This document shows, piece by piece, positions 1 to 64,000 of a stretch of DNA of 64,000 nucleotides. The position numbers and the translations under genes are program-made. The number at the start of each line of letters is the position of its first letter. Position 1 is the first letter of the stretch. Below the pieces are notes generated by a model. The model had not been told where the DNA came from. It did not search any database and worked only from the letters and a program-made list of their open reading frames with translations. Origin of the DNA: a virus; IMG/VR virus record IMGVR_UViG_3300047160_007939, positions 1-64,000 of that record. One strand, given 5' to 3'.

Positions 1-485
1 GTGCGTGAGCCGTGGCCCGTCTGGGTGGGATGCCCGCCACCCCCGCCGCCGCCACGACCACCCCCACCTCCGCCGCCACCACCTCCGCCGCCACCACCAC
101 CACCGTCAAAGCCGCCGGGTCCGGTGATATTGATTGTGCCGACCGAGGTGATGTCAATGCGGTCTACCCGCATAATCGTCATCGAGGCTGCCGCGCCGCC
201 CACGCCGGCCTGCCCGCCGGTGACGAAGCTGCCGCCGGTGGGTCCCGTCTCCCACGGATGGTAAAGACCGTGAGTAGCGAGCGCGCCCCACCGCTCGCTC
301 TTCTGCCACGCGCCCATCGCGTCGGGGATGATGGGCGAGCCATCTGCCGAGGCTGCCGCGTTCAGTCCGCTCCGCTGGCCGGGCGGGGCGAGCATCATCC
401 CCCACACCTGCCCCATGTCCCGCTGGAACTCGGACAGGTTGTCGAGGATGTACTTGAGATGTACCTCGGCGTTGTTGTCGGGCAT
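1..485 (-). CDS. probable tape measure protein, N-terminal part (runs off window start)
   Basis: ATG at 485 opens a frame (MPDNNAEVHLKYILDNLSEF... poly-Gly tract) that stays open to the window edge; lies directly after tail tube and chaperone genes; absent from ORF track because truncated. Confidence 0.55.
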   Translation of the reverse strand, partial: MPDNNAEVHLKYILDNLSEFQRDMGQVWGMMLAPPGQRSGLNAAASADGSPIIPDAMGAWQKSERWGALATHGLYHPWETGPTGGSFVTGGQAGVGGAAASMTIMRVDRIDITSVGTINITGPGGFDGGGGGGGGGGGGGGGGRGGGGGGGHPTQTGHGSR

Positions 486-488
486 CGT

Positions 489-680
489 CTACAAGCCTGT
501 ATCAGCAGGCGCAGGGAGGTGGCTGTAGTACTCCTTCATCACAGCCTGGAACTCGGTTGCCTCACGGTAGGGCAGTGCCACGAGGTCTATCGTCGTCAGG
601 TTCTGCACCCAGAACACGAAGCGGGCTACGGACTGGTTCCACAGGTTGTCAGGCAGATCGCCTTTGCTTGTGGCGAGCAT
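489..680 (-). CDS. tail assembly chaperone, T-like downstream segment
   Basis: Short ORF overlapping the end of the G-like chaperone, just before the putative tape measure gene. Confidence 0.45.
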   Translation of the reverse strand: MLATSKGDLPDNLWNQSVARFVFWVQNLTTIDLVALPYREATEFQAVMKEYYSHLPAPADTGL

Positions 681-1338
681 CCTGCCCGCGTTTGCGAAAG
701 TAGATGAGGAGCCTCGGGTCCATCCGGTTCCTCGCCCACATCCTGATGATGAGCGCCCTGGCGATGGTGTCCTGGAGCTGGGTCGGATCCATCGTGCCGT
801 CGCCGTTCCTCTCGTAAGCTTCCCCGTTCATCGCGTAGAGCGACTTGCCGAGCAGCCAGCGGTTGCGCTCATCGAAGTTGATGCGCTTCTCCTGGTCCAC
901 AATCTCGGCGAACTCGTCATCGGCCCAGAGCACGTCACCGTAGCTGAACTCCCGCATCGTGTAGGTCTGGGTCATCTGCTCGGCGTCTTTGAACTCTCCC
1001 TTCTCGTGCTGGTCGATCACGTCCAGCATCTCTTCCATCTGGGTCTGGTTGCGTACCACCTCGGCGTTTAGAAACCGGCGCTCGGTGATGCGCTGGTCTT
1101 CCCAGCTCTTGACGCGCTCCCTGGTGCTGTCGGTCGCCTCACCTTTCTTGTCAGCCTCGTAAGCCGCCAGCACTTCCGGCGGAGTTGCCTCGGCGTCGAG
1201 CCGTGCAACCGCGTTCTCACACGCATCGAGGGCGATCCGCCGGTCTGCCACATCGAGCCACGATGGGAGCAGAATGCGGAAGCCGCCCTCGAACACCACG
1301 AAGTCGAGCTTTTCCTGGTACTCTACCTGATTGGTCAC
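649..1338 (-). CDS. tail assembly chaperone (G-like)
   Basis: Acidic 229-aa ORF between tail tube and tape measure; GGGAGATAGG element before GTG. Confidence 0.55.
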   Translation of the reverse strand: MTNQVEYQEKLDFVVFEGGFRILLPSWLDVADRRIALDACENAVARLDAEATPPEVLAAYEADKKGEATDSTRERVKSWEDQRITERRFLNAEVVRNQTQMEEMLDVIDQHEKGEFKDAEQMTQTYTMREFSYGDVLWADDEFAEIVDQEKRINFDERNRWLLGKSLYAMNGEAYERNGDGTMDPTQLQDTIARALIIRMWARNRMDPRLLIYFRKRGQDARHKQRRSA

Positions 1339-1462
1339 CTATCTCCCTGGAGCAACCCCCGGCTGCGCCGCCCTTCTACTTCTCGGCAGCCGGTGTTTTC
1401 CGGGAAGTTCGCCGTGCCTCGCGTTCCTTCCTACGGCGGAGCCGGCCAGCCGGCCAGCCGCG

Positions 1463-2443
1463 TTACGCCTCGGAGATGATGATCGGGTAGCTGCCCGGCA
1501 CTGCCCCCAGGCTGGCAAGACAGTTGTAACGGTACGATCGTACCACGCGCCCGCGCATCTGCCGGCGGTTGTCCGGGTCCACGGGGATGGCGCGCGGGAT
1601 GGTGAAAGAAAGCGTCTTGTTGGCCGTCTTGTCGCGCTTGATGTTGATGATCAGGTTGAGCGCCTCGTAGTAGCTGGGAGCGCCGTTGCCGTCCAGCCCG
1701 AAGCCCGGCGGGTCGATACCGGACTGCGCGTTCATTCGGATCGTGAGAGCGGCAGTCGGCAGGTCCGCGTTCTGCTCTTTCACGTCGTTCGTGCCGTCCA
1801 GCTCCATATTGGCAGACAGCCCTGTATCGAAGTCCAACGTCACGCCAATGACGCCTTTGTTGGCGAGCACGCCACCGAGAGAGCAGACGCCGGCCTGGAG
1901 CGGTTTGCCCGGCAAGCCGGAACTCATCGTCGGGTCTGGGATGGAAGGCGCAGGGATGGTGCTGTCGATGGATCCCCCTGCCCAGCGCATCACGAAGCCT
2001 ACCGGTGCGCCTTTGTCGATGTTCAGAGAGAAGCCGGCAGCCTTCGCGTTGTTTACCTGCCACGTCCCCAGGCCGGCTCCGCCGACGATGCCGTTGTCGG
2101 AGAAGACGAAGGGTCCCCCCAGCTCATTCAGATCGTAGGCCGGTCCCGCCGTTCGGATGATGAACCAGTTGTTCAGGTTCAGGCTGGTAAACCAGGGGTC
2201 GGCGTCTTTGCCGCCCGGCCCGCCGGTGGGCGCATCGCCGCCGAGAGGGTCCATCGGGATGGCCGGAACCTGGATAACGGGGAACGTCGGCATGTCCCCG
2301 TAGTTGAGCTGCCCGCCCTGCTGGGCCGAGATGGGGTAGGGGATGTCGAGGTTCCGGGGATGCAGGAGCGAGGCTCCTTCGCGGCAAAGCACGCGAACGC
2401 CGTCGATCTGCAAGAAGCCCGCAAACCCGTGGGTGATGGGCAT
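1463..2443 (-). CDS. major tail tube protein
   Basis: 326 aa, Gly/Pro/beta-rich; synteny (after tail-completion genes, before chaperones); RBS element GGGAGTTAGG. Confidence 0.65.
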   Translation of the reverse strand: MPITHGFAGFLQIDGVRVLCREGASLLHPRNLDIPYPISAQQGGQLNYGDMPTFPVIQVPAIPMDPLGGDAPTGGPGGKDADPWFTSLNLNNWFIIRTAGPAYDLNELGGPFVFSDNGIVGGAGLGTWQVNNAKAAGFSLNIDKGAPVGFVMRWAGGSIDSTIPAPSIPDPTMSSGLPGKPLQAGVCSLGGVLANKGVIGVTLDFDTGLSANMELDGTNDVKEQNADLPTAALTIRMNAQSGIDPPGFGLDGNGAPSYYEALNLIINIKRDKTANKTLSFTIPRAIPVDPDNRRQMRGRVVRSYRYNCLASLGAVPGSYPIIISEA

Positions 2444-2487
2444 AACCTAACTCCCTGGCAATAGCCGGCTCGCTGGCCGGTCGCCGG

Positions 2488-2973
2488 CTACTTCTTCGAC
2501 TGCTTCCGTTCGGCCTGTCCCTCGCTGGCCGGCTCCGGCTGGGCCGGCTCCGGGTTCTCGGTGTAGCGGTGGCTCTTCCGGTGGCTGTTCATCTCGCGGA
2601 GCTGTTCGAGGTCCAGGAACTCCGGTACGAGGGCGAGCACGTCTTCCTCTTTCACGCGCTCCACCTTCCCGTCCACCACGTCCGCGTAGAGCTGGGGCAC
2701 TTTGCACGCCTCGGCCTTCTGGCGCTCCTCCGGCTCCAGGTGAAGACGCGGATCCTTCGTCACCAGGAGCGCGCAGCGCATCCGTGTGCCGTCGCCGATG
2801 AGCGAGGTACGCCCGCAGCATACACCGCAGCCGTAGGCCAGCACCCGGTTGACGTTGAACTGGTGGTCGATGCCGGCAGTGTATGCGTCTTCGGAGAGCC
2901 GGCTCTCCCCAAGCGCCTCCGGCTCGACCCCGCTGCGGATCGCGCGCTCGGTGCTCCGTGCTACCTTCAGCAT
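2488..2973 (-). CDS. hypothetical protein
   Basis: ORF tightly packed in late operon; Cys cluster CGVCC. Confidence 0.55.
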   Translation of the reverse strand: MLKVARSTERAIRSGVEPEALGESRLSEDAYTAGIDHQFNVNRVLAYGCGVCCGRTSLIGDGTRMRCALLVTKDPRLHLEPEERQKAEACKVPQLYADVVDGKVERVKEEDVLALVPEFLDLEQLREMNSHRKSHRYTENPEPAQPEPASEGQAERKQSKK

Positions 2974-2974
2974 C

Positions 2975-3703
2975 TTACGTCTCTCCCGTGATGAACCGGA
3001 CGGCAGCTCGCTCGGTCTTCCGCAGGTCTTCTTCCTTCACCTCGCCGCCAGGGAACTGCGGTCTAGCCGGAATGTGGGCCTTCGGCGCTCCCTGGTCGTG
3101 GATGACCGCGAGGTTCACCGTCCTGCCGCTTCCACCCTTCCCTGTGCCCCTCGCCCGCAGCTCGTGAACCCGCAGGCCGCGTCCGTCTTTCGCGGTGGGT
3201 CGCCGGCCCTTCTTCGCTCTCGTGATCGTGAAGGCGCTCCCCACTACTAACGTCGGCTTCTGGCCTTCGGTCGCCACCTGCTCGACGTGGCCGCGCGCTC
3301 CCTGCTCCGCGTAAGACATCGCCAGAGCGCCCGTCTTGACCAGGGGCTGGTGAGCGATGGCTTCCGCCGTCTTCTGGGCAGGGCGGGTAAAGAGACGCCT
3401 CGCGCGCCGCGCCCGCCGGGGATGAGCACGCAGGAAGCGGATCTTGCCGGCGATGGTGACGGCCTTCAGTGGCGTCCACCTCGGGTCGCCGCCCACCTGG
3501 AAGTTGGTCCGGTAGCGGTCCCTGGCTATGTCACCCAGCTCGCCCCAGAGCTTGCCCAGGTTCTCTTCCTTCGCGCGCTCCTGGATGGCTTTCGCGTACA
3601 CCACCGGGTCGCCGCTCCCGCCCTCTCCGGCGGAGACAGTCACCCTGACGATGAGCGGGATGCGCGCTCCCCGCATCGGGACGGGGATCCTGAACTCCGG
3701 CAT
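2975..3703 (-). CDS. virion morphogenesis / tail-completion protein (Mu gpG-like)
   Basis: Motifs GGDPRWTPLK, PLVKTGAL, AVIHDQG, IPARPQF; TGATG coupling to upstream gene. Confidence 0.7.
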   Translation of the reverse strand: MPEFRIPVPMRGARIPLIVRVTVSAGEGGSGDPVVYAKAIQERAKEENLGKLWGELGDIARDRYRTNFQVGGDPRWTPLKAVTIAGKIRFLRAHPRRARRARRLFTRPAQKTAEAIAHQPLVKTGALAMSYAEQGARGHVEQVATEGQKPTLVVGSAFTITRAKKGRRPTAKDGRGLRVHELRARGTGKGGSGRTVNLAVIHDQGAPKAHIPARPQFPGGEVKEEDLRKTERAAVRFITGET

Positions 3704-4581
3704 CAGCCAATCCCTCCCAGGCGCGCAATGGACAGCTCGCCGGTGATCGGCATCGTACCCATCACCTGATAGCCGGTGAAGGCATCCGTCTCGATCCACT
3801 CCTCGGCTACCTGCCCGCTCTGGGCGTGGCTCGCGGTCACCACCAGCCCGCAGTCCAGCTTGACCTCCAGGTAGTTATTCGAGTTGAGGATGTCCTTCGC
3901 GGCCATCATAATGGCCCGCAGCGCCCGAGCCGGCATCTCGCTCTGCGTCTGGTGGAGCATCACGCAGCTAATCTCGCCGTTCATCGGCATCGCGTCCGTG
4001 TAGGGTCTGCCGAAGTAGAGGTCTTCCTGGAAACGGTCCACATACACTGACAACACAGGTTGGTAGTTGTTCGCCTCCACTGCCGGCGAGCCGGTGAGGA
4101 TGCGCTTCACGCCGGCTGGCCCGGCTCCGTTCGGCCAGTTGGGACCGTTGAGGAATATCTGGAGCGCGGCATCGAGCGCCGGCTTCTGGTCGAGCAGGAT
4201 GTCCCGGACGGCTTCTTCCCACTGCTCCAGGTGGTCGTGCAGGCCCATCGGCCCGTTCTCGACGCAGATCCACCAGCAGAGCTGCTCGCTGGCCGGCCCG
4301 CTGTCGTCTTCCGCCGTAACGTAGATCGGCAGCCGCACCTGGGTCCGCGTGACACCGAGGAGCGGCAGCACCTGCCCATCGTCGTTGATCGGGTTCGGCG
4401 TGTTGCCGATGTCCAGCCGGTAGATGAAGGGGTTGGTGGAGGTCATCGGACAAAGACCTCCCTCGAAGCCCGGCAGGGACGAGGCGTAGACCTGGAGGTT
4501 CGCCCCCGGTACTTCCCCGAAGGTGAGGTCCATGTGCTGGCCGTCGCCAACGTTTTGAAGCTTGGTCATCACCGGCGGCAT
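3703..4581 (-). CDS. putative tail terminator / tail-completion protein
   Basis: 292 aa; position in neck-to-tail cluster; stop/start coupling. Confidence 0.45.
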   Translation of the reverse strand: MPPVMTKLQNVGDGQHMDLTFGEVPGANLQVYASSLPGFEGGLCPMTSTNPFIYRLDIGNTPNPINDDGQVLPLLGVTRTQVRLPIYVTAEDDSGPASEQLCWWICVENGPMGLHDHLEQWEEAVRDILLDQKPALDAALQIFLNGPNWPNGAGPAGVKRILTGSPAVEANNYQPVLSVYVDRFQEDLYFGRPYTDAMPMNGEISCVMLHQTQSEMPARALRAIMMAAKDILNSNNYLEVKLDCGLVVTASHAQSGQVAEEWIETDAFTGYQVMGTMPITGELSIARLGGIG

Positions 4582-5288
4582 CAGAGGAACCCCGGCGCGC
4601 GGTCACTGTCGCGCTGCATCCACTTCGCCATCAGGACGCGCGAAGGAAACACGTCGCCGTTGGTCGCGCGTACCCGCCGGTGCTGGCTGCCGCCCAGGAT
4701 GGCCCAGGTGGTGTCGTAGCGATACACCAGCGTTATCATTGTGCCTTTCACCGGAGCGGTCCCCGTCCACTGGATGCCCAGGCCATCCTCGGACGGCTGG
4801 AACCCGGTGGTCACCTCGGTCAGCGTGTCGCCGCGATAGACGGTGAGTATCTCGGTCACCGGCGTATACATCAGCCGGTCCACCGGATCGCCCGTCTCGC
4901 GCTCGTAGGTGATGTCCACGGTGTCCGGTCGCGTGGAAAGCGCGATCCGGTCGCCGTCGTGGAAGGGATACTCCGTCTCCAGGAAAGTGCAGACGACCTC
5001 CCCACCCTGGACCACGAAGGGGTAGCGGCGCGTGCCGACCATTGCCTGCTGGCACACCACCTTCCCACCGGTCGGCCCGGTGAGCGGGATCGGCATCACT
5101 TTGAACAGCTCGCCGCAGCCGCCGCAGAGGGGACACGTCGGCAGCGTCCGCATCGAGCCGCCCACCGCGTCCATGTGGGTCGGATTGGGGCACGGCCCAA
5201 CTTTCCGGTAGTACGCGGAAGGGACCTCGCCCAGCGTGGCGACAAGCCTGGCGAACGCCTCGGTCGAGAGCTGGCCGAGAAAGCCCAT
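4581..5288 (-). CDS. putative head-closure (neck) protein
   Basis: N-terminal CP..CPLCGGCG motif as in neck proteins of large phages; follows adaptor gene. Confidence 0.55.
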   Translation of the reverse strand: MGFLGQLSTEAFARLVATLGEVPSAYYRKVGPCPNPTHMDAVGGSMRTLPTCPLCGGCGELFKVMPIPLTGPTGGKVVCQQAMVGTRRYPFVVQGGEVVCTFLETEYPFHDGDRIALSTRPDTVDITYERETGDPVDRLMYTPVTEILTVYRGDTLTEVTTGFQPSEDGLGIQWTGTAPVKGTMITLVYRYDTTWAILGGSQHRRVRATNGDVFPSRVLMAKWMQRDSDRAPGFL

Positions 5289-6511
5289 CAGATGCAGATG
5301 ACCTCCATCGGCTTCTCCTTTTGCATGGTCCGCTCGATCCAGGTACGGACGCCCATCTCCAGGGTGTCTGCCCGCTGGTATACCAGATTGGGGACCACAC
5401 TCTGGCTCATCCCGTCAATCGAGAGCGACACGCCTCCCTGGTCCAGATAGCTCCCCATCTCCCGCAGGGTGTTCGCCGCTGCCATCTGGCCGATGTTCCT
5501 CTGGAACTCCATCACCAGCCCCTGGTCCCATTCGGTGTCGAAGGGCGGCAGCGGCTGCGAGCAGTCCCAGGTCTTCGGGTTCACCAGCCCCGCCGTATAG
5601 CGGACGTGGATGAAGTCAGGAACCATTCCCGACCGCTGGCCGACGCTGTAGAGCGGGTTGATGGCCGAGAGCGCAAAGGTGACGCTCGCCGCAGCGGTGG
5701 GAATGATGTGGACGATCCCGAACTTCCGGTCGATGTTCTGCCATACCGGTGGGATGTCAGGCCCAACGACGTTGCCCGCGAGCGCGAAGCGAAAGCCAGT
5801 AAGCCCGTTCTTTTCCCAGAGCGGCGTCCAATCCAGCGAGGTCCTGCCGGTGAGGGCCATCCAATCGCGGATGAAGTAGGAGAGCGGCTTCTGGATCCGG
5901 TCGTAGTCGCTTCCCAGGATCAGCCCCTTCGTCGTACCTACCGAGACACTATCCCCTGCCTGGGTCTGGGCTGGCAGGCCGATGGAGGTGAGCGAACTCC
6001 AGGTCGTCGCGGTCAGGATCTGCTGCCTCGTGCCGGGGATGATGAGTTCGGTGGCCGGCAGGCCGTTGCCGTCCGTCCCGGAGATAGCGACCGTCCCGCT
6101 CACCGAGCCAGCCGGCTGGCCGGCAGTCACGTAGAGGTAGAGCGCCTGGGACATCGGCGGCTGGAAGAAGCCGTCTGTGAGCGTCTCCGGCGCGGCTGGC
6201 AGGGCAGTTACGGGCAGGATGCCGGTCGGCGTAGGTCGGGGCGGCGGAGAGCCGAGGTTGGGGGTCCCCGGTACGTTGACGAAGGACGCCCAGAGCGCGA
6301 GCTGGTCCGAGCAGTAGCGCGTGAGAAAGAACGGGATGTGCAGGCTCTCTTCGATGGTAAACTGTGCCGCCCGGATGTGCTGCTCGGCAAGCTGGTCAGC
6401 GGACAGCCCCGTATACTTCGCCTGCGCGTCCAGGAGCTGGCCCATCCCGCCCAGGTGCATCCGCATCAGGCTGGCATTGATCGGGAGCGGGAGTTGTGTG
6501 CTGGCTGCCAT
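5288..6511 (-). CDS. putative head-tail adaptor (neck) protein
   Basis: 407 aa; IHVRYTAG and GGVSLSIDGMSQS motifs; first gene after capsid cluster. Confidence 0.6.
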   Translation of the reverse strand: MAASTQLPLPINASLMRMHLGGMGQLLDAQAKYTGLSADQLAEQHIRAAQFTIEESLHIPFFLTRYCSDQLALWASFVNVPGTPNLGSPPPRPTPTGILPVTALPAAPETLTDGFFQPPMSQALYLYVTAGQPAGSVSGTVAISGTDGNGLPATELIIPGTRQQILTATTWSSLTSIGLPAQTQAGDSVSVGTTKGLILGSDYDRIQKPLSYFIRDWMALTGRTSLDWTPLWEKNGLTGFRFALAGNVVGPDIPPVWQNIDRKFGIVHIIPTAAASVTFALSAINPLYSVGQRSGMVPDFIHVRYTAGLVNPKTWDCSQPLPPFDTEWDQGLVMEFQRNIGQMAAANTLREMGSYLDQGGVSLSIDGMSQSVVPNLVYQRADTLEMGVRTWIERTMQKEKPMEVICI

Positions 6512-6513
6512 TG

Positions 6514-6548
6514 AAAAGAAAGCCGCCCGCCCTTACGAGCGAGCGGCT
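6514..6548 (-). terminator. intrinsic terminator after capsid cluster
   Basis: AGCCGCTCGCTC-GTAA-GGGCGGGCGGCT hairpin followed by TTCTTTT. Confidence 0.65.
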
Positions 6549-6612
6549 GCGAGATTGCGCTTACTGATAGAGCTGTTCTTACTTTTCAGGAGTGTCCAAT
6601 GGCGACCGGCAG

Positions 6613-6939
6613 TTAGCGGTCGTAGAAGGCGATGCCACGCACGCCCACGAGGGCGGAGAGGTCGGCTCCGTTCCCTACCTCGGTGGCACTGGTGATGGCG
6701 GTTGCGGTCGCCGTTCCATAGAAGCGGACGACCTTATTCACTTTGTCGTACTGCGCCTCGTAACCGAAGGTGTTCTGAAAGGTGACGAAGTACGGGTCTT
6801 TACAACCGTAAGGGGAGAAGTCGAGCGGGTAGCCACCACCAACGCCCGCCGGGTAAGCATTATCGCAGTCGAACTGGACGACACAGATCCCAATCGTCCC
6901 CTTCGAGTTGGCGAGCTTCTTCTTGTTGGCGAGGGCCAT
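6613..6939 (-). CDS. small virion protein (possible capsid decoration)
   Basis: 108-aa beta-rich ORF downstream of MCP, before terminator. Confidence 0.5.
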   Translation of the reverse strand: MALANKKKLANSKGTIGICVVQFDCDNAYPAGVGGGYPLDFSPYGCKDPYFVTFQNTFGYEAQYDKVNKVVRFYGTATATAITSATEVGNGADLSALVGVRGIAFYDR

Positions 6940-6944
6940 CGTCC

Positions 6945-7769
6945 TTACTCCTCGGCTTCCTGGGCCACCTCTGCCGCTTCATAGAGGCTGGCGTTGGGAT
7001 CCACCCCCTGCGCGGGAGCGGGCCGGCTGGCCTGGGGTCCGGGCGCGGAAGGCACAGGCCGGCTGCCTTTTCGCTGGACCGGTTCCTGGATGGCGTGGCC
7101 GTGCTTCTGACCGCCTTTGCCGTGGTCCGCGTGACCCTTGCCCGGCTCTTCCTTTGCCTCGTCCTTCGGCTTCTCTGCCTGGGCTTTCGCGGCAGCCTGG
7201 GCTTCCTGCTGCCGCTGAACCTCGCTCTTCGGCAGCGGCATATCAATCTCGCCCTGGCGTACCGGGGTCGTCGGCTTCGTCGCTTCCTGCTGGCTGCGCC
7301 ACTCCCTTTCGAGCTGCTCGTCCAGGGAGCGCGGCGGAGCCGGCTGGGTGCGAGTAGCGGAAGGCTCCGCCGGGCCAGCCTCGTAGTGGCCTTCCACCGG
7401 CTCGCCTTTGTCATTCACGTAAGCGTAGCCGGGGATCTGGTCCAGCCCGCAGTTGTCGGGAACTCGGGCTTGCCCGTGCGCGTCGAAGTCCACCGGCCCG
7501 TAGCCGTTCGGAGCGGTGATCCCCTTCTGGCCCGCCATCGAAGGATTGATACAGACGACGAGCGGGCCGTTGGGCTTCTTGACCTGCTTATCCGCCGTGA
7601 TGATGACTTCCGGCGTTCCTTCGAGCACGACGTATCCAGGGATGAGGTGGATGCCGCAGCTCTCCCCCGCATCCCTGGAGATACCCTCGTGGTCGAAGTG
7701 AGCCACGCTGCCATCCGGCATCGTGATCGTCTCGTTCTTCCGCAGCGGATTTTCAACCGTCAGGGACAC
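6945..7769 (-). CDS. hypothetical protein with duplicated N-terminal module
   Basis: Two copies of FD.xG...C G...IPGY module, then low-complexity tail. Confidence 0.6.
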   Translation of the reverse strand: MSLTVENPLRKNETITMPDGSVAHFDHEGISRDAGESCGIHLIPGYVVLEGTPEVIITADKQVKKPNGPLVVCINPSMAGQKGITAPNGYGPVDFDAHGQARVPDNCGLDQIPGYAYVNDKGEPVEGHYEAGPAEPSATRTQPAPPRSLDEQLEREWRSQQEATKPTTPVRQGEIDMPLPKSEVQRQQEAQAAAKAQAEKPKDEAKEEPGKGHADHGKGGQKHGHAIQEPVQRKGSRPVPSAPGPQASRPAPAQGVDPNASLYEAAEVAQEAEE

Positions 7770-7779
7770 TATCCACCCC

Positions 7780-9261
7780 CTACATACTAGTGATACCCGC
7801 CTGCGACAGCGAGCCGACGTTGACGACGTGCAGGTTGTGCAGCGGCACTTTGAAGAGCGGCGTGCCGAACATCAGGATGCCGTAGCTGTTGCTCATCAGG
7901 TCCTGCGGGAGAGGTCGCTTCACCACCGGCAGGAGCTGCTTGAACACAATCTCATCCGAGGTCATAGTCAGGCCGCAGATGTGATAGGTGTTCGGAACCG
8001 CGTACCCGTCATCGGTGTAGGTGGTGGAGCCGCCGGAGCGGTTCACCATCGCCATGAACTTCTGGGCGCTCGTGGCGGAAGTCTGCTGGTCGGCAGGGTT
8101 TCGGAAGAGCAGGAAGTACTCGATGGTCGCGTCCGCGAAGCTGATGGTCAGGTTGATCTTCTGACCTATCGTGGCCGCGATACCCGCCGAGGTAACCGGA
8201 GCGCCCCAGCCGCCTTTGCCTACCGGAACCGCCGTGTAGTAGTACGTGCCAGCCGGCAGGCCCGGTCGGTAGGGCAGAGCGACGTTCGCCGCGCCCGCGC
8301 CGGTGACGGTCGCGCCGGACGAAGATGGCCCGTTGACACTGGTGTTGGGCGGGATGTTGCGCGGGATGCCGCCCTTCACGCCGAGGGTCAGCATCTGGTT
8401 CCGGCGGATCTGCATATAGCGCGGGTTGCCGTTCAACGCTTCCACGAGGAAGCGGTCGAAGGCTGCCCCCACGCTGCCGTCCCGAGCGTTTTCGTTCAGG
8501 CGCTGCTCGGGGAAGAGGCTCTGCCGGAGGTCGCGGATCCCCTCGTTCGGGAAGTAGAGGTCGGTGAACTCGGTCGAGTTGTTGGTGGCGATCTGGGCCA
8601 CGTACTCCAGCAGGTTCTTGTCGGCGGGTGCGCCCTGCATATCCAGGCGGATGGAGTTCTGCATATCCGCCCCGTCGTCAATCTGCTTGAAGAAGCCGTC
8701 CCACATCAGCGGGTTGACCGTCGAGTTGCCCCACCAGAGGTTCCGCTCGATGTGGCGGAGCAGCTCCCGCATCTTGATTTCCTCGCTGGTGTCCATCGCG
8801 TTCTTACCGACGCCACGGAACCCCACGAGGTTGACGGCCTGGGCGGGCAACGTTACCTGCCCTTTGACCGCCAGGTACTTGACGGTCTTCAGACCCCGGT
8901 AGAAGCGGGGGTCGGAGACAATGCCAGCGTCGTTACTGGCAATGAAGCCGTCCATCCCGTCTTCGCCGAACGTCTCCAGGCGAGTGAACTCCACGTCGAG
9001 GGAGTAGGCTTCCTCCTTCGGCATGTTGTTCCAGAGGTTGAGCTGCTCTTCTCGCATCTCGGCGGATGCCAGCACCGGCGAGAGGTCCTCAACGGCGAGC
9101 GCGGTGGCGTTCGGCCCAACGTGCGGAATGCCGGGCTGAACGTCGAGCGCCTTATAGACATCCATGAAGAGCGAAGCCCCGTAGGGTCCGAACTCCCCAC
9201 TCGTGATCTGGGCGTTCGGGAAGTAGCTCTCCCAGGTGATCAATCCTGCATCGGAAAACAT
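7780..9261 (-). CDS. major capsid protein
   Basis: 493 aa after protease and scaffold; ALAVEDL, YSLDVEFTRL, WDGFFKQI motifs resembling large-phage MCPs; strong RBS element. Confidence 0.85.
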   Translation of the reverse strand: MFSDAGLITWESYFPNAQITSGEFGPYGASLFMDVYKALDVQPGIPHVGPNATALAVEDLSPVLASAEMREEQLNLWNNMPKEEAYSLDVEFTRLETFGEDGMDGFIASNDAGIVSDPRFYRGLKTVKYLAVKGQVTLPAQAVNLVGFRGVGKNAMDTSEEIKMRELLRHIERNLWWGNSTVNPLMWDGFFKQIDDGADMQNSIRLDMQGAPADKNLLEYVAQIATNNSTEFTDLYFPNEGIRDLRQSLFPEQRLNENARDGSVGAAFDRFLVEALNGNPRYMQIRRNQMLTLGVKGGIPRNIPPNTSVNGPSSSGATVTGAGAANVALPYRPGLPAGTYYYTAVPVGKGGWGAPVTSAGIAATIGQKINLTISFADATIEYFLLFRNPADQQTSATSAQKFMAMVNRSGGSTTYTDDGYAVPNTYHICGLTMTSDEIVFKQLLPVVKRPLPQDLMSNSYGILMFGTPLFKVPLHNLHVVNVGSLSQAGITSM

Positions 9262-9302
9262 AGCCTAACTCCCTATCGGTGGCTTACGCTTTCTCCCTGG
9301 TG

Positions 9303-9352
9303 GTGGGCTTCCCGTGCCGTTGCTGTGGAGCGAGGATGCACGGGAAGCCCAC
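9303..9352. promoter_or_regulatory. perfect 15-bp stem-loop in MCP leader
   Basis: GTGGGCTTCCCGTGC ... GCACGGGAAGCCCAC in the scaffold-MCP intergenic region. Confidence 0.6.
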
Positions 9353-9366
9353 GGGCGGGAAACGCT

Positions 9367-10404
9367 TTACTCTTCCTCTTCTTCGCCTGACATTGCAGCG
9401 CGAAGAACCTTCAGGGCCTTCGGGCCGGCGCTCTTTCGCACCGCTACCTCGTAGTCGATGCCCTCGACCTCGGCCTGCCGGAGCGCGAGACACGCTTTGG
9501 CAGCGGTGTCGGCGTCCAGGTCTTCGGTACGCGCCGCAGCGCGGAAACTCTTCGAGAGGGTCGCGGCATTCATCGGCGGCAGCTCGGGCGGCGGCATCCC
9601 CTTCCGGGTCCTGCCGTTGCCGTTCCTGACCTCGGGATGCCCGGTGACGGGATGGCTGGAGATGGCTTTGCGAAGCTCCGTCTGCTCGCTCTGGAGCGCC
9701 TGAAGCCCTTCCATCGCCTGCTCGAACATGCTCTTGATGACGGGATCCGTCACCTCGGCTTCCGGCTCTTCCTCCGGTTCCTCGCTCGCCGCCTCTTCGA
9801 TGGACTTGAGAACGGTGGTCAGCCGGCGAACGCCTTTGGAGAGTTCCTGGGTCGCCTGGAGCTGCGCCTGTCCCTGGTCGTAGATGTGGCCGAGGGCTTT
9901 GATGATCGTCTCGTTGCTCTCGCAGACGCTCTTCAGGAACGGCACGCCGTCGAAGGCCGCTTCGCCATCCGGCTGGGAGAGCAGACTTTTGGTGACGTGC
10001 TCCGGGTCCAGCTCGAAGTCAGTGTCGTTGGCTTCCCACGGTCGGGCGCTCTTCCCGAACCCGCCGCCGGTCCCCTCGCCGGAAGGCCGGTTGTCGTGGG
10101 CCTTCTTGCCGCGCCCCATCTTCATCTTCGGCATGTCGGTGGTCGCAGCGTCGGCGTCTTCGTCTTCCTCGTCTTCGCCCTCGTGCGCGTTCGAGTGAGC
10201 GGGATCTACGTCCTCGTCGTCCTCGTACTCCTCGTCGTTGCGCTTGCCTTTGCTCCCCCGGCTTTTGGCGATGCCGTTCGCACCGTCGAGCTGGTCAGCG
10301 TAGAGGCGAAACGCTTTGGCCGCGAGGTCCGAGGTGAGCGGGCCGTCTTCGGCGGCAGATCGAAGTTCTTCAATCTGCGCTTCCAGGGTGGAAGTGCGTG
10401 GCAT
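9367..10404 (-). CDS. capsid scaffolding protein
   Basis: Acidic, coiled-coil-like 345 aa between protease and MCP; many (hydrophobic)-x-K-[AS] sites. Confidence 0.65.
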   Translation of the reverse strand: MPRTSTLEAQIEELRSAAEDGPLTSDLAAKAFRLYADQLDGANGIAKSRGSKGKRNDEEYEDDEDVDPAHSNAHEGEDEEDEDADAATTDMPKMKMGRGKKAHDNRPSGEGTGGGFGKSARPWEANDTDFELDPEHVTKSLLSQPDGEAAFDGVPFLKSVCESNETIIKALGHIYDQGQAQLQATQELSKGVRRLTTVLKSIEEAASEEPEEEPEAEVTDPVIKSMFEQAMEGLQALQSEQTELRKAISSHPVTGHPEVRNGNGRTRKGMPPPELPPMNAATLSKSFRAAARTEDLDADTAAKACLALRQAEVEGIDYEVAVRKSAGPKALKVLRAAMSGEEEEE

Positions 10405-10447
10405 TACCTAACTCCCGTGGTGGGTGGCGCAACTTCTACGGGGCGGA

Positions 10448-11293
10448 TCAACGCGCCAAGCCTTTACCACTATGAACGTCGGCCAGATAATCGGCAATCA
10501 CCAGCCCGAGGGTGACCGCCGGATCGTTGCTCTTATGGATGCGCCGCCGCCTGCGCTTTCGCCGGCCAGCCGGCTGGGATCCCAGGTCTTCGACGGCGAG
10601 GGCGGATGCGCCGGGTCCCTCGTGCGGGATGCCGCTCATCACGTCCATCGCCTTCCGTAGCTCTGCCTCGGTGAAGAGCGGCATCGTGAGTGAGCGTGTC
10701 TCCGGTACGACGGGGAAGTGAACCCTGCCGATCCGCAGCGGCCCGACCCTGCCCAGCTCCTCCATCGACTTCACGAACTGGATCGTGCCGCAGTTTTCGC
10801 TGACGACCGGGACCGGCGTGACGGCGACCGAAGTCACCATCGGCTTCGTGATGATCGACTTGTCCATCGGGTCCCGCGAGGCGACGATGCCGGCGATGGA
10901 GTACCCCAGCGGCAGCCCGCTGTCGTAGTGCTCCTTCGCCTTCCGCGCATACTCCTTCGTCATCATCAGCTCGCTCTTCATCCACGGCACGTCGATGCCG
11001 GTCTTCGGATGAGGAGCAACGAAGGTGTCGATGCCGCGCCCGATGTAGTACTGCGGATCCCTGGTCCGTTCCCAAAGGTGGTCCCAATCCACCGGGCTGT
11101 TGAGCGCCTTATGGGTCTTCAGCCCTTCCAGCAAGCCCGCCATCTGCATCGTCTCGTCCTGGAGGTCTTTGGACGGGTTCGAGAGCGGGCCTTCGATCAT
11201 CCAGTTCCCGGCAGGCGTGTCGTAGGCTTTCGCCACCGGCAGGTAAACGGAGAAGGGCTGCGCGTTCTGGCCGAGGGTGACCTTCAACATCAC
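10448..11293 (-). CDS. prohead maturation protease (HK97-like serine protease)
   Basis: DLQDE, VDWDH, GYSIAG, VAVTPVPV motifs; directly upstream of scaffold and MCP. Confidence 0.8.
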   Translation of the reverse strand: MMLKVTLGQNAQPFSVYLPVAKAYDTPAGNWMIEGPLSNPSKDLQDETMQMAGLLEGLKTHKALNSPVDWDHLWERTRDPQYYIGRGIDTFVAPHPKTGIDVPWMKSELMMTKEYARKAKEHYDSGLPLGYSIAGIVASRDPMDKSIITKPMVTSVAVTPVPVVSENCGTIQFVKSMEELGRVGPLRIGRVHFPVVPETRSLTMPLFTEAELRKAMDVMSGIPHEGPGASALAVEDLGSQPAGRRKRRRRRIHKSNDPAVTLGLVIADYLADVHSGKGLAR

Positions 11294-12519
11294 AGTCTCC
11301 AGTTTGCGCCGCCGCGCGTGCCGAACGGCGTGGCCGCGTCATCGCCCTTCGCCTGCACGAGATGGCTGCCGCCACCGTGCTTGTCGATGGCTGCCTTCGC
11401 CTCCTTCAGCGAGTTGTGGTGCGAGAGCTTCTGCCAGCCGCTCTCTCCCTTCGCTTTGAAGTGGACGACGAACGAACCGCCGCCGGTGACGGAGTAGCTG
11501 CCGGATGGCCGGCTGGACGAGAAAAGGGAACGGCCCAGGCCGGTCGGCCCGCCGCGATCCCCACCCTGCGGGATTGTGCCGCGATCCGCACCCTGCGGAA
11601 TGACGGAGCCGAACTGCTTCAGGATGCGATCACAGGCGTTGAGAGCAGAGACGGCTTTCCCGATCTGCGACATCGGCACTTTGCCTTCCACGTAGCCATC
11701 GTGCTTCTCAGCAAGCTTTTGCGCTTCTTTGCGGCTGGTAGCTGTGCCAATGATGTGCGACGTGGCCGGCCCAACGCTCGCCGATGCCCTGGAAGCGTAG
11801 TGGGCGCGAAAACCCCCACCTTCGGGCGAGATGCGATAGGCTCCGTGGGAAGCTCGCCCGACCGTCATCGCCCCCGCGCTGCCCATCCAGTCGATACGCT
11901 TCAGGATGGTATCACAGGCCGAAAGCGAGGCATCCACGCCCGCGAGCGCCTTCGCCATCTTCGTCTTCGGCTTTCGCATCCACAGGCCGGGGTCGTGCTC
12001 GGGCCACTCCTGGCCCGGCTCGGAAAGCGCGCTCTCCAGCTTCCTCGGCTTCTTCCCTTCGACCTTCCGCTCGTAGTTCGTCTCCTCGGGTGACTGACCG
12101 AGGGTAGCGACCGTGTAGGCCGCGCGTCCCAGCCGGCGAGCGAAGGTCCCTGCCGCGCCTTTCGAGACGGTGCTGGGCTTCTGGGTCCAGTGGAGCGGCA
12201 TCGTGTGGCCGCACTTCGGACACTCTTGCAGCTCTTTTCGGAAGGTGTGGCCGCAGACGTTGCAGGAGCGCATCGGGCCGGTGAAGTCCGAAGCGGCCTT
12301 CAGGATGGCATCACAGTCCGAGAGGCAGTCGAGCACCGCGACCGACTTACGGCCTGCCGCGCTCCACTTCGCCATCCGCTTCGCGCCGTACTTCCGGCGA
12401 CCAATCCAGCCGGCGAGCGCGCCAGGATCGTGGACCTTCTTCTTGCCCTTTCGTCCACGGAGCTGGCGCGTCAATCGCTTGAAGCGCCCGCCCTGGCCGA
12501 GCTTCATCTCACCGGCCAC
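11290..12519 (-). CDS. putative internal head protein with three repeated modules
   Basis: Three L.xCD.ILK repeats, Zn ribbon (CNVC..CPKC), basic N-terminus. Confidence 0.6.
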   Translation of the reverse strand: MAGEMKLGQGGRFKRLTRQLRGRKGKKKVHDPGALAGWIGRRKYGAKRMAKWSAAGRKSVAVLDCLSDCDAILKAASDFTGPMRSCNVCGHTFRKELQECPKCGHTMPLHWTQKPSTVSKGAAGTFARRLGRAAYTVATLGQSPEETNYERKVEGKKPRKLESALSEPGQEWPEHDPGLWMRKPKTKMAKALAGVDASLSACDTILKRIDWMGSAGAMTVGRASHGAYRISPEGGGFRAHYASRASASVGPATSHIIGTATSRKEAQKLAEKHDGYVEGKVPMSQIGKAVSALNACDRILKQFGSVIPQGADRGTIPQGGDRGGPTGLGRSLFSSSRPSGSYSVTGGGSFVVHFKAKGESGWQKLSHHNSLKEAKAAIDKHGGGSHLVQAKGDDAATPFGTRGGANWRL

Positions 12520-12522
12520 CGA

Positions 12523-12690
12523 CTACCCTCCCTGGATCACCGGGCCGAATAGCTTCCAGCCGATGATGGCGAAGAGCACGAAGAGAAAGAGCGATCCCCC
12601 GCCCAGCCACCAGTCCTTCGAGTAGATGCGAAAGATCCCGAAGACCAGCCAGAAGATCATCAGGATCCAGAAGAGGATACCGAGTGGCAT
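12523..12690 (-). CDS. small two-TM membrane protein
   Basis: MPLGILFWILMIFWLVFG...LFLFVLFAIIGWKLFG; GGAGG RBS. Confidence 0.6.
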   Translation of the reverse strand: MPLGILFWILMIFWLVFGIFRIYSKDWWLGGGSLFLFVLFAIIGWKLFGPVIQGG

Positions 12691-12703
12691 CGCCGCACCT
12701 CCG

Positions 12704-13324
12704 CTAGCTGCTCTCGGCCAGGATGTAGAGCACGTACTCGCCTGTACCGTCCAGCCCGGCGAAGACCGCCGTGTTCGCGGCCAGATGCGCGGCATCGTTG
12801 TTGATCGTCGGCAGCCCCACTTCCACACCGTCTTTGAGCGCAAGCAGCACCGTGCCGGGCCGAATGATCGGTGTGCCGATGCCGAGCGCGTCCCCGTAGA
12901 CAGCAGAGAAGGTCGGGTTCGCGGCGTCGGGAGGCAGGTCAACCGAGGTGATCGAGGCAAAGGCCACCTTCCCGACTGCCGCCGTCGTGCCGACATCGGT
13001 AAAGGTTTCGCTGACCGGATCGCCTGCGGCATCCTTCCCGTGGACCACCGCATCGCCGGTAGTAGCGGCGCTCGCCGTCAGCTCGATGTTGCGGGCATAG
13101 TCGGGAAGACCAAACGGCCCGGTGAGCGTCACCCCTTCGGCGGAGGTGGGAGACGCTACAATTGCCACCGCTCCCTTCGGAGCAGGGTTCTTCCAGATCG
13201 GTCGCCGGCCATAGAACCCGCTCACCAGATCGTTGAGCCGGTCGCCCGCTCCGTTCGGGCCGCGCAGGTTCATCGCCAGCACGTCGGCATCGGAGAGTGG
13301 TCCCATAACGGATCCAGCGGTCAT
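12704..13324 (-). CDS. putative structural protein
   Basis: Ala/Thr/Gly-rich ORF; AGAGGA RBS; preceded by GCCGACGTTC motif. Confidence 0.55.
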   Translation of the reverse strand: MTAGSVMGPLSDADVLAMNLRGPNGAGDRLNDLVSGFYGRRPIWKNPAPKGAVAIVASPTSAEGVTLTGPFGLPDYARNIELTASAATTGDAVVHGKDAAGDPVSETFTDVGTTAAVGKVAFASITSVDLPPDAANPTFSAVYGDALGIGTPIIRPGTVLLALKDGVEVGLPTINNDAAHLAANTAVFAGLDGTGEYVLYILAESS

Positions 13325-13471
13325 TGCTGTTCCTCTTGTCGTAAAGGGGAGCACCGCTACCTGCGCCTGCGACGGAGCTAATCAGCGGTGCTCCCCTCGC
13401 GTCAGTCGCCGATGGTATTGCCAGAAGGGATGGCTTACCACTACGAACGTCGGCTCCGGCTCCGGGATCGT

Positions 13472-13897
13472 TCAGCCGTAGAGGTGGCCCGGTGGAGGTA
13501 GACTGCCCCGGCGATCCTGCGCTCCCGCCTCGATCCGCATCGCCTCGCGCACGTCCTGGAGACGGGCGAGCGTATCGCGGTAGTCCATCATAGCGATGGC
13601 GTTCTTCTGCGAGAGCGGCGCATCACCTTCTGTAACAGCCCGAGCAAGAGGAGCCAGCCGCTCCAGCTCCATCTCCAGCTCGCCTTCCTTCTGCTGAAGC
13701 CGGGCGTAGTGGTCGCGCATACCAGCCAGGATGCGCTGGTCGTCGTAGTAGACGCGTGCCGTCTCAAGATCAAGCCGCTCTTCGAGAGAACGCAAAGTGG
13801 CATCGTCGGGAACAATGGGCTTGCCCTGACTTTCCTGCGGACTTCCCGAGGAAGAAGTTGAGCCGGTGGGGTCCGAAGCTTTCAGCATCAGCCGCAT
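13472..13897 (-). CDS. hypothetical coiled-coil protein
   Basis: AGGGAGAG RBS; N-terminal MRLMLKA motif shared with head proteins. Confidence 0.55.
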   Translation of the reverse strand: MRLMLKASDPTGSTSSSGSPQESQGKPIVPDDATLRSLEERLDLETARVYYDDQRILAGMRDHYARLQQKEGELEMELERLAPLARAVTEGDAPLSQKNAIAMMDYRDTLARLQDVREAMRIEAGAQDRRGSLPPPGHLYG

Positions 13898-16800
13898 TCG
13901 TCTCTCCCTTCGCCGCCTGTACGATCGTGTGCCAGTGCCGAAGCAGGATCTTCCCTGCGCCTGTCTCGTCAGACAGGAGAGCGCGGCGCGTCTTCTCGCG
14001 GTTCTTCTCCTGCTGGATGGTCAATCCCACGCTATCATTGCGCCTCGCCATCGACTTCGCTGCCGGCTGGCCGGCTGGCTGCTTCGGTTGGGCCGACATC
14101 GTGAGCGGCTTGTCCTGGAGGTCTTCGAGAAGCGACACCGACGCCTCGCGCTCGCCGAGGGTACGCCGGGACATCAGCGTGTGGAAGAGGTGGTCGGTGA
14201 TGTAGTTCGCTGCGTGGACCACATCCCGCCGCTGGCCGAAGCGCAGCGCCCTGGCAATGATCTGCCGCTGCTCTACGCTTGGTAACCCCATCATAAAGAT
14301 ATGGCTTGCTCCCTGGAAGTTCATCCCGTAGTTTGCAGCGTTGCTGATAGTCACCCCCGGCGTGTCGGAGCTGAAGTCATTCATCTTCCGCGCCGCGTCC
14401 TGGGTGGCCCGGTCGCTGTCTTTTCCCGTCACGGAGACGAACTTCGCTGCCTCGTCACCAATCCGCTTCTTCAGCTCGCGCTTGAATGCCGTCAGCGGCG
14501 AGTTGGGTCCAATCTCCTGGCTCCAGACGATCACCCGGCCGGGCAGGGTCTGGTCGCCGGCCTTCGTCGGTGAGTTGATGACCTTCTGCACGTCATCCAC
14601 CACCTGATCGACCACCGAGTTGAGCAGGATGCGATTGACCTTCCCATCGCGTACCAGGGCAGCCTCGGCCCGCTTCTTCGGGTCGGGCGAGGCGAGAGCC
14701 TGCTCGAACTGCTTGTTGACCTCGATCACCTTCTCGCGCACGGCTGGCGTAGTCGGCACGATCCGCAGGTTCTGGTCGGCCTGCACCAGCTCGCCGTGCC
14801 CGCCCTCTCTCGTCGGCGGAGTGTGGTAGCTGACCATGTAGGGCGAGAGCATCTGCTTCAGCGCGCTCACCTTCTCGGGCGTGAACTCGCCGCCGCCGGA
14901 TGCCTGCTGGCGCGCGAGGCGCTCCCACTGCGCGTTGAAGCGGGTCTTGCTGCCGAGCTGTTTGGGCGCGATGAAGTCGTTCACCAGCGAGTAGAGTTCC
15001 GAGCCGCTCTTCTGGACTAACGTCCCAGAGCCAAGCACCACGTACTCGGAGTTGGCGAACTCCCTGGCCGTCTTCGCCTTCTCGCTCTGCTTGTCGCCGA
15101 GCGCGGTGGCGTACTCGTGCGCCTCGTCCCCGAAGAAGGCCGTGCCGGTCGGCTCCATAAAGCCGTTGTCCTTCAGGTCTTTGATGTGGTCGCGCATCAG
15201 CTCCGGGGACATCACGATGAAGTTCTGCTCACCCGCGTTGACCCTCTCGATGGCCTTCTTGAGCTGCAAGCCGCTGTTGACGACGGCGATCCGGTTCGCC
15301 ACGTCATCCTTCAGGAACTTCTGCTTCTCGCCCGTCTTCGTGTTCGTGACCCAACCGCCCTGCCCGTTGGGACCTGCGTCGGCTACCCAATCGTCGGCTT
15401 TGTAGTTCTTCTGCTGCGCCCGAGGCTTGGCCGGCATCGTCATCACGCCTCGCATCTTCGGGTTCTCGTGCAGCATCTCGGACATCGCCGCGTAGTAGAT
15501 GGCCGTCTTGCCGGAGCCGGGTCCGTAGTTGAGTATCTCGTGCTTGAACTTCTTGATGGCTTCCACGCCCAGGATCTGGTGCGGTCGGAGCGACACCGCT
15601 TTGATCGGCTTGCCGTCCGCGCCCATCTCCGTACCGTCCTGGAGGTCGGGATTGGAGTAGGCTGCCGGCCCGAGGGTATCCATCCGGTCGCGCAGGTTCT
15701 CCACCAGCTCGTGCTTCTCCACGGCACGCTGACTGGTCGCCAGCGTCTGCGGTCGAGCCAGCCGCGTCACGCTTGCCGGCTTCACCAGGATCTGGTAGCG
15801 GTCGGCGTACTCGCCGGCTTCTTTGGCCCAGGTGTAGTCGCCTTCCCGCAGGCCCAGCTCTTTGGCTCGCTGGAGTGTCTCCACCACCGTCGATCCGCCG
15901 GGGATGACGAGCGGCTCTTTCGGGTCGTAGCGCAAGTACTGGGCGAGGTCGGCTGCGGCCCGCATCTCGCCACGGGCCACGTTGAGACGCCGCAGCCGCT
16001 CTGCGCCCATCGTTCGGGCTACTACACCAGCCTGGGCAAAGGTAACGTCGGCTGGCTCGCCCACACCTTTCAGCCCTGCCTCCTGCGCTTTCTGGATGCC
16101 GGGATCCCCGATCACCTCCATCGCGTAGCTGGTTCCGCTCCGCGTCACATTGAACTGCTTCGGCTCCAGCCCCGCCGCTTTCGCCGCCGCTTCCACCTCG
16201 GCTGCCGATCCGAACTGCTTCCCGCTGGCATCCGCCGTGATCGGCATCTTCGTGGCCGCGCTTCGCATCGCCACGTCCCCAATGTGGCGCAGCTCGCTCG
16301 CGGTCTGGAGCGCGGAGACGGCTGCCGCGTAGTTGGTCTGCTTGATGCGCGCCCCAATCTCCTCGGCTTTGCCTGCCGTGTTCACTCCCTGCTCGCGCAT
16401 ATAGGCTGCCGCGACACGCGCCGTGCCCTCGGGACCCAGCACGCTGGCGATGTCGGGATTGATGATGGCCGCACCGATGGCATCGTTCACGATCCCGTTC
16501 AGCGCGTCGGTCGCTCCCTGCGCCTGGGAGCGCGTCTGCCGGAGCGTCGAGGCTTGCGAGGCGTCGTGGACCAGCTTCGTGTTCGCGCGCACGCTGGCCC
16601 GGTTGATGGCCGTCTCCGCAATCCACTTCTGGACTTCGGCATCGCTCGGGTCCTTCGCCAGCACCTCGTCCGTGATGCCCTGGACCACATCGTACCGGCC
16701 TGTGTTGAGAGCGCGAACGATGGCTCTTTCCTGGGCGCGCTTGGTGGCGACCGACGCCAGCTCCTGGGCGGTCTTCATCATATCGCCGCCGGAGAAGGTG

Positions 16801-19800
16801 ACCTCGCGCTCCGTGCCGGCGATGTTCACCCGCATCGTCCCACCGGGCTTCTCACCCCGCTGGATCTGGTCCGCGAGCTGGTCGATCATCTGCCCCAGGA
16901 GACGCTGCCCCTCGGCGTGCGCTTCGGCTCTCGCCTGCTGCTCGGCTTCCTTCTGGAACTCGGCAATATCCACGCCGGCCTGCCCTTCCAGGCCCTTCTG
17001 GTCGAGTACCGGGTCCTTTCGAGCTTCCAGCCCTTCGAGCACCTTCTGGGCCTTCTTCTGGTCCGGGGTCTTCGTCTTCTCGTCTTTGTTCCGCAGGTCA
17101 TTCAGGTAGTCGCGGGGCGTCTGTTCTCCGGCTTGGCCGTAAATCTGCTGGGCGACCTTTGCCGCCTCCTCGCGGATGCGCTTCTCCAGGTCGCCCATCT
17201 GCTCACCGGTGAGCTTCTGGGTCATCTCGGAGAGCGCCGCCGTGTGCTTCTCTGCCTCTCCCTTCGCCTGCATCCGCAGGGCTTCGAGCCGGCGGAACTC
17301 CTCGGGCTTCTCCTCGGCGGCTGCGGCTGCGGCGGCTGCCTGCTCCTCCTTCCCGGCTTTCCGCTTCTGCTTCTGCTCTTCCGCCTGCTTGCCGGAGAAG
17401 TAGCGGTCCCCGCCGTGCAGGACCATCTGGTTCATCGCCCCACCCGCCCCGCCGACCACGGTGAGGTTCCCGCGCCCGTCGTCGTGAACCAGGACGGGCT
17501 GCCCCTCCGTACCGGGTCCCTCCGGGTGGACCGTGACCCACTTCAGGTTCATCTGGGCGATTTCCAGCTTCGAGAGCCAACCGTGGCCCTTCGGCTGCCG
17601 TGCCTTCCCCGGCCCGCTGGTTCCCCCACCGATCTTCTTCGTAACGACCTTCGGCTTTTGTGAAGCAGGTGAAGGAGGTGGAGCCGTGGTGGGTGGCGCG
17701 GCCACGGCCTTCGCTACCTCCGGCCAGAACTTTCGGCAGCGGTTACACTTCCCGTCGTCCCCCCGCTCCTGCCGCGCGCCGCAGTGAGGGCAGAACTCAC
17801 GCGGGTCTATCGCTGCTTTGAACAGCCGCACGTTACACAGCCCCTCGGCAATGTCGCTGGCATTCGCCCTGTGCCAGAGCAGCCGCTGCCACGGGCGCGC
17901 GAGCGCCTTCTGCACCTTACCTGGGATGTGCTCCACGAACTCCAGCTCGGTCTTTCGCGCCTCGTCCTTCGTCAGCTCGCGGGGAAAGTCCACCGTGCCG
18001 AAGCTCGGGTAGTTCGGGTGCTTCCTGCCACCTACCTGGACGACAGCTTCACCCTGGAGACTGAACGGGAGCTGGCTGAAGTCACGGTAGCGCATCCCGT
18101 AGCGCCAGCGTGGGCCGTGGTAGTCTTCGTCCCACAGCATCCCCTTCGAGAGCGGCTCGTTGGACAGCCGCATATTGGGCCGGTCATCGTCGGTGAGGTC
18201 TTCGCCTTCCGCCGGGCCTACGGTGTCAGGCTCAACGATCCGCAACCGCTGGGTGAGGGGATTGTAGAACGCCGGGTAGAAGACTTTGTTCCGGCCCGCG
18301 ACCCACCACTTCGCCTCGGCGGGGTTCGGCCCATCATCCGGTGCGCGGTGCTCCGGCTTCTCTTTCATCGCCTTCTCGAACGGCAGCGTGAGCTGCATCG
18401 GATGATGGAGGCGCGGCGGGTGCTGCTGGGGAAAGTGGGTGAGGAGCGGTGACCAGTTGCCGTCATCCCCCAGCACCTCCAGGTGCTTGGCCGGCACGGT
18501 CTTCGTGGAGTAGGTGTCGCCGGTGCTCTCACGGCGCATCGGATGGTTCCTCTCGTGGACGCGCAGGAGCACACTCGGTCCCTCGCCGGCAGCGAACGAG
18601 TAGGCAATGCCGGCGTTCCGGGTGAAGTAGTTCCGCCGCTCGGTCGAGCCATCCGGCCAACTGCTCTGGTCCGTACCGAAGGATGGCCGGTGTGTCTGAA
18701 GCCCTCGGGCTGCGATGTCAGGCAGATACTCTTCCACCGTTGCGTGGTAGTGGTAGCCGGCTTCGCCCTGCGTCTTTGCCGTGGGCCTGCCGAACGACTT
18801 GCCGTAGAGCTTTCGCAGCTCGGGCGTCACCGTGCCGGCCATCTCCTGCTCACGCAACTGCTTGGCCGTGGGCACTGCCGCCACCCGCGCTTTGTAGTCG
18901 GCTTCGGCTCCCGCCTGGGTCGGGTAGACACGCAGCCGGTGGTGGCCGCTCCCCAGCGTGCTCACCCTTTTGCCTGCCTTCACAGCCCGAGATGCCGTTC
19001 CGAAGTGCTGGCGCATTCCCTCTTCGGTGCTGACCGCGTACCGGGCCGGCTTGCCGGCGTGCCGGATCGAAGCGATGGCAGGCCGAAAGCCGGTGTTGAT
19101 GGTGTCCGGGTGCTCGGGTCCATAGTAGACCCTGCCGTGGGTGTCGAAGTCCAGGCCAGCCTTCTTCGGCTTCGCGCGCTCCTTCTTCGCCGCCGCGTCT
19201 CGCCGGCTGGCCGCTGCCATACTGTCATAGCCCAGGACGTTGCCGGGGGAAAGGGTTTTGACCTTCCCGCGAGCGTGGTCGATGGCTTCCTGGATGTTGG
19301 CTTTCCACTTCACCGGGTCCACGCCCCGCCGCCTCGGCGGGGGCTTCGACAGCTCGTTCTTCTCCAGCCAGTCGGCGTACTGCGCCCTTGTCAGCGTGTG
19401 GACTGCCGGCATCATCGCTTTCGCCAGCATCGCCGGCATCGCTTTCTCGAAGAACTCATCGCGGCGCATCACCGCGAAGAGGTTGTCGAACGCCTTATTG
19501 ATGCGCTTTCTCGCCAGCCCCTGTGGGTAGAACCTCCCCTCGGTAATCAGCGGCGTACCTTTAGCAGCGTGCTTCTTGTCGTCCACGTAGGCCGCGAACG
19601 CCCGCGACCACATCTCGGTCGGGTCGGTGTAGTAGCGGACATTGACCTTTCGCGCTCTCGCCCAACCCGCCATCGTCTTCGGCTTCTTGTCGATCAGGAA
19701 GCTGTCTTTGGGATCGACCTCATACTTCTCCTGGCGGATGGCTTTCACCACCCCGGCGGCGGCAACCTCGATGCTGTCCCTGGCTACCCGCTCCAGGTGG

Positions 19801-20582
19801 ATAAACGCATCCGGCTCACCCACCGGCAAGCCGGTATTCGGATCCCGCTGCCAAACTACGCGACCCTCGGGCGTCGGCGTCCCTTTGCCTACTGCTTTCC
19901 CCCGCTTCCCAATCCACTCGGAGAAGTACTCCCCGTAGTGTTCGCCGTAAAACAGCTCGTCCATCGCGCGCCCGTTCTCACGGTCGCCCATGACGTGCAA
20001 CATATTGTCGAGAAAGTGACCCCACTCGTGGGCTACCGTGTCGCCGCCCATCCCGCGAGGCTGTATCTCGATCTGGACATCAGCCGGTCTATAACGACCC
20101 AGCCACTTCATTGCCGGGTCGCCGACGAACTTGAGCGCGAGGCGATGGTTCAGCCCGATGACGCTCTGCGGCATCCCCACCGCATCCGCGATGTCATCCA
20201 GTTCACCGCGTACCGCCGCCAACCGCTTCTGACCAGCCGGCGTCGTGGTGTCGGGTCCGATGTCCAGCTCACGAAGATCGTAGGGCAGATAACCTGCCTC
20301 TTCCGTCTGCCGATGCTTCTCATCCTCATCCAGTTGCTGCAAGAAAGCGTCCCGCCGCTGCGCCATCTCCCTGGCGTATTCGTCCGCATCCTGACGCGCC
20401 GGCTTCGCTTCCTGCGCCTTCCGGTTGTTCGGCAGGAGGAAGTGCATCCGGTGGAAGGTCGGAACGTGCCGGCCCGGTAGCGTCCGGTCGTGCTGGCCGG
20501 CTTTCCGCTCTTCGCTGTAACCGTGGACCCAGACGAGCTTGCCGTGCCGCCGTGCCCAATAGCCCTGGATTTCGGTGCTCAC
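13770..20582 (-). CDS. large polyvalent (DarB-like) protein: zincin/LPD1 + ART-like + DarA-C-like + SNF2 helicase
   Basis: AHEWGH with TEMWSRAF..YPQG (LPD1-like); YHYHAT..IAARGL..YFT (ART fold); YGMRYR..FPRELTKDE (DarA C-terminal-like); GPGSGKT, DEAHE, GMNFQ, QIIARALRFGQ (SF2/SNF2). Confidence 0.75.
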   Translation of the reverse strand: MSTEIQGYWARRHGKLVWVHGYSEERKAGQHDRTLPGRHVPTFHRMHFLLPNNRKAQEAKPARQDADEYAREMAQRRDAFLQQLDEDEKHRQTEEAGYLPYDLRELDIGPDTTTPAGQKRLAAVRGELDDIADAVGMPQSVIGLNHRLALKFVGDPAMKWLGRYRPADVQIEIQPRGMGGDTVAHEWGHFLDNMLHVMGDRENGRAMDELFYGEHYGEYFSEWIGKRGKAVGKGTPTPEGRVVWQRDPNTGLPVGEPDAFIHLERVARDSIEVAAAGVVKAIRQEKYEVDPKDSFLIDKKPKTMAGWARARKVNVRYYTDPTEMWSRAFAAYVDDKKHAAKGTPLITEGRFYPQGLARKRINKAFDNLFAVMRRDEFFEKAMPAMLAKAMMPAVHTLTRAQYADWLEKNELSKPPPRRRGVDPVKWKANIQEAIDHARGKVKTLSPGNVLGYDSMAAASRRDAAAKKERAKPKKAGLDFDTHGRVYYGPEHPDTINTGFRPAIASIRHAGKPARYAVSTEEGMRQHFGTASRAVKAGKRVSTLGSGHHRLRVYPTQAGAEADYKARVAAVPTAKQLREQEMAGTVTPELRKLYGKSFGRPTAKTQGEAGYHYHATVEEYLPDIAARGLQTHRPSFGTDQSSWPDGSTERRNYFTRNAGIAYSFAAGEGPSVLLRVHERNHPMRRESTGDTYSTKTVPAKHLEVLGDDGNWSPLLTHFPQQHPPRLHHPMQLTLPFEKAMKEKPEHRAPDDGPNPAEAKWWVAGRNKVFYPAFYNPLTQRLRIVEPDTVGPAEGEDLTDDDRPNMRLSNEPLSKGMLWDEDYHGPRWRYGMRYRDFSQLPFSLQGEAVVQVGGRKHPNYPSFGTVDFPRELTKDEARKTELEFVEHIPGKVQKALARPWQRLLWHRANASDIAEGLCNVRLFKAAIDPREFCPHCGARQERGDDGKCNRCRKFWPEVAKAVAAPPTTAPPPSPASQKPKVVTKKIGGGTSGPGKARQPKGHGWLSKLEIAQMNLKWVTVHPEGPGTEGQPVLVHDDGRGNLTVVGGAGGAMNQMVLHGGDRYFSGKQAEEQKQKRKAGKEEQAAAAAAAAEEKPEEFRRLEALRMQAKGEAEKHTAALSEMTQKLTGEQMGDLEKRIREEAAKVAQQIYGQAGEQTPRDYLNDLRNKDEKTKTPDQKKAQKVLEGLEARKDPVLDQKGLEGQAGVDIAEFQKEAEQQARAEAHAEGQRLLGQMIDQLADQIQRGEKPGGTMRVNIAGTEREVTFSGGDMMKTAQELASVATKRAQERAIVRALNTGRYDVVQGITDEVLAKDPSDAEVQKWIAETAINRASVRANTKLVHDASQASTLRQTRSQAQGATDALNGIVNDAIGAAIINPDIASVLGPEGTARVAAAYMREQGVNTAGKAEEIGARIKQTNYAAAVSALQTASELRHIGDVAMRSAATKMPITADASGKQFGSAAEVEAAAKAAGLEPKQFNVTRSGTSYAMEVIGDPGIQKAQEAGLKGVGEPADVTFAQAGVVARTMGAERLRRLNVARGEMRAAADLAQYLRYDPKEPLVIPGGSTVVETLQRAKELGLREGDYTWAKEAGEYADRYQILVKPASVTRLARPQTLATSQRAVEKHELVENLRDRMDTLGPAAYSNPDLQDGTEMGADGKPIKAVSLRPHQILGVEAIKKFKHEILNYGPGSGKTAIYYAAMSEMLHENPKMRGVMTMPAKPRAQQKNYKADDWVADAGPNGQGGWVTNTKTGEKQKFLKDDVANRIAVVNSGLQLKKAIERVNAGEQNFIVMSPELMRDHIKDLKDNGFMEPTGTAFFGDEAHEYATALGDKQSEKAKTAREFANSEYVVLGSGTLVQKSGSELYSLVNDFIAPKQLGSKTRFNAQWERLARQQASGGGEFTPEKVSALKQMLSPYMVSYHTPPTREGGHGELVQADQNLRIVPTTPAVREKVIEVNKQFEQALASPDPKKRAEAALVRDGKVNRILLNSVVDQVVDDVQKVINSPTKAGDQTLPGRVIVWSQEIGPNSPLTAFKRELKKRIGDEAAKFVSVTGKDSDRATQDAARKMNDFSSDTPGVTISNAANYGMNFQGASHIFMMGLPSVEQRQIIARALRFGQRRDVVHAANYITDHLFHTLMSRRTLGEREASVSLLEDLQDKPLTMSAQPKQPAGQPAAKSMARRNDSVGLTIQQEKNREKTRRALLSDETGAGKILLRHWHTIVQAAKGETNAADAESFGPHRLNFFLGKSAGKSGQAHCSRRCHFAFSRRAA

Positions 20583-23500
20583 TGGAGGATGAACCGCATC
20601 GGCCTTTTGGCCTGGAGTACCAGGTTCTTGCCGAGCACCTGCCTCAAGAACGGGAGGTTCGGCGTTGCCTCAAGCCGCGCCGCACCCGTGAGAGGGCCTG
20701 CAATACTTCGCTTTGTTCCGGCATCAGGCCAGCTCGCTCCAGGCGTCGGACTGTAGAGAGCATCTCTTGCGGACTGAACAGCCGCCTCTTCTCCGGCGGC
20801 GATGGCTCGCTTGCTGGTGATCTTGACGCCGAGCCGTTTTGCGGCTTCGGCGATGAGGTGCTTCTTGTTGACATATTCCACTCCATCAGGGTAGGAGAGT
20901 GAGCTGACGTTCGCGCCCAGCACGCCCCAGAGCTTCTGCTCGTAGTACCAGAGCGCCGCCTGCACCGCTGCCGTGGGTACGGCCTTCTTACCTTTGGCTT
21001 GCCGGATCCGGTTCACCTCGGAAGTCACCTCGCGGAGCGTCTCGCGCATCGCCTCGCGCTCGGTGGAGAGCGGGTCGCCGACAGGCCGCTCGGAGACTTC
21101 CATCGGCCACTCCTTCTTCGGCGTCTTCGCGTGCCCCGCGCGTGCCTGGATGTCGCCACGGTCGGATGCCACCTCGGTCACGTCTCCCAGGTAGCGCCGC
21201 CAGGAGCGCGTGAACCAGAGGTCGGCGGTCAGCGGCTCGTAGTTGCCGGTGAGGTTCTGGAAGAAGGTCCCACCCTTCGGGCCGAACATCATCGAACCGT
21301 AGACCTGCCCGTTGAAGACCTCCGTCTCCCTCGGGTCGATCTTCCCTTCCGCGCCGCCCGCTTCCGCCCGGAGCGCCTCGACTTCTGCGACCGGGTGCAT
21401 CGTCTTCATCCAGTTATAGGCTCCCTCGATCCCTCCTTCACGCTGGATTAACAGGCGGAGATACTTCAGGTTCACCTTCGTACCGGGCCGGTAGCCGTAG
21501 CCTTTCTTCTTGCCGGTGGGCTTGCCGGCCACGATCTGGCTCGCCTCCTGCTCGACGGGCAGCGGCGCGTTCGGATCCTTCTTCAGCGCGGCCATATAGT
21601 CGCGGAACACGTTGTCGGCGTTGTTGAAATTGGTCTTCGGGTCCGCGCCGTAAGAGGTGGGAGCGAGCAGCATCAGGTAGAGCTTCACCAGCTCCGGGTG
21701 GCCCTGCATCTCCGGGTAGACCTGGGGCAGCCGGTCGAGCACGTACTGCATATCCTTCCTGTACCAGTTCTCGCCGCTGTGCTCCTGGTCGAGCTGCCAG
21801 AGGATGTCGGGAACCATCTTCGGGACCATGTACTCGGCAATCTCCTCCGGCGACGAAGAGACTTCCTTTTCCACCATCCGCTTGTTCTTACGGCCTACCT
21901 CGACCTCGGCCATGTGCGGCAGGATGTAGGTCCGCGCGCCGACCCTGAAGATGTGTCGCCCGTAGAGGTCCCTGGCTTCCTGCTCGATGTAGCGGGCCGT
22001 GTCTTCCAGCCCGTAGGTGGCGGGACCGGCGAGCGCCTCGCGGAACGCCTGCGGCTCGTAGGGACGCCGCTCTCTCACCTCGGCGATCTGTTCGAGCTGG
22101 CCGATCTGCTCCTCGACACGGCTCGCCTCGGCTTCGCTCTTCGGCTTCTCACCCTTCGGGATGGGGAGCGTGGCGGGAGTAGCCGGCTCCCACGTCTCGG
22201 GATAGATCATCGCCGGCCCGCCGCGAGGGAGGAACTCAGCAGGCGGGACCTGCCGGAACTGCTGGCCGGCAGCAGTCTCCCGTACCCGGTGGCCGGGCGC
22301 GGATACCCACTCCACCGGGTAAAAGACGACCTTCCCGCTGGCGAGGGTCGCAGTGTGGGAGCGCCGCCGAACCTTCCGCCCTTTCCCTTCCAGGACGGCT
22401 TCCAGCTCTCCGGCGGCTTTGTAGACGAAGACGAAGCTCTTCGCCGCAGGCGTCAGGCCGAGCGAGGCTTCTTCGTGCTCGGCGGCTCCTGGCCCTCCCT
22501 GGTGCGCCGCCCACTCTTTTGGAGCGTATTGCTTGAAGGCGTCTTCGATCCAGGCTTCGACGGCTGGCCGAAACTGATCGTTGAGCCTTCGTGATAGATC
22601 GGGTCGTCCTCGCTGGCTAATCCGCGCCAAGTAAGCTTGCCCATCGGGATGCTCTTTCCAGTCGTTGTCGTAGAACTCGTAGAAGGTCCGAAAGACCACC
22701 GCATCGAGATGCAGGTCGAACTCCTCGGTGAGCTGCTTCGCGGTAGCTTTGAACTTGGCAACCTGCTCGTCGGTCCAGCGGTCGCCTGTATTTATTATAC
22801 GCAATCCAGGCTGTCCGTGAAAGCGGCAGGGAGCAAAACCCTGTGCAATTTCCGGGTCCAGCTCGTAGAGCCGGTTCCAGAACTTCTGCATCTTCTCGGG
22901 ATCCGCCAGCTCGTCGCCTTCCTGCTGCACGATCTGGATGCCGAGCGCCGGCCCGTGGGGGTCCGGGTCGTGGACCAGCACCGCCGACTGTTGCGCGAGG
23001 TAGCCGATGATGTCGGCTGCCGTGGCGACTTTATCAGCATTTCCGGCAAGCCGGAGCTGGCCCGAGGGGGTCACCGGGTAAGTCTCCCAGCCCCCTGGCC
23101 CGTAGATGTGGTCGATCCCCTTCGCTCCGCTCTCCTTCACCGCGACCGAGGCGATCCGGTCCATCACATGCCTCGTGATGTCCGCGCTCTGATTGTACGA
23201 GAGGTCGTAGAACGAAGGCAGGCTCGTGCCGTGCGTTGCGCCCTCGCCGGGAGCCAGCTCGAAGGACGCCACCGGCTTGTCGCTCTCCACTTCCTTCGAG
23301 TACGCCAGCCCACCGATGCCACCTCTCGTCCACTCTCCGCCACCGGGCCGGCCAGCCGGCAGGCGAGGCTGATCGCGCCAGTGGTCGCCGGCCTTCAGGA
23401 CGAAGCCCATCTGCCCTTTGAAGAGATACTGGCCCTGCTTCAATACGTGCTCTTTCAACTGCGGTGTCAGGTCGATGGAGTGGACGGTTTCGGCATCTGC

Positions 23501-26110
23501 GTGATACTGCGCTGCGTGCGCTCCGAGGTGACGGTAAGTCTCCGCCTGCCTCGCTGCTTCCCGCTCCGTGCTATACCAACCGACGCCTGCCGGTGTGCCC
23601 GCTCCCAGCCACTGCCCATTCCCGAGCTTCACTGCCCACCCGCTCTGTGTGAGGATCTTGCTCTCGCCGACCTTTCCACCCCACCGCTTGGTATACTTCG
23701 CCAGATACTCCGGCAGCATCTTGTCGTAGAAGCCCTTCATTCCCTCGCCGCCGACTTCCAAGCCTTCGGCTGGGACCGATACCTGATCCAACCCCGCTGC
23801 TTCGCGCTCTGCGAGCTGGGTCCGCAGGTCACCGGCTATAGCGTGCCCTACGTAGTCATCGAGCTGCGTGGGCTTCTCGATGGTGAACAGTTTGGGCGCG
23901 CTGCCATCCACCGGAAATACGGCCAGCTCGTAGACGCCGCGATGATACTCACGAGCATCCCCAGATCGCAGCTCCAGGGTCTTTGCAACCGCAGAGAGGC
24001 TGTAGCGTTTAGCCTGCTGTGAACCAGTCGTCCATGCCAGCCGGTCGAAGCCCTTCTCCGCTGCCCACCGGAGCATCCGCTTCATCACCAGCTCGTGCCA
24101 CGTCTTCTTGAAGGGCGCGTCGGGAACGAGGTCTTCTTTCGCACGGTTCTCTGCCTCAACCAGATTAACGCGCGCCGCCTCCGCCTCTCCCCTCGCGGAG
24201 TGATAGGCCGCGTAGACCGGCTGGTATTCATCCATCAGGCGAGCGTGCTCGGGACCATACTCCCTGATCGCTGTGCCGATGTCCGCTCTACCCCCGGCAT
24301 CGTGGACCTTCACCGCCGCCGCAACCGCCTCGGCGTGCGTGTCGTAAACTCCGATCCGCGCGTAGTTGTTGAGCTTGTCGAACACCTCCCACTGCGGATG
24401 CCGAAGGGCTTCCTCTCTGATCGCGTCGATCCGCTGCTTGAGTGGAGCCGCCGCCCAATAGCGCGTGGTCGCTTCTTGCAGCGCGGTCTTGGCCGTCTCG
24501 TAACGTGCCCTGGCTTCCTCTTCCGCCTTCGTCACGTCGCCGCGATAACCGCGCTCTCTACCCGCCTGATGCCAGTCGCTCTGCACCTCCTCCACGAGCA
24601 GCACCCGCTTGCCGTCGTCGCTCGGATGCTCTTTGAAGCGGACGTGGGCCAGGACGTTCTGCTCATTCCAATGCGGCGAGCCGTAGCCTACCTGGGTCTT
24701 CTCCCACGTTTCGGCCATCTTCGCGTTGAGCTGCTTCCACCTCGCCAGCTCTTTCGGGGTCATATTCCCTTCGCTGACGTTGCTCCCGTGCCGCCGCTTC
24801 AGCGTCTCTTTGAAGCGGTCCCTGGTCCGACGCGCGGTCATCGCCGCCGCATCGTGCCGGGACACGTCCAGGGTGAGCAGCAGCTCGTGGTAGTCCTTCC
24901 CGCCGGGCAGGGTGTAGGTGGCGTACTTCGGCTGGCCGGCTGTGCGCTCTTCCCGGTTGGCCTTCCGCTCGAAGCGCCGGAACTTCGCCCCTACCTCCAG
25001 GTAACGCTTCGTCGCTGCCGCCAGTACCGGCGGCATATCAGCCGGCAGAGCCTGCGCTCCCCCGAGAACAGTCAGCCGCCGGATGACGTTCCCCAGGTCG
25101 CCGATGTGCAGCGCCTCGCGGATCGCCGTGTCTTCGGGCTTCCAGCCGCCCATCCACGCCTCTTCGACCTGCTTGTGAAGGTCGCGGTAGGCTTTGTCCG
25201 ACGCCTCGCTGTAAGGGTTCTCCGCTGGCGTCGGCGGATACCGGTAGAGCACCTCATTCAGCCCCGGCTGTCCACCCTCGAAAGCCGCAATCACTCGCTC
25301 CTTCTCGATGGGTCCTTTCGCCTGGGATAGCAGTTCGTTAAGCCCTGCCTCTTCTATCTCCTCCTCGCGGACGCCAGCCCCCCGCAGCGTGGCTGCGATC
25401 TGCTGCGGGGAGCCGCGCTTCGGGAGCCGACTGGCCGCTACCTCGGCTCCGAAGGAGGTGAAGATAGGCGCTCGCCGGGTGTATCCGCGTACCTGGATGG
25501 GCCTGCCAGCCACGAGGCGCGTGTAGCCTTTGACCTGTCCTTTCAGGACGAAGCCCTTCACCAGCTTGCCCCGCTGGTACTGGCTCCAGAGGTCCAGGTT
25601 GTTGCGGCCCGGCGTCCGCATATCCGCCAGCGTCTGCGCCTCGGCATAGAAGCTGTCGTGCTCTTTCCCCAGCCGGCGGATGGCATCGAGCTGCGGCCCC
25701 GTCATCTGGGGTACGCCGGTCGCGTCCACCTGAAGCGTTCGCTCGTCGCCCTCCTGCACGCTGGAGAGCCGAACGAAGCCGTTCCGCTTCATCGCGTCCG
25801 TGCCGCGACTGCCGGTCGGCACACCAAGCGCGCTGCCCAGGTTATGGGCGATGTCGGTGTGGTGGGTCCTGCCGGAGAAGCTGCTGGCGTGCCCGCCGCC
25901 GAATACGTGTCCATCGGGAGAGACGAAGCCGGCCCAATAGCTGTGCCCGCTGGCCGGATGGCCGTAGGCCACTTTAATCGGGTCTGCTTCCCCGTACCGC
26001 TGGAGCGCCGCTTGGGTCGTCTTCGCCGGATCGTAGCCGGGGCCGGGAGGATCGAAGATGCCCTTTCGGAAGCGCCGCTTTCTCCGCCGGTTCTTCAGGA
26101 CGAACTTCAC
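20579..26110 (-). CDS. large polyvalent internal protein (LPD-type domain + HhH-glycosylase-like domain)
   Basis: LLVEEVQSDWHQ, DAPFKKTW, GMKGFYD block; C-terminal WY..LLAPTS..GPKGGTF..TADLW..VQAALW block. Confidence 0.65.
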   Translation of the reverse strand: MKFVLKNRRRKRRFRKGIFDPPGPGYDPAKTTQAALQRYGEADPIKVAYGHPASGHSYWAGFVSPDGHVFGGGHASSFSGRTHHTDIAHNLGSALGVPTGSRGTDAMKRNGFVRLSSVQEGDERTLQVDATGVPQMTGPQLDAIRRLGKEHDSFYAEAQTLADMRTPGRNNLDLWSQYQRGKLVKGFVLKGQVKGYTRLVAGRPIQVRGYTRRAPIFTSFGAEVAASRLPKRGSPQQIAATLRGAGVREEEIEEAGLNELLSQAKGPIEKERVIAAFEGGQPGLNEVLYRYPPTPAENPYSEASDKAYRDLHKQVEEAWMGGWKPEDTAIREALHIGDLGNVIRRLTVLGGAQALPADMPPVLAAATKRYLEVGAKFRRFERKANREERTAGQPKYATYTLPGGKDYHELLLTLDVSRHDAAAMTARRTRDRFKETLKRRHGSNVSEGNMTPKELARWKQLNAKMAETWEKTQVGYGSPHWNEQNVLAHVRFKEHPSDDGKRVLLVEEVQSDWHQAGRERGYRGDVTKAEEEARARYETAKTALQEATTRYWAAAPLKQRIDAIREEALRHPQWEVFDKLNNYARIGVYDTHAEAVAAAVKVHDAGGRADIGTAIREYGPEHARLMDEYQPVYAAYHSARGEAEAARVNLVEAENRAKEDLVPDAPFKKTWHELVMKRMLRWAAEKGFDRLAWTTGSQQAKRYSLSAVAKTLELRSGDAREYHRGVYELAVFPVDGSAPKLFTIEKPTQLDDYVGHAIAGDLRTQLAEREAAGLDQVSVPAEGLEVGGEGMKGFYDKMLPEYLAKYTKRWGGKVGESKILTQSGWAVKLGNGQWLGAGTPAGVGWYSTEREAARQAETYRHLGAHAAQYHADAETVHSIDLTPQLKEHVLKQGQYLFKGQMGFVLKAGDHWRDQPRLPAGRPGGGEWTRGGIGGLAYSKEVESDKPVASFELAPGEGATHGTSLPSFYDLSYNQSADITRHVMDRIASVAVKESGAKGIDHIYGPGGWETYPVTPSGQLRLAGNADKVATAADIIGYLAQQSAVLVHDPDPHGPALGIQIVQQEGDELADPEKMQKFWNRLYELDPEIAQGFAPCRFHGQPGLRIINTGDRWTDEQVAKFKATAKQLTEEFDLHLDAVVFRTFYEFYDNDWKEHPDGQAYLARISQRGRPDLSRRLNDQFRPAVEAWIEDAFKQYAPKEWAAHQGGPGAAEHEEASLGLTPAAKSFVFVYKAAGELEAVLEGKGRKVRRRSHTATLASGKVVFYPVEWVSAPGHRVRETAAGQQFRQVPPAEFLPRGGPAMIYPETWEPATPATLPIPKGEKPKSEAEASRVEEQIGQLEQIAEVRERRPYEPQAFREALAGPATYGLEDTARYIEQEARDLYGRHIFRVGARTYILPHMAEVEVGRKNKRMVEKEVSSSPEEIAEYMVPKMVPDILWQLDQEHSGENWYRKDMQYVLDRLPQVYPEMQGHPELVKLYLMLLAPTSYGADPKTNFNNADNVFRDYMAALKKDPNAPLPVEQEASQIVAGKPTGKKKGYGYRPGTKVNLKYLRLLIQREGGIEGAYNWMKTMHPVAEVEALRAEAGGAEGKIDPRETEVFNGQVYGSMMFGPKGGTFFQNLTGNYEPLTADLWFTRSWRRYLGDVTEVASDRGDIQARAGHAKTPKKEWPMEVSERPVGDPLSTEREAMRETLREVTSEVNRIRQAKGKKAVPTAAVQAALWYYEQKLWGVLGANVSSLSYPDGVEYVNKKHLIAEAAKRLGVKITSKRAIAAGEEAAVQSARDALYSPTPGASWPDAGTKRSIAGPLTGAARLEATPNLPFLRQVLGKNLVLQAKRPMRFILQ

Positions 26111-28161
26111 CGCTTCCCGCCTTTATTCCCAGGCCGAAACACGAACCGCATCCGGCTGTGCCCCTGGTGATGGCCGGCCAGCTTCCGCATCTTCTCCACC
26201 ACCTCGGTCCTGCCCATCTCGTCGTTCGGGTCGGTGGTCACCAGCTCCGATTGCAGGCCCTGCCACTCGCGGACGTGGTGGCGCATGTGGTAGTCGTGGG
26301 TGCGATTGTCCATCTTGTCGAAGGGATGCTCCCAATCTTCGTCCGCGACGGCCACCCTCGGCGGCAAGCCCCGCCTCTTGCTCTTAAATATCAGGCGCAT
26401 AGACTTCTCCGTGGCCGGCTTGGTCGGAATGCCCAGGTCCGAAGGTGAGAGGTCGCCGGGGATGTAGCCGGTACGATCGCCCACCGGCGGCTTCGGGACC
26501 TTTGCCCCGTTCCTCGGCCCGCTCCAGCGCACCACCCGTACCGGGACGTGAGAGATGCCGAGCGCGTGCGCGTTGGCAAGCCGGGTGTTCCCTTCGCCGA
26601 GGGTCGCCGTCTGATCGGCTTTGCCGTAGATCAGGATGAGCGGCTCTTTGATGCCTTCCTTCTTAATGCTCTCCCGCTGCTCGTGAAGCTGGCCCGGATA
26701 CTTCTCCTGCTCCTCGCGGTCAACATCGCGGTAACGGAGCATGTGCTCGGTGGGAACCATCTCCGTCGTCTCGTGCCACGGGTAGAATGGCCGGCTCCGT
26801 ATCTCTTTGTCTCTCGCTTCGTAGGCTGCCACCTGCTCCGGCGTCAGCGGCACAGCGACCCTGGTGGCCTTCTTGAGCGCCTCTCGCTCCAGACCCAGCG
26901 GGCTAGGTCCGTAGTGCGGCTTGTCGCCCGTCTGCTCGGCGTGTACGTCATCGTGGAGCGAAGCCAGATCACGGAGCGCCCGCTTCTGCCTGGAAGAGAC
27001 TTCCGGCCCGTGCTGGATGGCGATGCCGCGACCCCCAGGCATCCCGTTATCGAGCAGGGTCGGAAACATATAGGCCCTGGCAAAGCCGTGCTCGTGGACC
27101 AACCGGTGCTGCGGATCGGTCGCCCTGGAGAGACGGGTCGCCTCAAGCGCCTCGTGTGCCGATCCGTAGTGGCTGGGCACGTTGCCGGTGATGTCGCCTT
27201 CCGGTGTCAGCCAGATATGGGAGACGGCGCGTGGGCTGGAGAGCGCCTCGGGAAGTGTCTGCGTGCCGTACTTCCCCTTCATGTGCGCGACCAGCCGCTC
27301 CCTCTGATCGATGCTCTTCCGGTACTCGGGCTTGAGGTAGGAGCGAAGCCAGCCGCCCGGCATTCTCACCGTCTCGATCTTGTGGCCGTGCTTCTTTGAG
27401 TACTCCAGCAGCTCCTCGTGGGTAATGTAGCGTTTTCCGAACGCAGCCTGGGAGCTGTTGCCGAGCACCTCCATCCCCGAGGCGAGCGCGTGTGCGTGCC
27501 ACCTCGGTTCTGGGACACCAGCCTGGAAGGGAACCTTTACCTTCTTCCCCTCCTTCGTGGACACCATCAGCCCATCGAATACCGTGGTGTGCTCGTAGGG
27601 ACGCAGGCCGGAGTACTTATGGCCCGTCCCCGGCTTGAGATAGGCCAGGGTAAGGTGCGGTTGGTAGTCGGGATGGGTGTCGGTGTGGGGGAGGGCAGCG
27701 AGCGCCGCGTTCAGCCGGCGCAGGTCCAGCCCGTCCACGTCGATCTTCAGTACGTCGTGCTCGGGCTGCCGGAAGACGGACGTAGAGCCGAAGTGGACCT
27801 GAACCGGAGGAAAGCGGCTGGCAATCTTCGCCACATCCTCCGGCGAGCCGGAACGCAGCCCGTAGCGGACGGTGACGTGCGGCTCCTTCTCCAGCCCCCT
27901 ATCTGCTCGATCACCCTCCGCCACCACGCGCGCAGCCCACGCGCGAATGATGTCCGCGAGGGCTTCACCGCAATCAAGCTGGGTGGAAGCAAACTCATAC
28001 CGGCTCTTGAGTACGATCGCCTGCCGTACCCAGGCCGGCGTGATGATGCCGGCCAGCCGGCAGGACTTCGAGAGGAGCGGCGCAATGTCAGCGTAGCGAT
28101 TGCGCTCCCCCGGATACTCCTGGCAGCGGTTCAGGACTGCAAGCAGGACACTGGCGTTCAT
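26107..28161 (-). CDS. multidomain protein: 2H phosphoesterase (Acb1/gp57B-like) + ParB/Srx-like domain
   Basis: Paired HxT motifs PHVTVRYG and PHLTLAY; SIKKEGIKEPL..GEGNTRL..VPVRV. Confidence 0.7.
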   Translation of the reverse strand: MNASVLLAVLNRCQEYPGERNRYADIAPLLSKSCRLAGIITPAWVRQAIVLKSRYEFASTQLDCGEALADIIRAWAARVVAEGDRADRGLEKEPHVTVRYGLRSGSPEDVAKIASRFPPVQVHFGSTSVFRQPEHDVLKIDVDGLDLRRLNAALAALPHTDTHPDYQPHLTLAYLKPGTGHKYSGLRPYEHTTVFDGLMVSTKEGKKVKVPFQAGVPEPRWHAHALASGMEVLGNSSQAAFGKRYITHEELLEYSKKHGHKIETVRMPGGWLRSYLKPEYRKSIDQRERLVAHMKGKYGTQTLPEALSSPRAVSHIWLTPEGDITGNVPSHYGSAHEALEATRLSRATDPQHRLVHEHGFARAYMFPTLLDNGMPGGRGIAIQHGPEVSSRQKRALRDLASLHDDVHAEQTGDKPHYGPSPLGLEREALKKATRVAVPLTPEQVAAYEARDKEIRSRPFYPWHETTEMVPTEHMLRYRDVDREEQEKYPGQLHEQRESIKKEGIKEPLILIYGKADQTATLGEGNTRLANAHALGISHVPVRVVRWSGPRNGAKVPKPPVGDRTGYIPGDLSPSDLGIPTKPATEKSMRLIFKSKRRGLPPRVAVADEDWEHPFDKMDNRTHDYHMRHHVREWQGLQSELVTTDPNDEMGRTEVVEKMRKLAGHHQGHSRMRFVFRPGNKGGKR

Positions 28162-28167
28162 CCGTCA

Positions 28168-29397
28168 TTAGCCAGCCTGCTGGCTCGCCCGCATCTGGTT
28201 GATGACGGCGTTGAGCTGGAGCAGCTCCTGCTTCAGCACGTCGGGATCCATCTGGTCCGCGCTCTTTCGGAGTTCGGCCAGTCGCTCCATCGCCTTCTTC
28301 ACCTGCCCTGGAAACCCGCCGGAGTAGCTCGGGCCTTTGTTCCCCAGGTAGCTCGGCTTCTGGCCGGGCTTAAAGTTGAAGCCCTGGTCGCCGTCCTCAT
28401 CGTGGACCGGCCCTCTGCCTTTTCCTGTTGGCTTCTTCGGCTTGAAACCGCCGCTGCCGCCCAGCTCACTCTGCATCCAGCTCGGCTTCATTCCGGGCTT
28501 GAAGTTGTAACCCATCGTGTCGCCGCCCTTTGCCGTGGTTTCCGGCTGGATGACGACCATCCCCGGCAGTTGAACTACTCTCATACTCTTCTTCACGCCT
28601 CCCCACTTCGCCTTGATCGCGGCAGCAAGTGCCATCTGCCTTCTCACTTCCGGCGTCATCTTCACCTTCTGCCCCGTGCCGAGGATCTTCTCTTCACGCT
28701 CGAAATCGGCGTGCTGGCCTGCCGGCGACATATCCAGCGGCTTCTCGATGGTGGTGTCTTTCGGATAAGTGAGCTTGCCCGTTTTCATCTCTCGCGCTTC
28801 TCTGTGCTCACTCTCCGCCACCCCCCGCCGCCGCGCGTTGATCATGAAGTTCTTCGGCAACTCCGAACCGGCGGAAGGTGCTCCGTAAAGGCCCGCTTTC
28901 AGCACCACCATCCCCGGCAGTTGAACGACTTGCATCGCTTTCCGAACCTCCACCTTCTGCGCCATCTGCCGCCGGCCTGTGCCGTGGCACGCCTCACAGT
29001 CGTAAGCCCCGTACCTGCCTTCGCCTTTACAGAAGGGACACGGCTGGCTCATTCCCTTACCCAACACCACATCCAGCTCGTGAGCCTGCTTCTTGCGCTC
29101 CTTCCGGTCGTCGGCGCGTGTCTTCGTCGCCAGCACTTTATCGAGGTGCTCGTGCTCCTCCACGAACTCACGCCGGGGGATCGCCACCGGTTTTGCGGCT
29201 TTAGCGATCTTGCGCTTCTTCGGCTTGACGTGCTGGGGCAGCCCTTTGTCCTTCGTTTTGGCGAAGTCCCGCGCGCTGCTCTCGCTGATGTGGGAAGCGA
29301 CCTGACTGACCTTCGCCGATGGGTTCTTGAGCTGGCCGCGCTTTGCGGCAAGCACCATCCCGAAGAGACGCTGCTGGGCAACCGAGGTGGCCGGCAC
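28168..29397 (-). CDS. DUF3008-like N-terminal domain protein
   Basis: MPATSVAQQRLFGMVLAAKRG..ARDFAKTKDKGLP; CPFCKGEG..CEACHGTG zinc finger. Confidence 0.6.
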   Translation of the reverse strand: MPATSVAQQRLFGMVLAAKRGQLKNPSAKVSQVASHISESSARDFAKTKDKGLPQHVKPKKRKIAKAAKPVAIPRREFVEEHEHLDKVLATKTRADDRKERKKQAHELDVVLGKGMSQPCPFCKGEGRYGAYDCEACHGTGRRQMAQKVEVRKAMQVVQLPGMVVLKAGLYGAPSAGSELPKNFMINARRRGVAESEHREAREMKTGKLTYPKDTTIEKPLDMSPAGQHADFEREEKILGTGQKVKMTPEVRRQMALAAAIKAKWGGVKKSMRVVQLPGMVVIQPETTAKGGDTMGYNFKPGMKPSWMQSELGGSGGFKPKKPTGKGRGPVHDEDGDQGFNFKPGQKPSYLGNKGPSYSGGFPGQVKKAMERLAELRKSADQMDPDVLKQELLQLNAVINQMRASQQAG

Positions 29398-29434
29398 GGT
29401 GGGTCCTCCACTACGAACGTCGGCCTGTCACCGG

Positions 29435-30319
29435 CTACTCGCCATAGTGGAAGGCCGGCTGAACCACGCCTCCCACTCGCTCTTCCAGCCGGCACTGGCA
29501 CTTCCATCCGCCGCAGGCGAGGTGACCGGAGCGCGGCGCATAGCCTTTCGAGGTGACTTCCTCGAAGAAGCGTTTAGCCGGCGTCCAGCCCATATTCACG
29601 AACCGCTGGCAATCTTCACAGTGCTCGATGGTGTTCCCAAAGACCCAGCGTATCTCCCTGGTCGCCCGCTGGTCGCCGATCATCCAGCCGGTCCAGAACG
29701 GCTCCCAGGTCGCGTTCACGTAGAGGTCGAGCCGGGCGCGGTAGGGCATCTTCCCCCTGCCCGCGTCCATGTCGTCCGCGAACCGCTTCAGGTAACCCAG
29801 CTCGTCTTTGACCAGCCGGTTGACAATTGCTCTGTCCTGGGAAGATAGTTCAATGGCCGGATCACCAACCGACTGCTGGCCGGCGCGGTACACCTCCTCG
29901 TAAAAGAAGCTAATATCCCGCGCCGTGAAGCGATACCACTCGGCACTGGTGATCCGGCCCAATTCGTAGAGGTCCATCCAGGTGTGCAGACGGGGACGCA
30001 TCTCCTGCTGCACGATCCGCCGCGCCTGCTGACGCGCTGCATCGCGCTCGCCCGGCAGCAGGCGTTGGCGGAACCTACCCCCGATGTCTCTCGGCTGGTA
30101 GTACCCGGTACGTGCCCGTGTCCACCGACCCAGGCGCGTCCGAGGCTGGTAGTGAGACGGATGGGGCTGGACCGCTCTCTCGAACGGATCCAGCCCCAGC
30201 ACTTCGCCGAGCGCGATGACGCTCTGGTAGAACGCTTCCTCCGGCTCTACCCCCGGCTCGATCTGGAGAGTGAGTTCGTAGGCATCGGCTATGCCGTCAC
30301 CGCTCTGGGATCGGCTCAC
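29435..30319 (-). CDS. head morphogenesis protein (MuF / SPP1 gp7-like)
   Basis: RW..EHCEDC..CGGWKCQC C-terminal Cys motif; downstream of portal. Confidence 0.65.
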   Translation of the reverse strand: MSRSQSGDGIADAYELTLQIEPGVEPEEAFYQSVIALGEVLGLDPFERAVQPHPSHYQPRTRLGRWTRARTGYYQPRDIGGRFRQRLLPGERDAARQQARRIVQQEMRPRLHTWMDLYELGRITSAEWYRFTARDISFFYEEVYRAGQQSVGDPAIELSSQDRAIVNRLVKDELGYLKRFADDMDAGRGKMPYRARLDLYVNATWEPFWTGWMIGDQRATREIRWVFGNTIEHCEDCQRFVNMGWTPAKRFFEEVTSKGYAPRSGHLACGGWKCQCRLEERVGGVVQPAFHYGE

Positions 30320-30590
30320 AGCCCATCTTCCTCAAGTCGTCGTCAGTCATCGGGTCGCGGACACGTACCCATCCCAACGTTGCCATCTCGCGGGGCGAGA
30401 GTGCCGTCACCTCGATGTCGCCCCTGACCACCAGGAAGCCGCACCCGCGAGGGATGACGCCTTTCCGGTTCAGGTGCTCCAGCTCCTCCACCATCGCGTC
30501 CACCCGGTCGTGGCTGGTCGTCTGCGGCACGCGAATGATCAGCAGGTCCCCAGGCTGGGGTGACAGTTTCGTGACTTCCTGCTCCGTCAT
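30297..30590 (-). CDS. hypothetical protein
   Basis: Coherent ORF in operon. Confidence 0.5.
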   Translation of the reverse strand: MTEQEVTKLSPQPGDLLIIRVPQTTSHDRVDAMVEELEHLNRKGVIPRGCGFLVVRGDIEVTALSPREMATLGWVRVRDPMTDDDLRKMGCEPIPER

Positions 30591-30602
30591 CGGTTACTTA
30601 CC

Positions 30603-31325
30603 TCACAGCTTCGGAAGGATGACGATCTGGCGGTTCGGCCCTGCGGTGGCAAAGAACTTCTTGCCGTCGCCCCTCGTCACGTCCCAGCCGTAGTTATACA
30701 CCCCGCTCTTCACGAACTCATTCGTCTGCTGGAAGGTGCAGGTGGTGGGCATCGTGATCGTGACGTTTCCACTTCGCAGCACCTCGTCGCCGCAGGTTTC
30801 CACCGTCATCACGAAACTGGAAAGACAGCCTGATAGATCGGGCATCGACGGCAGGTTGAGCGCCTCGGAGATGGGTTCCCACTGGTCGCCCTCGTGGAAG
30901 ATCCAGGGTCCCAGGATGGAGTTCGGCTGCGCCCACGACGGCGGAGCCGGCTCGATCTGGATGGAGCCGAAGGTCCCGCCGCCCGTCTGGTACGGGTTGC
31001 CGATCTTCGTGCCGTCCCAGCCGAAGGCATCCGCTCCGCAGGGGCTGTCGGCTGCCGAGGCGTTCGTGCCCACCCTGGCCCGGAACGCGAGGTCCCAACT
31101 GTCAATCGGCAGGGTCGCCGGAACGACGAAGAGAAACAGGCCGGTCGCCCCGGCTCCGCCCACCTCGATCAGCGGCACAGCGTAGCTCGTCCAGTGAGAG
31201 AGGAGAAAGTCCTCCGTGCCCGAGCCGTTCCACCACTGGCCCGAGGCGAGGCTCCGCAGGTAGCCGTCAATCGCTGGCGGCGGAACCCGCTGGCCGTAGT
31301 CGAGCAAGATGGTGTTGTCGGGCAT
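30603..31325 (-). CDS. putative structural protein (Ig-like / fibre-associated)
   Basis: Beta-rich; C-terminal GVYNYGWDVT..DG motif. Confidence 0.45.
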   Translation of the reverse strand: MPDNTILLDYGQRVPPPAIDGYLRSLASGQWWNGSGTEDFLLSHWTSYAVPLIEVGGAGATGLFLFVVPATLPIDSWDLAFRARVGTNASAADSPCGADAFGWDGTKIGNPYQTGGGTFGSIQIEPAPPSWAQPNSILGPWIFHEGDQWEPISEALNLPSMPDLSGCLSSFVMTVETCGDEVLRSGNVTITMPTTCTFQQTNEFVKSGVYNYGWDVTRGDGKKFFATAGPNRQIVILPKL

Positions 31326-31337
31326 CGTAGGGTCCCC

Positions 31338-31706
31338 CTACTCCTCGCCGCGCTGAAAGCCCTCGATCCGGTCCATCGAAGCGTCCACGAGCGCGTGCAG
31401 CTCTTGCCGCAGACTGATCCCCTTTCGTGGCCGGCCCTGACCGTCCACAATCGGAACCTCGTTGGCGAGGTTCATCGGGCAGCTCACGAAGCCGTCTTCG
31501 TAGCGGACGAACTCGATCTGGATCCTCGCCGCCGTCACTGCCGCTTTCAGAGGCGTCTGCACCTCGGCAGGCCGGCTGGCCGGCTCGGTCCTTCGGGGAG
31601 CCGGGTAGTTCTCGATCACCGGCGGCTCCGGGTTCTCCTGGCTGCCGTTCTCGTGTACCTGCCCGCTGGGAAGCTGGGCGTCCTTCTCCTCGGTCTTTCG
31701 CATCAC
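31338..31706 (-). CDS. hypothetical protein
   Basis: ORF coupled to neighbours. Confidence 0.5.
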   Translation of the reverse strand: MMRKTEEKDAQLPSGQVHENGSQENPEPPVIENYPAPRRTEPASRPAEVQTPLKAAVTAARIQIEFVRYEDGFVSCPMNLANEVPIVDGQGRPRKGISLRQELHALVDASMDRIEGFQRGEE

Positions 31707-32119
31707 TTGCCTTTCTTCACTGCCTTACGCGCTGCCTGGGGATAGAGGATCCCCCACGCAATCTGCGGAAGCGCATCCGCAAGAAGCGTTCCGTCTGCGA
31801 TCCCAAACCGTTGGGCCAGAACTCCGCTGCCGTCGATCCGAGCTGTCTCAATGGCCGCAATGAAGTCGCTGGCCGGCAGAGCCGGAGGTTTGGCTTCCGG
31901 GTCCGGTTCTTCGAGTGGTGCGGCTATCTCGTCCACGAGGCGAAGCGGCGGCACGTTCACTGCCTCGTGCCACACACCCGCCGCGTCTTTCACGCCCAGC
32001 GCAACAGCAGCCGCCGCCGGGTTGCCGGTGATCGACGGAGCGTAGGTGAGCTGCCGGATGATGGGCGTGCCGGATTGGGTCTGCTCGACGGTGATCGGAA
32101 TGTCGGTGGTCCAGCTCAT
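31703..32119 (-). CDS. hypothetical protein (possible fibre chaperone)
   Basis: AAGGAG RBS; directly after giant fibre gene. Confidence 0.5.
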   Translation of the reverse strand: MSWTTDIPITVEQTQSGTPIIRQLTYAPSITGNPAAAAVALGVKDAAGVWHEAVNVPPLRLVDEIAAPLEEPDPEAKPPALPASDFIAAIETARIDGSGVLAQRFGIADGTLLADALPQIAWGILYPQAARKAVKKGK

Positions 32120-32129
32120 CGCTGCTCCT

Positions 32130-35100
32130 TTAGGCTGTCATCGAAGTGTAAAGGGGCGCATACATGATGGTGTTGTTCACGTTCACCTTCAGCCAGCCCT
32201 GCACCGTACCGGGCGTGGCTTTCGTGGACGCAGCCCCGAGCGCCGGATGCGTACCCGCCGCCTGATTGAAGCGGAAGATCGCCGCGTCCGTGATCGTGAC
32301 GTTGGTGAGCGGAGTTGGCGCTTCGAGGTCGATGTAGTTGTGCCGCGTTACCGTCTGGGCAGCCGCCGCACTGTATCCAGGCCGGAGTGTCAGCGCGCTC
32401 GCGTAACCGTCTGCCGGCGAGGTCGTAATCGCCGCTGTCTCCTGGACGTGGAGCATCATTGCCGGAGTAGCGTTCCCTACCCCGACCCAGCCACCGTTGT
32501 CGTTCAGGATGATAGAACCCTTCGCTCCCGCTGTGCCTGCTCCAGCTCCGGCAAGCCCGCCACGGATGAGGACGTTCGCCCCGTTGCCGTTGGTCGTTGA
32601 ACCTGCTCCACCAGCCCCAGCGGTGATGTTGACGGCTCCGCCGATGGCTCCGGTAACCGCTGCGCCGCCGCCGCCTCCGGCTCCCGCTGTGAAGGTGAGC
32701 GCGCCGCCCGCCGATCCGACGTTCGTGCCGCTGTTGACACCACCCGCTCCGCCGATGAAGCTGCCGGCTCCGCCCACGCTCCCGCCCACCGAGTTCCCGC
32801 AGGTGATTGGAATTGCTCCGCCGGCTCGAACCACGCTGCCGTCACCCCCGGCTGCGCCGGCAGTGATGGTCACCGTGCCGCCAGCTCCACCGCTGGCGAC
32901 CGAAGATCCGGCTCGCCCGAGGAGACTGGCTCCGCCGCCGGCTCCACCGGAACCGGTTCCACCGACGCCAGCCGGCCCGCCCTGAAGGGTAGCCAGCCCA
33001 CCGGTTCCGCCGCCGGTGACACCCCCCACACCCCCAGCACCAGCAGTGAGGGTGATCGCGCCGCCGTTGCCGGCTACCTGCTGCGCGCCGGTCCCGTTGC
33101 TCTGATCGCCGCCCGCTCCGGCAGTGATCAGAACCGCGCCACCACCCCCGGCGTTGTTGTTGCCCGAGGTAGCGCCGGAAGCCGCGCCGCCTTTACCGAT
33201 GGTGAGGGTCCAACCGCCGCTGCCGCCGCCGGTGTTGTTGCCGGTCCCGGCAGTGGATGCCGCACCACCAGCCCCACCGGTCCATACGAACGCGCCGCCA
33301 GCCCCACCCTGCGCGTTGCCGGTATTGTTGTTGGCTGCGCCTCCTACCCCGGTCGTGCCGCTGAAGGATCCACCAGCTCCCCCTGTGTTGTTGCCGGAAG
33401 TCGCTCCGGTCGCCGCGCCACCTGCTCCGCCTGCGGCGCTCCAGGCGCTGCCTACCCCACCGATATTGGCTCCAGTCCCGGCAACCGTCGCCACACCTCC
33501 AACGGCAGGCGTAAACACCCAGCCGCCGGCTGGACCGCCCGTGGAAGAGACATCCGCATTCGGAGCTGTACCCGCCTGGGACCCCCAGAAGGTGATAGGC
33601 GCACCCGAGTTGGCAACCACCGTGCCGGTTTCCGCTCGCGGCCCTGCGCCGCCACCGGTGATGTAAAGAGCTGCCGAGGCAACGTTGCCGACCCCGATCC
33701 CGCACTTGATCTGGATGCTGCCGCCGCCACGAGGCACGCTGCCATCGCCGCCTGCGTCTCCGCAGAAGAGGATCAATCCGCCGCCGGCTCCACCGCTGCC
33801 AGTCGTGGAACCTCCCGCAGCACGAGCGTCGATACCTCCTCCGGCGCTGCCCACCGTTCCCGCTGCGGGTGCGCCCCCGCGCAGGTAACACATCCCGCCG
33901 ATATTGGTTTGCCCGGTGCTGTTCCCTGTGCCCGCCGTGCCACCGGACATGGTGACATTGCCGCCGTTCCCTCCGACCAACACCCCGCTGCCGAGGCTGG
34001 CCGCGCCACCTATGCCGCCGTAGAGCATGATCTGCCCGCCAGCACCCCCGGTGTTTGTGCCGCTCGATGCGCCGGAAGCCGCTCCGCCCGTGCCCCCGTA
34101 AGCCTGCCAGTTACCACCCAGCCCACCGGTGTTGGTTCCCGTACCAGCAACCTGGGCCGCTCCGCCTGTTCCAGCAGTCCAGGAGAACGGCCCTCCCCCG
34201 CCGCCGGTCGATGCGGTCGTTGCATAGAGCGCCTGCCCGCCGGCAGCCTGGATGACGTAAACCTGCCCGCCAATGCCACCGATACCCGTGGTAGCGATGC
34301 TGGTATTTCCACCACGGCCCGTGAGCGCATTGTTCAGGCGAAGGTAATCCTGCTGGGTCGTAGCCGGTGTCGTCGCCACGTCCGCTGGATTGAGCGCCTC
34401 GATCCGCAGCGCCGGGGGAGTGCCGGCTCCCGAAGCCAAGTTGATTGCCACCCCGCCGCTGATCGGGTAGAGCACAAGCTGACCGTACTGGCTCACCGAG
34501 AGGTCGGCATACTGCGTTCCGGCTGCCTGGGAGAGCCGGAGCTGCGGGTTTACCGCATCCACCACTTCGAGCGCCCTGGCCGGCACGCCGGTCGTGTTGA
34601 TACCCACCATCCCACCGGACGGCAGGATCCGCAGCATCCCGGACGATCCGGTGTAGAGGTCCGTGTTATGGGTCGCATCGTAGGTGAGCCGTGCCTGGGG
34701 GTTGCCGGTGCTGTCGAGCACCTCCAGAGCGCGCGTGGGCACGGTCACCGGCGCGGAAGCCGGCGGCATGTTCACGCCCAGCTTGCCGCTGGTCGCGTTG
34801 ACGACCCCGTTCCCACTGCTATCAACCTGGAATGACAGGCGCTGCGCTGCGGTGGTATCGTAGTCCAGCACGAGCTGCGGGTTGCCGCCAACACCCTGCC
34901 CACCGACCTCCAGCACCCCCTGGTTGGGAGTGAGGTTGATCCCGAGCGCGCCGGGTGTGCTCCCTGTGCCGACCGAGTTGACCTGCGCCTTTCCGCTGTT
35001 GTTGGCGATGAAGTCGAGGTAGGAAACGTCGGTGGTGTTGTTAACCCTGAATGCCGGCGTGCCGGCTGTTCCGCCTCCCTGCGCCTGGAGCGCCGGGCCG

Positions 35101-38100
35101 CTGCTCATCGTGGCGAAGCCGGTCGGCAGACCACCACAGGCGACGTGCCCCATCATCCAGGTATTGCCCGGCCCTGCCGCCGCGCCGATGGACAGCATCG
35201 TGTTGGCGTCCAGCTTCAGCTCGGTGTAGTGGACACCGTTGGTGAGCCGGAGCTGGGGAGCCGCCGTATCCACGAACTCGCCTCGGGCCGGGGGCGAGCC
35301 GGAAAGCGGCGTGTTACCAACCAGCAGGTGACCGGAGAGCGCGAGGTCCGTGCCGGCAGTGAAACGCGGGTCGTTGCCCTGGCAGACGGTATCCGCCGTG
35401 TTGCCGTAGGGAACTTCCTCCCAGCCGGTATTGGCCGCATTCACCTTCAGGAAGCCATTGGCGATGTTACTCGGCAGCGGGTTCCCGCCCAGCTTCGCCA
35501 CGGTCGGGTTCGGGTAAATCCCGGAGAGGTCGCCGCCGGCAGCACCCGAGGGAGGCAGGCCCGCCGTGAAGCGGCTGTCGTCGCCGGCTGCCAGCGTGCC
35601 GGCTACCTGCCCCTTCAGGAGCGTGGCAATCTGGGACACGGTGAGGTCCACCACGGCAGCCGAGCCGCTCGTGTTGTTCCCCTTCATCGTGTTGGCCGGT
35701 GCGTTGACCAGCATCGCGTTGGTCACCACGCCTGCCGCGATGGATGGGTTCGGGTACGTGCCGGTGAGCATTCCGCCTGCCGGCCCGGTCGGGTTGCGGC
35801 TGTCCGACAACCGGCTATCGTTGCCGATACAGAGCGTCGAGCCGGTCGTACCCGAAAGCATCCCGGAAACCTGGGCCACAGTCAGGTCGGTAGGAGAAGC
35901 AATCCCACCGGTGAGGTTGCCCTTCAGGGTGCTCGCCGCCATCGTAGCCAGCTTCGCGTTCCCTACCGATCCGGCGCTGATAGTCGGGTTCGGGTAAGTC
36001 CCGGTGAGGTCCCCGCCGGCTGCGCCTGTCGGCGTGCGACTGTCCGAGAGCCGGCTGTCGTTCCCTACACAGAGGGTCGAGCCGGTAGTTCCCGCCAGCA
36101 TCGTTGTCGTCTGCGCCACGGTGAGGTCGAGCGGAGCACCCGCCGAGGCGCTGTTGTTGCCCTTCAGCGTCGTGGCCGGCGAGCTGGCGTGCATCGCGTT
36201 CGTGACGACACCTGCCGCGATGGTAGGGTTGGGATAGGTCCCGGTGAGCGAACCGCCTGCCGCTCCGGTGGGATTGCGGCTGTCCGAAAGACGACTGTCG
36301 TTGCCGACGCAAAGGGTGGTCGCCGTCGTTCCGGCCAGCATCCCAGCCACCGTCGCCGTCGAGAGGTCGGTGGGAGACGCTACCCCTGCCGTGGAGTTGC
36401 CTTTGATCGTGGTCGCCGGAGCCGTGGCGAGCTTCGCATTGGTGATCGCTCCCGCGTTCACGGTCGGGTTCGGGTACGTGCCTCCCAGGTCCCCACCCGC
36501 AGCACCCATCGGGATCCGGCTATCCGAGAGCCGGGCATCGTTCCCCACGCAGAGCGTTGTGCCTGTGTTCCCAGCCAGAAGCGCGCTCACCTGGGTCACG
36601 GTCAGATCCGCCGGCACGCCGGCCACGGCAGCGTTGTTCCCCTTCAGGGAGTAGCCGGCAGCGTTCGCCAGCTTCGCATTCGTGATGGCTCCCGCCGTGA
36701 CAGTCGGGTTCGGGTACGTCCCGGTGAGGTCACCACCCGCTACCCCGTTCGGCGGGCTGGGAGCGCCGAAGCGCGCGTCGTTGCCGAAGGCCAGCGTGTT
36801 CGCCGTCGTGCCGCCCAGGAGGTTCGCTACCTGGGAGATGGACAGGTCAACGGGAGCCACCGGAACACCGGTGTTGTTCCCCTTCAGCGAGTTGGCCGGT
36901 GAGTTCGCGTGCATCGCGTTCGTCACCACGCCAGCGGCAATCACCGGGTTCGGGTAGGTCCCGGAGAGCGAGCCTCCCGCGTTTCCGGTCGGGTTCCGGC
37001 TGTCGGAGAGCCGCGCATCATTGCCGACGCAGAGGCTGGTTCCGGTCGTGCCCTGGAGCATCGCCGACACCTGCGCCGAGGTCAGGTCCAGCGGTACGGC
37101 GGCTGCGCCGGTGTTGTTGCCTTTCAGCGAGTTGGCCGCTGCATTGGCAAGCTTCGCGTTCGTGATGGCTCCCGAGGCGACGGTAGGGTTGGGGTACGTC
37201 CCGGACAGGTCCCCACCTGCCGCACCCGAAGGAGCGCGGCTGTCGGAGAGCCGGCTGTCGTTACCCTGGCAAACGGTATTCGCCACCGAACCGTAAGCCG
37301 CTTCCTCCCAGCCGGTGTTGCCCGAGTTCCGCTTCAGGAAACCGTTGGCCGCGTTGACGGGCAGCGCGCTCCCACCCAGGCCGGCGACGGTCGGGCCGGG
37401 GTATGCGCCGGCCAGATCCCCACTGGCTGCGCCGCTCGGTGGCCCGCCGCCGCCGAAGCGCGGATCGTTGCCTGCCGCCAGCGTTCCGGCTGTTGTCCCA
37501 GCCAGAAGGTTCGCGGTCTGGGCCACGGTCATATCCACCGGGGCTGCCGCCGCTCCGGTGTTGTTGCCCTTTACCGAGAGTGCGGGGGAGTTGGCGTGCA
37601 TCGCGTTCGTCACGACCCCCGCCGCAATCACCGGGTTGGGATAGGTTCCCGAGAGCGAGCCGCCGGCAGCGCCCGTGGGCGCGCGACTATCCGAAAGCCG
37701 GCTGTCGTTGCCGATGCAAAGGGTTGTGCTCGTGGTCCCCGAGAGCATTGCCGCTGCCTGGGCCACAGTGAGGTCAAGCGCGTTCGCCAGCCCTGCGGTG
37801 TTGTTCCCCTTCAGCGTGCCGGCAGCCATCTGCGCGGCCTTCGCGTTGGTGACCGCATTGGATGCGATGACCGGGTTGGGATAGCTGCCCGAAAGGTCCC
37901 CGCCTGCGCTCCCGGTCGGCGTTCTGCTGTCGGAAAGCCGGCTGTCGTTCCCCTGCGCCACGGTGTTGGCTGCCGTGCCGTAGGTAACTTCCTCCCAGGC
38001 TGTGCCTGCCGCGTTGACCTTCAGAAAGCCGCCCGCGACAATGGCCGGCAGGTTGCTTCCCTGAAGACCGCGCACCGTTGGGTTCGGGTACGCGCCAGTC

Positions 38101-39929
38101 AGGTCGCCGCCGGCAGCTCCCGTTGGCGTTCGGCTGTCGGAGAGCCGGCTGTCATTGCCGATGCAGAGCGTTGTGCCTGTTGTCCCAGCGAGAAGGGCGG
38201 AAGCCTGGGCCACAGACAGATCAGCAGGAGCCGCCGCCGCGCCGGTGTTGTTCCCTTTGATCGTAAGAGCCGGCGCATTCGCCAGCTTCGCGTTCGTGAC
38301 TGCGCCTGCGGCCACCACCGGGTTGGGGTAGGTCCCACCCAGGTCGCCGCCCGCATTACCGGATGGCGCGCGGCTGTCCGAGAGCCTCGTATCGTTCCCC
38401 TGACAGACGGTGTTGCCGCCCACGCCGTAGGTGACTTCCTCCCAACCGGTGTTACCGGGGTTTCGCTTCAGGAAGCCGCTGCCCATATTCGCCGGCAAGC
38501 CGGATCCGCCCAGCCCACCCACGGTCGGGTTGGGGTACGTGCCGGCGAGGTCCCCGCCGGCAGCCCCGGTCGGTGGACCCCCGCTCCCGAAGCGCGGGTC
38601 GTTGCCCGCTGCCAGCGTGCCGGCAGTCGTGCCGGTGAGCATCGTCGCGGTCTGGGCGATGGTGAGGTCGGAAGGAGCGGCAGCTACCCCGGTGTTGTTG
38701 CCCTTCAGGGTGTTGGCCGGGCTGTTGGCGTGCTTCGCGTTGGTGATCGCTCCCACTGCCACGGTCGGGTTCGGGTAGGTTCCCGCGAGGTCGCCACCCG
38801 CAGCCCCGGTGGGAGGTCCCCCCGAACCAAACCGTGGATCGTTTCCCGCTGCCAGCGTGCCGGCTGTAGAGCCTGCCAGCATTCCGGCTACCTGGGAAAC
38901 GGTGAGGTCCTGGGGAGCTGCCGCCGAAGCCGTCGAGTTTCCTTTCAGCGTGGTGGCCGGAGAGTTGGCGTGCTTCGCGTTGGTGATCGCGCCGTTCGCC
39001 ACGGTGGGATTGGGGTACGTCCCGGTGAGGTCGCCGCCGGCAGCGCCGCTCGGTGGTCCACCCTGGCCGAAGCGCGCGTCGTTCCCTGCCGCGAGCGTCC
39101 CTGCCGTCGTCCCCGCGAGAAGAGCGGCAGCCTGGGCCACCGTAAGATCGGTGGGAGATGCCACGCCTGCCGTCGCGTTACCTTTGATCGTGCCTGCCGG
39201 AGCCGTCGCCAGCTTGCCGTTGGTCACCACCCCGCTGCCGAGGGTCGGGTTGGGGTACGTCCCGGTCAAGTCTCCGCCTGCGTTCCCAGATGGAGCGCGG
39301 CTGTCCGAGAGCCGGGCGTCGTTCCCCTGCGCGACGGTGTTGGCCGCGTTGCCGTATCCCACTTCCTCCCACCCGGTCCCACCGGCGTTCCGCTTCAGGA
39401 AGCCGTTGTTGACGCTCGCCGGCAGCACCCCGCCCTGCAAGCCGGTGACGGTGGGACCGGGAAAGTTGCCGCCGAGGTCACCGGAAGCCGGCCCGGTGGG
39501 AGGCACGGGAGGCAGGTTGGCGTAGTTCGTCGCGCTGATGGTCCCGAGGATGGTGACGTTGCCCTGGAAGGTGCTCGCGCCGCCGGAAGGCGCAATGATA
39601 GCGTTACCATTGGCATCGGCGGAGAACTCCGCGTAGTGGGTCCCGTCCCTGGTGAGGCGAAGCTGGGGATCCGCGCCGTCGATGACTTCGAGCGCCCTGG
39701 CGGGAGCCTGGGTCGCCGGTACGTTGATGCCGGTCTTGCCGCCGAGGGGGATGACGCGCAGGTTGCCTGCCGCGTCTACGTTCAGGTCGGAGTAGTGCGC
39801 GGCATCGTGCATCAGCCGCGCCTGGGGCAGCGCGCCATCCGTGATCTTCAGCCCGCCGGAGAAGACGTTCGTCCCATCCAGCTCCTGAAGCATCTGGCTG
39901 GTGCGCGATCGTACAGAGGGAACAGCCAT
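32130..39929 (-). CDS. giant repeat-rich fibre protein (2599 aa)
   Basis: 18 tandem ~75-80-aa repeats centred on G.AGGDL.G.YPNP; PQLRL modules; long Gly-rich C-terminal region. Confidence 0.75.
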   Translation of the reverse strand: MAVPSVRSRTSQMLQELDGTNVFSGGLKITDGALPQARLMHDAAHYSDLNVDAAGNLRVIPLGGKTGINVPATQAPARALEVIDGADPQLRLTRDGTHYAEFSADANGNAIIAPSGGASTFQGNVTILGTISATNYANLPPVPPTGPASGDLGGNFPGPTVTGLQGGVLPASVNNGFLKRNAGGTGWEEVGYGNAANTVAQGNDARLSDSRAPSGNAGGDLTGTYPNPTLGSGVVTNGKLATAPAGTIKGNATAGVASPTDLTVAQAAALLAGTTAGTLAAGNDARFGQGGPPSGAAGGDLTGTYPNPTVANGAITNAKHANSPATTLKGNSTASAAAPQDLTVSQVAGMLAGSTAGTLAAGNDPRFGSGGPPTGAAGGDLAGTYPNPTVAVGAITNAKHANSPANTLKGNNTGVAAAPSDLTIAQTATMLTGTTAGTLAAGNDPRFGSGGPPTGAAGGDLAGTYPNPTVGGLGGSGLPANMGSGFLKRNPGNTGWEEVTYGVGGNTVCQGNDTRLSDSRAPSGNAGGDLGGTYPNPVVAAGAVTNAKLANAPALTIKGNNTGAAAAPADLSVAQASALLAGTTGTTLCIGNDSRLSDSRTPTGAAGGDLTGAYPNPTVRGLQGSNLPAIVAGGFLKVNAAGTAWEEVTYGTAANTVAQGNDSRLSDSRTPTGSAGGDLSGSYPNPVIASNAVTNAKAAQMAAGTLKGNNTAGLANALDLTVAQAAAMLSGTTSTTLCIGNDSRLSDSRAPTGAAGGSLSGTYPNPVIAAGVVTNAMHANSPALSVKGNNTGAAAAPVDMTVAQTANLLAGTTAGTLAAGNDPRFGGGGPPSGAASGDLAGAYPGPTVAGLGGSALPVNAANGFLKRNSGNTGWEEAAYGSVANTVCQGNDSRLSDSRAPSGAAGGDLSGTYPNPTVASGAITNAKLANAAANSLKGNNTGAAAVPLDLTSAQVSAMLQGTTGTSLCVGNDARLSDSRNPTGNAGGSLSGTYPNPVIAAGVVTNAMHANSPANSLKGNNTGVPVAPVDLSISQVANLLGGTTANTLAFGNDARFGAPSPPNGVAGGDLTGTYPNPTVTAGAITNAKLANAAGYSLKGNNAAVAGVPADLTVTQVSALLAGNTGTTLCVGNDARLSDSRIPMGAAGGDLGGTYPNPTVNAGAITNAKLATAPATTIKGNSTAGVASPTDLSTATVAGMLAGTTATTLCVGNDSRLSDSRNPTGAAGGSLTGTYPNPTIAAGVVTNAMHASSPATTLKGNNSASAGAPLDLTVAQTTTMLAGTTGSTLCVGNDSRLSDSRTPTGAAGGDLTGTYPNPTISAGSVGNAKLATMAASTLKGNLTGGIASPTDLTVAQVSGMLSGTTGSTLCIGNDSRLSDSRNPTGPAGGMLTGTYPNPSIAAGVVTNAMLVNAPANTMKGNNTSGSAAVVDLTVSQIATLLKGQVAGTLAAGDDSRFTAGLPPSGAAGGDLSGIYPNPTVAKLGGNPLPSNIANGFLKVNAANTGWEEVPYGNTADTVCQGNDPRFTAGTDLALSGHLLVGNTPLSGSPPARGEFVDTAAPQLRLTNGVHYTELKLDANTMLSIGAAAGPGNTWMMGHVACGGLPTGFATMSSGPALQAQGGGTAGTPAFRVNNTTDVSYLDFIANNSGKAQVNSVGTGSTPGALGINLTPNQGVLEVGGQGVGGNPQLVLDYDTTAAQRLSFQVDSSGNGVVNATSGKLGVNMPPASAPVTVPTRALEVLDSTGNPQARLTYDATHNTDLYTGSSGMLRILPSGGMVGINTTGVPARALEVVDAVNPQLRLSQAAGTQYADLSVSQYGQLVLYPISGGVAINLASGAGTPPALRIEALNPADVATTPATTQQDYLRLNNALTGRGGNTSIATTGIGGIGGQVYVIQAAGGQALYATTASTGGGGGPFSWTAGTGGAAQVAGTGTNTGGLGGNWQAYGGTGGAASGASSGTNTGGAGGQIMLYGGIGGAASLGSGVLVGGNGGNVTMSGGTAGTGNSTGQTNIGGMCYLRGGAPAAGTVGSAGGGIDARAAGGSTTGSGGAGGGLILFCGDAGGDGSVPRGGGSIQIKCGIGVGNVASAALYITGGGAGPRAETGTVVANSGAPITFWGSQAGTAPNADVSSTGGPAGGWVFTPAVGGVATVAGTGANIGGVGSAWSAAGGAGGAATGATSGNNTGGAGGSFSGTTGVGGAANNNTGNAQGGAGGAFVWTGGAGGAASTAGTGNNTGGGSGGWTLTIGKGGAASGATSGNNNAGGGGAVLITAGAGGDQSNGTGAQQVAGNGGAITLTAGAGGVGGVTGGGTGGLATLQGGPAGVGGTGSGGAGGGASLLGRAGSSVASGGAGGTVTITAGAAGGDGSVVRAGGAIPITCGNSVGGSVGGAGSFIGGAGGVNSGTNVGSAGGALTFTAGAGGGGGAAVTGAIGGAVNITAGAGGAGSTTNGNGANVLIRGGLAGAGAGTAGAKGSIILNDNGGWVGVGNATPAMMLHVQETAAITTSPADGYASALTLRPGYSAAAAQTVTRHNYIDLEAPTPLTNVTITDAAIFRFNQAAGTHPALGAASTKATPGTVQGWLKVNVNNTIMYAPLYTSMTA
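35370..39500 (-). repeat. 18 tandem protein-coding repeats (two subtypes) in fibre gene
   Basis: GNDSRLSDSR.P.G.AGGDL.GTYPNP recurring about every 225-240 nt; boundaries approximate. Confidence 0.85.
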
Positions 39930-39935
39930 CGTTTA

Positions 39936-40289
39936 CTACTCCTGCCGGATAAACGGTCCCCTGAAGGTCGGCTGCGGATCGGGCCGGCCAGCCGGCTCCG
40001 CCTCCACCGGCTTCGACATCATCCCACCGGGAGCTGCCCTCGGCTGCCAGTTCGGGTCGGGCACGAAGGCCGGCCCTGCCGCTCGCGGCGCAGGAGCGCG
40101 TGGAACCCGGTACTCTCCGCCGAAGGAGCGCGCGTTGACTGCCTGGGGAGTGATCACCCCATCCTTCTCCTGCATCGTGTGGAGAAGCCCGCGCGACCGG
40201 CGCATCTTGTCGCGGTTCCAGCTCCTCTGGTCCACCTTCGATGCGCCGCCTCCGCCGAGCAGCGCCCTCAATCGTTCCTGCGGTGTCAT
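39936..40289 (-). CDS. hypothetical protein
   Basis: ATGA overlap with portal stop. Confidence 0.5.
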   Translation of the reverse strand: MTPQERLRALLGGGGASKVDQRSWNRDKMRRSRGLLHTMQEKDGVITPQAVNARSFGGEYRVPRAPAPRAAGPAFVPDPNWQPRAAPGGMMSKPVEAEPAGRPDPQPTFRGPFIRQE

Positions 40290-42334
40290 TCGTCCCTCGG
40301 AGAGATGCGAACCGTGCAGCGGTGCAGGTTGTATCCGGCTGCTACCCCAGCCTCAAAGGACTTTCCGAACGGCTTCTTCGGCTTGCCCGGCTTGCCCGGC
40401 TTGCCGGATCTTCCGGCTGGGCCGGCTGGCCGGCGGGCTTCCTCCTGCTTCTGGCGGAGCAGCGAGGCGTCCTCGGCCATCGGGATCCGCATCACGGAAG
40501 CTTCCCTGTCATCCGCCTGGGCATTCTGCCGCTGGAGCTGCATTTGCTGCTCGTTGTCGGCCATCTGCTGCATCTGCTGCTGCGCGCCCTGCTGGTTCGC
40601 CTGCTGCATCTGGTTGTCCGCGTCACTCTGGCTCTGGGCCATCTGGCCCATCTCACCCTGCGCCTGCTGCGCCGCACCCAGGTTGTGATCGCTCGCCCAT
40701 ATCTGAAGCATCCCCGGATTGCCTGCCGGCGCGTCCGCGTAGTCGCCCAGCTCGCCACCCATGTCGGAGTAGGTCTTCAGCACCGCCTCCTGGCGCGCTT
40801 CCTCGGTGGCAAACCACCGCTTCGTGTACTGCTTCCTGATGGCGTTCCAGAGCACGATGTCCTTCGGATCGTAGACCGGCGGCAGATCCCGCAGCGTCCT
40901 GATCTGGTTCATCGTGTAGCCGTTGGCGAGCCGCTCGGCGTCGAGCTGCTGCTCCAGCAGGTACGCCGGGTCGTAGTTGCTCTCCAGGCCCTGGACCACC
41001 AGCTCGAAGTCAGGATTGATCTTGGTGACGACGTTCTTGGAAAAGAACTGGCAGAGGAAGAGCACCTTCGGGATAAGCCCTTTGTGCTGGCTCTGCATAA
41101 AGGTGCTCTCCGGGTCGGGCATCTGTAGAGCCGAACTCGGCCCTCCGAACCCGGAGAACCCGAACTCCTCGGGAGCAATCTGGAAGACGGCTGCGGTGAG
41201 CGCCACGCAGAACTCGATGTAGGCCCTGAAGACCATATCCATCCGGGCGCGATCCATCATCTGGACCCACTGCGCGCCGGAGACACCCTGGCCGGGAGGC
41301 GTCCGCAGGACGGGGAACTTGTACTCCCCGCCGACCATAAATCCTACATCCTGGGTTAGCAGTTGCTGCAAACCATCGAGCTGGTCTTTCCCGTAGTGCC
41401 CGATGAGGTTCAGGATGCCGAACGGGATGTGGCTGTCGGTGAAGTAGTCCTTATTGTGGCGCACGGCGTAGATGACGCCCAGCACCGCATCGAGGCACTG
41501 CTGCACCTCGCTCTTGCCGTAGCCGAAGGAGGCGAAGTCGGTACGAGGATTGCGGATCCCCATGTCGCCTTCGTCCCACTTGTACTCGCGCACCACGCCC
41601 CAGTACGAGGTGGGATCGAGCATCGCGTAGACGATCTGGCCCGCGAGGTCGGGCCGCATCTTCGGCACGTACTCCTGGCTGTCCACCTTTCGCATCAGCG
41701 CGCCGTCTTCGGCAGCGAAGAACATCACCGGGTTGTCGCGCTTGCCGGCGATAGGGATGGAGCCTTCGATGCTGATGAAGATCCGGTCGATCACCAGCAT
41801 GTCCAGGATGACTTTGCGAAGGCAGGTGTCGAAACTGTCGGCTTTTCTCCGGTCGTGGCTGTCCCACACTGCCGGCTCGCCAGTGATCGGGTTCTCGCGC
41901 AGGATGCCGCCGTGCCGCAGGATCAGCTCGATGCGCTTCGCTTCGTTGGCCGCTGGCTCGGTCAGCTCTTTCTGCCGGTCGCGCTGAACCACCCGCATCC
42001 CGATGGCATTCTCGTGCGCGGGTTCGCGGAAGTGCGCTACAATCTGGTTTACCAGGGTGAAGAGAACCGCCTGGATGACGAGGTTCTTGTCAGCGAGGCG
42101 ACGGAGCAGGCTCGGCTCCAGGTGGGGCGTCTGGTCGTCCAGGATGCCGCTGTGGGTACGGGAGTAGCGGCGGATCTGGTCGTAGCGGCGGTCAGGGACC
42201 CAGCGAGGGCGAAGACCCCCGCCGGCTGCCTTCATCATCTGCTCGGCATAGGCAGCGAGCGCCTCGGTGGGCTGCCCGCCCGTGCCGACCATTCCCTGAT
42301 CGAACAGGCTTCCGCTGACGGCCAGCGGTGGCAT
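40286..42334 (-). CDS. portal protein
   Basis: 682 aa; IRNPRTD..GYGKSEV, NKDYF..GIL, AVFQIAPEEFGF, TMNQIR motifs; Gln-rich tail. Confidence 0.85.
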   Translation of the reverse strand: MPPLAVSGSLFDQGMVGTGGQPTEALAAYAEQMMKAAGGGLRPRWVPDRRYDQIRRYSRTHSGILDDQTPHLEPSLLRRLADKNLVIQAVLFTLVNQIVAHFREPAHENAIGMRVVQRDRQKELTEPAANEAKRIELILRHGGILRENPITGEPAVWDSHDRRKADSFDTCLRKVILDMLVIDRIFISIEGSIPIAGKRDNPVMFFAAEDGALMRKVDSQEYVPKMRPDLAGQIVYAMLDPTSYWGVVREYKWDEGDMGIRNPRTDFASFGYGKSEVQQCLDAVLGVIYAVRHNKDYFTDSHIPFGILNLIGHYGKDQLDGLQQLLTQDVGFMVGGEYKFPVLRTPPGQGVSGAQWVQMMDRARMDMVFRAYIEFCVALTAAVFQIAPEEFGFSGFGGPSSALQMPDPESTFMQSQHKGLIPKVLFLCQFFSKNVVTKINPDFELVVQGLESNYDPAYLLEQQLDAERLANGYTMNQIRTLRDLPPVYDPKDIVLWNAIRKQYTKRWFATEEARQEAVLKTYSDMGGELGDYADAPAGNPGMLQIWASDHNLGAAQQAQGEMGQMAQSQSDADNQMQQANQQGAQQQMQQMADNEQQMQLQRQNAQADDREASVMRIPMAEDASLLRQKQEEARRPAGPAGRSGKPGKPGKPKKPFGKSFEAGVAAGYNLHRCTVRISPRDE

Positions 42335-42365
42335 AGGAGAACCTAACTCCCGAACGATTGATTAA

Positions 42366-42791
42366 CTACTGAACCCGCTCGTAGCGGCCCACGATGTCCA
42401 TTGTCCCGGCAGCCATCGTCATCACGCGAAGCGCGTGCCGGTAACCGGGGTATGCCGCAGTTCGGACGACCTGCCTGCCCCCTACGGTGAGGGTCACGGT
42501 GTCGGCGAGCATCTCCACGGCAGCCCCTGCGGGCACGAGGTTCGTCTGCTGGCCGGCTGGCGGGATCAAGCCGGTGGTAGCGTCCACCATGATCTGGGAG
42601 AGGTCGTCGTTTCGGATGAGGCACAATTGTAGCGTGGCACTTGCGCCTCCGGCGAGGTTCAGCTCCCAGACACAGCTATCGTAGAGCGAGTTGGGCGGCA
42701 GGTAGCGCGCAGGCGAAAGAAGCGCCGGCAGCGCCGCGTCCGCGCCCATCCCCGTTCCCAATCCCCGCCTGGGTCCGACTAGCCTCGCCAT
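42366..42791 (-). CDS. hypothetical protein
   Basis: GGAGG RBS; precedes portal. Confidence 0.55.
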   Translation of the reverse strand: MARLVGPRRGLGTGMGADAALPALLSPARYLPPNSLYDSCVWELNLAGGASATLQLCLIRNDDLSQIMVDATTGLIPPAGQQTNLVPAGAAVEMLADTVTLTVGGRQVVRTAAYPGYRHALRVMTMAAGTMDIVGRYERVQ

Positions 42792-42800
42792 CGCGCCCTC

Positions 42801-43055
42801 CTAGATCCCGAAGGGATTGTTCCACCGCTTCTTCGGGAGCACGCTGGGATCGCCCTGCATCGCATCCTTCAGCCCCGTCGTGTGGACGTGCTTCTGGAAG
42901 TGGCCGGGAATGAGCACCTGGACCTGCTTCGGGTCGAAGTTCCGCAGGACGATGCCTCCGCAGGCGCAGTCGTCCGGGTCGTTCCTCGTCGCAAACGACC
43001 GGCGCGCTTCACTCTTCTCCCCGCAGCCCTGGCACTGGTACTCGTAGACTGGCAT
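42801..43055 (-). CDS. FmdB-family zinc-ribbon protein
   Basis: MPVYEYQCQGCG..CACGG signature. Confidence 0.75.
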   Translation of the reverse strand: MPVYEYQCQGCGEKSEARRSFATRNDPDDCACGGIVLRNFDPKQVQVLIPGHFQKHVHTTGLKDAMQGDPSVLPKKRWNNPFGI

Positions 43056-43229
43056 ACTCCCCCACGAAGAACGTCGGCACGCTGGGCCGGCTGGTCCATG
43101 AATGCCGAAGGCCGGGAGAGCTTTCGCCCTACCCGGCCCCGGTTCCTCGCGCGCAAGTCGCGGCAGCCTGTTTACGCTTCGACTTGAAAGGTCGCTGTAT
43201 GTATGCTATCCGCTGTCAGGGCGCGCTTG

Positions 43230-43340
43230 AAAAGGATCCCGGCGTAGCATTCTCCACTGGTCTGTCTGCCGCGCAGACCCCTGGTGGGGCATCGCCGGGA
43301 AAATGGATCTGTTCAGTCGGGTCTTCACCCGACCTCGGTC
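43230..43340 (-). ncRNA. candidate small structured RNA
   Basis: Promoter TAGACG-N18-(TGc)TACACT at 43376-43347; hairpin GTCGGGT-GAAG-ACCCGAC; long stem CCCGGCG...CGCCGGG then U-tract; no convincing ORF. Confidence 0.45.
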
Positions 43341-43373
43341 GTCAGTAGTGTAGCACAGCCGGCCAGCCGGCGT

Positions 43374-43721
43374 CTACCGCATCTGCGCGCCTCGGAAGTC
43401 GGTGCGAAGCGCCGCGCTCTTGAAGCCGGCATCCTCCATCGCTTTCTTCAGGTCGCCTGCCGTGCCCTGGAACCAATCGCTGCGCCACTTCCCCGGCCAC
43501 TGCGCCATAATCGGCGTGTCGTCGGGCAGGTAGCAGACATCCAGCGGACACTCGTGGACCTGAACCTGAACCTGCCCGCCGTCGCTAACGAATGCCAGGA
43601 TCGGGTTGTGGACGAGGCTCTCGTATTTCAGGATGCCGCTCTTCACCCAGAAGTCTTCCGTCATTCGCCTGCCGAATGTGCGAACACCGATCAGGCGGTT
43701 CTCCTTTGCTACCTCGATCAT
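43374..43721 (-). CDS. hypothetical protein
   Basis: TGATG coupling; coherent ORF. Confidence 0.55.
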   Translation of the reverse strand: MIEVAKENRLIGVRTFGRRMTEDFWVKSGILKYESLVHNPILAFVSDGGQVQVQVHECPLDVCYLPDDTPIMAQWPGKWRSDWFQGTAGDLKKAMEDAGFKSAALRTDFRGAQMR

Positions 43722-44023
43722 CAGCTCTTCTTGCTCCTCTCCTCGTTCGCGTGGCCCTGCTGGATCAGCTCCTGCACCCGCCGGCCACCCACCTTCCCGA
43801 TGCGACTGTAGTAATCACGGCCCCGCCGCTCGGCCACGGTGTTGCCGCCCTTCTGCCCGATCTGGGAGTAGAACTCCATCCCGTACCGCTTCTTCGTAGT
43901 CGCGCCGCCGCGCTTGCCCATCTCACGGAAGCCCTCGTGCCCCAGCTCCTTCAGGCGCGCTTCTCCGCCCAGCCTGCCAATCTCCCTCATGGTCAGCTCA
44001 CCCGCCGGCTTCTCGTCACTCAC
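43721..44023 (-). CDS. KGG-repeat general stress protein (GsiB/YciG-like)
   Basis: EIGRLGG, EMGKRGG, QIGQKGG, RIGKVGG repeats; AAAGGAG RBS. Confidence 0.8.
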   Translation of the reverse strand: MSDEKPAGELTMREIGRLGGEARLKELGHEGFREMGKRGGATTKKRYGMEFYSQIGQKGGNTVAERRGRDYYSRIGKVGGRRVQELIQQGHANEERSKKS

Positions 44024-44041
44024 GCTTGCTCTCCTTTCACG

Positions 44042-45097
44042 TCAAACCAGCACTACTTTGGTGTCTACCCCCATTGTAGCGACAGTCTGCATAGCAGTCA
44101 ACCACGGCTCGATGAGGTCCACGAGCTGCCCGGCAAGAGCCTCGCGTCCCAGCTTCAGGCAGTCGTTCCAATCCATCCCCTCGGGCGGAGACAGGCGCAT
44201 CAGCTCGCAGCCGTGCTCCCGCAGCTCCGTACCCCAGCGGTAACCGGCCACGTTCCCCGCCGAGATGCCGCGCCGGTCAGGTCGGTCGTTGTCACTGGCT
44301 ACCAATACAGGCTGATGGGCCAGCTTCTCTCCCACCCACTCCGCGAGGTGGCAGCCCATCGCGGCAATGGCCGGGTAGCCGGCTGCCGCAAGCGAGAGCG
44401 CGTCGATGGGTCCTTCCACGAGGATGGTCGGTTTACAGCTCCACGCCTGGACCGCAGAGAAGACGCCCAGGCGGGCTTCACCCCTGGTTCGGGTCTTCGG
44501 GTACTCCCCGTCGAAGTAGCGGCCCTGCACGGCCACCAGGACGCCTTCCCGGTCGCGGATGGGAAAGAGCACGGCAGGCCGGCCATACCAGTCGGGATGA
44601 TAGCGAACGCCCGATGGCTCACAGTCTCCAACCATCAGCCCCCGCCGGATGAGATAGGCTTCGCCTTCGGTTCCGGCTAGGTGGACTACCTGCCGGAGCT
44701 TCTTGCGCCAGTCATCGCTCTTCTGGTGCGGTTCTCTCGTAGGAGACGGCTCGCTTTGCCCGTTCGGTTCTCTCGGCAGCAACGGCTCGCTCATTGAGCG
44801 CGGTTCTCTTGTACCTCTCGGCTCGGGCGGAGCGTCGTCATCGGTCAGGTACGTATCCGGCCTGGGCCTTCGCTGCCGGCGCGGACGAAAGACGCGGCTG
44901 TGCCAGTCCTGCCCGTCGAGGCGTCCTTTCGTGTGGCAGCGGTGGCAGATGTACTCGCCCGTCTCCATCTTCACCGCGAGGGAGCGATGGGCGCTGTCCT
45001 TCCACTTGCTGTCCCCGCAGAACGGGCAGCAGAAGCGCCGCTCGTACTTCTGGAGCGGGGCGTGCGGGTCGTAGGCTTCCAGCTCTTCGATTGTCAC
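44042..45097 (-). CDS. DNA primase (Zn finger + TOPRIM)
   Basis: CPFCGD..CHRC zinc finger; LVEGPIDALS and DND TOPRIM motifs. Confidence 0.8.
   Translation of the reverse strand: MTIEELEAYDPHAPLQKYERRFCCPFCGDSKWKDSAHRSLAVKMETGEYICHRCHTKGRLDGQDWHSRVFRPRRQRRPRPDTYLTDDDAPPEPRGTREPRSMSEPLLPREPNGQSEPSPTREPHQKSDDWRKKLRQVVHLAGTEGEAYLIRRGLMVGDCEPSGVRYHPDWYGRPAVLFPIRDREGVLVAVQGRYFDGEYPKTRTRGEARLGVFSAVQAWSCKPTILVEGPIDALSLAAAGYPAIAAMGCHLAEWVGEKLAHQPVLVASDNDRPDRRGISAGNVAGYRWGTELREHGCELMRLSPPEGMDWNDCLKLGREALAGQLVDLIEPWLTAMQTVATMGVDTKVVLV
44711..44827 (-). repeat. TIGR-like dual-repeat array (3 x 36 nt) inside primase linker
   Basis: + strand CGGTTCTCT / CGGCTCGCT alternating every 18 nt with unique 9-nt spacers. 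Confidence 0.8.
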
Positions 45098-45432
45098 GTC
45101 ACCCGCTCCGGTTCTACGCGGCTGATTGCCAGCCGGATGACCTCGGTGACCGTCTTGATCGCCGTCTGCTGGGCTTCGTCAATGTCTTTGCCTGCCTGAT
45201 TGAACGCTGCCACATCCATCTCCGGGCGGATGAAGAGCGGAACCCAGGCACGATAGTCTACCAGGACCGAAAGTGCCTGGAAGAGTTCCGGCAAGCCGTC
45301 CATCGCGTAGTGGTCTGCCTCGTCCCCCATCTGACAGAGACGCTTCGGCCACGCATCGACTTCCGGCATCAGGGTGTCAATGAAGGCGCGCTGCTCTTCC
45401 ATCGCGCGCCGGTGAAGCTCGTCGTCGGTCAT
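45094..45432 (-). CDS. hypothetical protein
   Basis: ATGA overlap; coherent ORF. Confidence 0.55.
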   Translation of the reverse strand: MTDDELHRRAMEEQRAFIDTLMPEVDAWPKRLCQMGDEADHYAMDGLPELFQALSVLVDYRAWVPLFIRPEMDVAAFNQAGKDIDEAQQTAIKTVTEVIRLAISRVEPERVT

Positions 45433-45650
45433 CGAAGCAGCCTCTTCGCTTCCTCGGTGACGGCTTCCGCCACCCGCTCGATGGCTTCCCGGTACGCCTT
45501 CTCGCCTAACTCCCGCCGGAACCGGTAGTTCCACAGCCCACCCAGGTCCTGAAGAATGGTCGCCATCGGCTCGTCGCCTGCGACTTCCGCGTACTCCCCC
45601 AGGTCACCCAGCCGCTCTCCCAGGCTGCTGTTCACGTCGATGGTCGTCAC
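45429..45650 (-). CDS. hypothetical protein
   Basis: AAAGGAG RBS before GTG at 45650. Confidence 0.5.
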   Translation of the reverse strand: MTTIDVNSSLGERLGDLGEYAEVAGDEPMATILQDLGGLWNYRFRRELGEKAYREAIERVAEAVTEEAKRLLR

Positions 45651-45939
45651 CCGCGCTCTCCTTTCTGTTCCTCGCCCACCGCGCATTGTCTCTATCGCGC
45701 TTACAATCCAGGCAGGTGGTGGACACCCCGCCCGCGTAGTTTCGCCGGTCCTTACTGAACTCATCCACCGGCTTGACTTTGCCGCAGTGGATGCAAAGAC
45801 GGTCGGTCAGCTCGCCGCCGTTCGTGAGCGCCTCTTCCGCCACCTGCCGGAGACGCGCTACTGTAGGATAGCGGAGCTGGAGTATCCGGTGCAATGCTAC
45901 CTGATACGTCCGCTCGCGCTTGGCTCCTTCCCCTCGCAT
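45604..45939 (-). CDS. zinc-finger protein
   Basis: CIHCGKVKPVDEF..CLDC motif of the kind found with endonuclease VII-like proteins. Confidence 0.5.
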   Translation of the reverse strand: MRGEGAKRERTYQVALHRILQLRYPTVARLRQVAEEALTNGGELTDRLCIHCGKVKPVDEFSKDRRNYAGGVSTTCLDCKRDRDNARWARNRKESAGDDHRREQQPGRAAG

Positions 45940-46487
45940 AGATGCTCCTCAATCTCGGAGCGTGATAGCTCAATCACCTCCAGGCTTGCTCCGTACTCTT
46001 CCAGGACCTTCAGGCCGTCCTTTGGCCGGTTGTCTTCGAGCACCACCAGGGTTGAGACACCGCTCTGCATAATCAAGAGCGCGCAGGCCATACACGGCTG
46101 GCCGGAGACGATGAGCGTTCCGCCCTGGTACTCACTGAAGTTGCCGAAGATGAGCGCGTTCGCCTCGGCATGGATGCAGCAGGGATGCGCCGCGAGACCG
46201 AGGCCGCGCGGGAGGTTCTCACGGTAGCACGTCGCATCATTGCACGCGCCCCGTGGCTTGCCATTCCGACCGGTTGTGACTACCCTACCAGCCACATCCA
46301 GAACGACTGTTCCGTACTGTGCCCTCGGGCAATTACTGATACTCCCAACTGCGAGAGCTACTCGCATCCACCCGACGAGGTGTTCGCGTCTTCTCGCTGC
46401 CGCCTCTGGACGGCAGTCCGACCCTCCATCCAGTAGCTGTGCTTTCGGTCTCTCTGACACTGCAAGCAATATCGCTTTGTCTTCCAT
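45897..46487 (-). CDS. dCMP deaminase
   Basis: HAEANAL and PCMAC zinc-binding motifs, GRNG; start uncertain (46487 or 46367). Confidence 0.85.
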   Translation of the reverse strand: MEDKAILLAVSERPKAQLLDGGSDCRPEAAARRREHLVGWMRVALAVGSISNCPRAQYGTVVLDVAGRVVTTGRNGKPRGACNDATCYRENLPRGLGLAAHPCCIHAEANALIFGNFSEYQGGTLIVSGQPCMACALLIMQSGVSTLVVLEDNRPKDGLKVLEEYGASLEVIELSRSEIEEHLCEGKEPSASGRIR

Positions 46488-46864
46488 CTGTAGGTGTTCT
46501 TCTCGGTGAAATCATGCCCGTTAACGCAGTGTGTCTGCGCTGCCTGCCGCGCTGCAAACGTCTCTCCGCGCAGAATGTTGGTCCGGTGATCAACCGCCTC
46601 CAGGTGCTCGGGATTTACACAGGCCCGTGTTCTACACAGGTGATCCACTTCCCAACCGGGTGGGATAGGTCCGTTCCATACCAGATGAGCAAACCGCGAA
46701 GCCGGGTTCTTCCGCCCCGACCAGTAGAATTGCCCATACCCGGTGTGCGGCAGTATCGTGCCCAACCACGGCCAACAACCGCTCTCGTCCGCGCCGACGC
46801 GAGCGAGGAAGCGGATCAGGTCTTCCTCACTCACGTCAGCTTCGCAGCGTGACTGCGAACTCAT
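46358..46864 (-). CDS. HNH homing endonuclease
   Basis: GCWPW..GYG..EVDHLCRTRACVNPEHLEAV..N; C-terminal THCVNGH..CLQC. Confidence 0.85.
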   Translation of the reverse strand: MSSQSRCEADVSEEDLIRFLARVGADESGCWPWLGTILPHTGYGQFYWSGRKNPASRFAHLVWNGPIPPGWEVDHLCRTRACVNPEHLEAVDHRTNILRGETFAARQAAQTHCVNGHDFTEKNTYRWKTKRYCLQCQRDRKHSYWMEGRTAVQRRQREDANTSSGGCE

Positions 46865-46865
46865 C

Positions 46866-47522
46866 CTACGCAGCCCTCGCCTGCTGCCGCTGGCAGCCGG
46901 GACACATCGGCGCTCCGAACGCTCTCATCGAGACATCGTGCTGGCCTTTGTTCAGGGGCTTGCCGCAGCCCGGTACGCTGCACACCATCGCCGGTCGCGG
47001 GTCCTGCTGGTCGGCTCGCTGGCCGAAGGTTGCCGCTCCCACGCGCCGCTCCCGCTCCTCACGGCTCTGCGACTGTGCCGGCTGGCCGGCTGGCTGGCCG
47101 CTCCTCTGGCCGTGGAAGCCCTGCTGCTGCTGCGGCTGCCGCCGGTCGCTGGCTCGCTCCGGCGGGGCATCGCTGTCGTCCATCCCCTCGCCGCCGTCAT
47201 CGTCGTAACCGCCGCCCTGCGGGGTCCACGCATCCTGCCAACTGTCCGCTTTGTAGAACAGCGTGCCGTTCCCCTCGCGGTAGATGCCGAAGTTGCATTC
47301 GTGCGCGTTCGTACCGTCGCCTTCCTGCCCGACACACTTCAGGCCGTAGTAGTCGTAGCCCTGCGGCTGCCGGTGGAACAGGTAGACCGAAGCCCCGCAC
47401 AGGGGACACTCGGTCGGGAGCTGGGTCCAGAAGGACATCTGCTCAATGAGGTCCCGCTGGTGCTCGGCAGCTACCTGGATCGTCAGGTCGCCGACCTTAC
47501 AGCTTGCCGTAATCGTCGCCAC
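46866..47522 (-). CDS. zinc-binding protein, possibly ssDNA-binding or recombination
   Basis: GGAGG RBS; N-terminal Cys domain, acidic/Gln linker, C-terminal CSVPGC..CPGC ribbon. Confidence 0.5.
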   Translation of the reverse strand: MATITASCKVGDLTIQVAAEHQRDLIEQMSFWTQLPTECPLCGASVYLFHRQPQGYDYYGLKCVGQEGDGTNAHECNFGIYREGNGTLFYKADSWQDAWTPQGGGYDDDGGEGMDDSDAPPERASDRRQPQQQQGFHGQRSGQPAGQPAQSQSREERERRVGAATFGQRADQQDPRPAMVCSVPGCGKPLNKGQHDVSMRAFGAPMCPGCQRQQARAA

Positions 47523-47539
47523 TCGTCATCACCTCCAAC

Positions 47540-47620
47540 AGAAAAGAGAGCCGCGATGGTCGAGCGCCGACGCCCGGCCACTCGCGGCCCGACTAACACG
47601 TTAGGGAGTTAGGTATCTCC
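47540..47620 (-). ncRNA. candidate antisense sRNA complementary to late-gene RBS element
   Basis: Starts ~6 nt after TATACT; 5' GGAGAUACCUAACUCCCUA; ends in GCCGCGA...TCGCGGC hairpin + TCTCTTTTCT. Confidence 0.6.
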
Positions 47621-47655
47621 GCCGTAAGTATACCACGTCTTACGGCGAACTGCAA
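47620..47655 (-). promoter_or_regulatory. sigma70-type promoter with overlapping inverted-repeat operator
   Basis: TTGCAG-N17-TATACT; CGCCGTAAG-N10-CTTACGGCG. Confidence 0.75.
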
Positions 47656-47661
47656 GCCTGC

Positions 47662-47991
47662 TTATTCGTGAGGCATCCTTTCCTGCACCAGCCGCTCCCC
47701 CGCGACGTGAAGCAGCTTCGGACGCAGCTTCTCCAGCACGCCCCGCTTTCGCTCTTCCGCGTCCAGCCAGTCGATAGCGATCCGCCCCTCACCCACCACG
47801 CCGGAGAGCATCGACACGTAGTCCTTCGCACCCGCCTCAATGAGCGCCTCGCGGTTCACCTTCAGCCAGTGCTCCAGGAGCGCCATCCCCTGCGCGATCA
47901 CGTCCTGGGGAGCGCAGGGCACGGCCCCGTAGCCGTTCCTGCTGTACCCATTCGAGGTCGGCGCACCCGACGCCTCAATCGCTTCCACCAT
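47662..47991 (-). CDS. hypothetical protein
   Basis: AGGAGGT RBS. Confidence 0.55.
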   Translation of the reverse strand: MVEAIEASGAPTSNGYSRNGYGAVPCAPQDVIAQGMALLEHWLKVNREALIEAGAKDYVSMLSGVVGEGRIAIDWLDAEERKRGVLEKLRPKLLHVAGERLVQERMPHE

Positions 47992-48592
47992 TTCCCACCT
48001 CCTGCGCTTTCTCTATCAGTCGGGCGATGGCCGTGAGCGCCTCGCCCCGCGCTTTCTCCACGAGTACCAGCACCTCTTCCAGTTTTCGGAAGGGTTGCAT
48101 CTCCCAGGCCAGCAGCCGCTGGACGTTGGTCGTTGCGTCTGCTGTTTCCGTGTTAGTAGCGAGCCTCGCAAGTATCCAGACTACATGCTTGGTCAGCTCG
48201 TCGGCATCCCAATCGGTGACCCGGATGTGCTGGACTTCCATCCTGGCGCGGTAGACCGCACCCACGAGGTTCCACTGCACGGCCCGGTCATCGAGTATCT
48301 CTATCGGATGCTTCTTTCTATCTTTAGCATACGCTCCCCGCGACCACTGCTCGCTTAAAGTTGCCTTCATCCAGTTCAGGAGCGCAAGACCGTAGTACGG
48401 CTCGCACCCGTCACACGGCTGCTGGCTCCAGAAGTGATCGGCTACCCCGAAGTTCTCTCGCCCCAGCATCTGCTCGGGAACGAGAGCGGATCGAAAAGTG
48501 AGGTGGCCGCAGGCACACCTCACCAGGATCCTCTCCCGCTGTTCGACAACGGGACCCTCGGGATAGACGCCTAGCGGCAAAGCGTCCACCAT
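47975..48592 (-). CDS. hypothetical protein (DUF6197-like C-terminal half)
   Basis: WSRGAYA..WNLVGAV..WE..RKLEEVL pattern. Confidence 0.5.
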   Translation of the reverse strand: MVDALPLGVYPEGPVVEQRERILVRCACGHLTFRSALVPEQMLGRENFGVADHFWSQQPCDGCEPYYGLALLNWMKATLSEQWSRGAYAKDRKKHPIEILDDRAVQWNLVGAVYRARMEVQHIRVTDWDADELTKHVVWILARLATNTETADATTNVQRLLAWEMQPFRKLEEVLVLVEKARGEALTAIARLIEKAQEVGNGGSD

Positions 48593-48625
48593 TCTGTTAC
48601 CCCAGGCATTAGGCCGGTTAATCCC

Positions 48626-48654
48626 ATTATAGCTCTACCCTAGCCGGCTGGCAA
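48626..48654 (-). promoter_or_regulatory. sigma70-type promoter
   Basis: TTGCCA-N17-TATAAT. Confidence 0.75.
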
Positions 48655-48927
48655 GCCCCACTTACGCCGTACCGTTGCTATGGTGCGCCTCGCTTCGTCC
48701 GCGCTCGGGTAGTGGGTACTCACCCCCACGTCCTGGCACAGCTCCTCGTTGAACTTGAGGAGCCGCTCGCAGGCGTGGATGAGGGAGCCGATGTCCACCA
48801 GTGCCTCGGCAGCTTTCCCCTGCCACGTCTTCGCGTCGTCTCCCTGCACGGCGACCACTTCCTCCAGCGAGCCGGCTGGCCTGGGCCTGCCTTCGGCATC
48901 GTAGAACATATACCGGGTGTCACTCAC
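48640..48927 (-). CDS. hypothetical protein
   Basis: GAGGAG RBS; overlap with upstream gene. Confidence 0.5.
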   Translation of the reverse strand: MSDTRYMFYDAEGRPRPAGSLEEVVAVQGDDAKTWQGKAAEALVDIGSLIHACERLLKFNEELCQDVGVSTHYPSADEARRTIATVRRKWGLPAG

Positions 48928-49478
48928 TCCTCACCTCGCTTCGGCAGCTCCAGGAGCGGGCACGGCATCGTCAGCGGCGGCAGGTGCTCGGCGATGTTGA
49001 ACACCCGCACATGGGGAGCAATCTCTTTCTCCAGCGGCACGCAGACGCCCCAGCTCTGATAGCCGGCGTTGCGCTCCGGTTTGGTCGGGCGCAGCTCGTA
49101 ATCCTTCTCCCACTGCGGCAATCGCTCCCGCAGCCAGCTCGGGTAGAGAAGGTAGATCAGGTCCTTCGTCGGGAGGTAGTAGAGCACCACGTCGGCCTTC
49201 GTCGTGAGCACCCAGCCGTCCTTACCCGTCTGGTCGTTGGAGATAGTCTCCAGGAAAGCGTTGCCGGTACGACAGGCATTCTCATCGCGCTTGTACTCCA
49301 CCAGAGAACGCTTCACGTAGTCCGGTGGCCGGTAGAAGATCCGGTCGATCCCCTGCTTTTGTTGCTCCGTCGTCGCGCGCTCGATCCGCACCTTCTGGAA
49401 GCGCATGAAGAAGTGATCGAGAAAGCCCGCGCTCTCCGCGCCGATGTCGGCGTTCTCATCGAAGGCTTTGCGGTTCAT
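48924..49478 (-). CDS. PD-(D/E)xK-family nuclease
   Basis: QKQGID..VEYKRD..TGNAFLE..GW..TKAD..YY pattern. Confidence 0.65.
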   Translation of the reverse strand: MNRKAFDENADIGAESAGFLDHFFMRFQKVRIERATTEQQKQGIDRIFYRPPDYVKRSLVEYKRDENACRTGNAFLETISNDQTGKDGWVLTTKADVVLYYLPTKDLIYLLYPSWLRERLPQWEKDYELRPTKPERNAGYQSWGVCVPLEKEIAPHVRVFNIAEHLPPLTMPCPLLELPKRGEE

Positions 49479-49726
49479 TCGCTGTCCTTCCTCGGTTCCA
49501 CAGCAGACAGACCGTCCTTCAGGATCTTCCTGGCTGCCGTCATCGCATCCAGGACCACCTCCATCGTCGCCCCGTTGGGTGTCACGGCATTGTTCTTTGC
49601 CAGCACCTCCCAGGCCGCATCGTTGAGCGCCGCAAGCGCCGCCTCACAGGTCGCCGGCAGATGCGTAAGGCATCTCCGTACCGGGGTCTTCTTCGCCTTC
49701 GGCGTCTCCGCCGTTCTCGTCGCCAC
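49475..49726 (-). CDS. hypothetical protein
   Basis: AAAGGAG RBS before GTG at 49726. Confidence 0.5.
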   Translation of the reverse strand: MATRTAETPKAKKTPVRRCLTHLPATCEAALAALNDAAWEVLAKNNAVTPNGATMEVVLDAMTAARKILKDGLSAVEPRKDSE

Positions 49727-49851
49727 TCGGTTCTCCTTTCTGAATACAAACCTCACGGCCTGTGATCAAAGATCCTGACAGCCCTCCGGGTCGAGTAAAC
49801 ACCACGCAGTAGCATCCTGGAGTGACTACCTCTCTTCGGCGGCTGTCAGGA

Positions 49852-49924
49852 TGGGCGCGGCGGGGGTCGAACCCGCACACTACAGCTTAAAAGGCTGTTG
49901 CTCTACCATTCGAGCTACGCGCCC
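49852..49924 (-). tRNA. tRNA-Lys(UUU)
   Basis: Full cloverleaf: GGGCGCG/CGCGCCC acceptor, ACAGC-CTTTTAA-GCTGT, TTCGA loop; no encoded CCA. Confidence 0.95.
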
Positions 49925-49985
49925 TCAAAAGAAGGCAGCCATCGTCGCGCGTAACGAGCTGCCGCCACGGCTCCGGCTGCCTCCA

Positions 49986-50058
49986 CGGTGATGGCGAGGA
50001 TCGAACTCGCACCTCCTGCTCGACAGGCAGGCGTCCACAGCCAGTAGACCACACCACC
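49986..50058 (-). tRNA. tRNA-Asp(GUC)
   Basis: GGTGGTG/CATCACC acceptor, CCTGC-CTGTCGA-GCAGG, TTCGA loop. Confidence 0.9.
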
Positions 50059-50120
50059 ACGAGGCTCCGTTACCCGTCGTCTGCCGTGCCACGGAGCGCA
50101 CAACCCGGCAGTTGAAACGA

Positions 50121-50192
50121 TGGGCCAGGGTGGAATTGAACCACCGACCACCTGTTCATCAGACAGGCACGCGACCGTCGCGCCGCTGGCCC
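50121..50192 (-). tRNA. tRNA-Ile(GAU), atypical (C8, G37)
   Basis: GGGCCAG/CTGGCCC acceptor, CCTGT-CTGATGA-ACAGG, TTCAA loop. Confidence 0.8.
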
Positions 50193-50200
50193 GTAGTAGA

Positions 50201-50330
50201 GGATGGGGCTGGCTACGAGCAGGATGGTTCCAGCCCGGCTCCTGCATTGCGCCGGTACAGTCCGCTTTGTCTTTCGCCCTGGTTAGCTAGGCCGAAGCGA
50301 AGTATCAACCCTCGCTGCACCGCATCCCCC
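50201..50330 (-). ncRNA. candidate structured RNA within tRNA cluster
   Basis: Closing stem GGATG/CATCC, four internal hairpins, complementary loops GCAGGA / TCCTGC. Confidence 0.45.
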
Positions 50331-50333
50331 ACA

Positions 50334-50406
50334 CTGCCGAGGCTGGGGTCGAACCAGCTCACTCCCGCTTAACAGCGCAGCGCCTTTCCAGTTAGGCCAC
50401 TCGGCA
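50334..50406 (-). tRNA. tRNA-Asn(GUU), distorted anticodon arm
   Basis: TGCCGAG/CTCGGCA acceptor, G73, CTGTTAA loop but anticodon stem lacks one base; TTCGA loop. Confidence 0.7.
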
Positions 50407-50875
50407 TAATAATCAGCCCCGCGTGAACCTCGGTGTGGCAGCGATTGCACAGCAAGACACACTTCTTCAGCTCCGCCTCAATCCTCGCCCACGACACCGA
50501 ATAGCGTGCAATCGCAAGCTCCTTCGCCTCGCTATCCAGATGATGAAACGTCAATGCCTGGATGCAACGGTCATAGCCACAGACCACACACTTCTCACCC
50601 TTCAGCGCAACCGCCCTTCGCTTAATCTCTCGCCGCCTACGAACAACATGGCAAGAGGGACACGCTACGTGCGCCTTCCCACTTCTGGACGAGTATCCCC
50701 GCCCGCACAGAGCACACTCCAGCGTAACGCTCTGCCTCCGAAGTAGTCGCCTCGTATTGTGCGCCCCAAAGGGCGAGCAATCCAGACAAAAGCTACGCCG
50801 CTGAAGGTTACGCGCGCGCCCACCCACCACGGCTTTCCAGGGGATCGGCGCGGCACACTTTACACACTGGTTCAT
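50369..50875 (-). CDS. HNH endonuclease inserted in tRNA cluster
   Basis: Zn fingers, then KGEKCVVCGY..ALTFHH..K..ELKKCVLLCNRCHTEVH. Confidence 0.85.
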   Translation of the reverse strand: MNQCVKCAAPIPWKAVVGGRARNLQRRSFCLDCSPFGAHNTRRLLRRQSVTLECALCGRGYSSRSGKAHVACPSCHVVRRRREIKRRAVALKGEKCVVCGYDRCIQALTFHHLDSEAKELAIARYSVSWARIEAELKKCVLLCNRCHTEVHAGLIIMPSGLTGKALRC

Positions 50876-50877
50876 CA

Positions 50878-50952
50878 CGGCGCGTCGAGGCATCGAACCC
50901 CGCTGACCAGGAGTTTTGGAGGCTCCCGCCCACCCAAGCAGGCCCACGCGCC
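50878..50952 (-). tRNA. tRNA-Trp(CCA)
   Basis: GGCGCGT/ACGCGCC acceptor, GGAGC-CTCCAAA-ACTCC, TTCGA loop. Confidence 0.85.
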
Positions 50953-51145
50953 ACGGACGAGGATGGATATGGGAGCGCCAGCGAATAGTCCTGTTCCTGG
51001 CCTAGCATCTGCGCTCTCACGGCACGGGGCCGAGTTGCGTCCACCCTTCGTCAGTGGAGACGGCTCCTGGCTACCGGCGCGACCCACCTACACCCAGCAC
51101 AGGCGGAAGGTGAGAGATGTCCGGTACGGAAGTGCTGTCCGTATC

Positions 51146-51181
51146 CGCCGTTAGTATACCGCACCTAACGGCGAAGCGCAA
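51146..51181 (-). promoter_or_regulatory. sigma70-type promoter of tRNA cluster with inverted-repeat operator
   Basis: TTGCGC-N17-TATACT; CGCCGTTAG-N10-CTAACGGCG. Confidence 0.75.
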
Positions 51182-51185
51182 CCCC

Positions 51186-51521
51186 TCATCTTCCCGGCGA
51201 ACCGGCTACTCCGTGCAAGCGTGTGTAGCGGTGCGCGCTTGTGTCGGGGGGCATCTCGGGCGGCAGCTCCTCGAAGCGCAGCACGTAGGGCGAGAAGCGA
51301 TGGCTCACCTCTACCACCGCGTTCCACCGGTCGCTGGCAATCTCCAGGATGGCGTTCACGATCCGGTCGTGCGGCCAGGGGTCTAGCCGGATGTAGCAGG
51401 GAGCGCCGGGCCGGAAGTGCCGGCGCAGCTTGAGGTTGATCTGGTGGCAGACCTCTTCGAGCACCACGTCGTCGTCATCCGACAGGTGCTCCAGTTCGGC
51501 AGGGCCGAGGATTTCGGGCAT
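51186..51521 (-). CDS. hypothetical protein
   Basis: AAAGGAG RBS; upstream promoter. Confidence 0.55.
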   Translation of the reverse strand: MPEILGPAELEHLSDDDDVVLEEVCHQINLKLRRHFRPGAPCYIRLDPWPHDRIVNAILEIASDRWNAVVEVSHRFSPYVLRFEELPPEMPPDTSAHRYTRLHGVAGSPGR

Positions 51522-51545
51522 CGTTCGTTCTCCTTTCGGTGAAGA

Positions 51546-51576
51546 AGTATAGAACGATGTTTCACTGTTTTGTCAA
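51546..51576 (-). promoter_or_regulatory. sigma70-type promoter (long spacer)
   Basis: TTGACA-N19-TATACT in AT-rich patch. Confidence 0.5.
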
Positions 51577-51860
51577 CTTCTTTGCCGGGCAACCTCGGCA
51601 GCCCTACGCAGCCCGTCTGCGGTCGCCACCTCGACTTTGGCCGTGTCCTCCACGGTGACGCGCAGGAGATTGTCGGTACGCTCCAGGGTCATCTTGTTGC
51701 CGGCTTCGATGGCGATGAAGCGCGGCAGCTTGTCCCCCGGCATCTCGGTGAGCATCTGCTTGATGGGCGCGAGCTGCTCGGGCGACAGGCCAATGGGGAT
51801 CATCTCCCCGGTGGTAAAGCAGAAGGTCACCCGCAGGCGAGGAGGAAGAGGGCCGTTCAC
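51573..51860 (-). CDS. hypothetical protein
   Basis: Coupled ORF. Confidence 0.5.
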   Translation of the reverse strand: MNGPLPPRLRVTFCFTTGEMIPIGLSPEQLAPIKQMLTEMPGDKLPRFIAIEAGNKMTLERTDNLLRVTVEDTAKVEVATADGLRRAAEVARQRS

Positions 51861-52168
51861 TCTTTGCCCTCCGGGAACTTCATCTCGTACTGCTCCGGGC
51901 CAGTCTCGCTCTTCAGCACGCTCGCCTCGCCCACGGGCGGCAGGTTCGGGCTGGCCGGCTCGACCTCGATCAGTTCAGCGGCTCGCCGGATCCAGAGCAC
52001 GGCTGTCTCCATCTCGGTGACGGCAACCGACAGCGCCCGCCCGAGCTGGCCCGGTCCCCGGTTCGCCTTCGTGGTAGCCAGCCGGCACACCATATCGTTG
52101 AGCCGGCCAGCCTGCCATAACAGGTTGGTGCGGAGTTCCCTCGCCTCGGCGTTGGCCTTCTCGGTCAT
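51857..52168 (-). CDS. Acb2/Tad1-like helical hairpin protein (candidate)
   Basis: GRALSVAVTEMETAVLWIRRA resembles R..S.A.T.LE.A..W...A sponge motif; ATGA overlap. Confidence 0.45.
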   Translation of the reverse strand: MTEKANAEARELRTNLLWQAGRLNDMVCRLATTKANRGPGQLGRALSVAVTEMETAVLWIRRAAELIEVEPASPNLPPVGEASVLKSETGPEQYEMKFPEGKE

Positions 52169-53043
52169 ACCGGCATCCCCAGGTGCTTCGCGTCCGTCGT
52201 GTCGTCCATCGCAAGACCCGGCCACTGCGCCTGCCAGTTCACGATCTTGACGCCCCAGAACCAGTGTCGAAGCTGCGGGGCCACGGGCAGGACCAGGGCT
52301 GCGTGCAGGATGGGACCTTTCTCCAGCGTCTCGTACCAGACTTGAGAGCCTGGGCCGCTGCCGTCGCCCTCGGGCTTCCACGGCATCCGGTGCTCGGGCC
52401 ACCGTCGCATACACCCACGGCAGGTGCAGTCCATTAAGTTGAAGTCCACCTCGCCCGTCTTACACTCGGGGCAGTACCGGGTGACCGGCAGCTCGCGGAG
52501 CACGCACATGCACATCCGGTCGATCCGGTCGGGGTCCAGGTAAAACCCCAGGATGTCAGCGAGCGCCGTACCCGCACGGTCGGGCCGGCCAGCCGGCACG
52601 AGGCAGGGCATCCCGCAGGCGGGGCAGGTGAAGACCTCCACCATCTTACCGTGCTCGCCCTCTTCGGTGTGCTTCGCTTTCTCGGGCAGCTCGGCCCCGC
52701 AGAAGCGGCAGTGGTAGCCGAAGTAGTCGCGGATCTTGTCCTGCGTCTCCTGCTGGGTCACAAACTTATACCAGCCGCGCTCGATGATGTCCGCGCACCG
52801 GTTCGAGAGCACGCCGTCGTGGATCTTGGTCAGCGGTACGATCGCTCCCATCGCCCCCACCGGGGCCTTCTCGCGTTCGGCGTGCGTGCTCTGGGAAAAG
52901 GCGAGGTTCAACGCGCTGACAACACAGCCTCGTACCTGGGACGGCAGGGCTTCCTCGGTCACCACGCCTCTGGCCTGTGTACCGTCCGAGAGTGCCAGGA
53001 GCGCCGCGCCTGCCGCTGTCTTCATCAGTTGCCTGCGGTTCAT
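52165..53043 (-). CDS. Cys-rich protein with twin-arginine-like N-terminus
   Basis: MNRRQLMKTAAGAALLAL; several CxxC pairs. Confidence 0.55.
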   Translation of the reverse strand: MNRRQLMKTAAGAALLALSDGTQARGVVTEEALPSQVRGCVVSALNLAFSQSTHAEREKAPVGAMGAIVPLTKIHDGVLSNRCADIIERGWYKFVTQQETQDKIRDYFGYHCRFCGAELPEKAKHTEEGEHGKMVEVFTCPACGMPCLVPAGRPDRAGTALADILGFYLDPDRIDRMCMCVLRELPVTRYCPECKTGEVDFNLMDCTCRGCMRRWPEHRMPWKPEGDGSGPGSQVWYETLEKGPILHAALVLPVAPQLRHWFWGVKIVNWQAQWPGLAMDDTTDAKHLGMPV

Positions 53044-53236
53044 CTTCTTCTCTCACGATACGAAGCACCGGCTCTCGCCCAATTGGGACCTCGAAAGCGA
53101 ACGTCTTACAATGCGGGCAGCAGTGGCACACTCGCTTGCGGCTCTCTTCGCTGACACCGTTCCCCGCGCAGAAGTCGAGCCACTCCTGCCAGGGGTGTTC
53201 GCGGCCACACTTCGGACAAAACGCTTTCGTCGCCAT
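52766..53236 (-). CDS. small zinc-ribbon protein (3' extent doubtful)
   Basis: CPKC..CPHC at N-terminus; C-terminal half overlaps next gene. Confidence 0.35.
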   Translation of the reverse strand: MATKAFCPKCGREHPWQEWLDFCAGNGVSEESRKRVCHCCPHCKTFAFEVPIGREPVLRIVREEDEPQATDEDSGRRGAPGTLGRYTGQRRGDRGSPAVPGTRLCCQRVEPRLFPEHARRTREGPGGGDGSDRTADQDPRRRALEPVRGHHRARLV

Positions 53237-53239
53237 TGT

Positions 53240-62297: not shown

Positions 62298-62532
62298 CGC
62301 TATCATTGTGCCTTTTGGCTCTCTGCCGCTCAACAGACGGCAGAAGAACACCGGACTTCCGGCAGCGCCGGAAGTAAGCCTCACGGCACGGATGCGAGCA
62401 GTACAGCCCACGCCCAACAGTAGAGAACTGCCTGCCACACTCCAGACAGATCCGGTTCTTCAGCCTTCTCCTGGCTGCCAGCTCGCGGCCCTGCTCGGGC
62501 GTGCGGACAATGTGCGGGTTCGACTTTCTCAT
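62278..62532 (-). CDS. small basic zinc-finger protein
   Basis: CLECG..YCSHPCR motif; near-leaderless start after TTGACA-N18-GACAAT. Confidence 0.55.
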   Translation of the reverse strand: MRKSNPHIVRTPEQGRELAARRRLKNRICLECGRQFSTVGRGLYCSHPCREAYFRRCRKSGVLLPSVERQRAKRHNDSVVTQAR

Positions 62533-62567
62533 AACGCTATCATTGTCACTTGCGACACTGCCGGCTG

Positions 62568-63056
62568 TCAAGCAGCCTGCCGTCCACCACGCTTCTTCTC
62601 GAAGATCCGCGCCCACCGCTCGTCCTTCGCGCCCTCAATACAGGCTTGCCGGTCTTTGCAGTACTTCACGTTGTAGCTGGCACAGCCCACCGGCAAGCCC
62701 ATCGTGTGACTGATGTCGTGCGCGTGAACGCCGATCCGACTGTCGGGCCGCTCCTCTTTGCACACGTCGCACACCCAGGTTACGTTCGCCCACCAGTCTA
62801 CGTGCCCCGTCACCTCTGCCTCCGGCTTCTTCTCTCGTCTACCCTGGTAGCGCGTGTAGATGCACGGCTTCACGTAGGGCGGCAGCGCCGGCTTCGTCTT
62901 CTCCAGCTCGCCACGAAGCACCCGCCGCATCCGACTGCAAAAGGCACAGTCGCAATCCCACGCCGTTTCCCAATACCCCAGCCGCGCACATCGAAGCGTC
63001 TTGAGCGCCTCCTGGAAGTGAAACTCCAGCGTATCCGCTTCCGGCTCTCTTCTCAC
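62568..63056 (-). CDS. hypothetical Cys-rich protein
   Basis: CDCAFC, CDVC, YC.D..C; GTGA overlap. Confidence 0.5.
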   Translation of the reverse strand: MRREPEADTLEFHFQEALKTLRCARLGYWETAWDCDCAFCSRMRRVLRGELEKTKPALPPYVKPCIYTRYQGRREKKPEAEVTGHVDWWANVTWVCDVCKEERPDSRIGVHAHDISHTMGLPVGCASYNVKYCKDRQACIEGAKDERWARIFEKKRGGRQAA

Positions 63057-63676
63057 CAGTCATCGTCGCCTCTCCCCTTCGTCCGTTCCGTGGCGACTTC
63101 CTGAACCTTCTCATCCACGTTATCACTCGGCCTTTCGGCGTCTTCATCTTCTTCGCCGGCCTGCCGGCTTATCTCCATCGACTGCCGCTTCAGCACTTCC
63201 GCCAGAGCGATGCCTTCTTCGATCCGCAGGTCAATCTGCACGTCTGCGTCATCATCCGGCGGCATCCCCGCCGCCCAGCGTGCCCCTGCATCGATCCCCA
63301 CGAAGAGCACCGTGCTCCGCTCGTTCCCGCGACCGCTCTCGATGGCTTCCTTCGTGAGCACCTGCATCGCTCTCCGCAGTATCTCCACCTCTTCGGGCGT
63401 CCTGCTCGTGTCGAGCCTCGGTACGAGGACCTCTCCGGCGTCACACCCTGCTGCGTTCGCTGCCTGGGCCATCTGGACGGCCTGCTGCGCGTGCGCGTCT
63501 TCTTTGTCCTGCGGCGGCAGATGCAGCGCCCACTCCAGGGCACAGCGCATCGCTCTCACGATTGCCACCGCTTCCCGCTTCACACCGCTGCCGTCTTCGT
63601 TCCGGTGCTCCATCTGCCGAGCCAGCATCGACCCCAGACCCTCATACGCCTGGATTATCTCGACCTCATCCCTCAT
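63053..63676 (-). CDS. hypothetical protein
   Basis: Helical ORF, overlapping neighbours. Confidence 0.55.
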   Translation of the reverse strand: MRDEVEIIQAYEGLGSMLARQMEHRNEDGSGVKREAVAIVRAMRCALEWALHLPPQDKEDAHAQQAVQMAQAANAAGCDAGEVLVPRLDTSRTPEEVEILRRAMQVLTKEAIESGRGNERSTVLFVGIDAGARWAAGMPPDDDADVQIDLRIEEGIALAEVLKRQSMEISRQAGEEDEDAERPSDNVDEKVQEVATERTKGRGDDDW

Positions 63677-64000
63677 CCCCGTCGTTCTCCTTTCCTTCGT
63701 CGTCCGTCTCCACTACGGCCTGCGCTTCGATGACCTCGGGTGGGCCATTCCTCGCGGCAAGCCGCTTCTCTTCCAGCTCGACTTCCCCGAGGAACTGCTT
63801 CAGGAAGCCGTCAATCGCCCTGTCCAGCAGCTCTTCCCCGATCACCTCTGCCGGCGCGGTGTCCGGGTTCAGCGTACCGATGCTTGGTCCCGCCGCCAGC
63901 CCTGCCACGGCTCCCGTCTGTACCAGCACCGTCTGCTGCATCGGCATCGCTGCCGGCTGGCCGGCTCCGACCTTCGGCGGGACCACCGGCCAGCCTACCA
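63666..64000 (-). CDS. hypothetical protein, C-terminal part (possibly terminase small subunit)
   Basis: Frame open to window end; acidic tail with VIEAQAVVE; identity speculative. Confidence 0.3.
   Translation of the reverse strand, partial: VGWPVVPPKVGAGQPAAMPMQQTVLVQTGAVAGLAAGPSIGTLNPDTAPAEVIGEELLDRAIDGFLKQFLGEVELEEKRLAARNGPPEVIEAQAVVETDDEGKENDGDEG

Follow-up and report, generated by a model that had tools for sequence, protein, structure and literature searches.

TIGR-Tas systems were first described in 2025 (Faure 2025, PMC12045711). In dual-repeat TIGR arrays, as defined in that work, repeats of 8–12 nt alternate and are separated by spacers of ∼9 nt to give a unit of 36 nt, and a working array normally terminates in edge repeats that are truncated. 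The TIGR arrays described flank the tas gene or are situated inside it (Faure 2025; Xu 2026, bioRxiv 10.64898/2026.09.09.750476). The report of Xu (2026), which deals with BlTasA and includes a TIGRFinder survey, describes intragenic tigRNAs within tas coding sequences and characterizes TasA as an RNA-guided repressor in assays. Both papers name the mechanism by which spacers are filled as an open question (Faure 2025; Xu 2026); the origin and growth of the arrays and their role in phages are further questions stated to be open.

The window analysed here is a stretch of 64,000 nt from the 119.5-kb genome of a soil phage. It contains a DNA primase gene whose linker region encompasses a short periodic repeat. 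This repeat is very probably TIGR array DNA, and there is good reason to consider it a complete three-unit, dual-repeat TIGR array belonging to a TIGR-TasA system of the phage. That the primase transcript yields working guides is less secure, with the balance slightly in its favour. From its sequence, this one stretch of DNA is probably both a protein code and a putative guide-RNA precursor.

The locus shares with the dual-repeat TIGR-TasA loci of Faure (2025), e.g. that of Flavonifractor plautii (FpTIGR), the 36-nt unit, the 9-nt spacers, truncated terminal edges, repeats that begin and end with common motifs, a Tas of the Nop type that has no nuclease and is flanked by arrays, and a phage-borne location. 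The repeat letters differ, with AG...CCG found here versus the UG...CCA of box D/box C in TasR arrays. In contrast to the loci described by Faure (2025), the primase array is 21 kb from tas, is within an intact and unrelated replication gene, and lacks a dedicated terminator; the ∼40 units of this genome are also split among seven arrays over 24 kb. With the intragenic tigRNAs of Xu (2026) the array has in common in-frame units within a coding sequence, a frame that remains unbroken, and a position in a variable or disordered stretch between folded parts. The proposal made by Xu (2026), that guide maturation is linked to translation of the host mRNA, may likewise apply here. The host genes differ, however: in Xu (2026) the host is tas and the units are mostly of the stem-loop type (‘less frequently dual repeat’), whereas here the hosts are a primase and an XRE regulator and the units are dual-repeat. 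In the literature searched, intragenic tigRNAs were found inside tas genes only, though supplementary listings may include arrays within other genes. In our reading, adjacency to tas is a habit of the described loci and not part of the TIGR definition. As its method is described, TIGRFinder looks around tas loci, and arrays this far away may therefore escape its view. Since arrays are not confined to the tas neighbourhood, tas-centred surveys undercount guides.

A repeat element within a replication gene has a precedent of another type. In phage lambda, the origin iterons are located inside the linker of the O gene, where the O protein itself recognizes them as double-stranded DNA. The primase array resembles the lambda iterons as a nucleic acid repeat element in a replication-gene linker that is translated through. 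It differs in that the repeat grammar and a neighbouring Tas gene indicate an array of RNA guides.

Array layout and reading frames in the primase gene

The primase gene (44042–45097, minus strand) encodes 351 aa and consists of a Zn ribbon, the array-bearing linker, DUF7146 and Toprim, as assigned from Pfam, PHROG and an alignment of homologues. The protein matches phrog_47 DNA primase (E 8.4e-29), and Pfam matches are to Toprim_2 (E 2.4e-10; Toprim residues 225–314) and DUF7146 (E 2e-6; residues 127–197). The Zn-ribbon match is weak (residues 14–58, E 0.007, 16.9 bits versus a cut-off of 29.8); the cysteine and histidine columns of this stretch are invariant in the homologue alignment. The gene is intact, and every column that is invariant among aligned homologues is kept. 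The array forms residues 91–128, between the Zn-ribbon match and DUF7146.

A motif scan reveals five exact copies of CGG[TC]TC[TG]CT on the plus strand, at 44729, 44747, 44765, 44783 and 44801. These have an exact step of 18 nt and alternate between CGGTTCTCT and CGGCTCGCT; they are flanked by a degenerate copy at 44819–44827 and a half copy at 44714–44718. On the minus strand, the array reads cccGAGCCG-9-AGAGAACCG-9-AGCGAGCCG-9-AGAGAACCG-9-AGCGAGCCG-9-AGAGAACCG-9-AGCGA, which is exactly three 36-nt units. Each unit comprises the edge repeat AGCGAGCCG, a 9-nt spacer, the loop repeat AGAGAACCG and a second 9-nt spacer. Both repeats start with AG and end with CCG, and have CGAG (edge) or AGAA (loop) as the inner four bases. 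One more C-G pair is possible in the edge repeat, whereas A predominates in the loop repeat.

From the parsed repeats and the codon layout, the mini-array with its three tigRNA units is in frame at 44714–44827 (minus strand, codons 91–128). It begins with an edge repeat that is 5′-truncated, CCCGAGCCG (44819–44827), at codons Pro91-Glu92-Pro93. Unit 1 (44783–44818) has spacer A AGAGGTACA, the loop repeat, spacer B CGCTCAATG and a full edge repeat. Unit 2 (44747–44782) has the same arrangement with spacers TTGCTGCCG and AACGGGCAA, and is the only one of the three with full edge repeats on both sides. Unit 3 (44714–44746), with spacers TCTCCTACG and CACCAGAAG, ends in the 3′-truncated edge AGCGA within codons Ser127-Asp128. 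The preliminary description had placed three 36-nt units of the same orientation between the primase Zn finger and TOPRIM domain, and this arrangement is borne out. A promoter/terminator scan gave no minus-strand prediction at the array, and no terminator-like site 3′ of it on that strand, as expected inside an open reading frame. A scan with Rfam found four tRNAs only and no match on the arrays.

In the primase frame, the repeats fall into the codons AGA GAA CCG and AGC GAG CCG, i.e. REP and SEP, which gives (R/S)EPxxx. A second in-frame array, in an XRE-type gene of the phage, is read one base earlier, as GAG AGA ACC and GAG CGA GCC, or ERT and ERA. The codon layout thus agrees with the two different frames noted earlier. 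The codons AGA GAA are used three times in the primase array; in the long open reading frames of the genome, only 5.1% of Arg codons are AGA, and 25% of Glu codons are GAA. The occurrence of the repeats in two frames, their presence in five non-coding arrays and the use of these rare codons support the earlier suggestion of selection at the nucleic acid level, or at least of an origin at that level. The period of 36 nt corresponds to 12 codons, and the repeats have no stop in two of the three frames; an array may therefore sit, grow or shrink in a linker with the gene unbroken, and in this way arrays can live in protein linkers.

Seven arrays and a Tas homologue

The genome has seven arrays with ∼40 units, spread across 24 kb. 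All are on one strand and are co-oriented with the minus-strand genes. Two are coding, those of the primase and XRE genes, and five are termed non-coding as they have stops in all three frames. The preliminary description counted three arrays, one of them non-coding; the whole-genome motif scan corrects these numbers. The largest array, with ∼20 repeats, is non-coding (56949–57367, minus strand; 3, 7 and 6 stops per frame) and lies between the stop of a terminase-like gene and the next gene. The array in the 3×HTH XRE-type gene (60775–62214) has five units (61188–61385, minus strand) and is read as ER(A/T)xxx. Two further arrays, at 66046–66190 and 67386–67567 on the minus strand, flank tasA.

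Periodic runs of this type are not readily produced by chance, an origin that had been set as a test of the earlier claim. There are 38 motif matches in the window, compared with 5.83 ± 2.63 (largest 11) in 100 dinucleotide-preserving shuffles. In the whole genome, 63 matches are on the plus strand and 10 on the minus strand, and seven chains of at least three motifs have a spacing of exactly 18 nt. Even two motifs 18 nt apart were found in none of 200 Markov-1 shuffles, in which letters are redrawn from the letter-to-letter transitions of the genome.

All 80 spacers of the seven arrays (80/80) are unique. Their GC content is 0.56 for the primase array and 0.57 for the intergenic ones, compared with 0.645 for the genome. 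The six primase-array spacers have nearest Hamming distances of 3–4 to the other spacers of this genome, like background. Being unique, and not derived from another array of the genome, they exclude that an existing array was simply duplicated.

The gene tasA (genome 66168–67334, minus strand) encodes a nuclease-less Tas homologue of 388 aa, identified by sequence and predicted-fold matches to TasR and TasH. It is 21.3 kb from the primase array, which is therefore not adjacent to tas. At the sequence level, two stretches of the protein match TasR 9MTY (E 2.6e-10), and there is a match to TasH (E 5.1e-5); 9MTY is a TasR complex, as confirmed by its paper. An AF2 model based on an alignment of 69 sequences has a pLDDT of 91.6, and was used in place of a single-sequence fold (pLDDT 44.6), which was discarded. 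Chains of TasH and TasR account for all of the ten best PDB matches of the model (E 1.4e-5 to 1.2e-3), and these are followed by IS621-type recombinases. The sole Pfam match of the protein is Transposase_20, with no nuclease domain, and the PHROG label is likewise transposase; a search of the phage genome with the Pfam Nop profile (PF01798) gave no match. Since two of the arrays flank a gene with a TasR/TasH-like sequence and predicted fold, the locus is assigned to a dual-repeat TIGR-TasA system and not to an unknown element.

The Y289/H296 dyad of SpTasH is said to cut edge repeats. In TasA, H359 is invariant in 69/69 family members, and position 352 is Y in 57/69 and F in 12/69. Y352 and H359 are seven residues apart, as are Y289 and H296, and in the AF2 model they are on a loop that follows the last long helix. 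Y352/H359 is thus a candidate processing dyad, assigned from spacing and conservation; the sequence alignment matched TasR alone.

The repeat family is also present in other viruses. Tas relatives in IMG/VR have 36-nt arrays with the same edge repeat, and both repeats of these relatives keep GAG...GCCG; in distant Tas relatives, arrays of the same kind adjoin tas. Viral stretches with the exact edge-N9-loop pair number 56, and 33 of these have at least two matches. In-frame arrays are rare in these 56 stretches (2/108) compared with this phage (2/7). Among the relatives L002–L004, 11 of 13 arrays have no spanning frame of at least 90 codons, and the remaining two share one 194-codon frame that is mostly array.

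Proposed guide function and alternative readings

Transcription of the array would occur within the mRNA of the primase; on the sense strand of this mRNA, the repeats are oriented in agreement with the box D...box C grammar. TasA dimers would bind the array repeats, and the C-terminal Tyr/His loop (Y352/H359) would cut inside the edge repeats to release 36-nt tigRNAs. Each tigRNA would guide TasA to an 18-bp DNA site, where spacers A and B would pair with opposite strands, and TasA bound at the target would block transcription or replication, as other TasA proteins do. Primase mRNA that is left uncut would be translated, and the array would then appear as a 38-residue (R/S)EPxxx stretch in a length-tolerant linker.

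Targets of the 40 units were searched with rc(spacer A)+spacer B and spacer B+rc(spacer A), geometries that represent our reading of the text of the TIGR paper. The phage's own genome has no match at ≤2 mismatches, and has 10 at 3 mismatches versus 7.7 ± 3.0 in 20 spacer shuffles. In 129.5 kb of fetched loci there are no matches beyond chance (19 at ≤3 mismatches versus 5–14 in 5 shuffles); one place with two mismatches was met four times there, in overlapping loci.

This lack of a target in either search is compatible with a reading in which TIGR array DNA merely entered the primase linker and is tolerated as a floppy peptide that provides no working guides. Entry may have been by recombination or template switching, for example, at the GAGCCG of Glu-Pro codons, and cutting of the mRNA would then be a cost. 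The degenerate terminal edge repeats, which leave at most one unit with two full edges, the 21 kb to tasA, the missing terminator and the rarity of in-frame arrays in the repeat family (2/108) agree with such an entry, and the population data described below have no power to show constraint. On the other hand, all five inner repeats (5/5) are free of deviations from the consensus, in contrast to several intergenic arrays, which have repeats with 1–2 mismatches; each of the six spacers is unique, and none is a copy from elsewhere in the arrays of the genome; truncated terminal edges are normal for working arrays as described by Faure (2025); and a second in-frame array, of five units, is kept in the phage's XRE gene. 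An array without function is thus considered unlikely, and a guide array remains the preferred interpretation.

Far less probable is that the repeats are protein-binding DNA sites, such as iterons or centromere or operator arrays, bound for instance by the 3×HTH XRE protein. Short direct repeats with a fixed spacing of 18 bp, several arrays in the replication/early region, and the location of one array in a replication-gene linker and another in the gene of a multi-HTH protein would be compatible with binding sites, and an iteron/operator reading with the 3×HTH protein as binder was favoured at first. It was dropped, as the repeat grammar and the Tas homologue fit TIGR: two repeats alternate in a 36-nt grammar with truncated edges, a Tas homologue is found between two arrays, and distant Tas relatives have arrays that adjoin tas. 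In addition, all arrays are co-oriented with transcription, and the 9-nt gaps are unique in 80 of 80 cases. A selected peptide repeat, with (R/S)EPxxx as a functional low-complexity primase linker, has a probability close to nil. The frame is open, the gene is intact and the linkers of homologues are also Pro/Glu-rich, but the XRE gene uses a different frame of the repeat DNA, five of the arrays do not code for protein, the rare codons AGA and GAA each occur three times, and the peptide repeat is absent from the 14 aligned homologues and from metagenome contig L006.

Origin of the primase array

The two nearest primase homologues (65–68% identical) and 12 more distant ones are all without the array. 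As the preliminary description had proposed, homologues were compared for the insertion; the DNA repeat is absent from 14/14 aligned homologues and from L006, and so is the peptide repeat. Homologues that keep the peptide and lack the DNA motif, which would have spoken against the earlier claim, are therefore not among them. The tree has the form (this phage,(L006,P0004)) with an array-less outgroup. Given the array-less nearest homologues and outgroup, the most parsimonious reading of the sequences is a gain of the array in the lineage of this phage; loss on the sister branch is an alternative that could also account for the pattern.

Relatives of the primase are not found in viral_contigs or genome_contigs. 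Searches by tblastn gave no match to the primase in 50,697 phage records, nor in the 56 viral stretches with the same repeats. Apparent ‘primase’ matches in Tas-bearing viral records were rejected, as they are translations of arrays (query residues about 73–143).

The 5′-truncated edge is at Pro91-Glu92-Pro93. P0004 has the same PEP and L006 has PEL (CCC GAG CTT). The primase linker varies in length among homologues, whose linkers are also rich in Pro and Glu. The earlier proposal that arrays seed and expand in tolerant linkers is thus supported in part: a gain in this lineage is parsimonious and linker length is variable, but expansion is conjectural and in-frame arrays are rare.

Perhaps the primase linker preserves a record of how an array is born. 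The start of this array would coincide exactly with ancestral Pro-Glu-Pro codons, where GAGCCG equals the 3′ half of the edge repeat; arrays would be seeded at such chance half-repeats and would then acquire new spacer pairs. Guide maturation could at the same time be a switch that shuts primase synthesis. As TasA accumulates, it would cut the primase (and XRE) mRNAs at their edge repeats and sever the Zn finger from the catalytic part, so that guide maturation and primase shut-down would be one event that times the replication programme of the phage. Taken jointly, these two proposals are tentative and somewhat doubtful. If TasA does cut the repeats in mRNA, an essential replication gene would also come under the control of guide maturation. 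The primase, with its close array-less homologues, provides a natural before/after pair for the study of array birth.

The 24 runs found include no RNA run. Contigs from two other soil runs span the primase array with 0 differences, and the exact 351-aa primase is recorded on 19 + 10 contigs. In run X2, there are 45 differences over 20 kb, which corresponds to 0.26 expected in 117 nt; a clean primase array therefore proves little about constraint. That the repeats are perfect could be due to a recent arrival and not to selection. In a contig of run X22, the match ends at 44862 and is followed by unlike sequence, and this contig may represent a relative with another linker.

The array and its reading frames

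The ORF at 44042..45097 (-) encodes 351 aa and matches phrog_47 'DNA primase' (E 8.4e-29), with DUF7146 at residues 127-197 (E 2e-6) and Toprim_2 at residues 225-314 (E 2.4e-10). An N-terminal Zn-ribbon hit (residues 14-58) is weak (E 0.007, under the Pfam cut-off); cysteine and histidine columns of this stretch are invariant across primase homologues. All columns invariant across 15 aligned sequences (the primase and 14 homologues) are kept in the gene. Codons 91-128 are the repeat array and form the entire variable linker from the Zn ribbon to DUF7146. A sigma-70-like promoter match (TTGACT-17-TACAAT, 10/12) is found at 44073-44101 (-), within the 3′ end of the primase gene and upstream of the next gene.

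The preliminary description saw three 36-nt units in the primase linker, and these are confirmed at 44714-44827. On the plus strand (44729-44809), CGG[TC]TC[TG]CT occurs five times, all exact copies, with CGGTTCTCT and CGGCTCGCT alternating at a spacing of exactly 18 nt. All confident genes around the array have the minus strand as their coding strand; from 44827 to 44714 this strand reads cccGAGCCG-9 nt-AGAGAACCG-9 nt-AGCGAGCCG-9 nt-AGAGAACCG-9 nt-AGCGAGCCG-9 nt-AGAGAACCG-9 nt-AGCGA. The window has 38 motif matches compared with 5.83 +/- 2.63 (largest 11) in 100 shuffles. The complete viral record (119,514 bp with direct terminal repeats, the window being its first 64 kb) has seven chains in which at least three motifs follow one another at intervals of exactly 18 nt, and 0/200 shuffles show even two motifs 18 nt apart. 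The repeat pattern is far beyond chance in the shuffled-sequence test that had been proposed for such periodic runs.

TIGR arrays are defined by two distinct alternating repeats of 8-12 nt, termed edge and loop, and 9-nt spacers; box D opens and box C closes both repeats, loop repeats are rich in A, and edge repeats contain an additional base pair (Faure 2025, PMC12045711). The primase array resembles these in its alternating repeats, common start and end motifs and truncated edge ends. In the minus-strand reading, the two repeats share AG at the start and CCG at the end; between these the loop repeat has AGAA and the edge repeat has CGAG, where a C-G pair is possible, and the array terminates at both ends in truncated edge repeats. 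Read on the plus strand, the repeats would start with CGG and end with CT, which does not fit. Protein-binding iterons were the initial guess for the repeats, and were set aside as the array fits the TIGR definition and a Tas homologue, TasA, lies between arrays. A scan of the minus-strand flanks of the primase array for a sigma-70-like promoter or terminator found none. We infer transcription and processing, and co-transcription with the primase gene is the simplest reading.

The array is translated as PEP RGT REP RSM SEP LLP REP NGQ SEP SPT REP HQK SD. In an XRE-type gene (3xHTH, 60775..62214) the repeats are read as ERT/ERA, one base earlier, and the original claim of two frames is correct. 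AGA and GAA each occur three times in the primase array; across 39 long ORFs, AGA encodes 5.1% of Arg residues and GAA 25% of Glu residues. The spacers have a GC content of 0.56 in the primase array, close to the 0.57 of the intergenic arrays and below the genome value of 0.645. The letters of the array are fixed by the repeat rather than the protein, because five sister arrays are non-coding, and because of the spacer GC and the rare AGA and GAA codons.

Origin in the primase linker

A search yielded 222 primase homologues at E <= 0.001, and the query was aligned with 14 of the best 20. Linker length differs widely among these 14. The comparison for an insertion called for in the preliminary description agrees with one: the (R/S)EP repeat peptide is absent from 14/14. 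The closest relatives are P0004 (64.9% identical) and a protein on metagenome contig L006 (68.2%), whose short linkers, between anchors shared with the window's protein, are DDAPPEP-GKEPEPKPVLTVY-DGW and EDAPPEL-GEEPKPQLTVY-EGW, respectively. The tree is (window,(L006,P0004)), support 100/99, and P0005, a homologue without the array, is the next branch (96/90). A single gain on the branch of the window would be more parsimonious than gain followed by loss.

At the array start, L006 DNA reads GCG CCG CCC GAG CTT versus GCT CCG CCC GAG CCG in the window, and P0004 carries PEP at this position. Judging from these codons and from PEP, the 5′-truncated edge repeat coincides with linker codons common to the homologues. 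Within the edge repeat, GAGCCG makes up the 3′ half, and the array may have been seeded at this half-repeat. The six primase-array spacers have a nearest Hamming distance of 3-4 to spacers elsewhere in the genome, which equals background. Since its spacers are not copies of others, the array did not arise by simply duplicating one of its sisters. The earlier interpretation of selection on nucleic acid and of seeding in tolerant linkers stands in part: a DNA-level origin is supported, and seeding in the linker is what we infer.

TasA and the seven arrays

An ORF at genome positions 66168..67334 (-) sits between two arrays. It matches TasR (PDB 9MTY, a TasR complex; Faure 2025, PMC12045711) at E 2.6e-10 in two stretches starting past the TasR nuclease part, TasH at E 5.1e-5 and IS621 at E 0.014. 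The AF2 model (69-sequence alignment) is all-helical with pLDDT 91.6; TasH/TasR chains account for all ten of its top PDB matches (E 1.4e-5 to 1.2e-3), and IS621-type recombinases rank next with E above 0.1. Pfam finds Transposase_20 alone (E 2.5e-4) and no nuclease domain; the Pfam Nop model has no match in the genome. By its sequence matches, predicted fold and lack of a nuclease domain, the ORF is therefore assigned as a TasA. The phage's system belongs to a known family, TIGR-Tas.

In dual-repeat Tas proteins, a Tyr/His dyad on a C-terminal loop (Y289/H296 in SpTasH) cuts the edge repeat (Xu 2026, bioRxiv 10.64898/2026.09.09.750476). TasA has Y352 and H359 at the same spacing, on a loop past the last long helix; H359 is invariant in 69/69 relatives, and position 352 holds Y in 57 of them and F in the other 12. 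This spacing and conservation are only suggestive of a processing dyad. TasA relatives on IMG/VR contigs (31-46% identity) have 36-nt arrays whose edge repeat is identical and whose loop repeat differs. The exact edge-N9-loop pair is present in 56 viral stretches, with two or more matches in 33, and the TasA family has at least 1,529 proteins at E <= 1e-5 among 8,000 candidates scored. An N6/N4 DNA methylase gene (PF01555, E 8e-38; genome 67536-68444, -; 5536-6444 of fetched locus L001) is directly upstream of tasA with an array between, and a second, weakly methylase-like ORF is downstream.

Three arrays, one of them non-coding, had been counted initially; the genome has seven, five of them non-coding and all same-stranded. 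They are at 44729-44809 (5 exact or one-mismatch motifs), 56949-57340 (20), 61206-61358 (10), 64455-64645 (10), 66046-66163 (7), 67386-67540 (8) and 68390-68652 (14). In the five non-coding arrays every one of the three frames is interrupted by stops; in the primase array and in the XRE array, just one frame is open. Forty units were parsed, and 80/80 spacers differ.

At 57030-57084 in the large intergenic array, three consecutive spacers are identical (tccattggg) and edge/loop alternation is broken, two full edge repeats being flanked by edge/loop hybrid or one-mismatch repeats; this looks like a local 18-nt duplication. A 10-nt edge variant with one extra base (AGCGGAGCCG or AGCGAAGCCG) recurs in several intergenic arrays, at 57011, 57212, 64481, 67484, 68488 and 68633, and some of their spacers are 10-11 nt long. 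The two in-frame arrays have neither the variant nor such spacer indels. The largest array begins immediately past the stop of a 1087-aa ORF (57354-60617, -) whose matches to a terminase large subunit (phrog_17415, E 5.4e-6) and to an intein splicing domain (E 1.5e-5, under the Pfam cut-off) are both weak. Four consecutive tRNA genes (Rfam RF00005, 38.5-70.1 bits) are found at 49852-50406 (-), between the replication genes and the arrays.

Function, in-frame position and stability

TasA proteins have been shown to be RNA-guided, reversible transcriptional repressors (Xu 2026, bioRxiv 10.64898/2026.09.09.750476). All 40 spacer pairs were searched in two geometries with shuffled controls, and neither the genome of the phage itself nor 129.5 kb of fetched loci gave targets above the controls. 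The probable targets are host or competitor DNA outside the searched sequences. Should TasA cleave the edge repeats of the primase transcript, maturation of the guides would also sever this mRNA between its Zn-finger and catalytic parts. A similar coupling has been raised for guides inside tas, the published case of guides within coding sequence, mostly stem-loop arrays (Xu 2026). Compared with those guides, as far as that source describes them, the host gene here is a primase and the array is 21 kb from tas. Both points are new, as are close array-less homologues and an array start that lies on linker codons shared with them. A literature search found no report of TIGR arrays inside non-tas genes, and supplements, outside the search, may hold more. 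The primase array bears on how TIGR arrays arise, and a possible coupling of guide maturation to an essential gene is testable.

An array was taken as in-frame if an open frame spans it with at least 40 codons beyond on both sides. This applies to 2/7 arrays in the phage's own genome and to 2/108 arrays of three or more motifs in the 56 viral stretches with the same repeat pair, where both look doubtful as genes and fragments cut near contig ends may conceal cases. The exact 351-aa primase is on record in 19 + 10 contigs, and the primase-array stretch is found in 24 soil runs. In runs X2 and X13, contigs cover the whole array with 0 differences. X2 has 45 differences in 20 kb, and since only 0.26 would be expected in the array, the clean X2 array shows presence rather than constraint.

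The sole in-array difference listed for X2 in 20 kb is T for A at 57075, the first base of a spacer in the large intergenic array. X2 is shorter by 12 letters at 62184, inside a tandem repeat of period 12 (62180-62209) that lies in the XRE gene's 5′ part; this is an in-frame length polymorphism. A contig from a further soil run, X22, matches the 5′ part of the primase gene down to 44862 and then has more than 255 letters of unlike sequence at the place of the linker and array; it may represent a relative with a different linker.

Follow-up and report, generated by a model that had tools for sequence, protein, structure and literature searches.

The genome of an uncultured soil phage (119,514 bp, of which positions 1 to 64,000 form the window analysed here) carries, in a 139-bp gap between two minus-strand genes, a compact promoter-to-terminator unit whose 5' end is complementary to a sequence tag found directly ahead of the start codons of several of the phage's own genes. 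We tentatively propose, as a possibility that we rate a little below an even chance, that this unit encodes a trans-acting anti-RBS small RNA that brakes the translation of the tagged genes. In favour of this reading, the unit is built like a small-RNA gene and is not a repeat. The existence of the RNA, its timing, its pairing and the sign of its effect are what we infer from the sequence and from predicted folds.

A start tag ahead of virion and replication genes

The tag, GGGAGTTAGG, is 10 letters long and occurs in eight exact copies in the 119,514 bp, seven in gene sense (minus strand) and one inverted (plus strand), while its reversed pattern, used as a control over the whole genome, occurs 0 times on either strand. 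With at most one mismatch, nine copies are found in the window, against 2.91 ± 1.66 in 100 shuffles, of which 0/100 reached nine or more. The exact sense copies of the window are given in Table 1, and two further ones lie outside it (86550-86559 and 108411-108420), both with an ATG downstream. Six of the seven stand 2-8 nt upstream of an ATG (spacers of 2, 2, 2, 7, 3 and 8 nt), and the genes behind them are those of the tail tube, the major capsid protein, a putative scaffold, the portal, an O-like replication initiator and a 182-aa protein; the copy inside a coding region is probably a chance occurrence. The tag is genuinely start-associated: its occurrence is non-random and linked to starts. 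On the plus strand, the single exact copy of the genome lies in the 139-base gap (47604-47613), against 0.055 inverted exact copies expected genome-wide by a first-order Markov model, and a second copy, with one mismatch, is found at 34926-34935, within a 2599-aa gene.

A first-pass annotation of this DNA, made from its letters, had located the exact copies, including the one in a coding region, and all of them lie exactly where it placed them. Its claim that the copy in the gap is the only one in the opposite orientation is true for exact copies, the other plus-strand copy having one mismatch. A one-mismatch sense copy that it assigned to a tail chaperone is also present and overlaps the GTG of the gene, the chaperone label itself finding no family match. 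The capsid and portal labels were confirmed by family matches, and the tail tube label is supported only by an ESM Atlas lead. The 'scaffold', the 'chaperone', the 182-aa protein and the two proteins flanking the unit had no match in PHROGs or Pfam. The suggestion that the tag is confined to virion genes proved wrong, since an exact copy stands ahead of the O-like replication initiator (phrog_9773, E 7.6e-31).

The start regions of this phage include an AAAGGAG class, present in 38 of the 135 gene calls, 37 of them outside the structural region, and a tag-type class, present in 7/135, 6 of them in the structural region, and because of this split the tag is regarded as a separate class of start region. 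The TTAGG part of the tag is not common to the frequent AAAGGAG sites. AAAGGAG matches the canonical 16S tail, which may differ from that of this phage's host. The tag is distinct from the phage's general extended Shine-Dalgarno, AAAGGAG, and the caution that it might be nothing but a plain extended Shine-Dalgarno is answered by the number of gene calls that AAAGGAG serves.

Anatomy of the candidate small-RNA unit

The gap holds a unit of ~80 nt bounded by TTGCAG-N17-TATACT and by a hairpin with a U-tract, all parts of which can be read in the sequence as they had been annotated (Table 1). This is a short non-coding stretch with its own promoter and Rho-independent terminator, as expected of the gene of a trans-encoded base-pairing small RNA. 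A generic promoter/terminator scan of the window lists neither the promoter nor the terminator of the unit, which was missed because its -35 matches only 3/6. The only minus-strand frame in the unit, which starts at GTG 47599 without a Shine-Dalgarno, ranges from 22 to 38 aa across three sequences compared by eye, and no ORF is conserved among these three. By blastn against the genome the unit is no repeated element, and an Rfam search of the window returned four tRNA matches and nothing at the unit.

The palindrome that overlaps the promoter has one other copy in the genome, at 51146-51173 (2 places in 119,514 bases), where it accompanies a twin promoter with no terminator behind. The arms of the two palindromes differ in a compensating manner, and the shared element is likely an operator, whose binding factor would govern when both the RNA and the tRNA cluster are made. 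The predicted 5' hairpin takes up about the first 16-17 nt of the RNA, and the anti-tag, at +8 to +17, is half buried in it: its CUCC pairs with the 5' GGAG, and the predicted cost of opening the 10-mer is 3.6-5.9 kcal/mol. The stretch of the unit that would pair with the leader tag is CCUAACUCCC.

Table 1. Start tags, elements of the candidate small-RNA unit and associated features (window positions)
Feature	Position	Strand	Remarks
Tag before portal gene (40286-42334)	42342-42351	-	Flank GGGAGTTAGGTTCTCC; 16 bp plus one bulge predicted with RNA 5' end
Tag before 345-aa gene just upstream of capsid gene	10407-10416	-	ATG 2 nt on; scaffold by position only
Tag before major capsid gene (7780-9261)	9264-9273	-	ATG 2 nt on; phrog_752, E 6.1e-47
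Tag before 326-aa tail-tube-like gene (1463-2443)	2446-2455	-	ATG 2 nt on
One-mismatch tag GGGAGATAGG	1338-1347	-	Overlaps GTG of 229-aa gene after tube gene; pairing rank 11 of 136
Exact tag inside coding region	45505-45514	-	T>G at 45507 in one soil run breaks tag
-35 hexamer TTGCAG, candidate sRNA promoter	47650-47655	-	TTGAAG in both relatives
-10 hexamer TATACT	47627-47632	-	17 nt past -35; same in both relatives and in twin promoter (51153-51158)
Palindrome CGCCGTAAG-N10-CTTACGGCG	47620-47647		9-bp arms; overlaps -10 and predicted start
Predicted ~78-80-nt RNA	47541-47620	-	Predicted ends: 5' 7 nt past -10, 3' at U-rich tail
5' hairpin, stem GGAG/CUCC	47605-47620	-	Loop with ACCUAA; predicted in 3/3 homologues
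13-nt core ACCTAACTCCCTA	47602-47614	-	Identical in 3/3; holds anti-tag CCTAACTCCC (47604-47613)
Terminator hairpin	47548-47590	-	-23.6 kcal/mol (relatives -24.1, -26.8); followed by CTCTCTTTTC (47541-47550)
Twin promoter TTGCGC-N17-TATACT with shared palindrome	51146-51181	-	Ahead of tRNA cluster; no anti-tag
218-aa gene	46866-47522	-	GTG 47522; GGAGG at 47532-47536

Relatives of the unit

A profile search of metagenomes with alignment A2 gave six loci. Two of them, L028 and L029, are close relatives that carry the unit and share 67-68% identity with the window in the flanking protein; L032 and L033 have another leader, at L030 only 108 nt upstream of the gene are present, and for L031 the comparison covered a reading of its upstream sequence. 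The L032 contig has no common start tag, and no outstanding pairing was found for its leader. Both close relatives keep the -35 box, the spacer length, the -10, the 5' hairpin, the 13-nt core and the terminator, which in L028 has a changed sequence with its pairing retained, and the generic scan lists promoter and terminator in each. The inverted copy, which the first-pass annotation had placed at the 5' end of the unit, is thus kept together with promoter and terminator in 2/2 close relatives, the anti-tag being unchanged, and the seed is identical in 3/3 sequences. The gap is 81% (L028) and 91% (L029) identical to that of the window, and the two flanking genes 78-87%. At 81% identity, 13 unchanged bases in L028 have a chance of about 0.065, and with two relatives the conservation of the core is on its own not significant.

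Searches of other collections brought more distant sequences or none. Among GenBank phages, blastn of 46800-48600 and tblastn of the 218-aa protein gave no match, and tblastn of the capsid protein only relatives of ~25% identity (SPO1-like and others). In IMG/VR, single-query searches with the capsid protein and with each of the proteins flanking the unit found no relative, alignment A2 found none and the DNA pattern of the unit had 0 matches; the capsid alignment A1 gave 19 loci of 23-27% identity, whose capsid leaders carry other sequences and which are too distant for a co-variation test. No relative was found in GTDB genomes with A1 or A2. Closer capsid relatives (P0002-P0011) have 44-71% identity, and one of them lies on a 103-kb contig. 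The 24 listed sequencing runs that contain the phage are all DNA. Over 41000-52000, four of the 24 (X16, X20, X23 and X24) gave near-identical DNA contigs, in which no variant is listed inside 47540-47655, at a thin cover with bin depths of 0.5-4.1. One X23 contig, which skips from 47142 to 48930 across 26 different letters, was set aside as unreliable (depth 2, side 21).

Read-through into the downstream gene

No promoter is found between the terminator and the GTG of the 218-aa gene; this gene therefore needs read-through, and the unit must also serve as its leader. The protein has no known-family match, its C-terminus being a 41-aa zinc ribbon common to Rad52-family proteins, and a PDB profile search with alignment A2 returned 0 matches. 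This arrangement is the starting point of the main rival explanation, in which the unit serves the genes that follow it (218-aa protein, HNH endonuclease, dCMP deaminase and primase) as a promoter-proximal attenuator or leader. Polymerase would mostly stop at its terminator, except when modified or when termination is leaky. In that case the short RNA would be a by-product, as the 6S transcript of lambda is, and its complementarity to the tag incidental or secondary, and the finding would reduce to an ordinary leader plus a start tag. We regard this as somewhat unlikely, though with a real chance of being right. Besides the dependence on read-through, it is favoured by the distant homologues of the 218-aa gene on L032 and L033 (31-43% identity), ahead of which stand TTGACG-N17-TATACT, a structured leader of 100-135 nt and a U-run hairpin. 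The anti-tag is absent from these leaders, and therefore the promoter-leader architecture may belong to the 218-aa gene. Moreover, the palindrome between -35 and start, which is shared with the tRNA promoter, could bind a polymerase-modifying or repressing factor. However, the twin promoter has no terminator behind it, and the Q-type antiterminator families PF06530 and PF03589 had 0 matches in the 119,514-bp record, a weak negative. Nor was an alternative RNA pairing found that competes with the terminator: the 5' part against the terminator arm reaches -8 to -10.8 kcal/mol, compared with -24 to -27 kcal/mol, without a competing fold, and against the start region of the downstream gene only -9 to -11 kcal/mol, without a sign of an RNA switch. 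An attenuator also leaves unexplained the single inverted 10-mer, at its expectation of 0.055, and its 12-16 nt extension on four leaders.

Predicted pairing with the tagged leaders

The proposed trans-acting RNA has a seed that is complementary, in silico, to the start regions of distant target mRNAs, as expected of a small RNA of this kind, the predicted targets lying 5 kb to >45 kb from the unit. The 12 bp first claimed with the tube, capsid and scaffold leaders, and the 16 bp with one bulge on the portal leader, were reproduced by blastn and duplexfold as exact inverse matches of 12 nt and a match of 16 nt (94%), respectively; overall, the predicted matches are of 11-12 nt on six leaders, with 16 nt and one bulge on the portal leader. 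The ranking of predicted partners that had been suggested as a check was run by duplexfold with the RNA 5' end over 136 start regions, and the tagged leaders came out as the best of the 136, the six with exact tags at ranks 1, 2, 3, 5, 6 and 7 (-32.5 to -24.9 kcal/mol against a median of -13.65), a result that is partly circular in that the tag itself defines the match and target structure is ignored. The portal leader itself is predicted to fold as a mirror hairpin of the RNA 5' end. The window's portal leader has a perfect antisense match in the 5' 16 nt of the predicted L028 RNA, and the window's own RNA fits it less well, with one bulge.

The tag may instead act without any antisense RNA, as an intrinsic translation enhancer or as the site of a phage or host protein, for which a translational regulator protein such as RegA would be the type, and the inverted copy would then be due to chance or would have arisen by inverted duplication of the portal-leader hairpin and been retained only as a stem-loop that stabilises the 5' end of the transcript. 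A GGAG/CUCC stem alone would indeed explain part of the conserved 5' end, the statistical support from two relatives is thin, and 12-nt exact matches between the gap and the rest of the genome also arise by chance, four others being found. In addition, the start-associated sequences (SAS) of Cluster K mycobacteriophages work in subclusters with no reported inverted copy, only four K1 phages having one in the available text of PMC3203893. We nevertheless consider this explanation unlikely, because the unchanged stretch takes in the loop ACCUAA and the next C and UA, beyond the stem, because six independent inverse matches meet on one 10-nt core, all at start sites, and because the one inverted copy of the genome is so rarely expected. 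Highly improbable is a role of GGGAGTTAGG as the DNA site of a late transcription factor, with the inverted copy as an operator that shuts the small unit when late genes start: such a site could work in either orientation, at +8 to +17 a bound protein would block elongation, and no distinct late-promoter motif was found upstream of the tagged genes, but the gene-linked copies are all sense-oriented, their GGAG core is spaced as in a Shine-Dalgarno site (7 nt in three genes), and they end 2-8 nt short of the ATG, too near for a promoter and a leader to fit in between.

Proposed mechanism

In the antisense model, a host-type sigma-70 promoter (TTGCAG-N17-TATACT), overlapped by an operator in common with the promoter of the tRNA cluster, would start an RNA of ~78 nt that stops at the strong intrinsic terminator. 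The loop and 3' arm of its predicted 5' hairpin would form the exact complement of GGGAGUUAGG, a tag that takes in both the GGAG core of the Shine-Dalgarno and the spacer at the genes for the portal, the putative scaffold, the major capsid protein, the tail tube and the O-like replication initiator and at one other late-region gene. First contact would be made between the RNA loop ACCUAA and the UUAGGU of the tag, and the duplex could then grow to 11-12 bp, or to 16 bp on the portal leader with its mirror hairpin. Such a duplex over the ribosome-binding site would lead to less translation initiation. All tagged genes would thereby answer to one RNA and be freely translated only once the tagged mRNAs outnumber it. 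Some transcription would pass the terminator and supply the 218-aa gene, the unit doubling as a leader. In its most specific form, in which the ~78-nt RNA that pairs with GGGAGUUAGG curbs the four virion proteins needed most, together with the replication initiator, and acts as a late-phase threshold switch or as a quiescent-carrier brake, the model is distinctly unlikely to hold in full. An early expression of the RNA and a part in dormancy or superinfection, as put forward in the first-pass annotation, are speculative.

Comparison with known systems

Phages time their late genes mainly via transcription. Among the sources that a literature search made available in part, there was no case of a single small RNA reading a shared start tag on phage morphogenesis genes. 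If true, the proposed mechanism would place these genes under a post-transcriptional master control for which phage morphogenesis offers no described example.

A phage antisense RNA with a comparable mode of action is c4, the exposed loops of which pair with an mRNA of the same phage at its ribosome-binding site and restrain its translation; c4 is cut from the transcript of the operon under its control and serves one operon (icd-ant) in immunity. It is named for phages P1 and P7 in the accessible part of a review (PMC12197685). Like c4, the candidate RNA is phage-encoded, with a loop predicted to be aimed at the phage's own ribosome-binding sites. Unlike c4, it has its own promoter and terminator and at least six dispersed predicted targets, and there is no sequence relation, Rfam having matched nothing at the unit. 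In bacterial trans-acting sRNAs of the RybB/OmrA and RsaE/RoxS types, 5'-proximal or C-rich seeds mask Shine-Dalgarno sites. The candidate resembles these in being a stand-alone unit of ~80 nt with an intrinsic terminator, in its short 5'/loop seed holding UCCC/CUCC and in having several predicted targets with a common start-region motif. It differs from them in being encoded by a phage and aimed at phage genes, and in a seed that extends past the anti-SD into the spacer motif UUAGG. No Hfq was found in the phage genome.

The tag itself has an analogue in the SAS of Cluster K mycobacteriophages (Pope et al., 2011; PMC3203893), the binder of which is left as 'RNA or protein' in the available portion of that paper. 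The role of the SAS is still called unknown in the available text of papers of 2024 and 2025 (PMC11373665; PMC12699233), the second of which mentions neither 'antisense' nor 'sRNA' as far as its accessible text goes. Both SAS and tag are asymmetric conserved blocks made of a Shine-Dalgarno core plus an extension, a few nt ahead of the ATG and in many copies of one orientation. However, the SAS is the 13-nt GGGATAGGAGCCC, occurs in 11-19 copies and lies on non-structural genes, whereas the tag is the 10-nt GGGAGTTAGG, occurs in 7-8 copies and has 6/7 in the structural region; an inverted repeat of the Cluster K ESAS type is absent upstream of the tags, and the phage appears unrelated to Cluster K. 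The tag is best read as an analogue of the SAS and not as a member of that group. In Anaya, a Cluster K phage, an inverted SAS is found in a 385-bp non-coding gap between gp96 and gp97, where a scan found neither promoter nor terminator, while both are recognisable in sequence at the inverted copy described here. Adephagia, Angelica and CrimD also have an inverted SAS. If true, the antisense mechanism would give a concrete and testable function to start-associated sequences, whose role was called unknown from 2011 to 2025, and the same logic would account for the lone inverted SAS of Cluster K, a 15-year-old puzzle that could then be put to the test in a cultured phage.

The layout of the unit also recalls the PR'-6S RNA-tR' region of lambda, where a short 6S transcript runs from PR' to tR' and is subject to Q antitermination. 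To our knowledge, lambda 6S RNA has no complementarity to late-gene start regions. As in lambda, a host-type promoter is followed by a strong terminator within about 80 nt, a conserved element lies between -35 and start, and the whole is placed upstream of a long co-directional gene run ending in virion genes. Unlike in lambda, no Q antiterminator of the PF06530 or PF03589 family was matched in the phage, and genes of replication and nucleotide metabolism separate the unit from the portal gene.

A Start-Associated Sequence Shared by Dispersed Phage Genes

The 10-nt element GGGAGTTAGG, referred to here as the tag, is real and non-random: allowing at most one mismatch, it occurs nine times in the window, against 2.9 ± 1.7 expected, and none of 100 shuffles reaches nine. 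Eight exact copies exist genome-wide, seven on the minus (sense) strand and one on the plus strand. Six of the seven sense copies precede an ATG, with spacers of 2, 2, 2, 7, 3 and 8 nt (genes marked as tagged in the Table), while the seventh (45505–45514) falls within a coding region and is broken in one soil population by a T>G change at 45507. The gene that follows the tube gene has a one-mismatch copy overlapping its GTG. The first-pass annotation had placed the element before the tube, capsid, scaffold-position and portal genes, and at those starts it is indeed found; its supposed restriction to the main virion genes does not hold, since an exact copy also precedes the O-like replication initiator. 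The tag is thus start-associated, yet not confined to virion genes.

These genes belong to a 119,514-bp record with a 97-bp terminal overlap and a G+C content of 64%. No nucleotide match to window positions 46800–48600 was found among GenBank phages, and for the capsid protein the identity to SPO1-like and other capsids is only ~25%; near-identical DNA is present in 24 listed soil-metagenome runs. Minus-strand genes extend from ~86.6 kb downwards across the window and then, wrapping around the ends, from 119.5 to 106.3 kb, and 87–106 kb forms a plus-strand block of small genes. Genes were called crudely here on the basis of codon statistics (135 genes in total), and neither an integrase nor a partition gene was found among the proteins searched (38 of the 135 gene calls, in PHROGs). 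Host-type promoters are dispersed over the genome, the best being a perfect TTGACA-N17-TATAAT.

Features of the phage genome and of the Anaya comparison region
Feature	Position	Strand	Basis or remark
Tail-tube-like gene, 326 aa (tagged)		-	ESM Atlas lead Phage_tube_2, feature score 0.97, TM 0.71
Capsid gene (tagged)	7780-9261	-	phrog_752, family search
345-aa gene directly upstream of capsid gene (tagged)		-	scaffold by position only
Portal gene (tagged)	40286-42334	-	family search
O-like replication initiator, 356 aa (tagged)	85476-86546		phrog_9773, E 7.6e-31
182-aa protein, late region (tagged)			no family found
Primase, HNH endonuclease, dCMP deaminase	44-46.9 kb	-	family search
Small terminase, methyltransferases, multi-HTH regulator			family search
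DnaB-type helicase, topoisomerase			family search
-35 TTGCAG	47655-47650	-	read from sequence
17-nt spacer, then -10 TATACT	47632-47627	-	
Predicted transcription start	near 47620	-	
5' part of predicted RNA, GGAGAUACCUAACUCCCUAA, then linker		-	
Terminator hairpin, 43 nt	47590-47548	-	-23.6 kcal/mol; runs into CUCUCUUUUC
GGAGG, then GTG of 218-aa gene	3' of U-run CUCUCUUUUC	-	
Anaya gp96-gp97 gap	L037 39683-40067 = JF704106 59682-60066		

Whether the tag is simply the extended Shine-Dalgarno sequence of the host, a possibility raised in the first-pass annotation, can be judged from the two classes of start region in this genome. AAAGGAG corresponds to the canonical Shine-Dalgarno sequence in its long form, although the canonical form may not be that of this phage's host. 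It lies within 25 nt of the start in 38 of the 135 gene calls, often as GAAAGGAGAAC, and almost never at structural genes (37 outside the structural region, one inside), while tag-type starts belong to seven genes, six of them in the structural region. Because a separate AAAGGAG class exists, and because AAAGGAG lacks the tag's TTAGG half, the tag is not simply the host's extended Shine-Dalgarno sequence. Examples of AAAGGAG starts are found at window positions 43721–44023, 49475–49726 and 51186–51521 and in the plus-strand block at 87–106 kb (L035 and L036, stretches of the whole genome).

Elsewhere in the record, a near-consensus promoter, TTGCCA-N18-TATAAT, at 76542–76587 (G000:C1, the whole record) is followed at about +5 by the one-mismatch tag GGAAGTTAGG (near 76542–76551), with the next start more than 100 nt away. 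The O-like initiator gene contains three copies of a 15-nt palindromic repeat at 86135–86196 (L035 6135–6196), two reading GGCACGAAACGTGCC and the third with one change; these iteron-like repeats inside the gene look like an origin, as in lambda O. The capsid tag is preceded at a distance of ~30 nt, at window positions 9305–9350, by a 13-bp perfect stem (GGGCTTCCCGTGC / GCACGGGAAGCCC) with a 20-nt loop and no U-run, and this hairpin may have a processing or stabilising role.

The Inverted Copy Within a Candidate RNA Gene

The single opposite-orientation copy reported previously proves to be the sole exact one genome-wide (47604–47613), against 0.055 expected in the whole genome under a first-order Markov model. 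This anti-tag lies in a 139-bp gap, not a repeated element, between a 109-aa gene (47662–47991) and a 218-aa gene (46866–47522). The TTGCAG-N17-TATACT promoter and the hairpin with U-tract claimed around it are in the sequence as described, though a generic promoter/terminator scan of the window lists neither the promoter, whose −35 matches at 3/6 positions only, nor the interrupted hairpin.

A twin promoter (51181–51146) stands ahead of the tRNA cluster. At both promoters a palindrome with 9-bp arms spans the −10 and the start site (47620–47647 and 51146–51173), and the genome has no third copy of it. Its arms change in a compensating way (TAAG/CTTA vs TTAG/CTAA), and in L029, a metagenome contig carrying the unit, the sRNA site bears the tRNA-type arms. 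The palindrome is probably an operator common to the candidate sRNA and tRNA-cluster promoters, and such an operator could make the candidate RNA early or late. A contig from one soil-metagenome DNA run (X23) joins 47142 to 48930 via 26 unrelated letters, unreliably, at depth 2 and with 21 letters on the short side; if real, the junction would represent a variant without the unit and two neighbouring genes.

Relatives of the Unit and the Leader Alternative

Four homologues of the 218-aa protein are present in the protein collection, and a metagenome scan for it gave six loci. The whole unit is kept in the contigs L028 and L029 (68% and 67% protein identity), in both of which the promoter reads TTGAAG-N17-TATACT, the first transcribed letters are unchanged, GGAG is present with A or U after it, the 13-nt core ACCTAACTCCCTA is identical and the end consists of a hairpin followed by CTCTCTTTTC; the generic scan lists promoter (9/12) and terminator at the unit in each. 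The inner half of the L028 hairpin differs in sequence and still pairs (−24.1 kcal/mol), and RNAalifold gives 23 pairs, one with a two-sided change. Across the gap, identity to the window is 81% for L028 and 91% for L029, against 78–87% for the two flanking genes, so the gap is constrained no less than coding sequence. With two relatives the statistical power is small; the chance of 13 unchanged letters in a row at 81% identity is ~0.065. In the L028 version of the unit, the 16 nt at the 5' end form a perfect reverse complement to the portal leader of the window, the window's own version having one extra base.

The unit may instead be a promoter-leader-terminator design belonging to the 218-aa gene family, because the design recurs without the anti-tag in L032 and L033, contigs with distant homologues (31–43% identity, 52–54% G+C): TTGACG-N17-TATACT lies upstream there too, followed by a 100–135-nt structured leader and a hairpin with U-run. 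Moreover, no promoter was found between the terminator and the 218-aa gene, which hence depends on read-through. A pure attenuator, however, leaves the inverted tag unexplained; no alternative pairing competing with the terminator was found, nor was a Q-type antiterminator in the genome, a weak negative. The leader and trans-acting RNA readings are compatible, as an early-terminating leader can release a trans RNA. Conservation between L032 (375–520) and L033 (1861–2035) covers the first ~15 transcribed letters as well as the start region. The last 41 residues of the 218-aa protein (46866–46991) form a CxxC...CxxC ribbon that shares 85% identity with the C-terminal end of a 282-aa metagenomic Rad52/22-family protein (P0020, PF04098), and this zinc-ribbon-type C-terminus is a shared mobile tail module.

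Predicted Pairing With Tagged Leaders

In all three versions the trans-acting candidate is predicted to form a 5' hairpin with a GGAG/CUCC stem and a loop containing ACCUAA, with an open linker and then the terminator downstream. The CUAA in its loop presumably conforms to YUNR, a turn motif found in antisense RNA loops. The anti-tag is predicted to be half loop and half weak stem, and opening the 10-mer costs 3.6–5.9 kcal/mol. The portal leader (42335–42351) is predicted to fold as the mirror image, GGGAG-UUAGGUU-CUCCU, in a 46-nt stretch whose MFE, a second downstream hairpin included, is −10 kcal/mol. Its only Shine-Dalgarno core is paired in this predicted fold, which by itself would keep portal translation low. 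Together, the 5' hairpin and the mirror-image leader suggest a loop-loop contact from which a duplex would then spread.

The complementarity proposed in the first-pass annotation (12 bp to the tube, MCP and scaffold leaders, 16 bp to portal) is borne out by blastn: the tube, capsid and scaffold-position leaders each show an exact inverse match of 12 nt, the flanking letters differing in each, and the portal leader matches over 16 nt at 94%; a further 11 nt match on the initiator and 182-aa leaders. When the first 30 nt of the RNA are set against 136 start regions with duplexfold, in a ranking that has some circularity and takes no account of target structure, the six tagged leaders take ranks 1, 2, 3, 5, 6 and 7 (−32.5 to −24.9 kcal/mol vs a median of −13.65), rank 4 being the untagged gene 6945–7769.

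As the most likely mechanism we tentatively propose, giving it somewhat less than an even chance, that a ~78-nt RNA pairs with the tag at gene starts and reduces the initiation of translation, with the portal gene affected most. Pairing would proceed via the 5' loop and arm of the RNA. The tagged genes are co-directional, with host-type promoters scattered among them, and a post-transcriptional brake on read-through messages, relieved once the RNA is outnumbered by tagged mRNAs, could sensibly serve for timing. No observation made here supports a role in dormancy or superinfection. The original observation is confirmed and its sRNA interpretation partly supported.

Comparison With Known Systems

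In function the candidate RNA would resemble the c4 RNA of phage P1 and bacterial sRNAs that mask Shine-Dalgarno sites, from which it differs as an independent phage RNA directed at a tag common to dispersed phage genes. One review names c4 RNA (PMC12197685). The closest parallel in print, as far as the available text extends, is provided by Cluster K mycobacteriophages and their start-associated sequences, whose binder the authors left open as 'RNA or protein' (PMC3203893). Later work, in its accessible portions, still calls their role unknown, in one case speculating on the protein gp51 (PMC11373665) and in another with 'antisense' and 'sRNA' each occurring 0 times (PMC12699233). The present tag is an analogue and not a member of that group, as its sequence differs and the tagged genes here are mostly structural. 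Mycobacterium phage Anaya has a single inverted start-associated sequence, with one mismatch (39871–39883 of L037, a stretch of its genome). The site closely follows a terminator-like hairpin within the 385 bp of non-coding DNA that separate gp96 from gp97, and a promoter scan around it found none.
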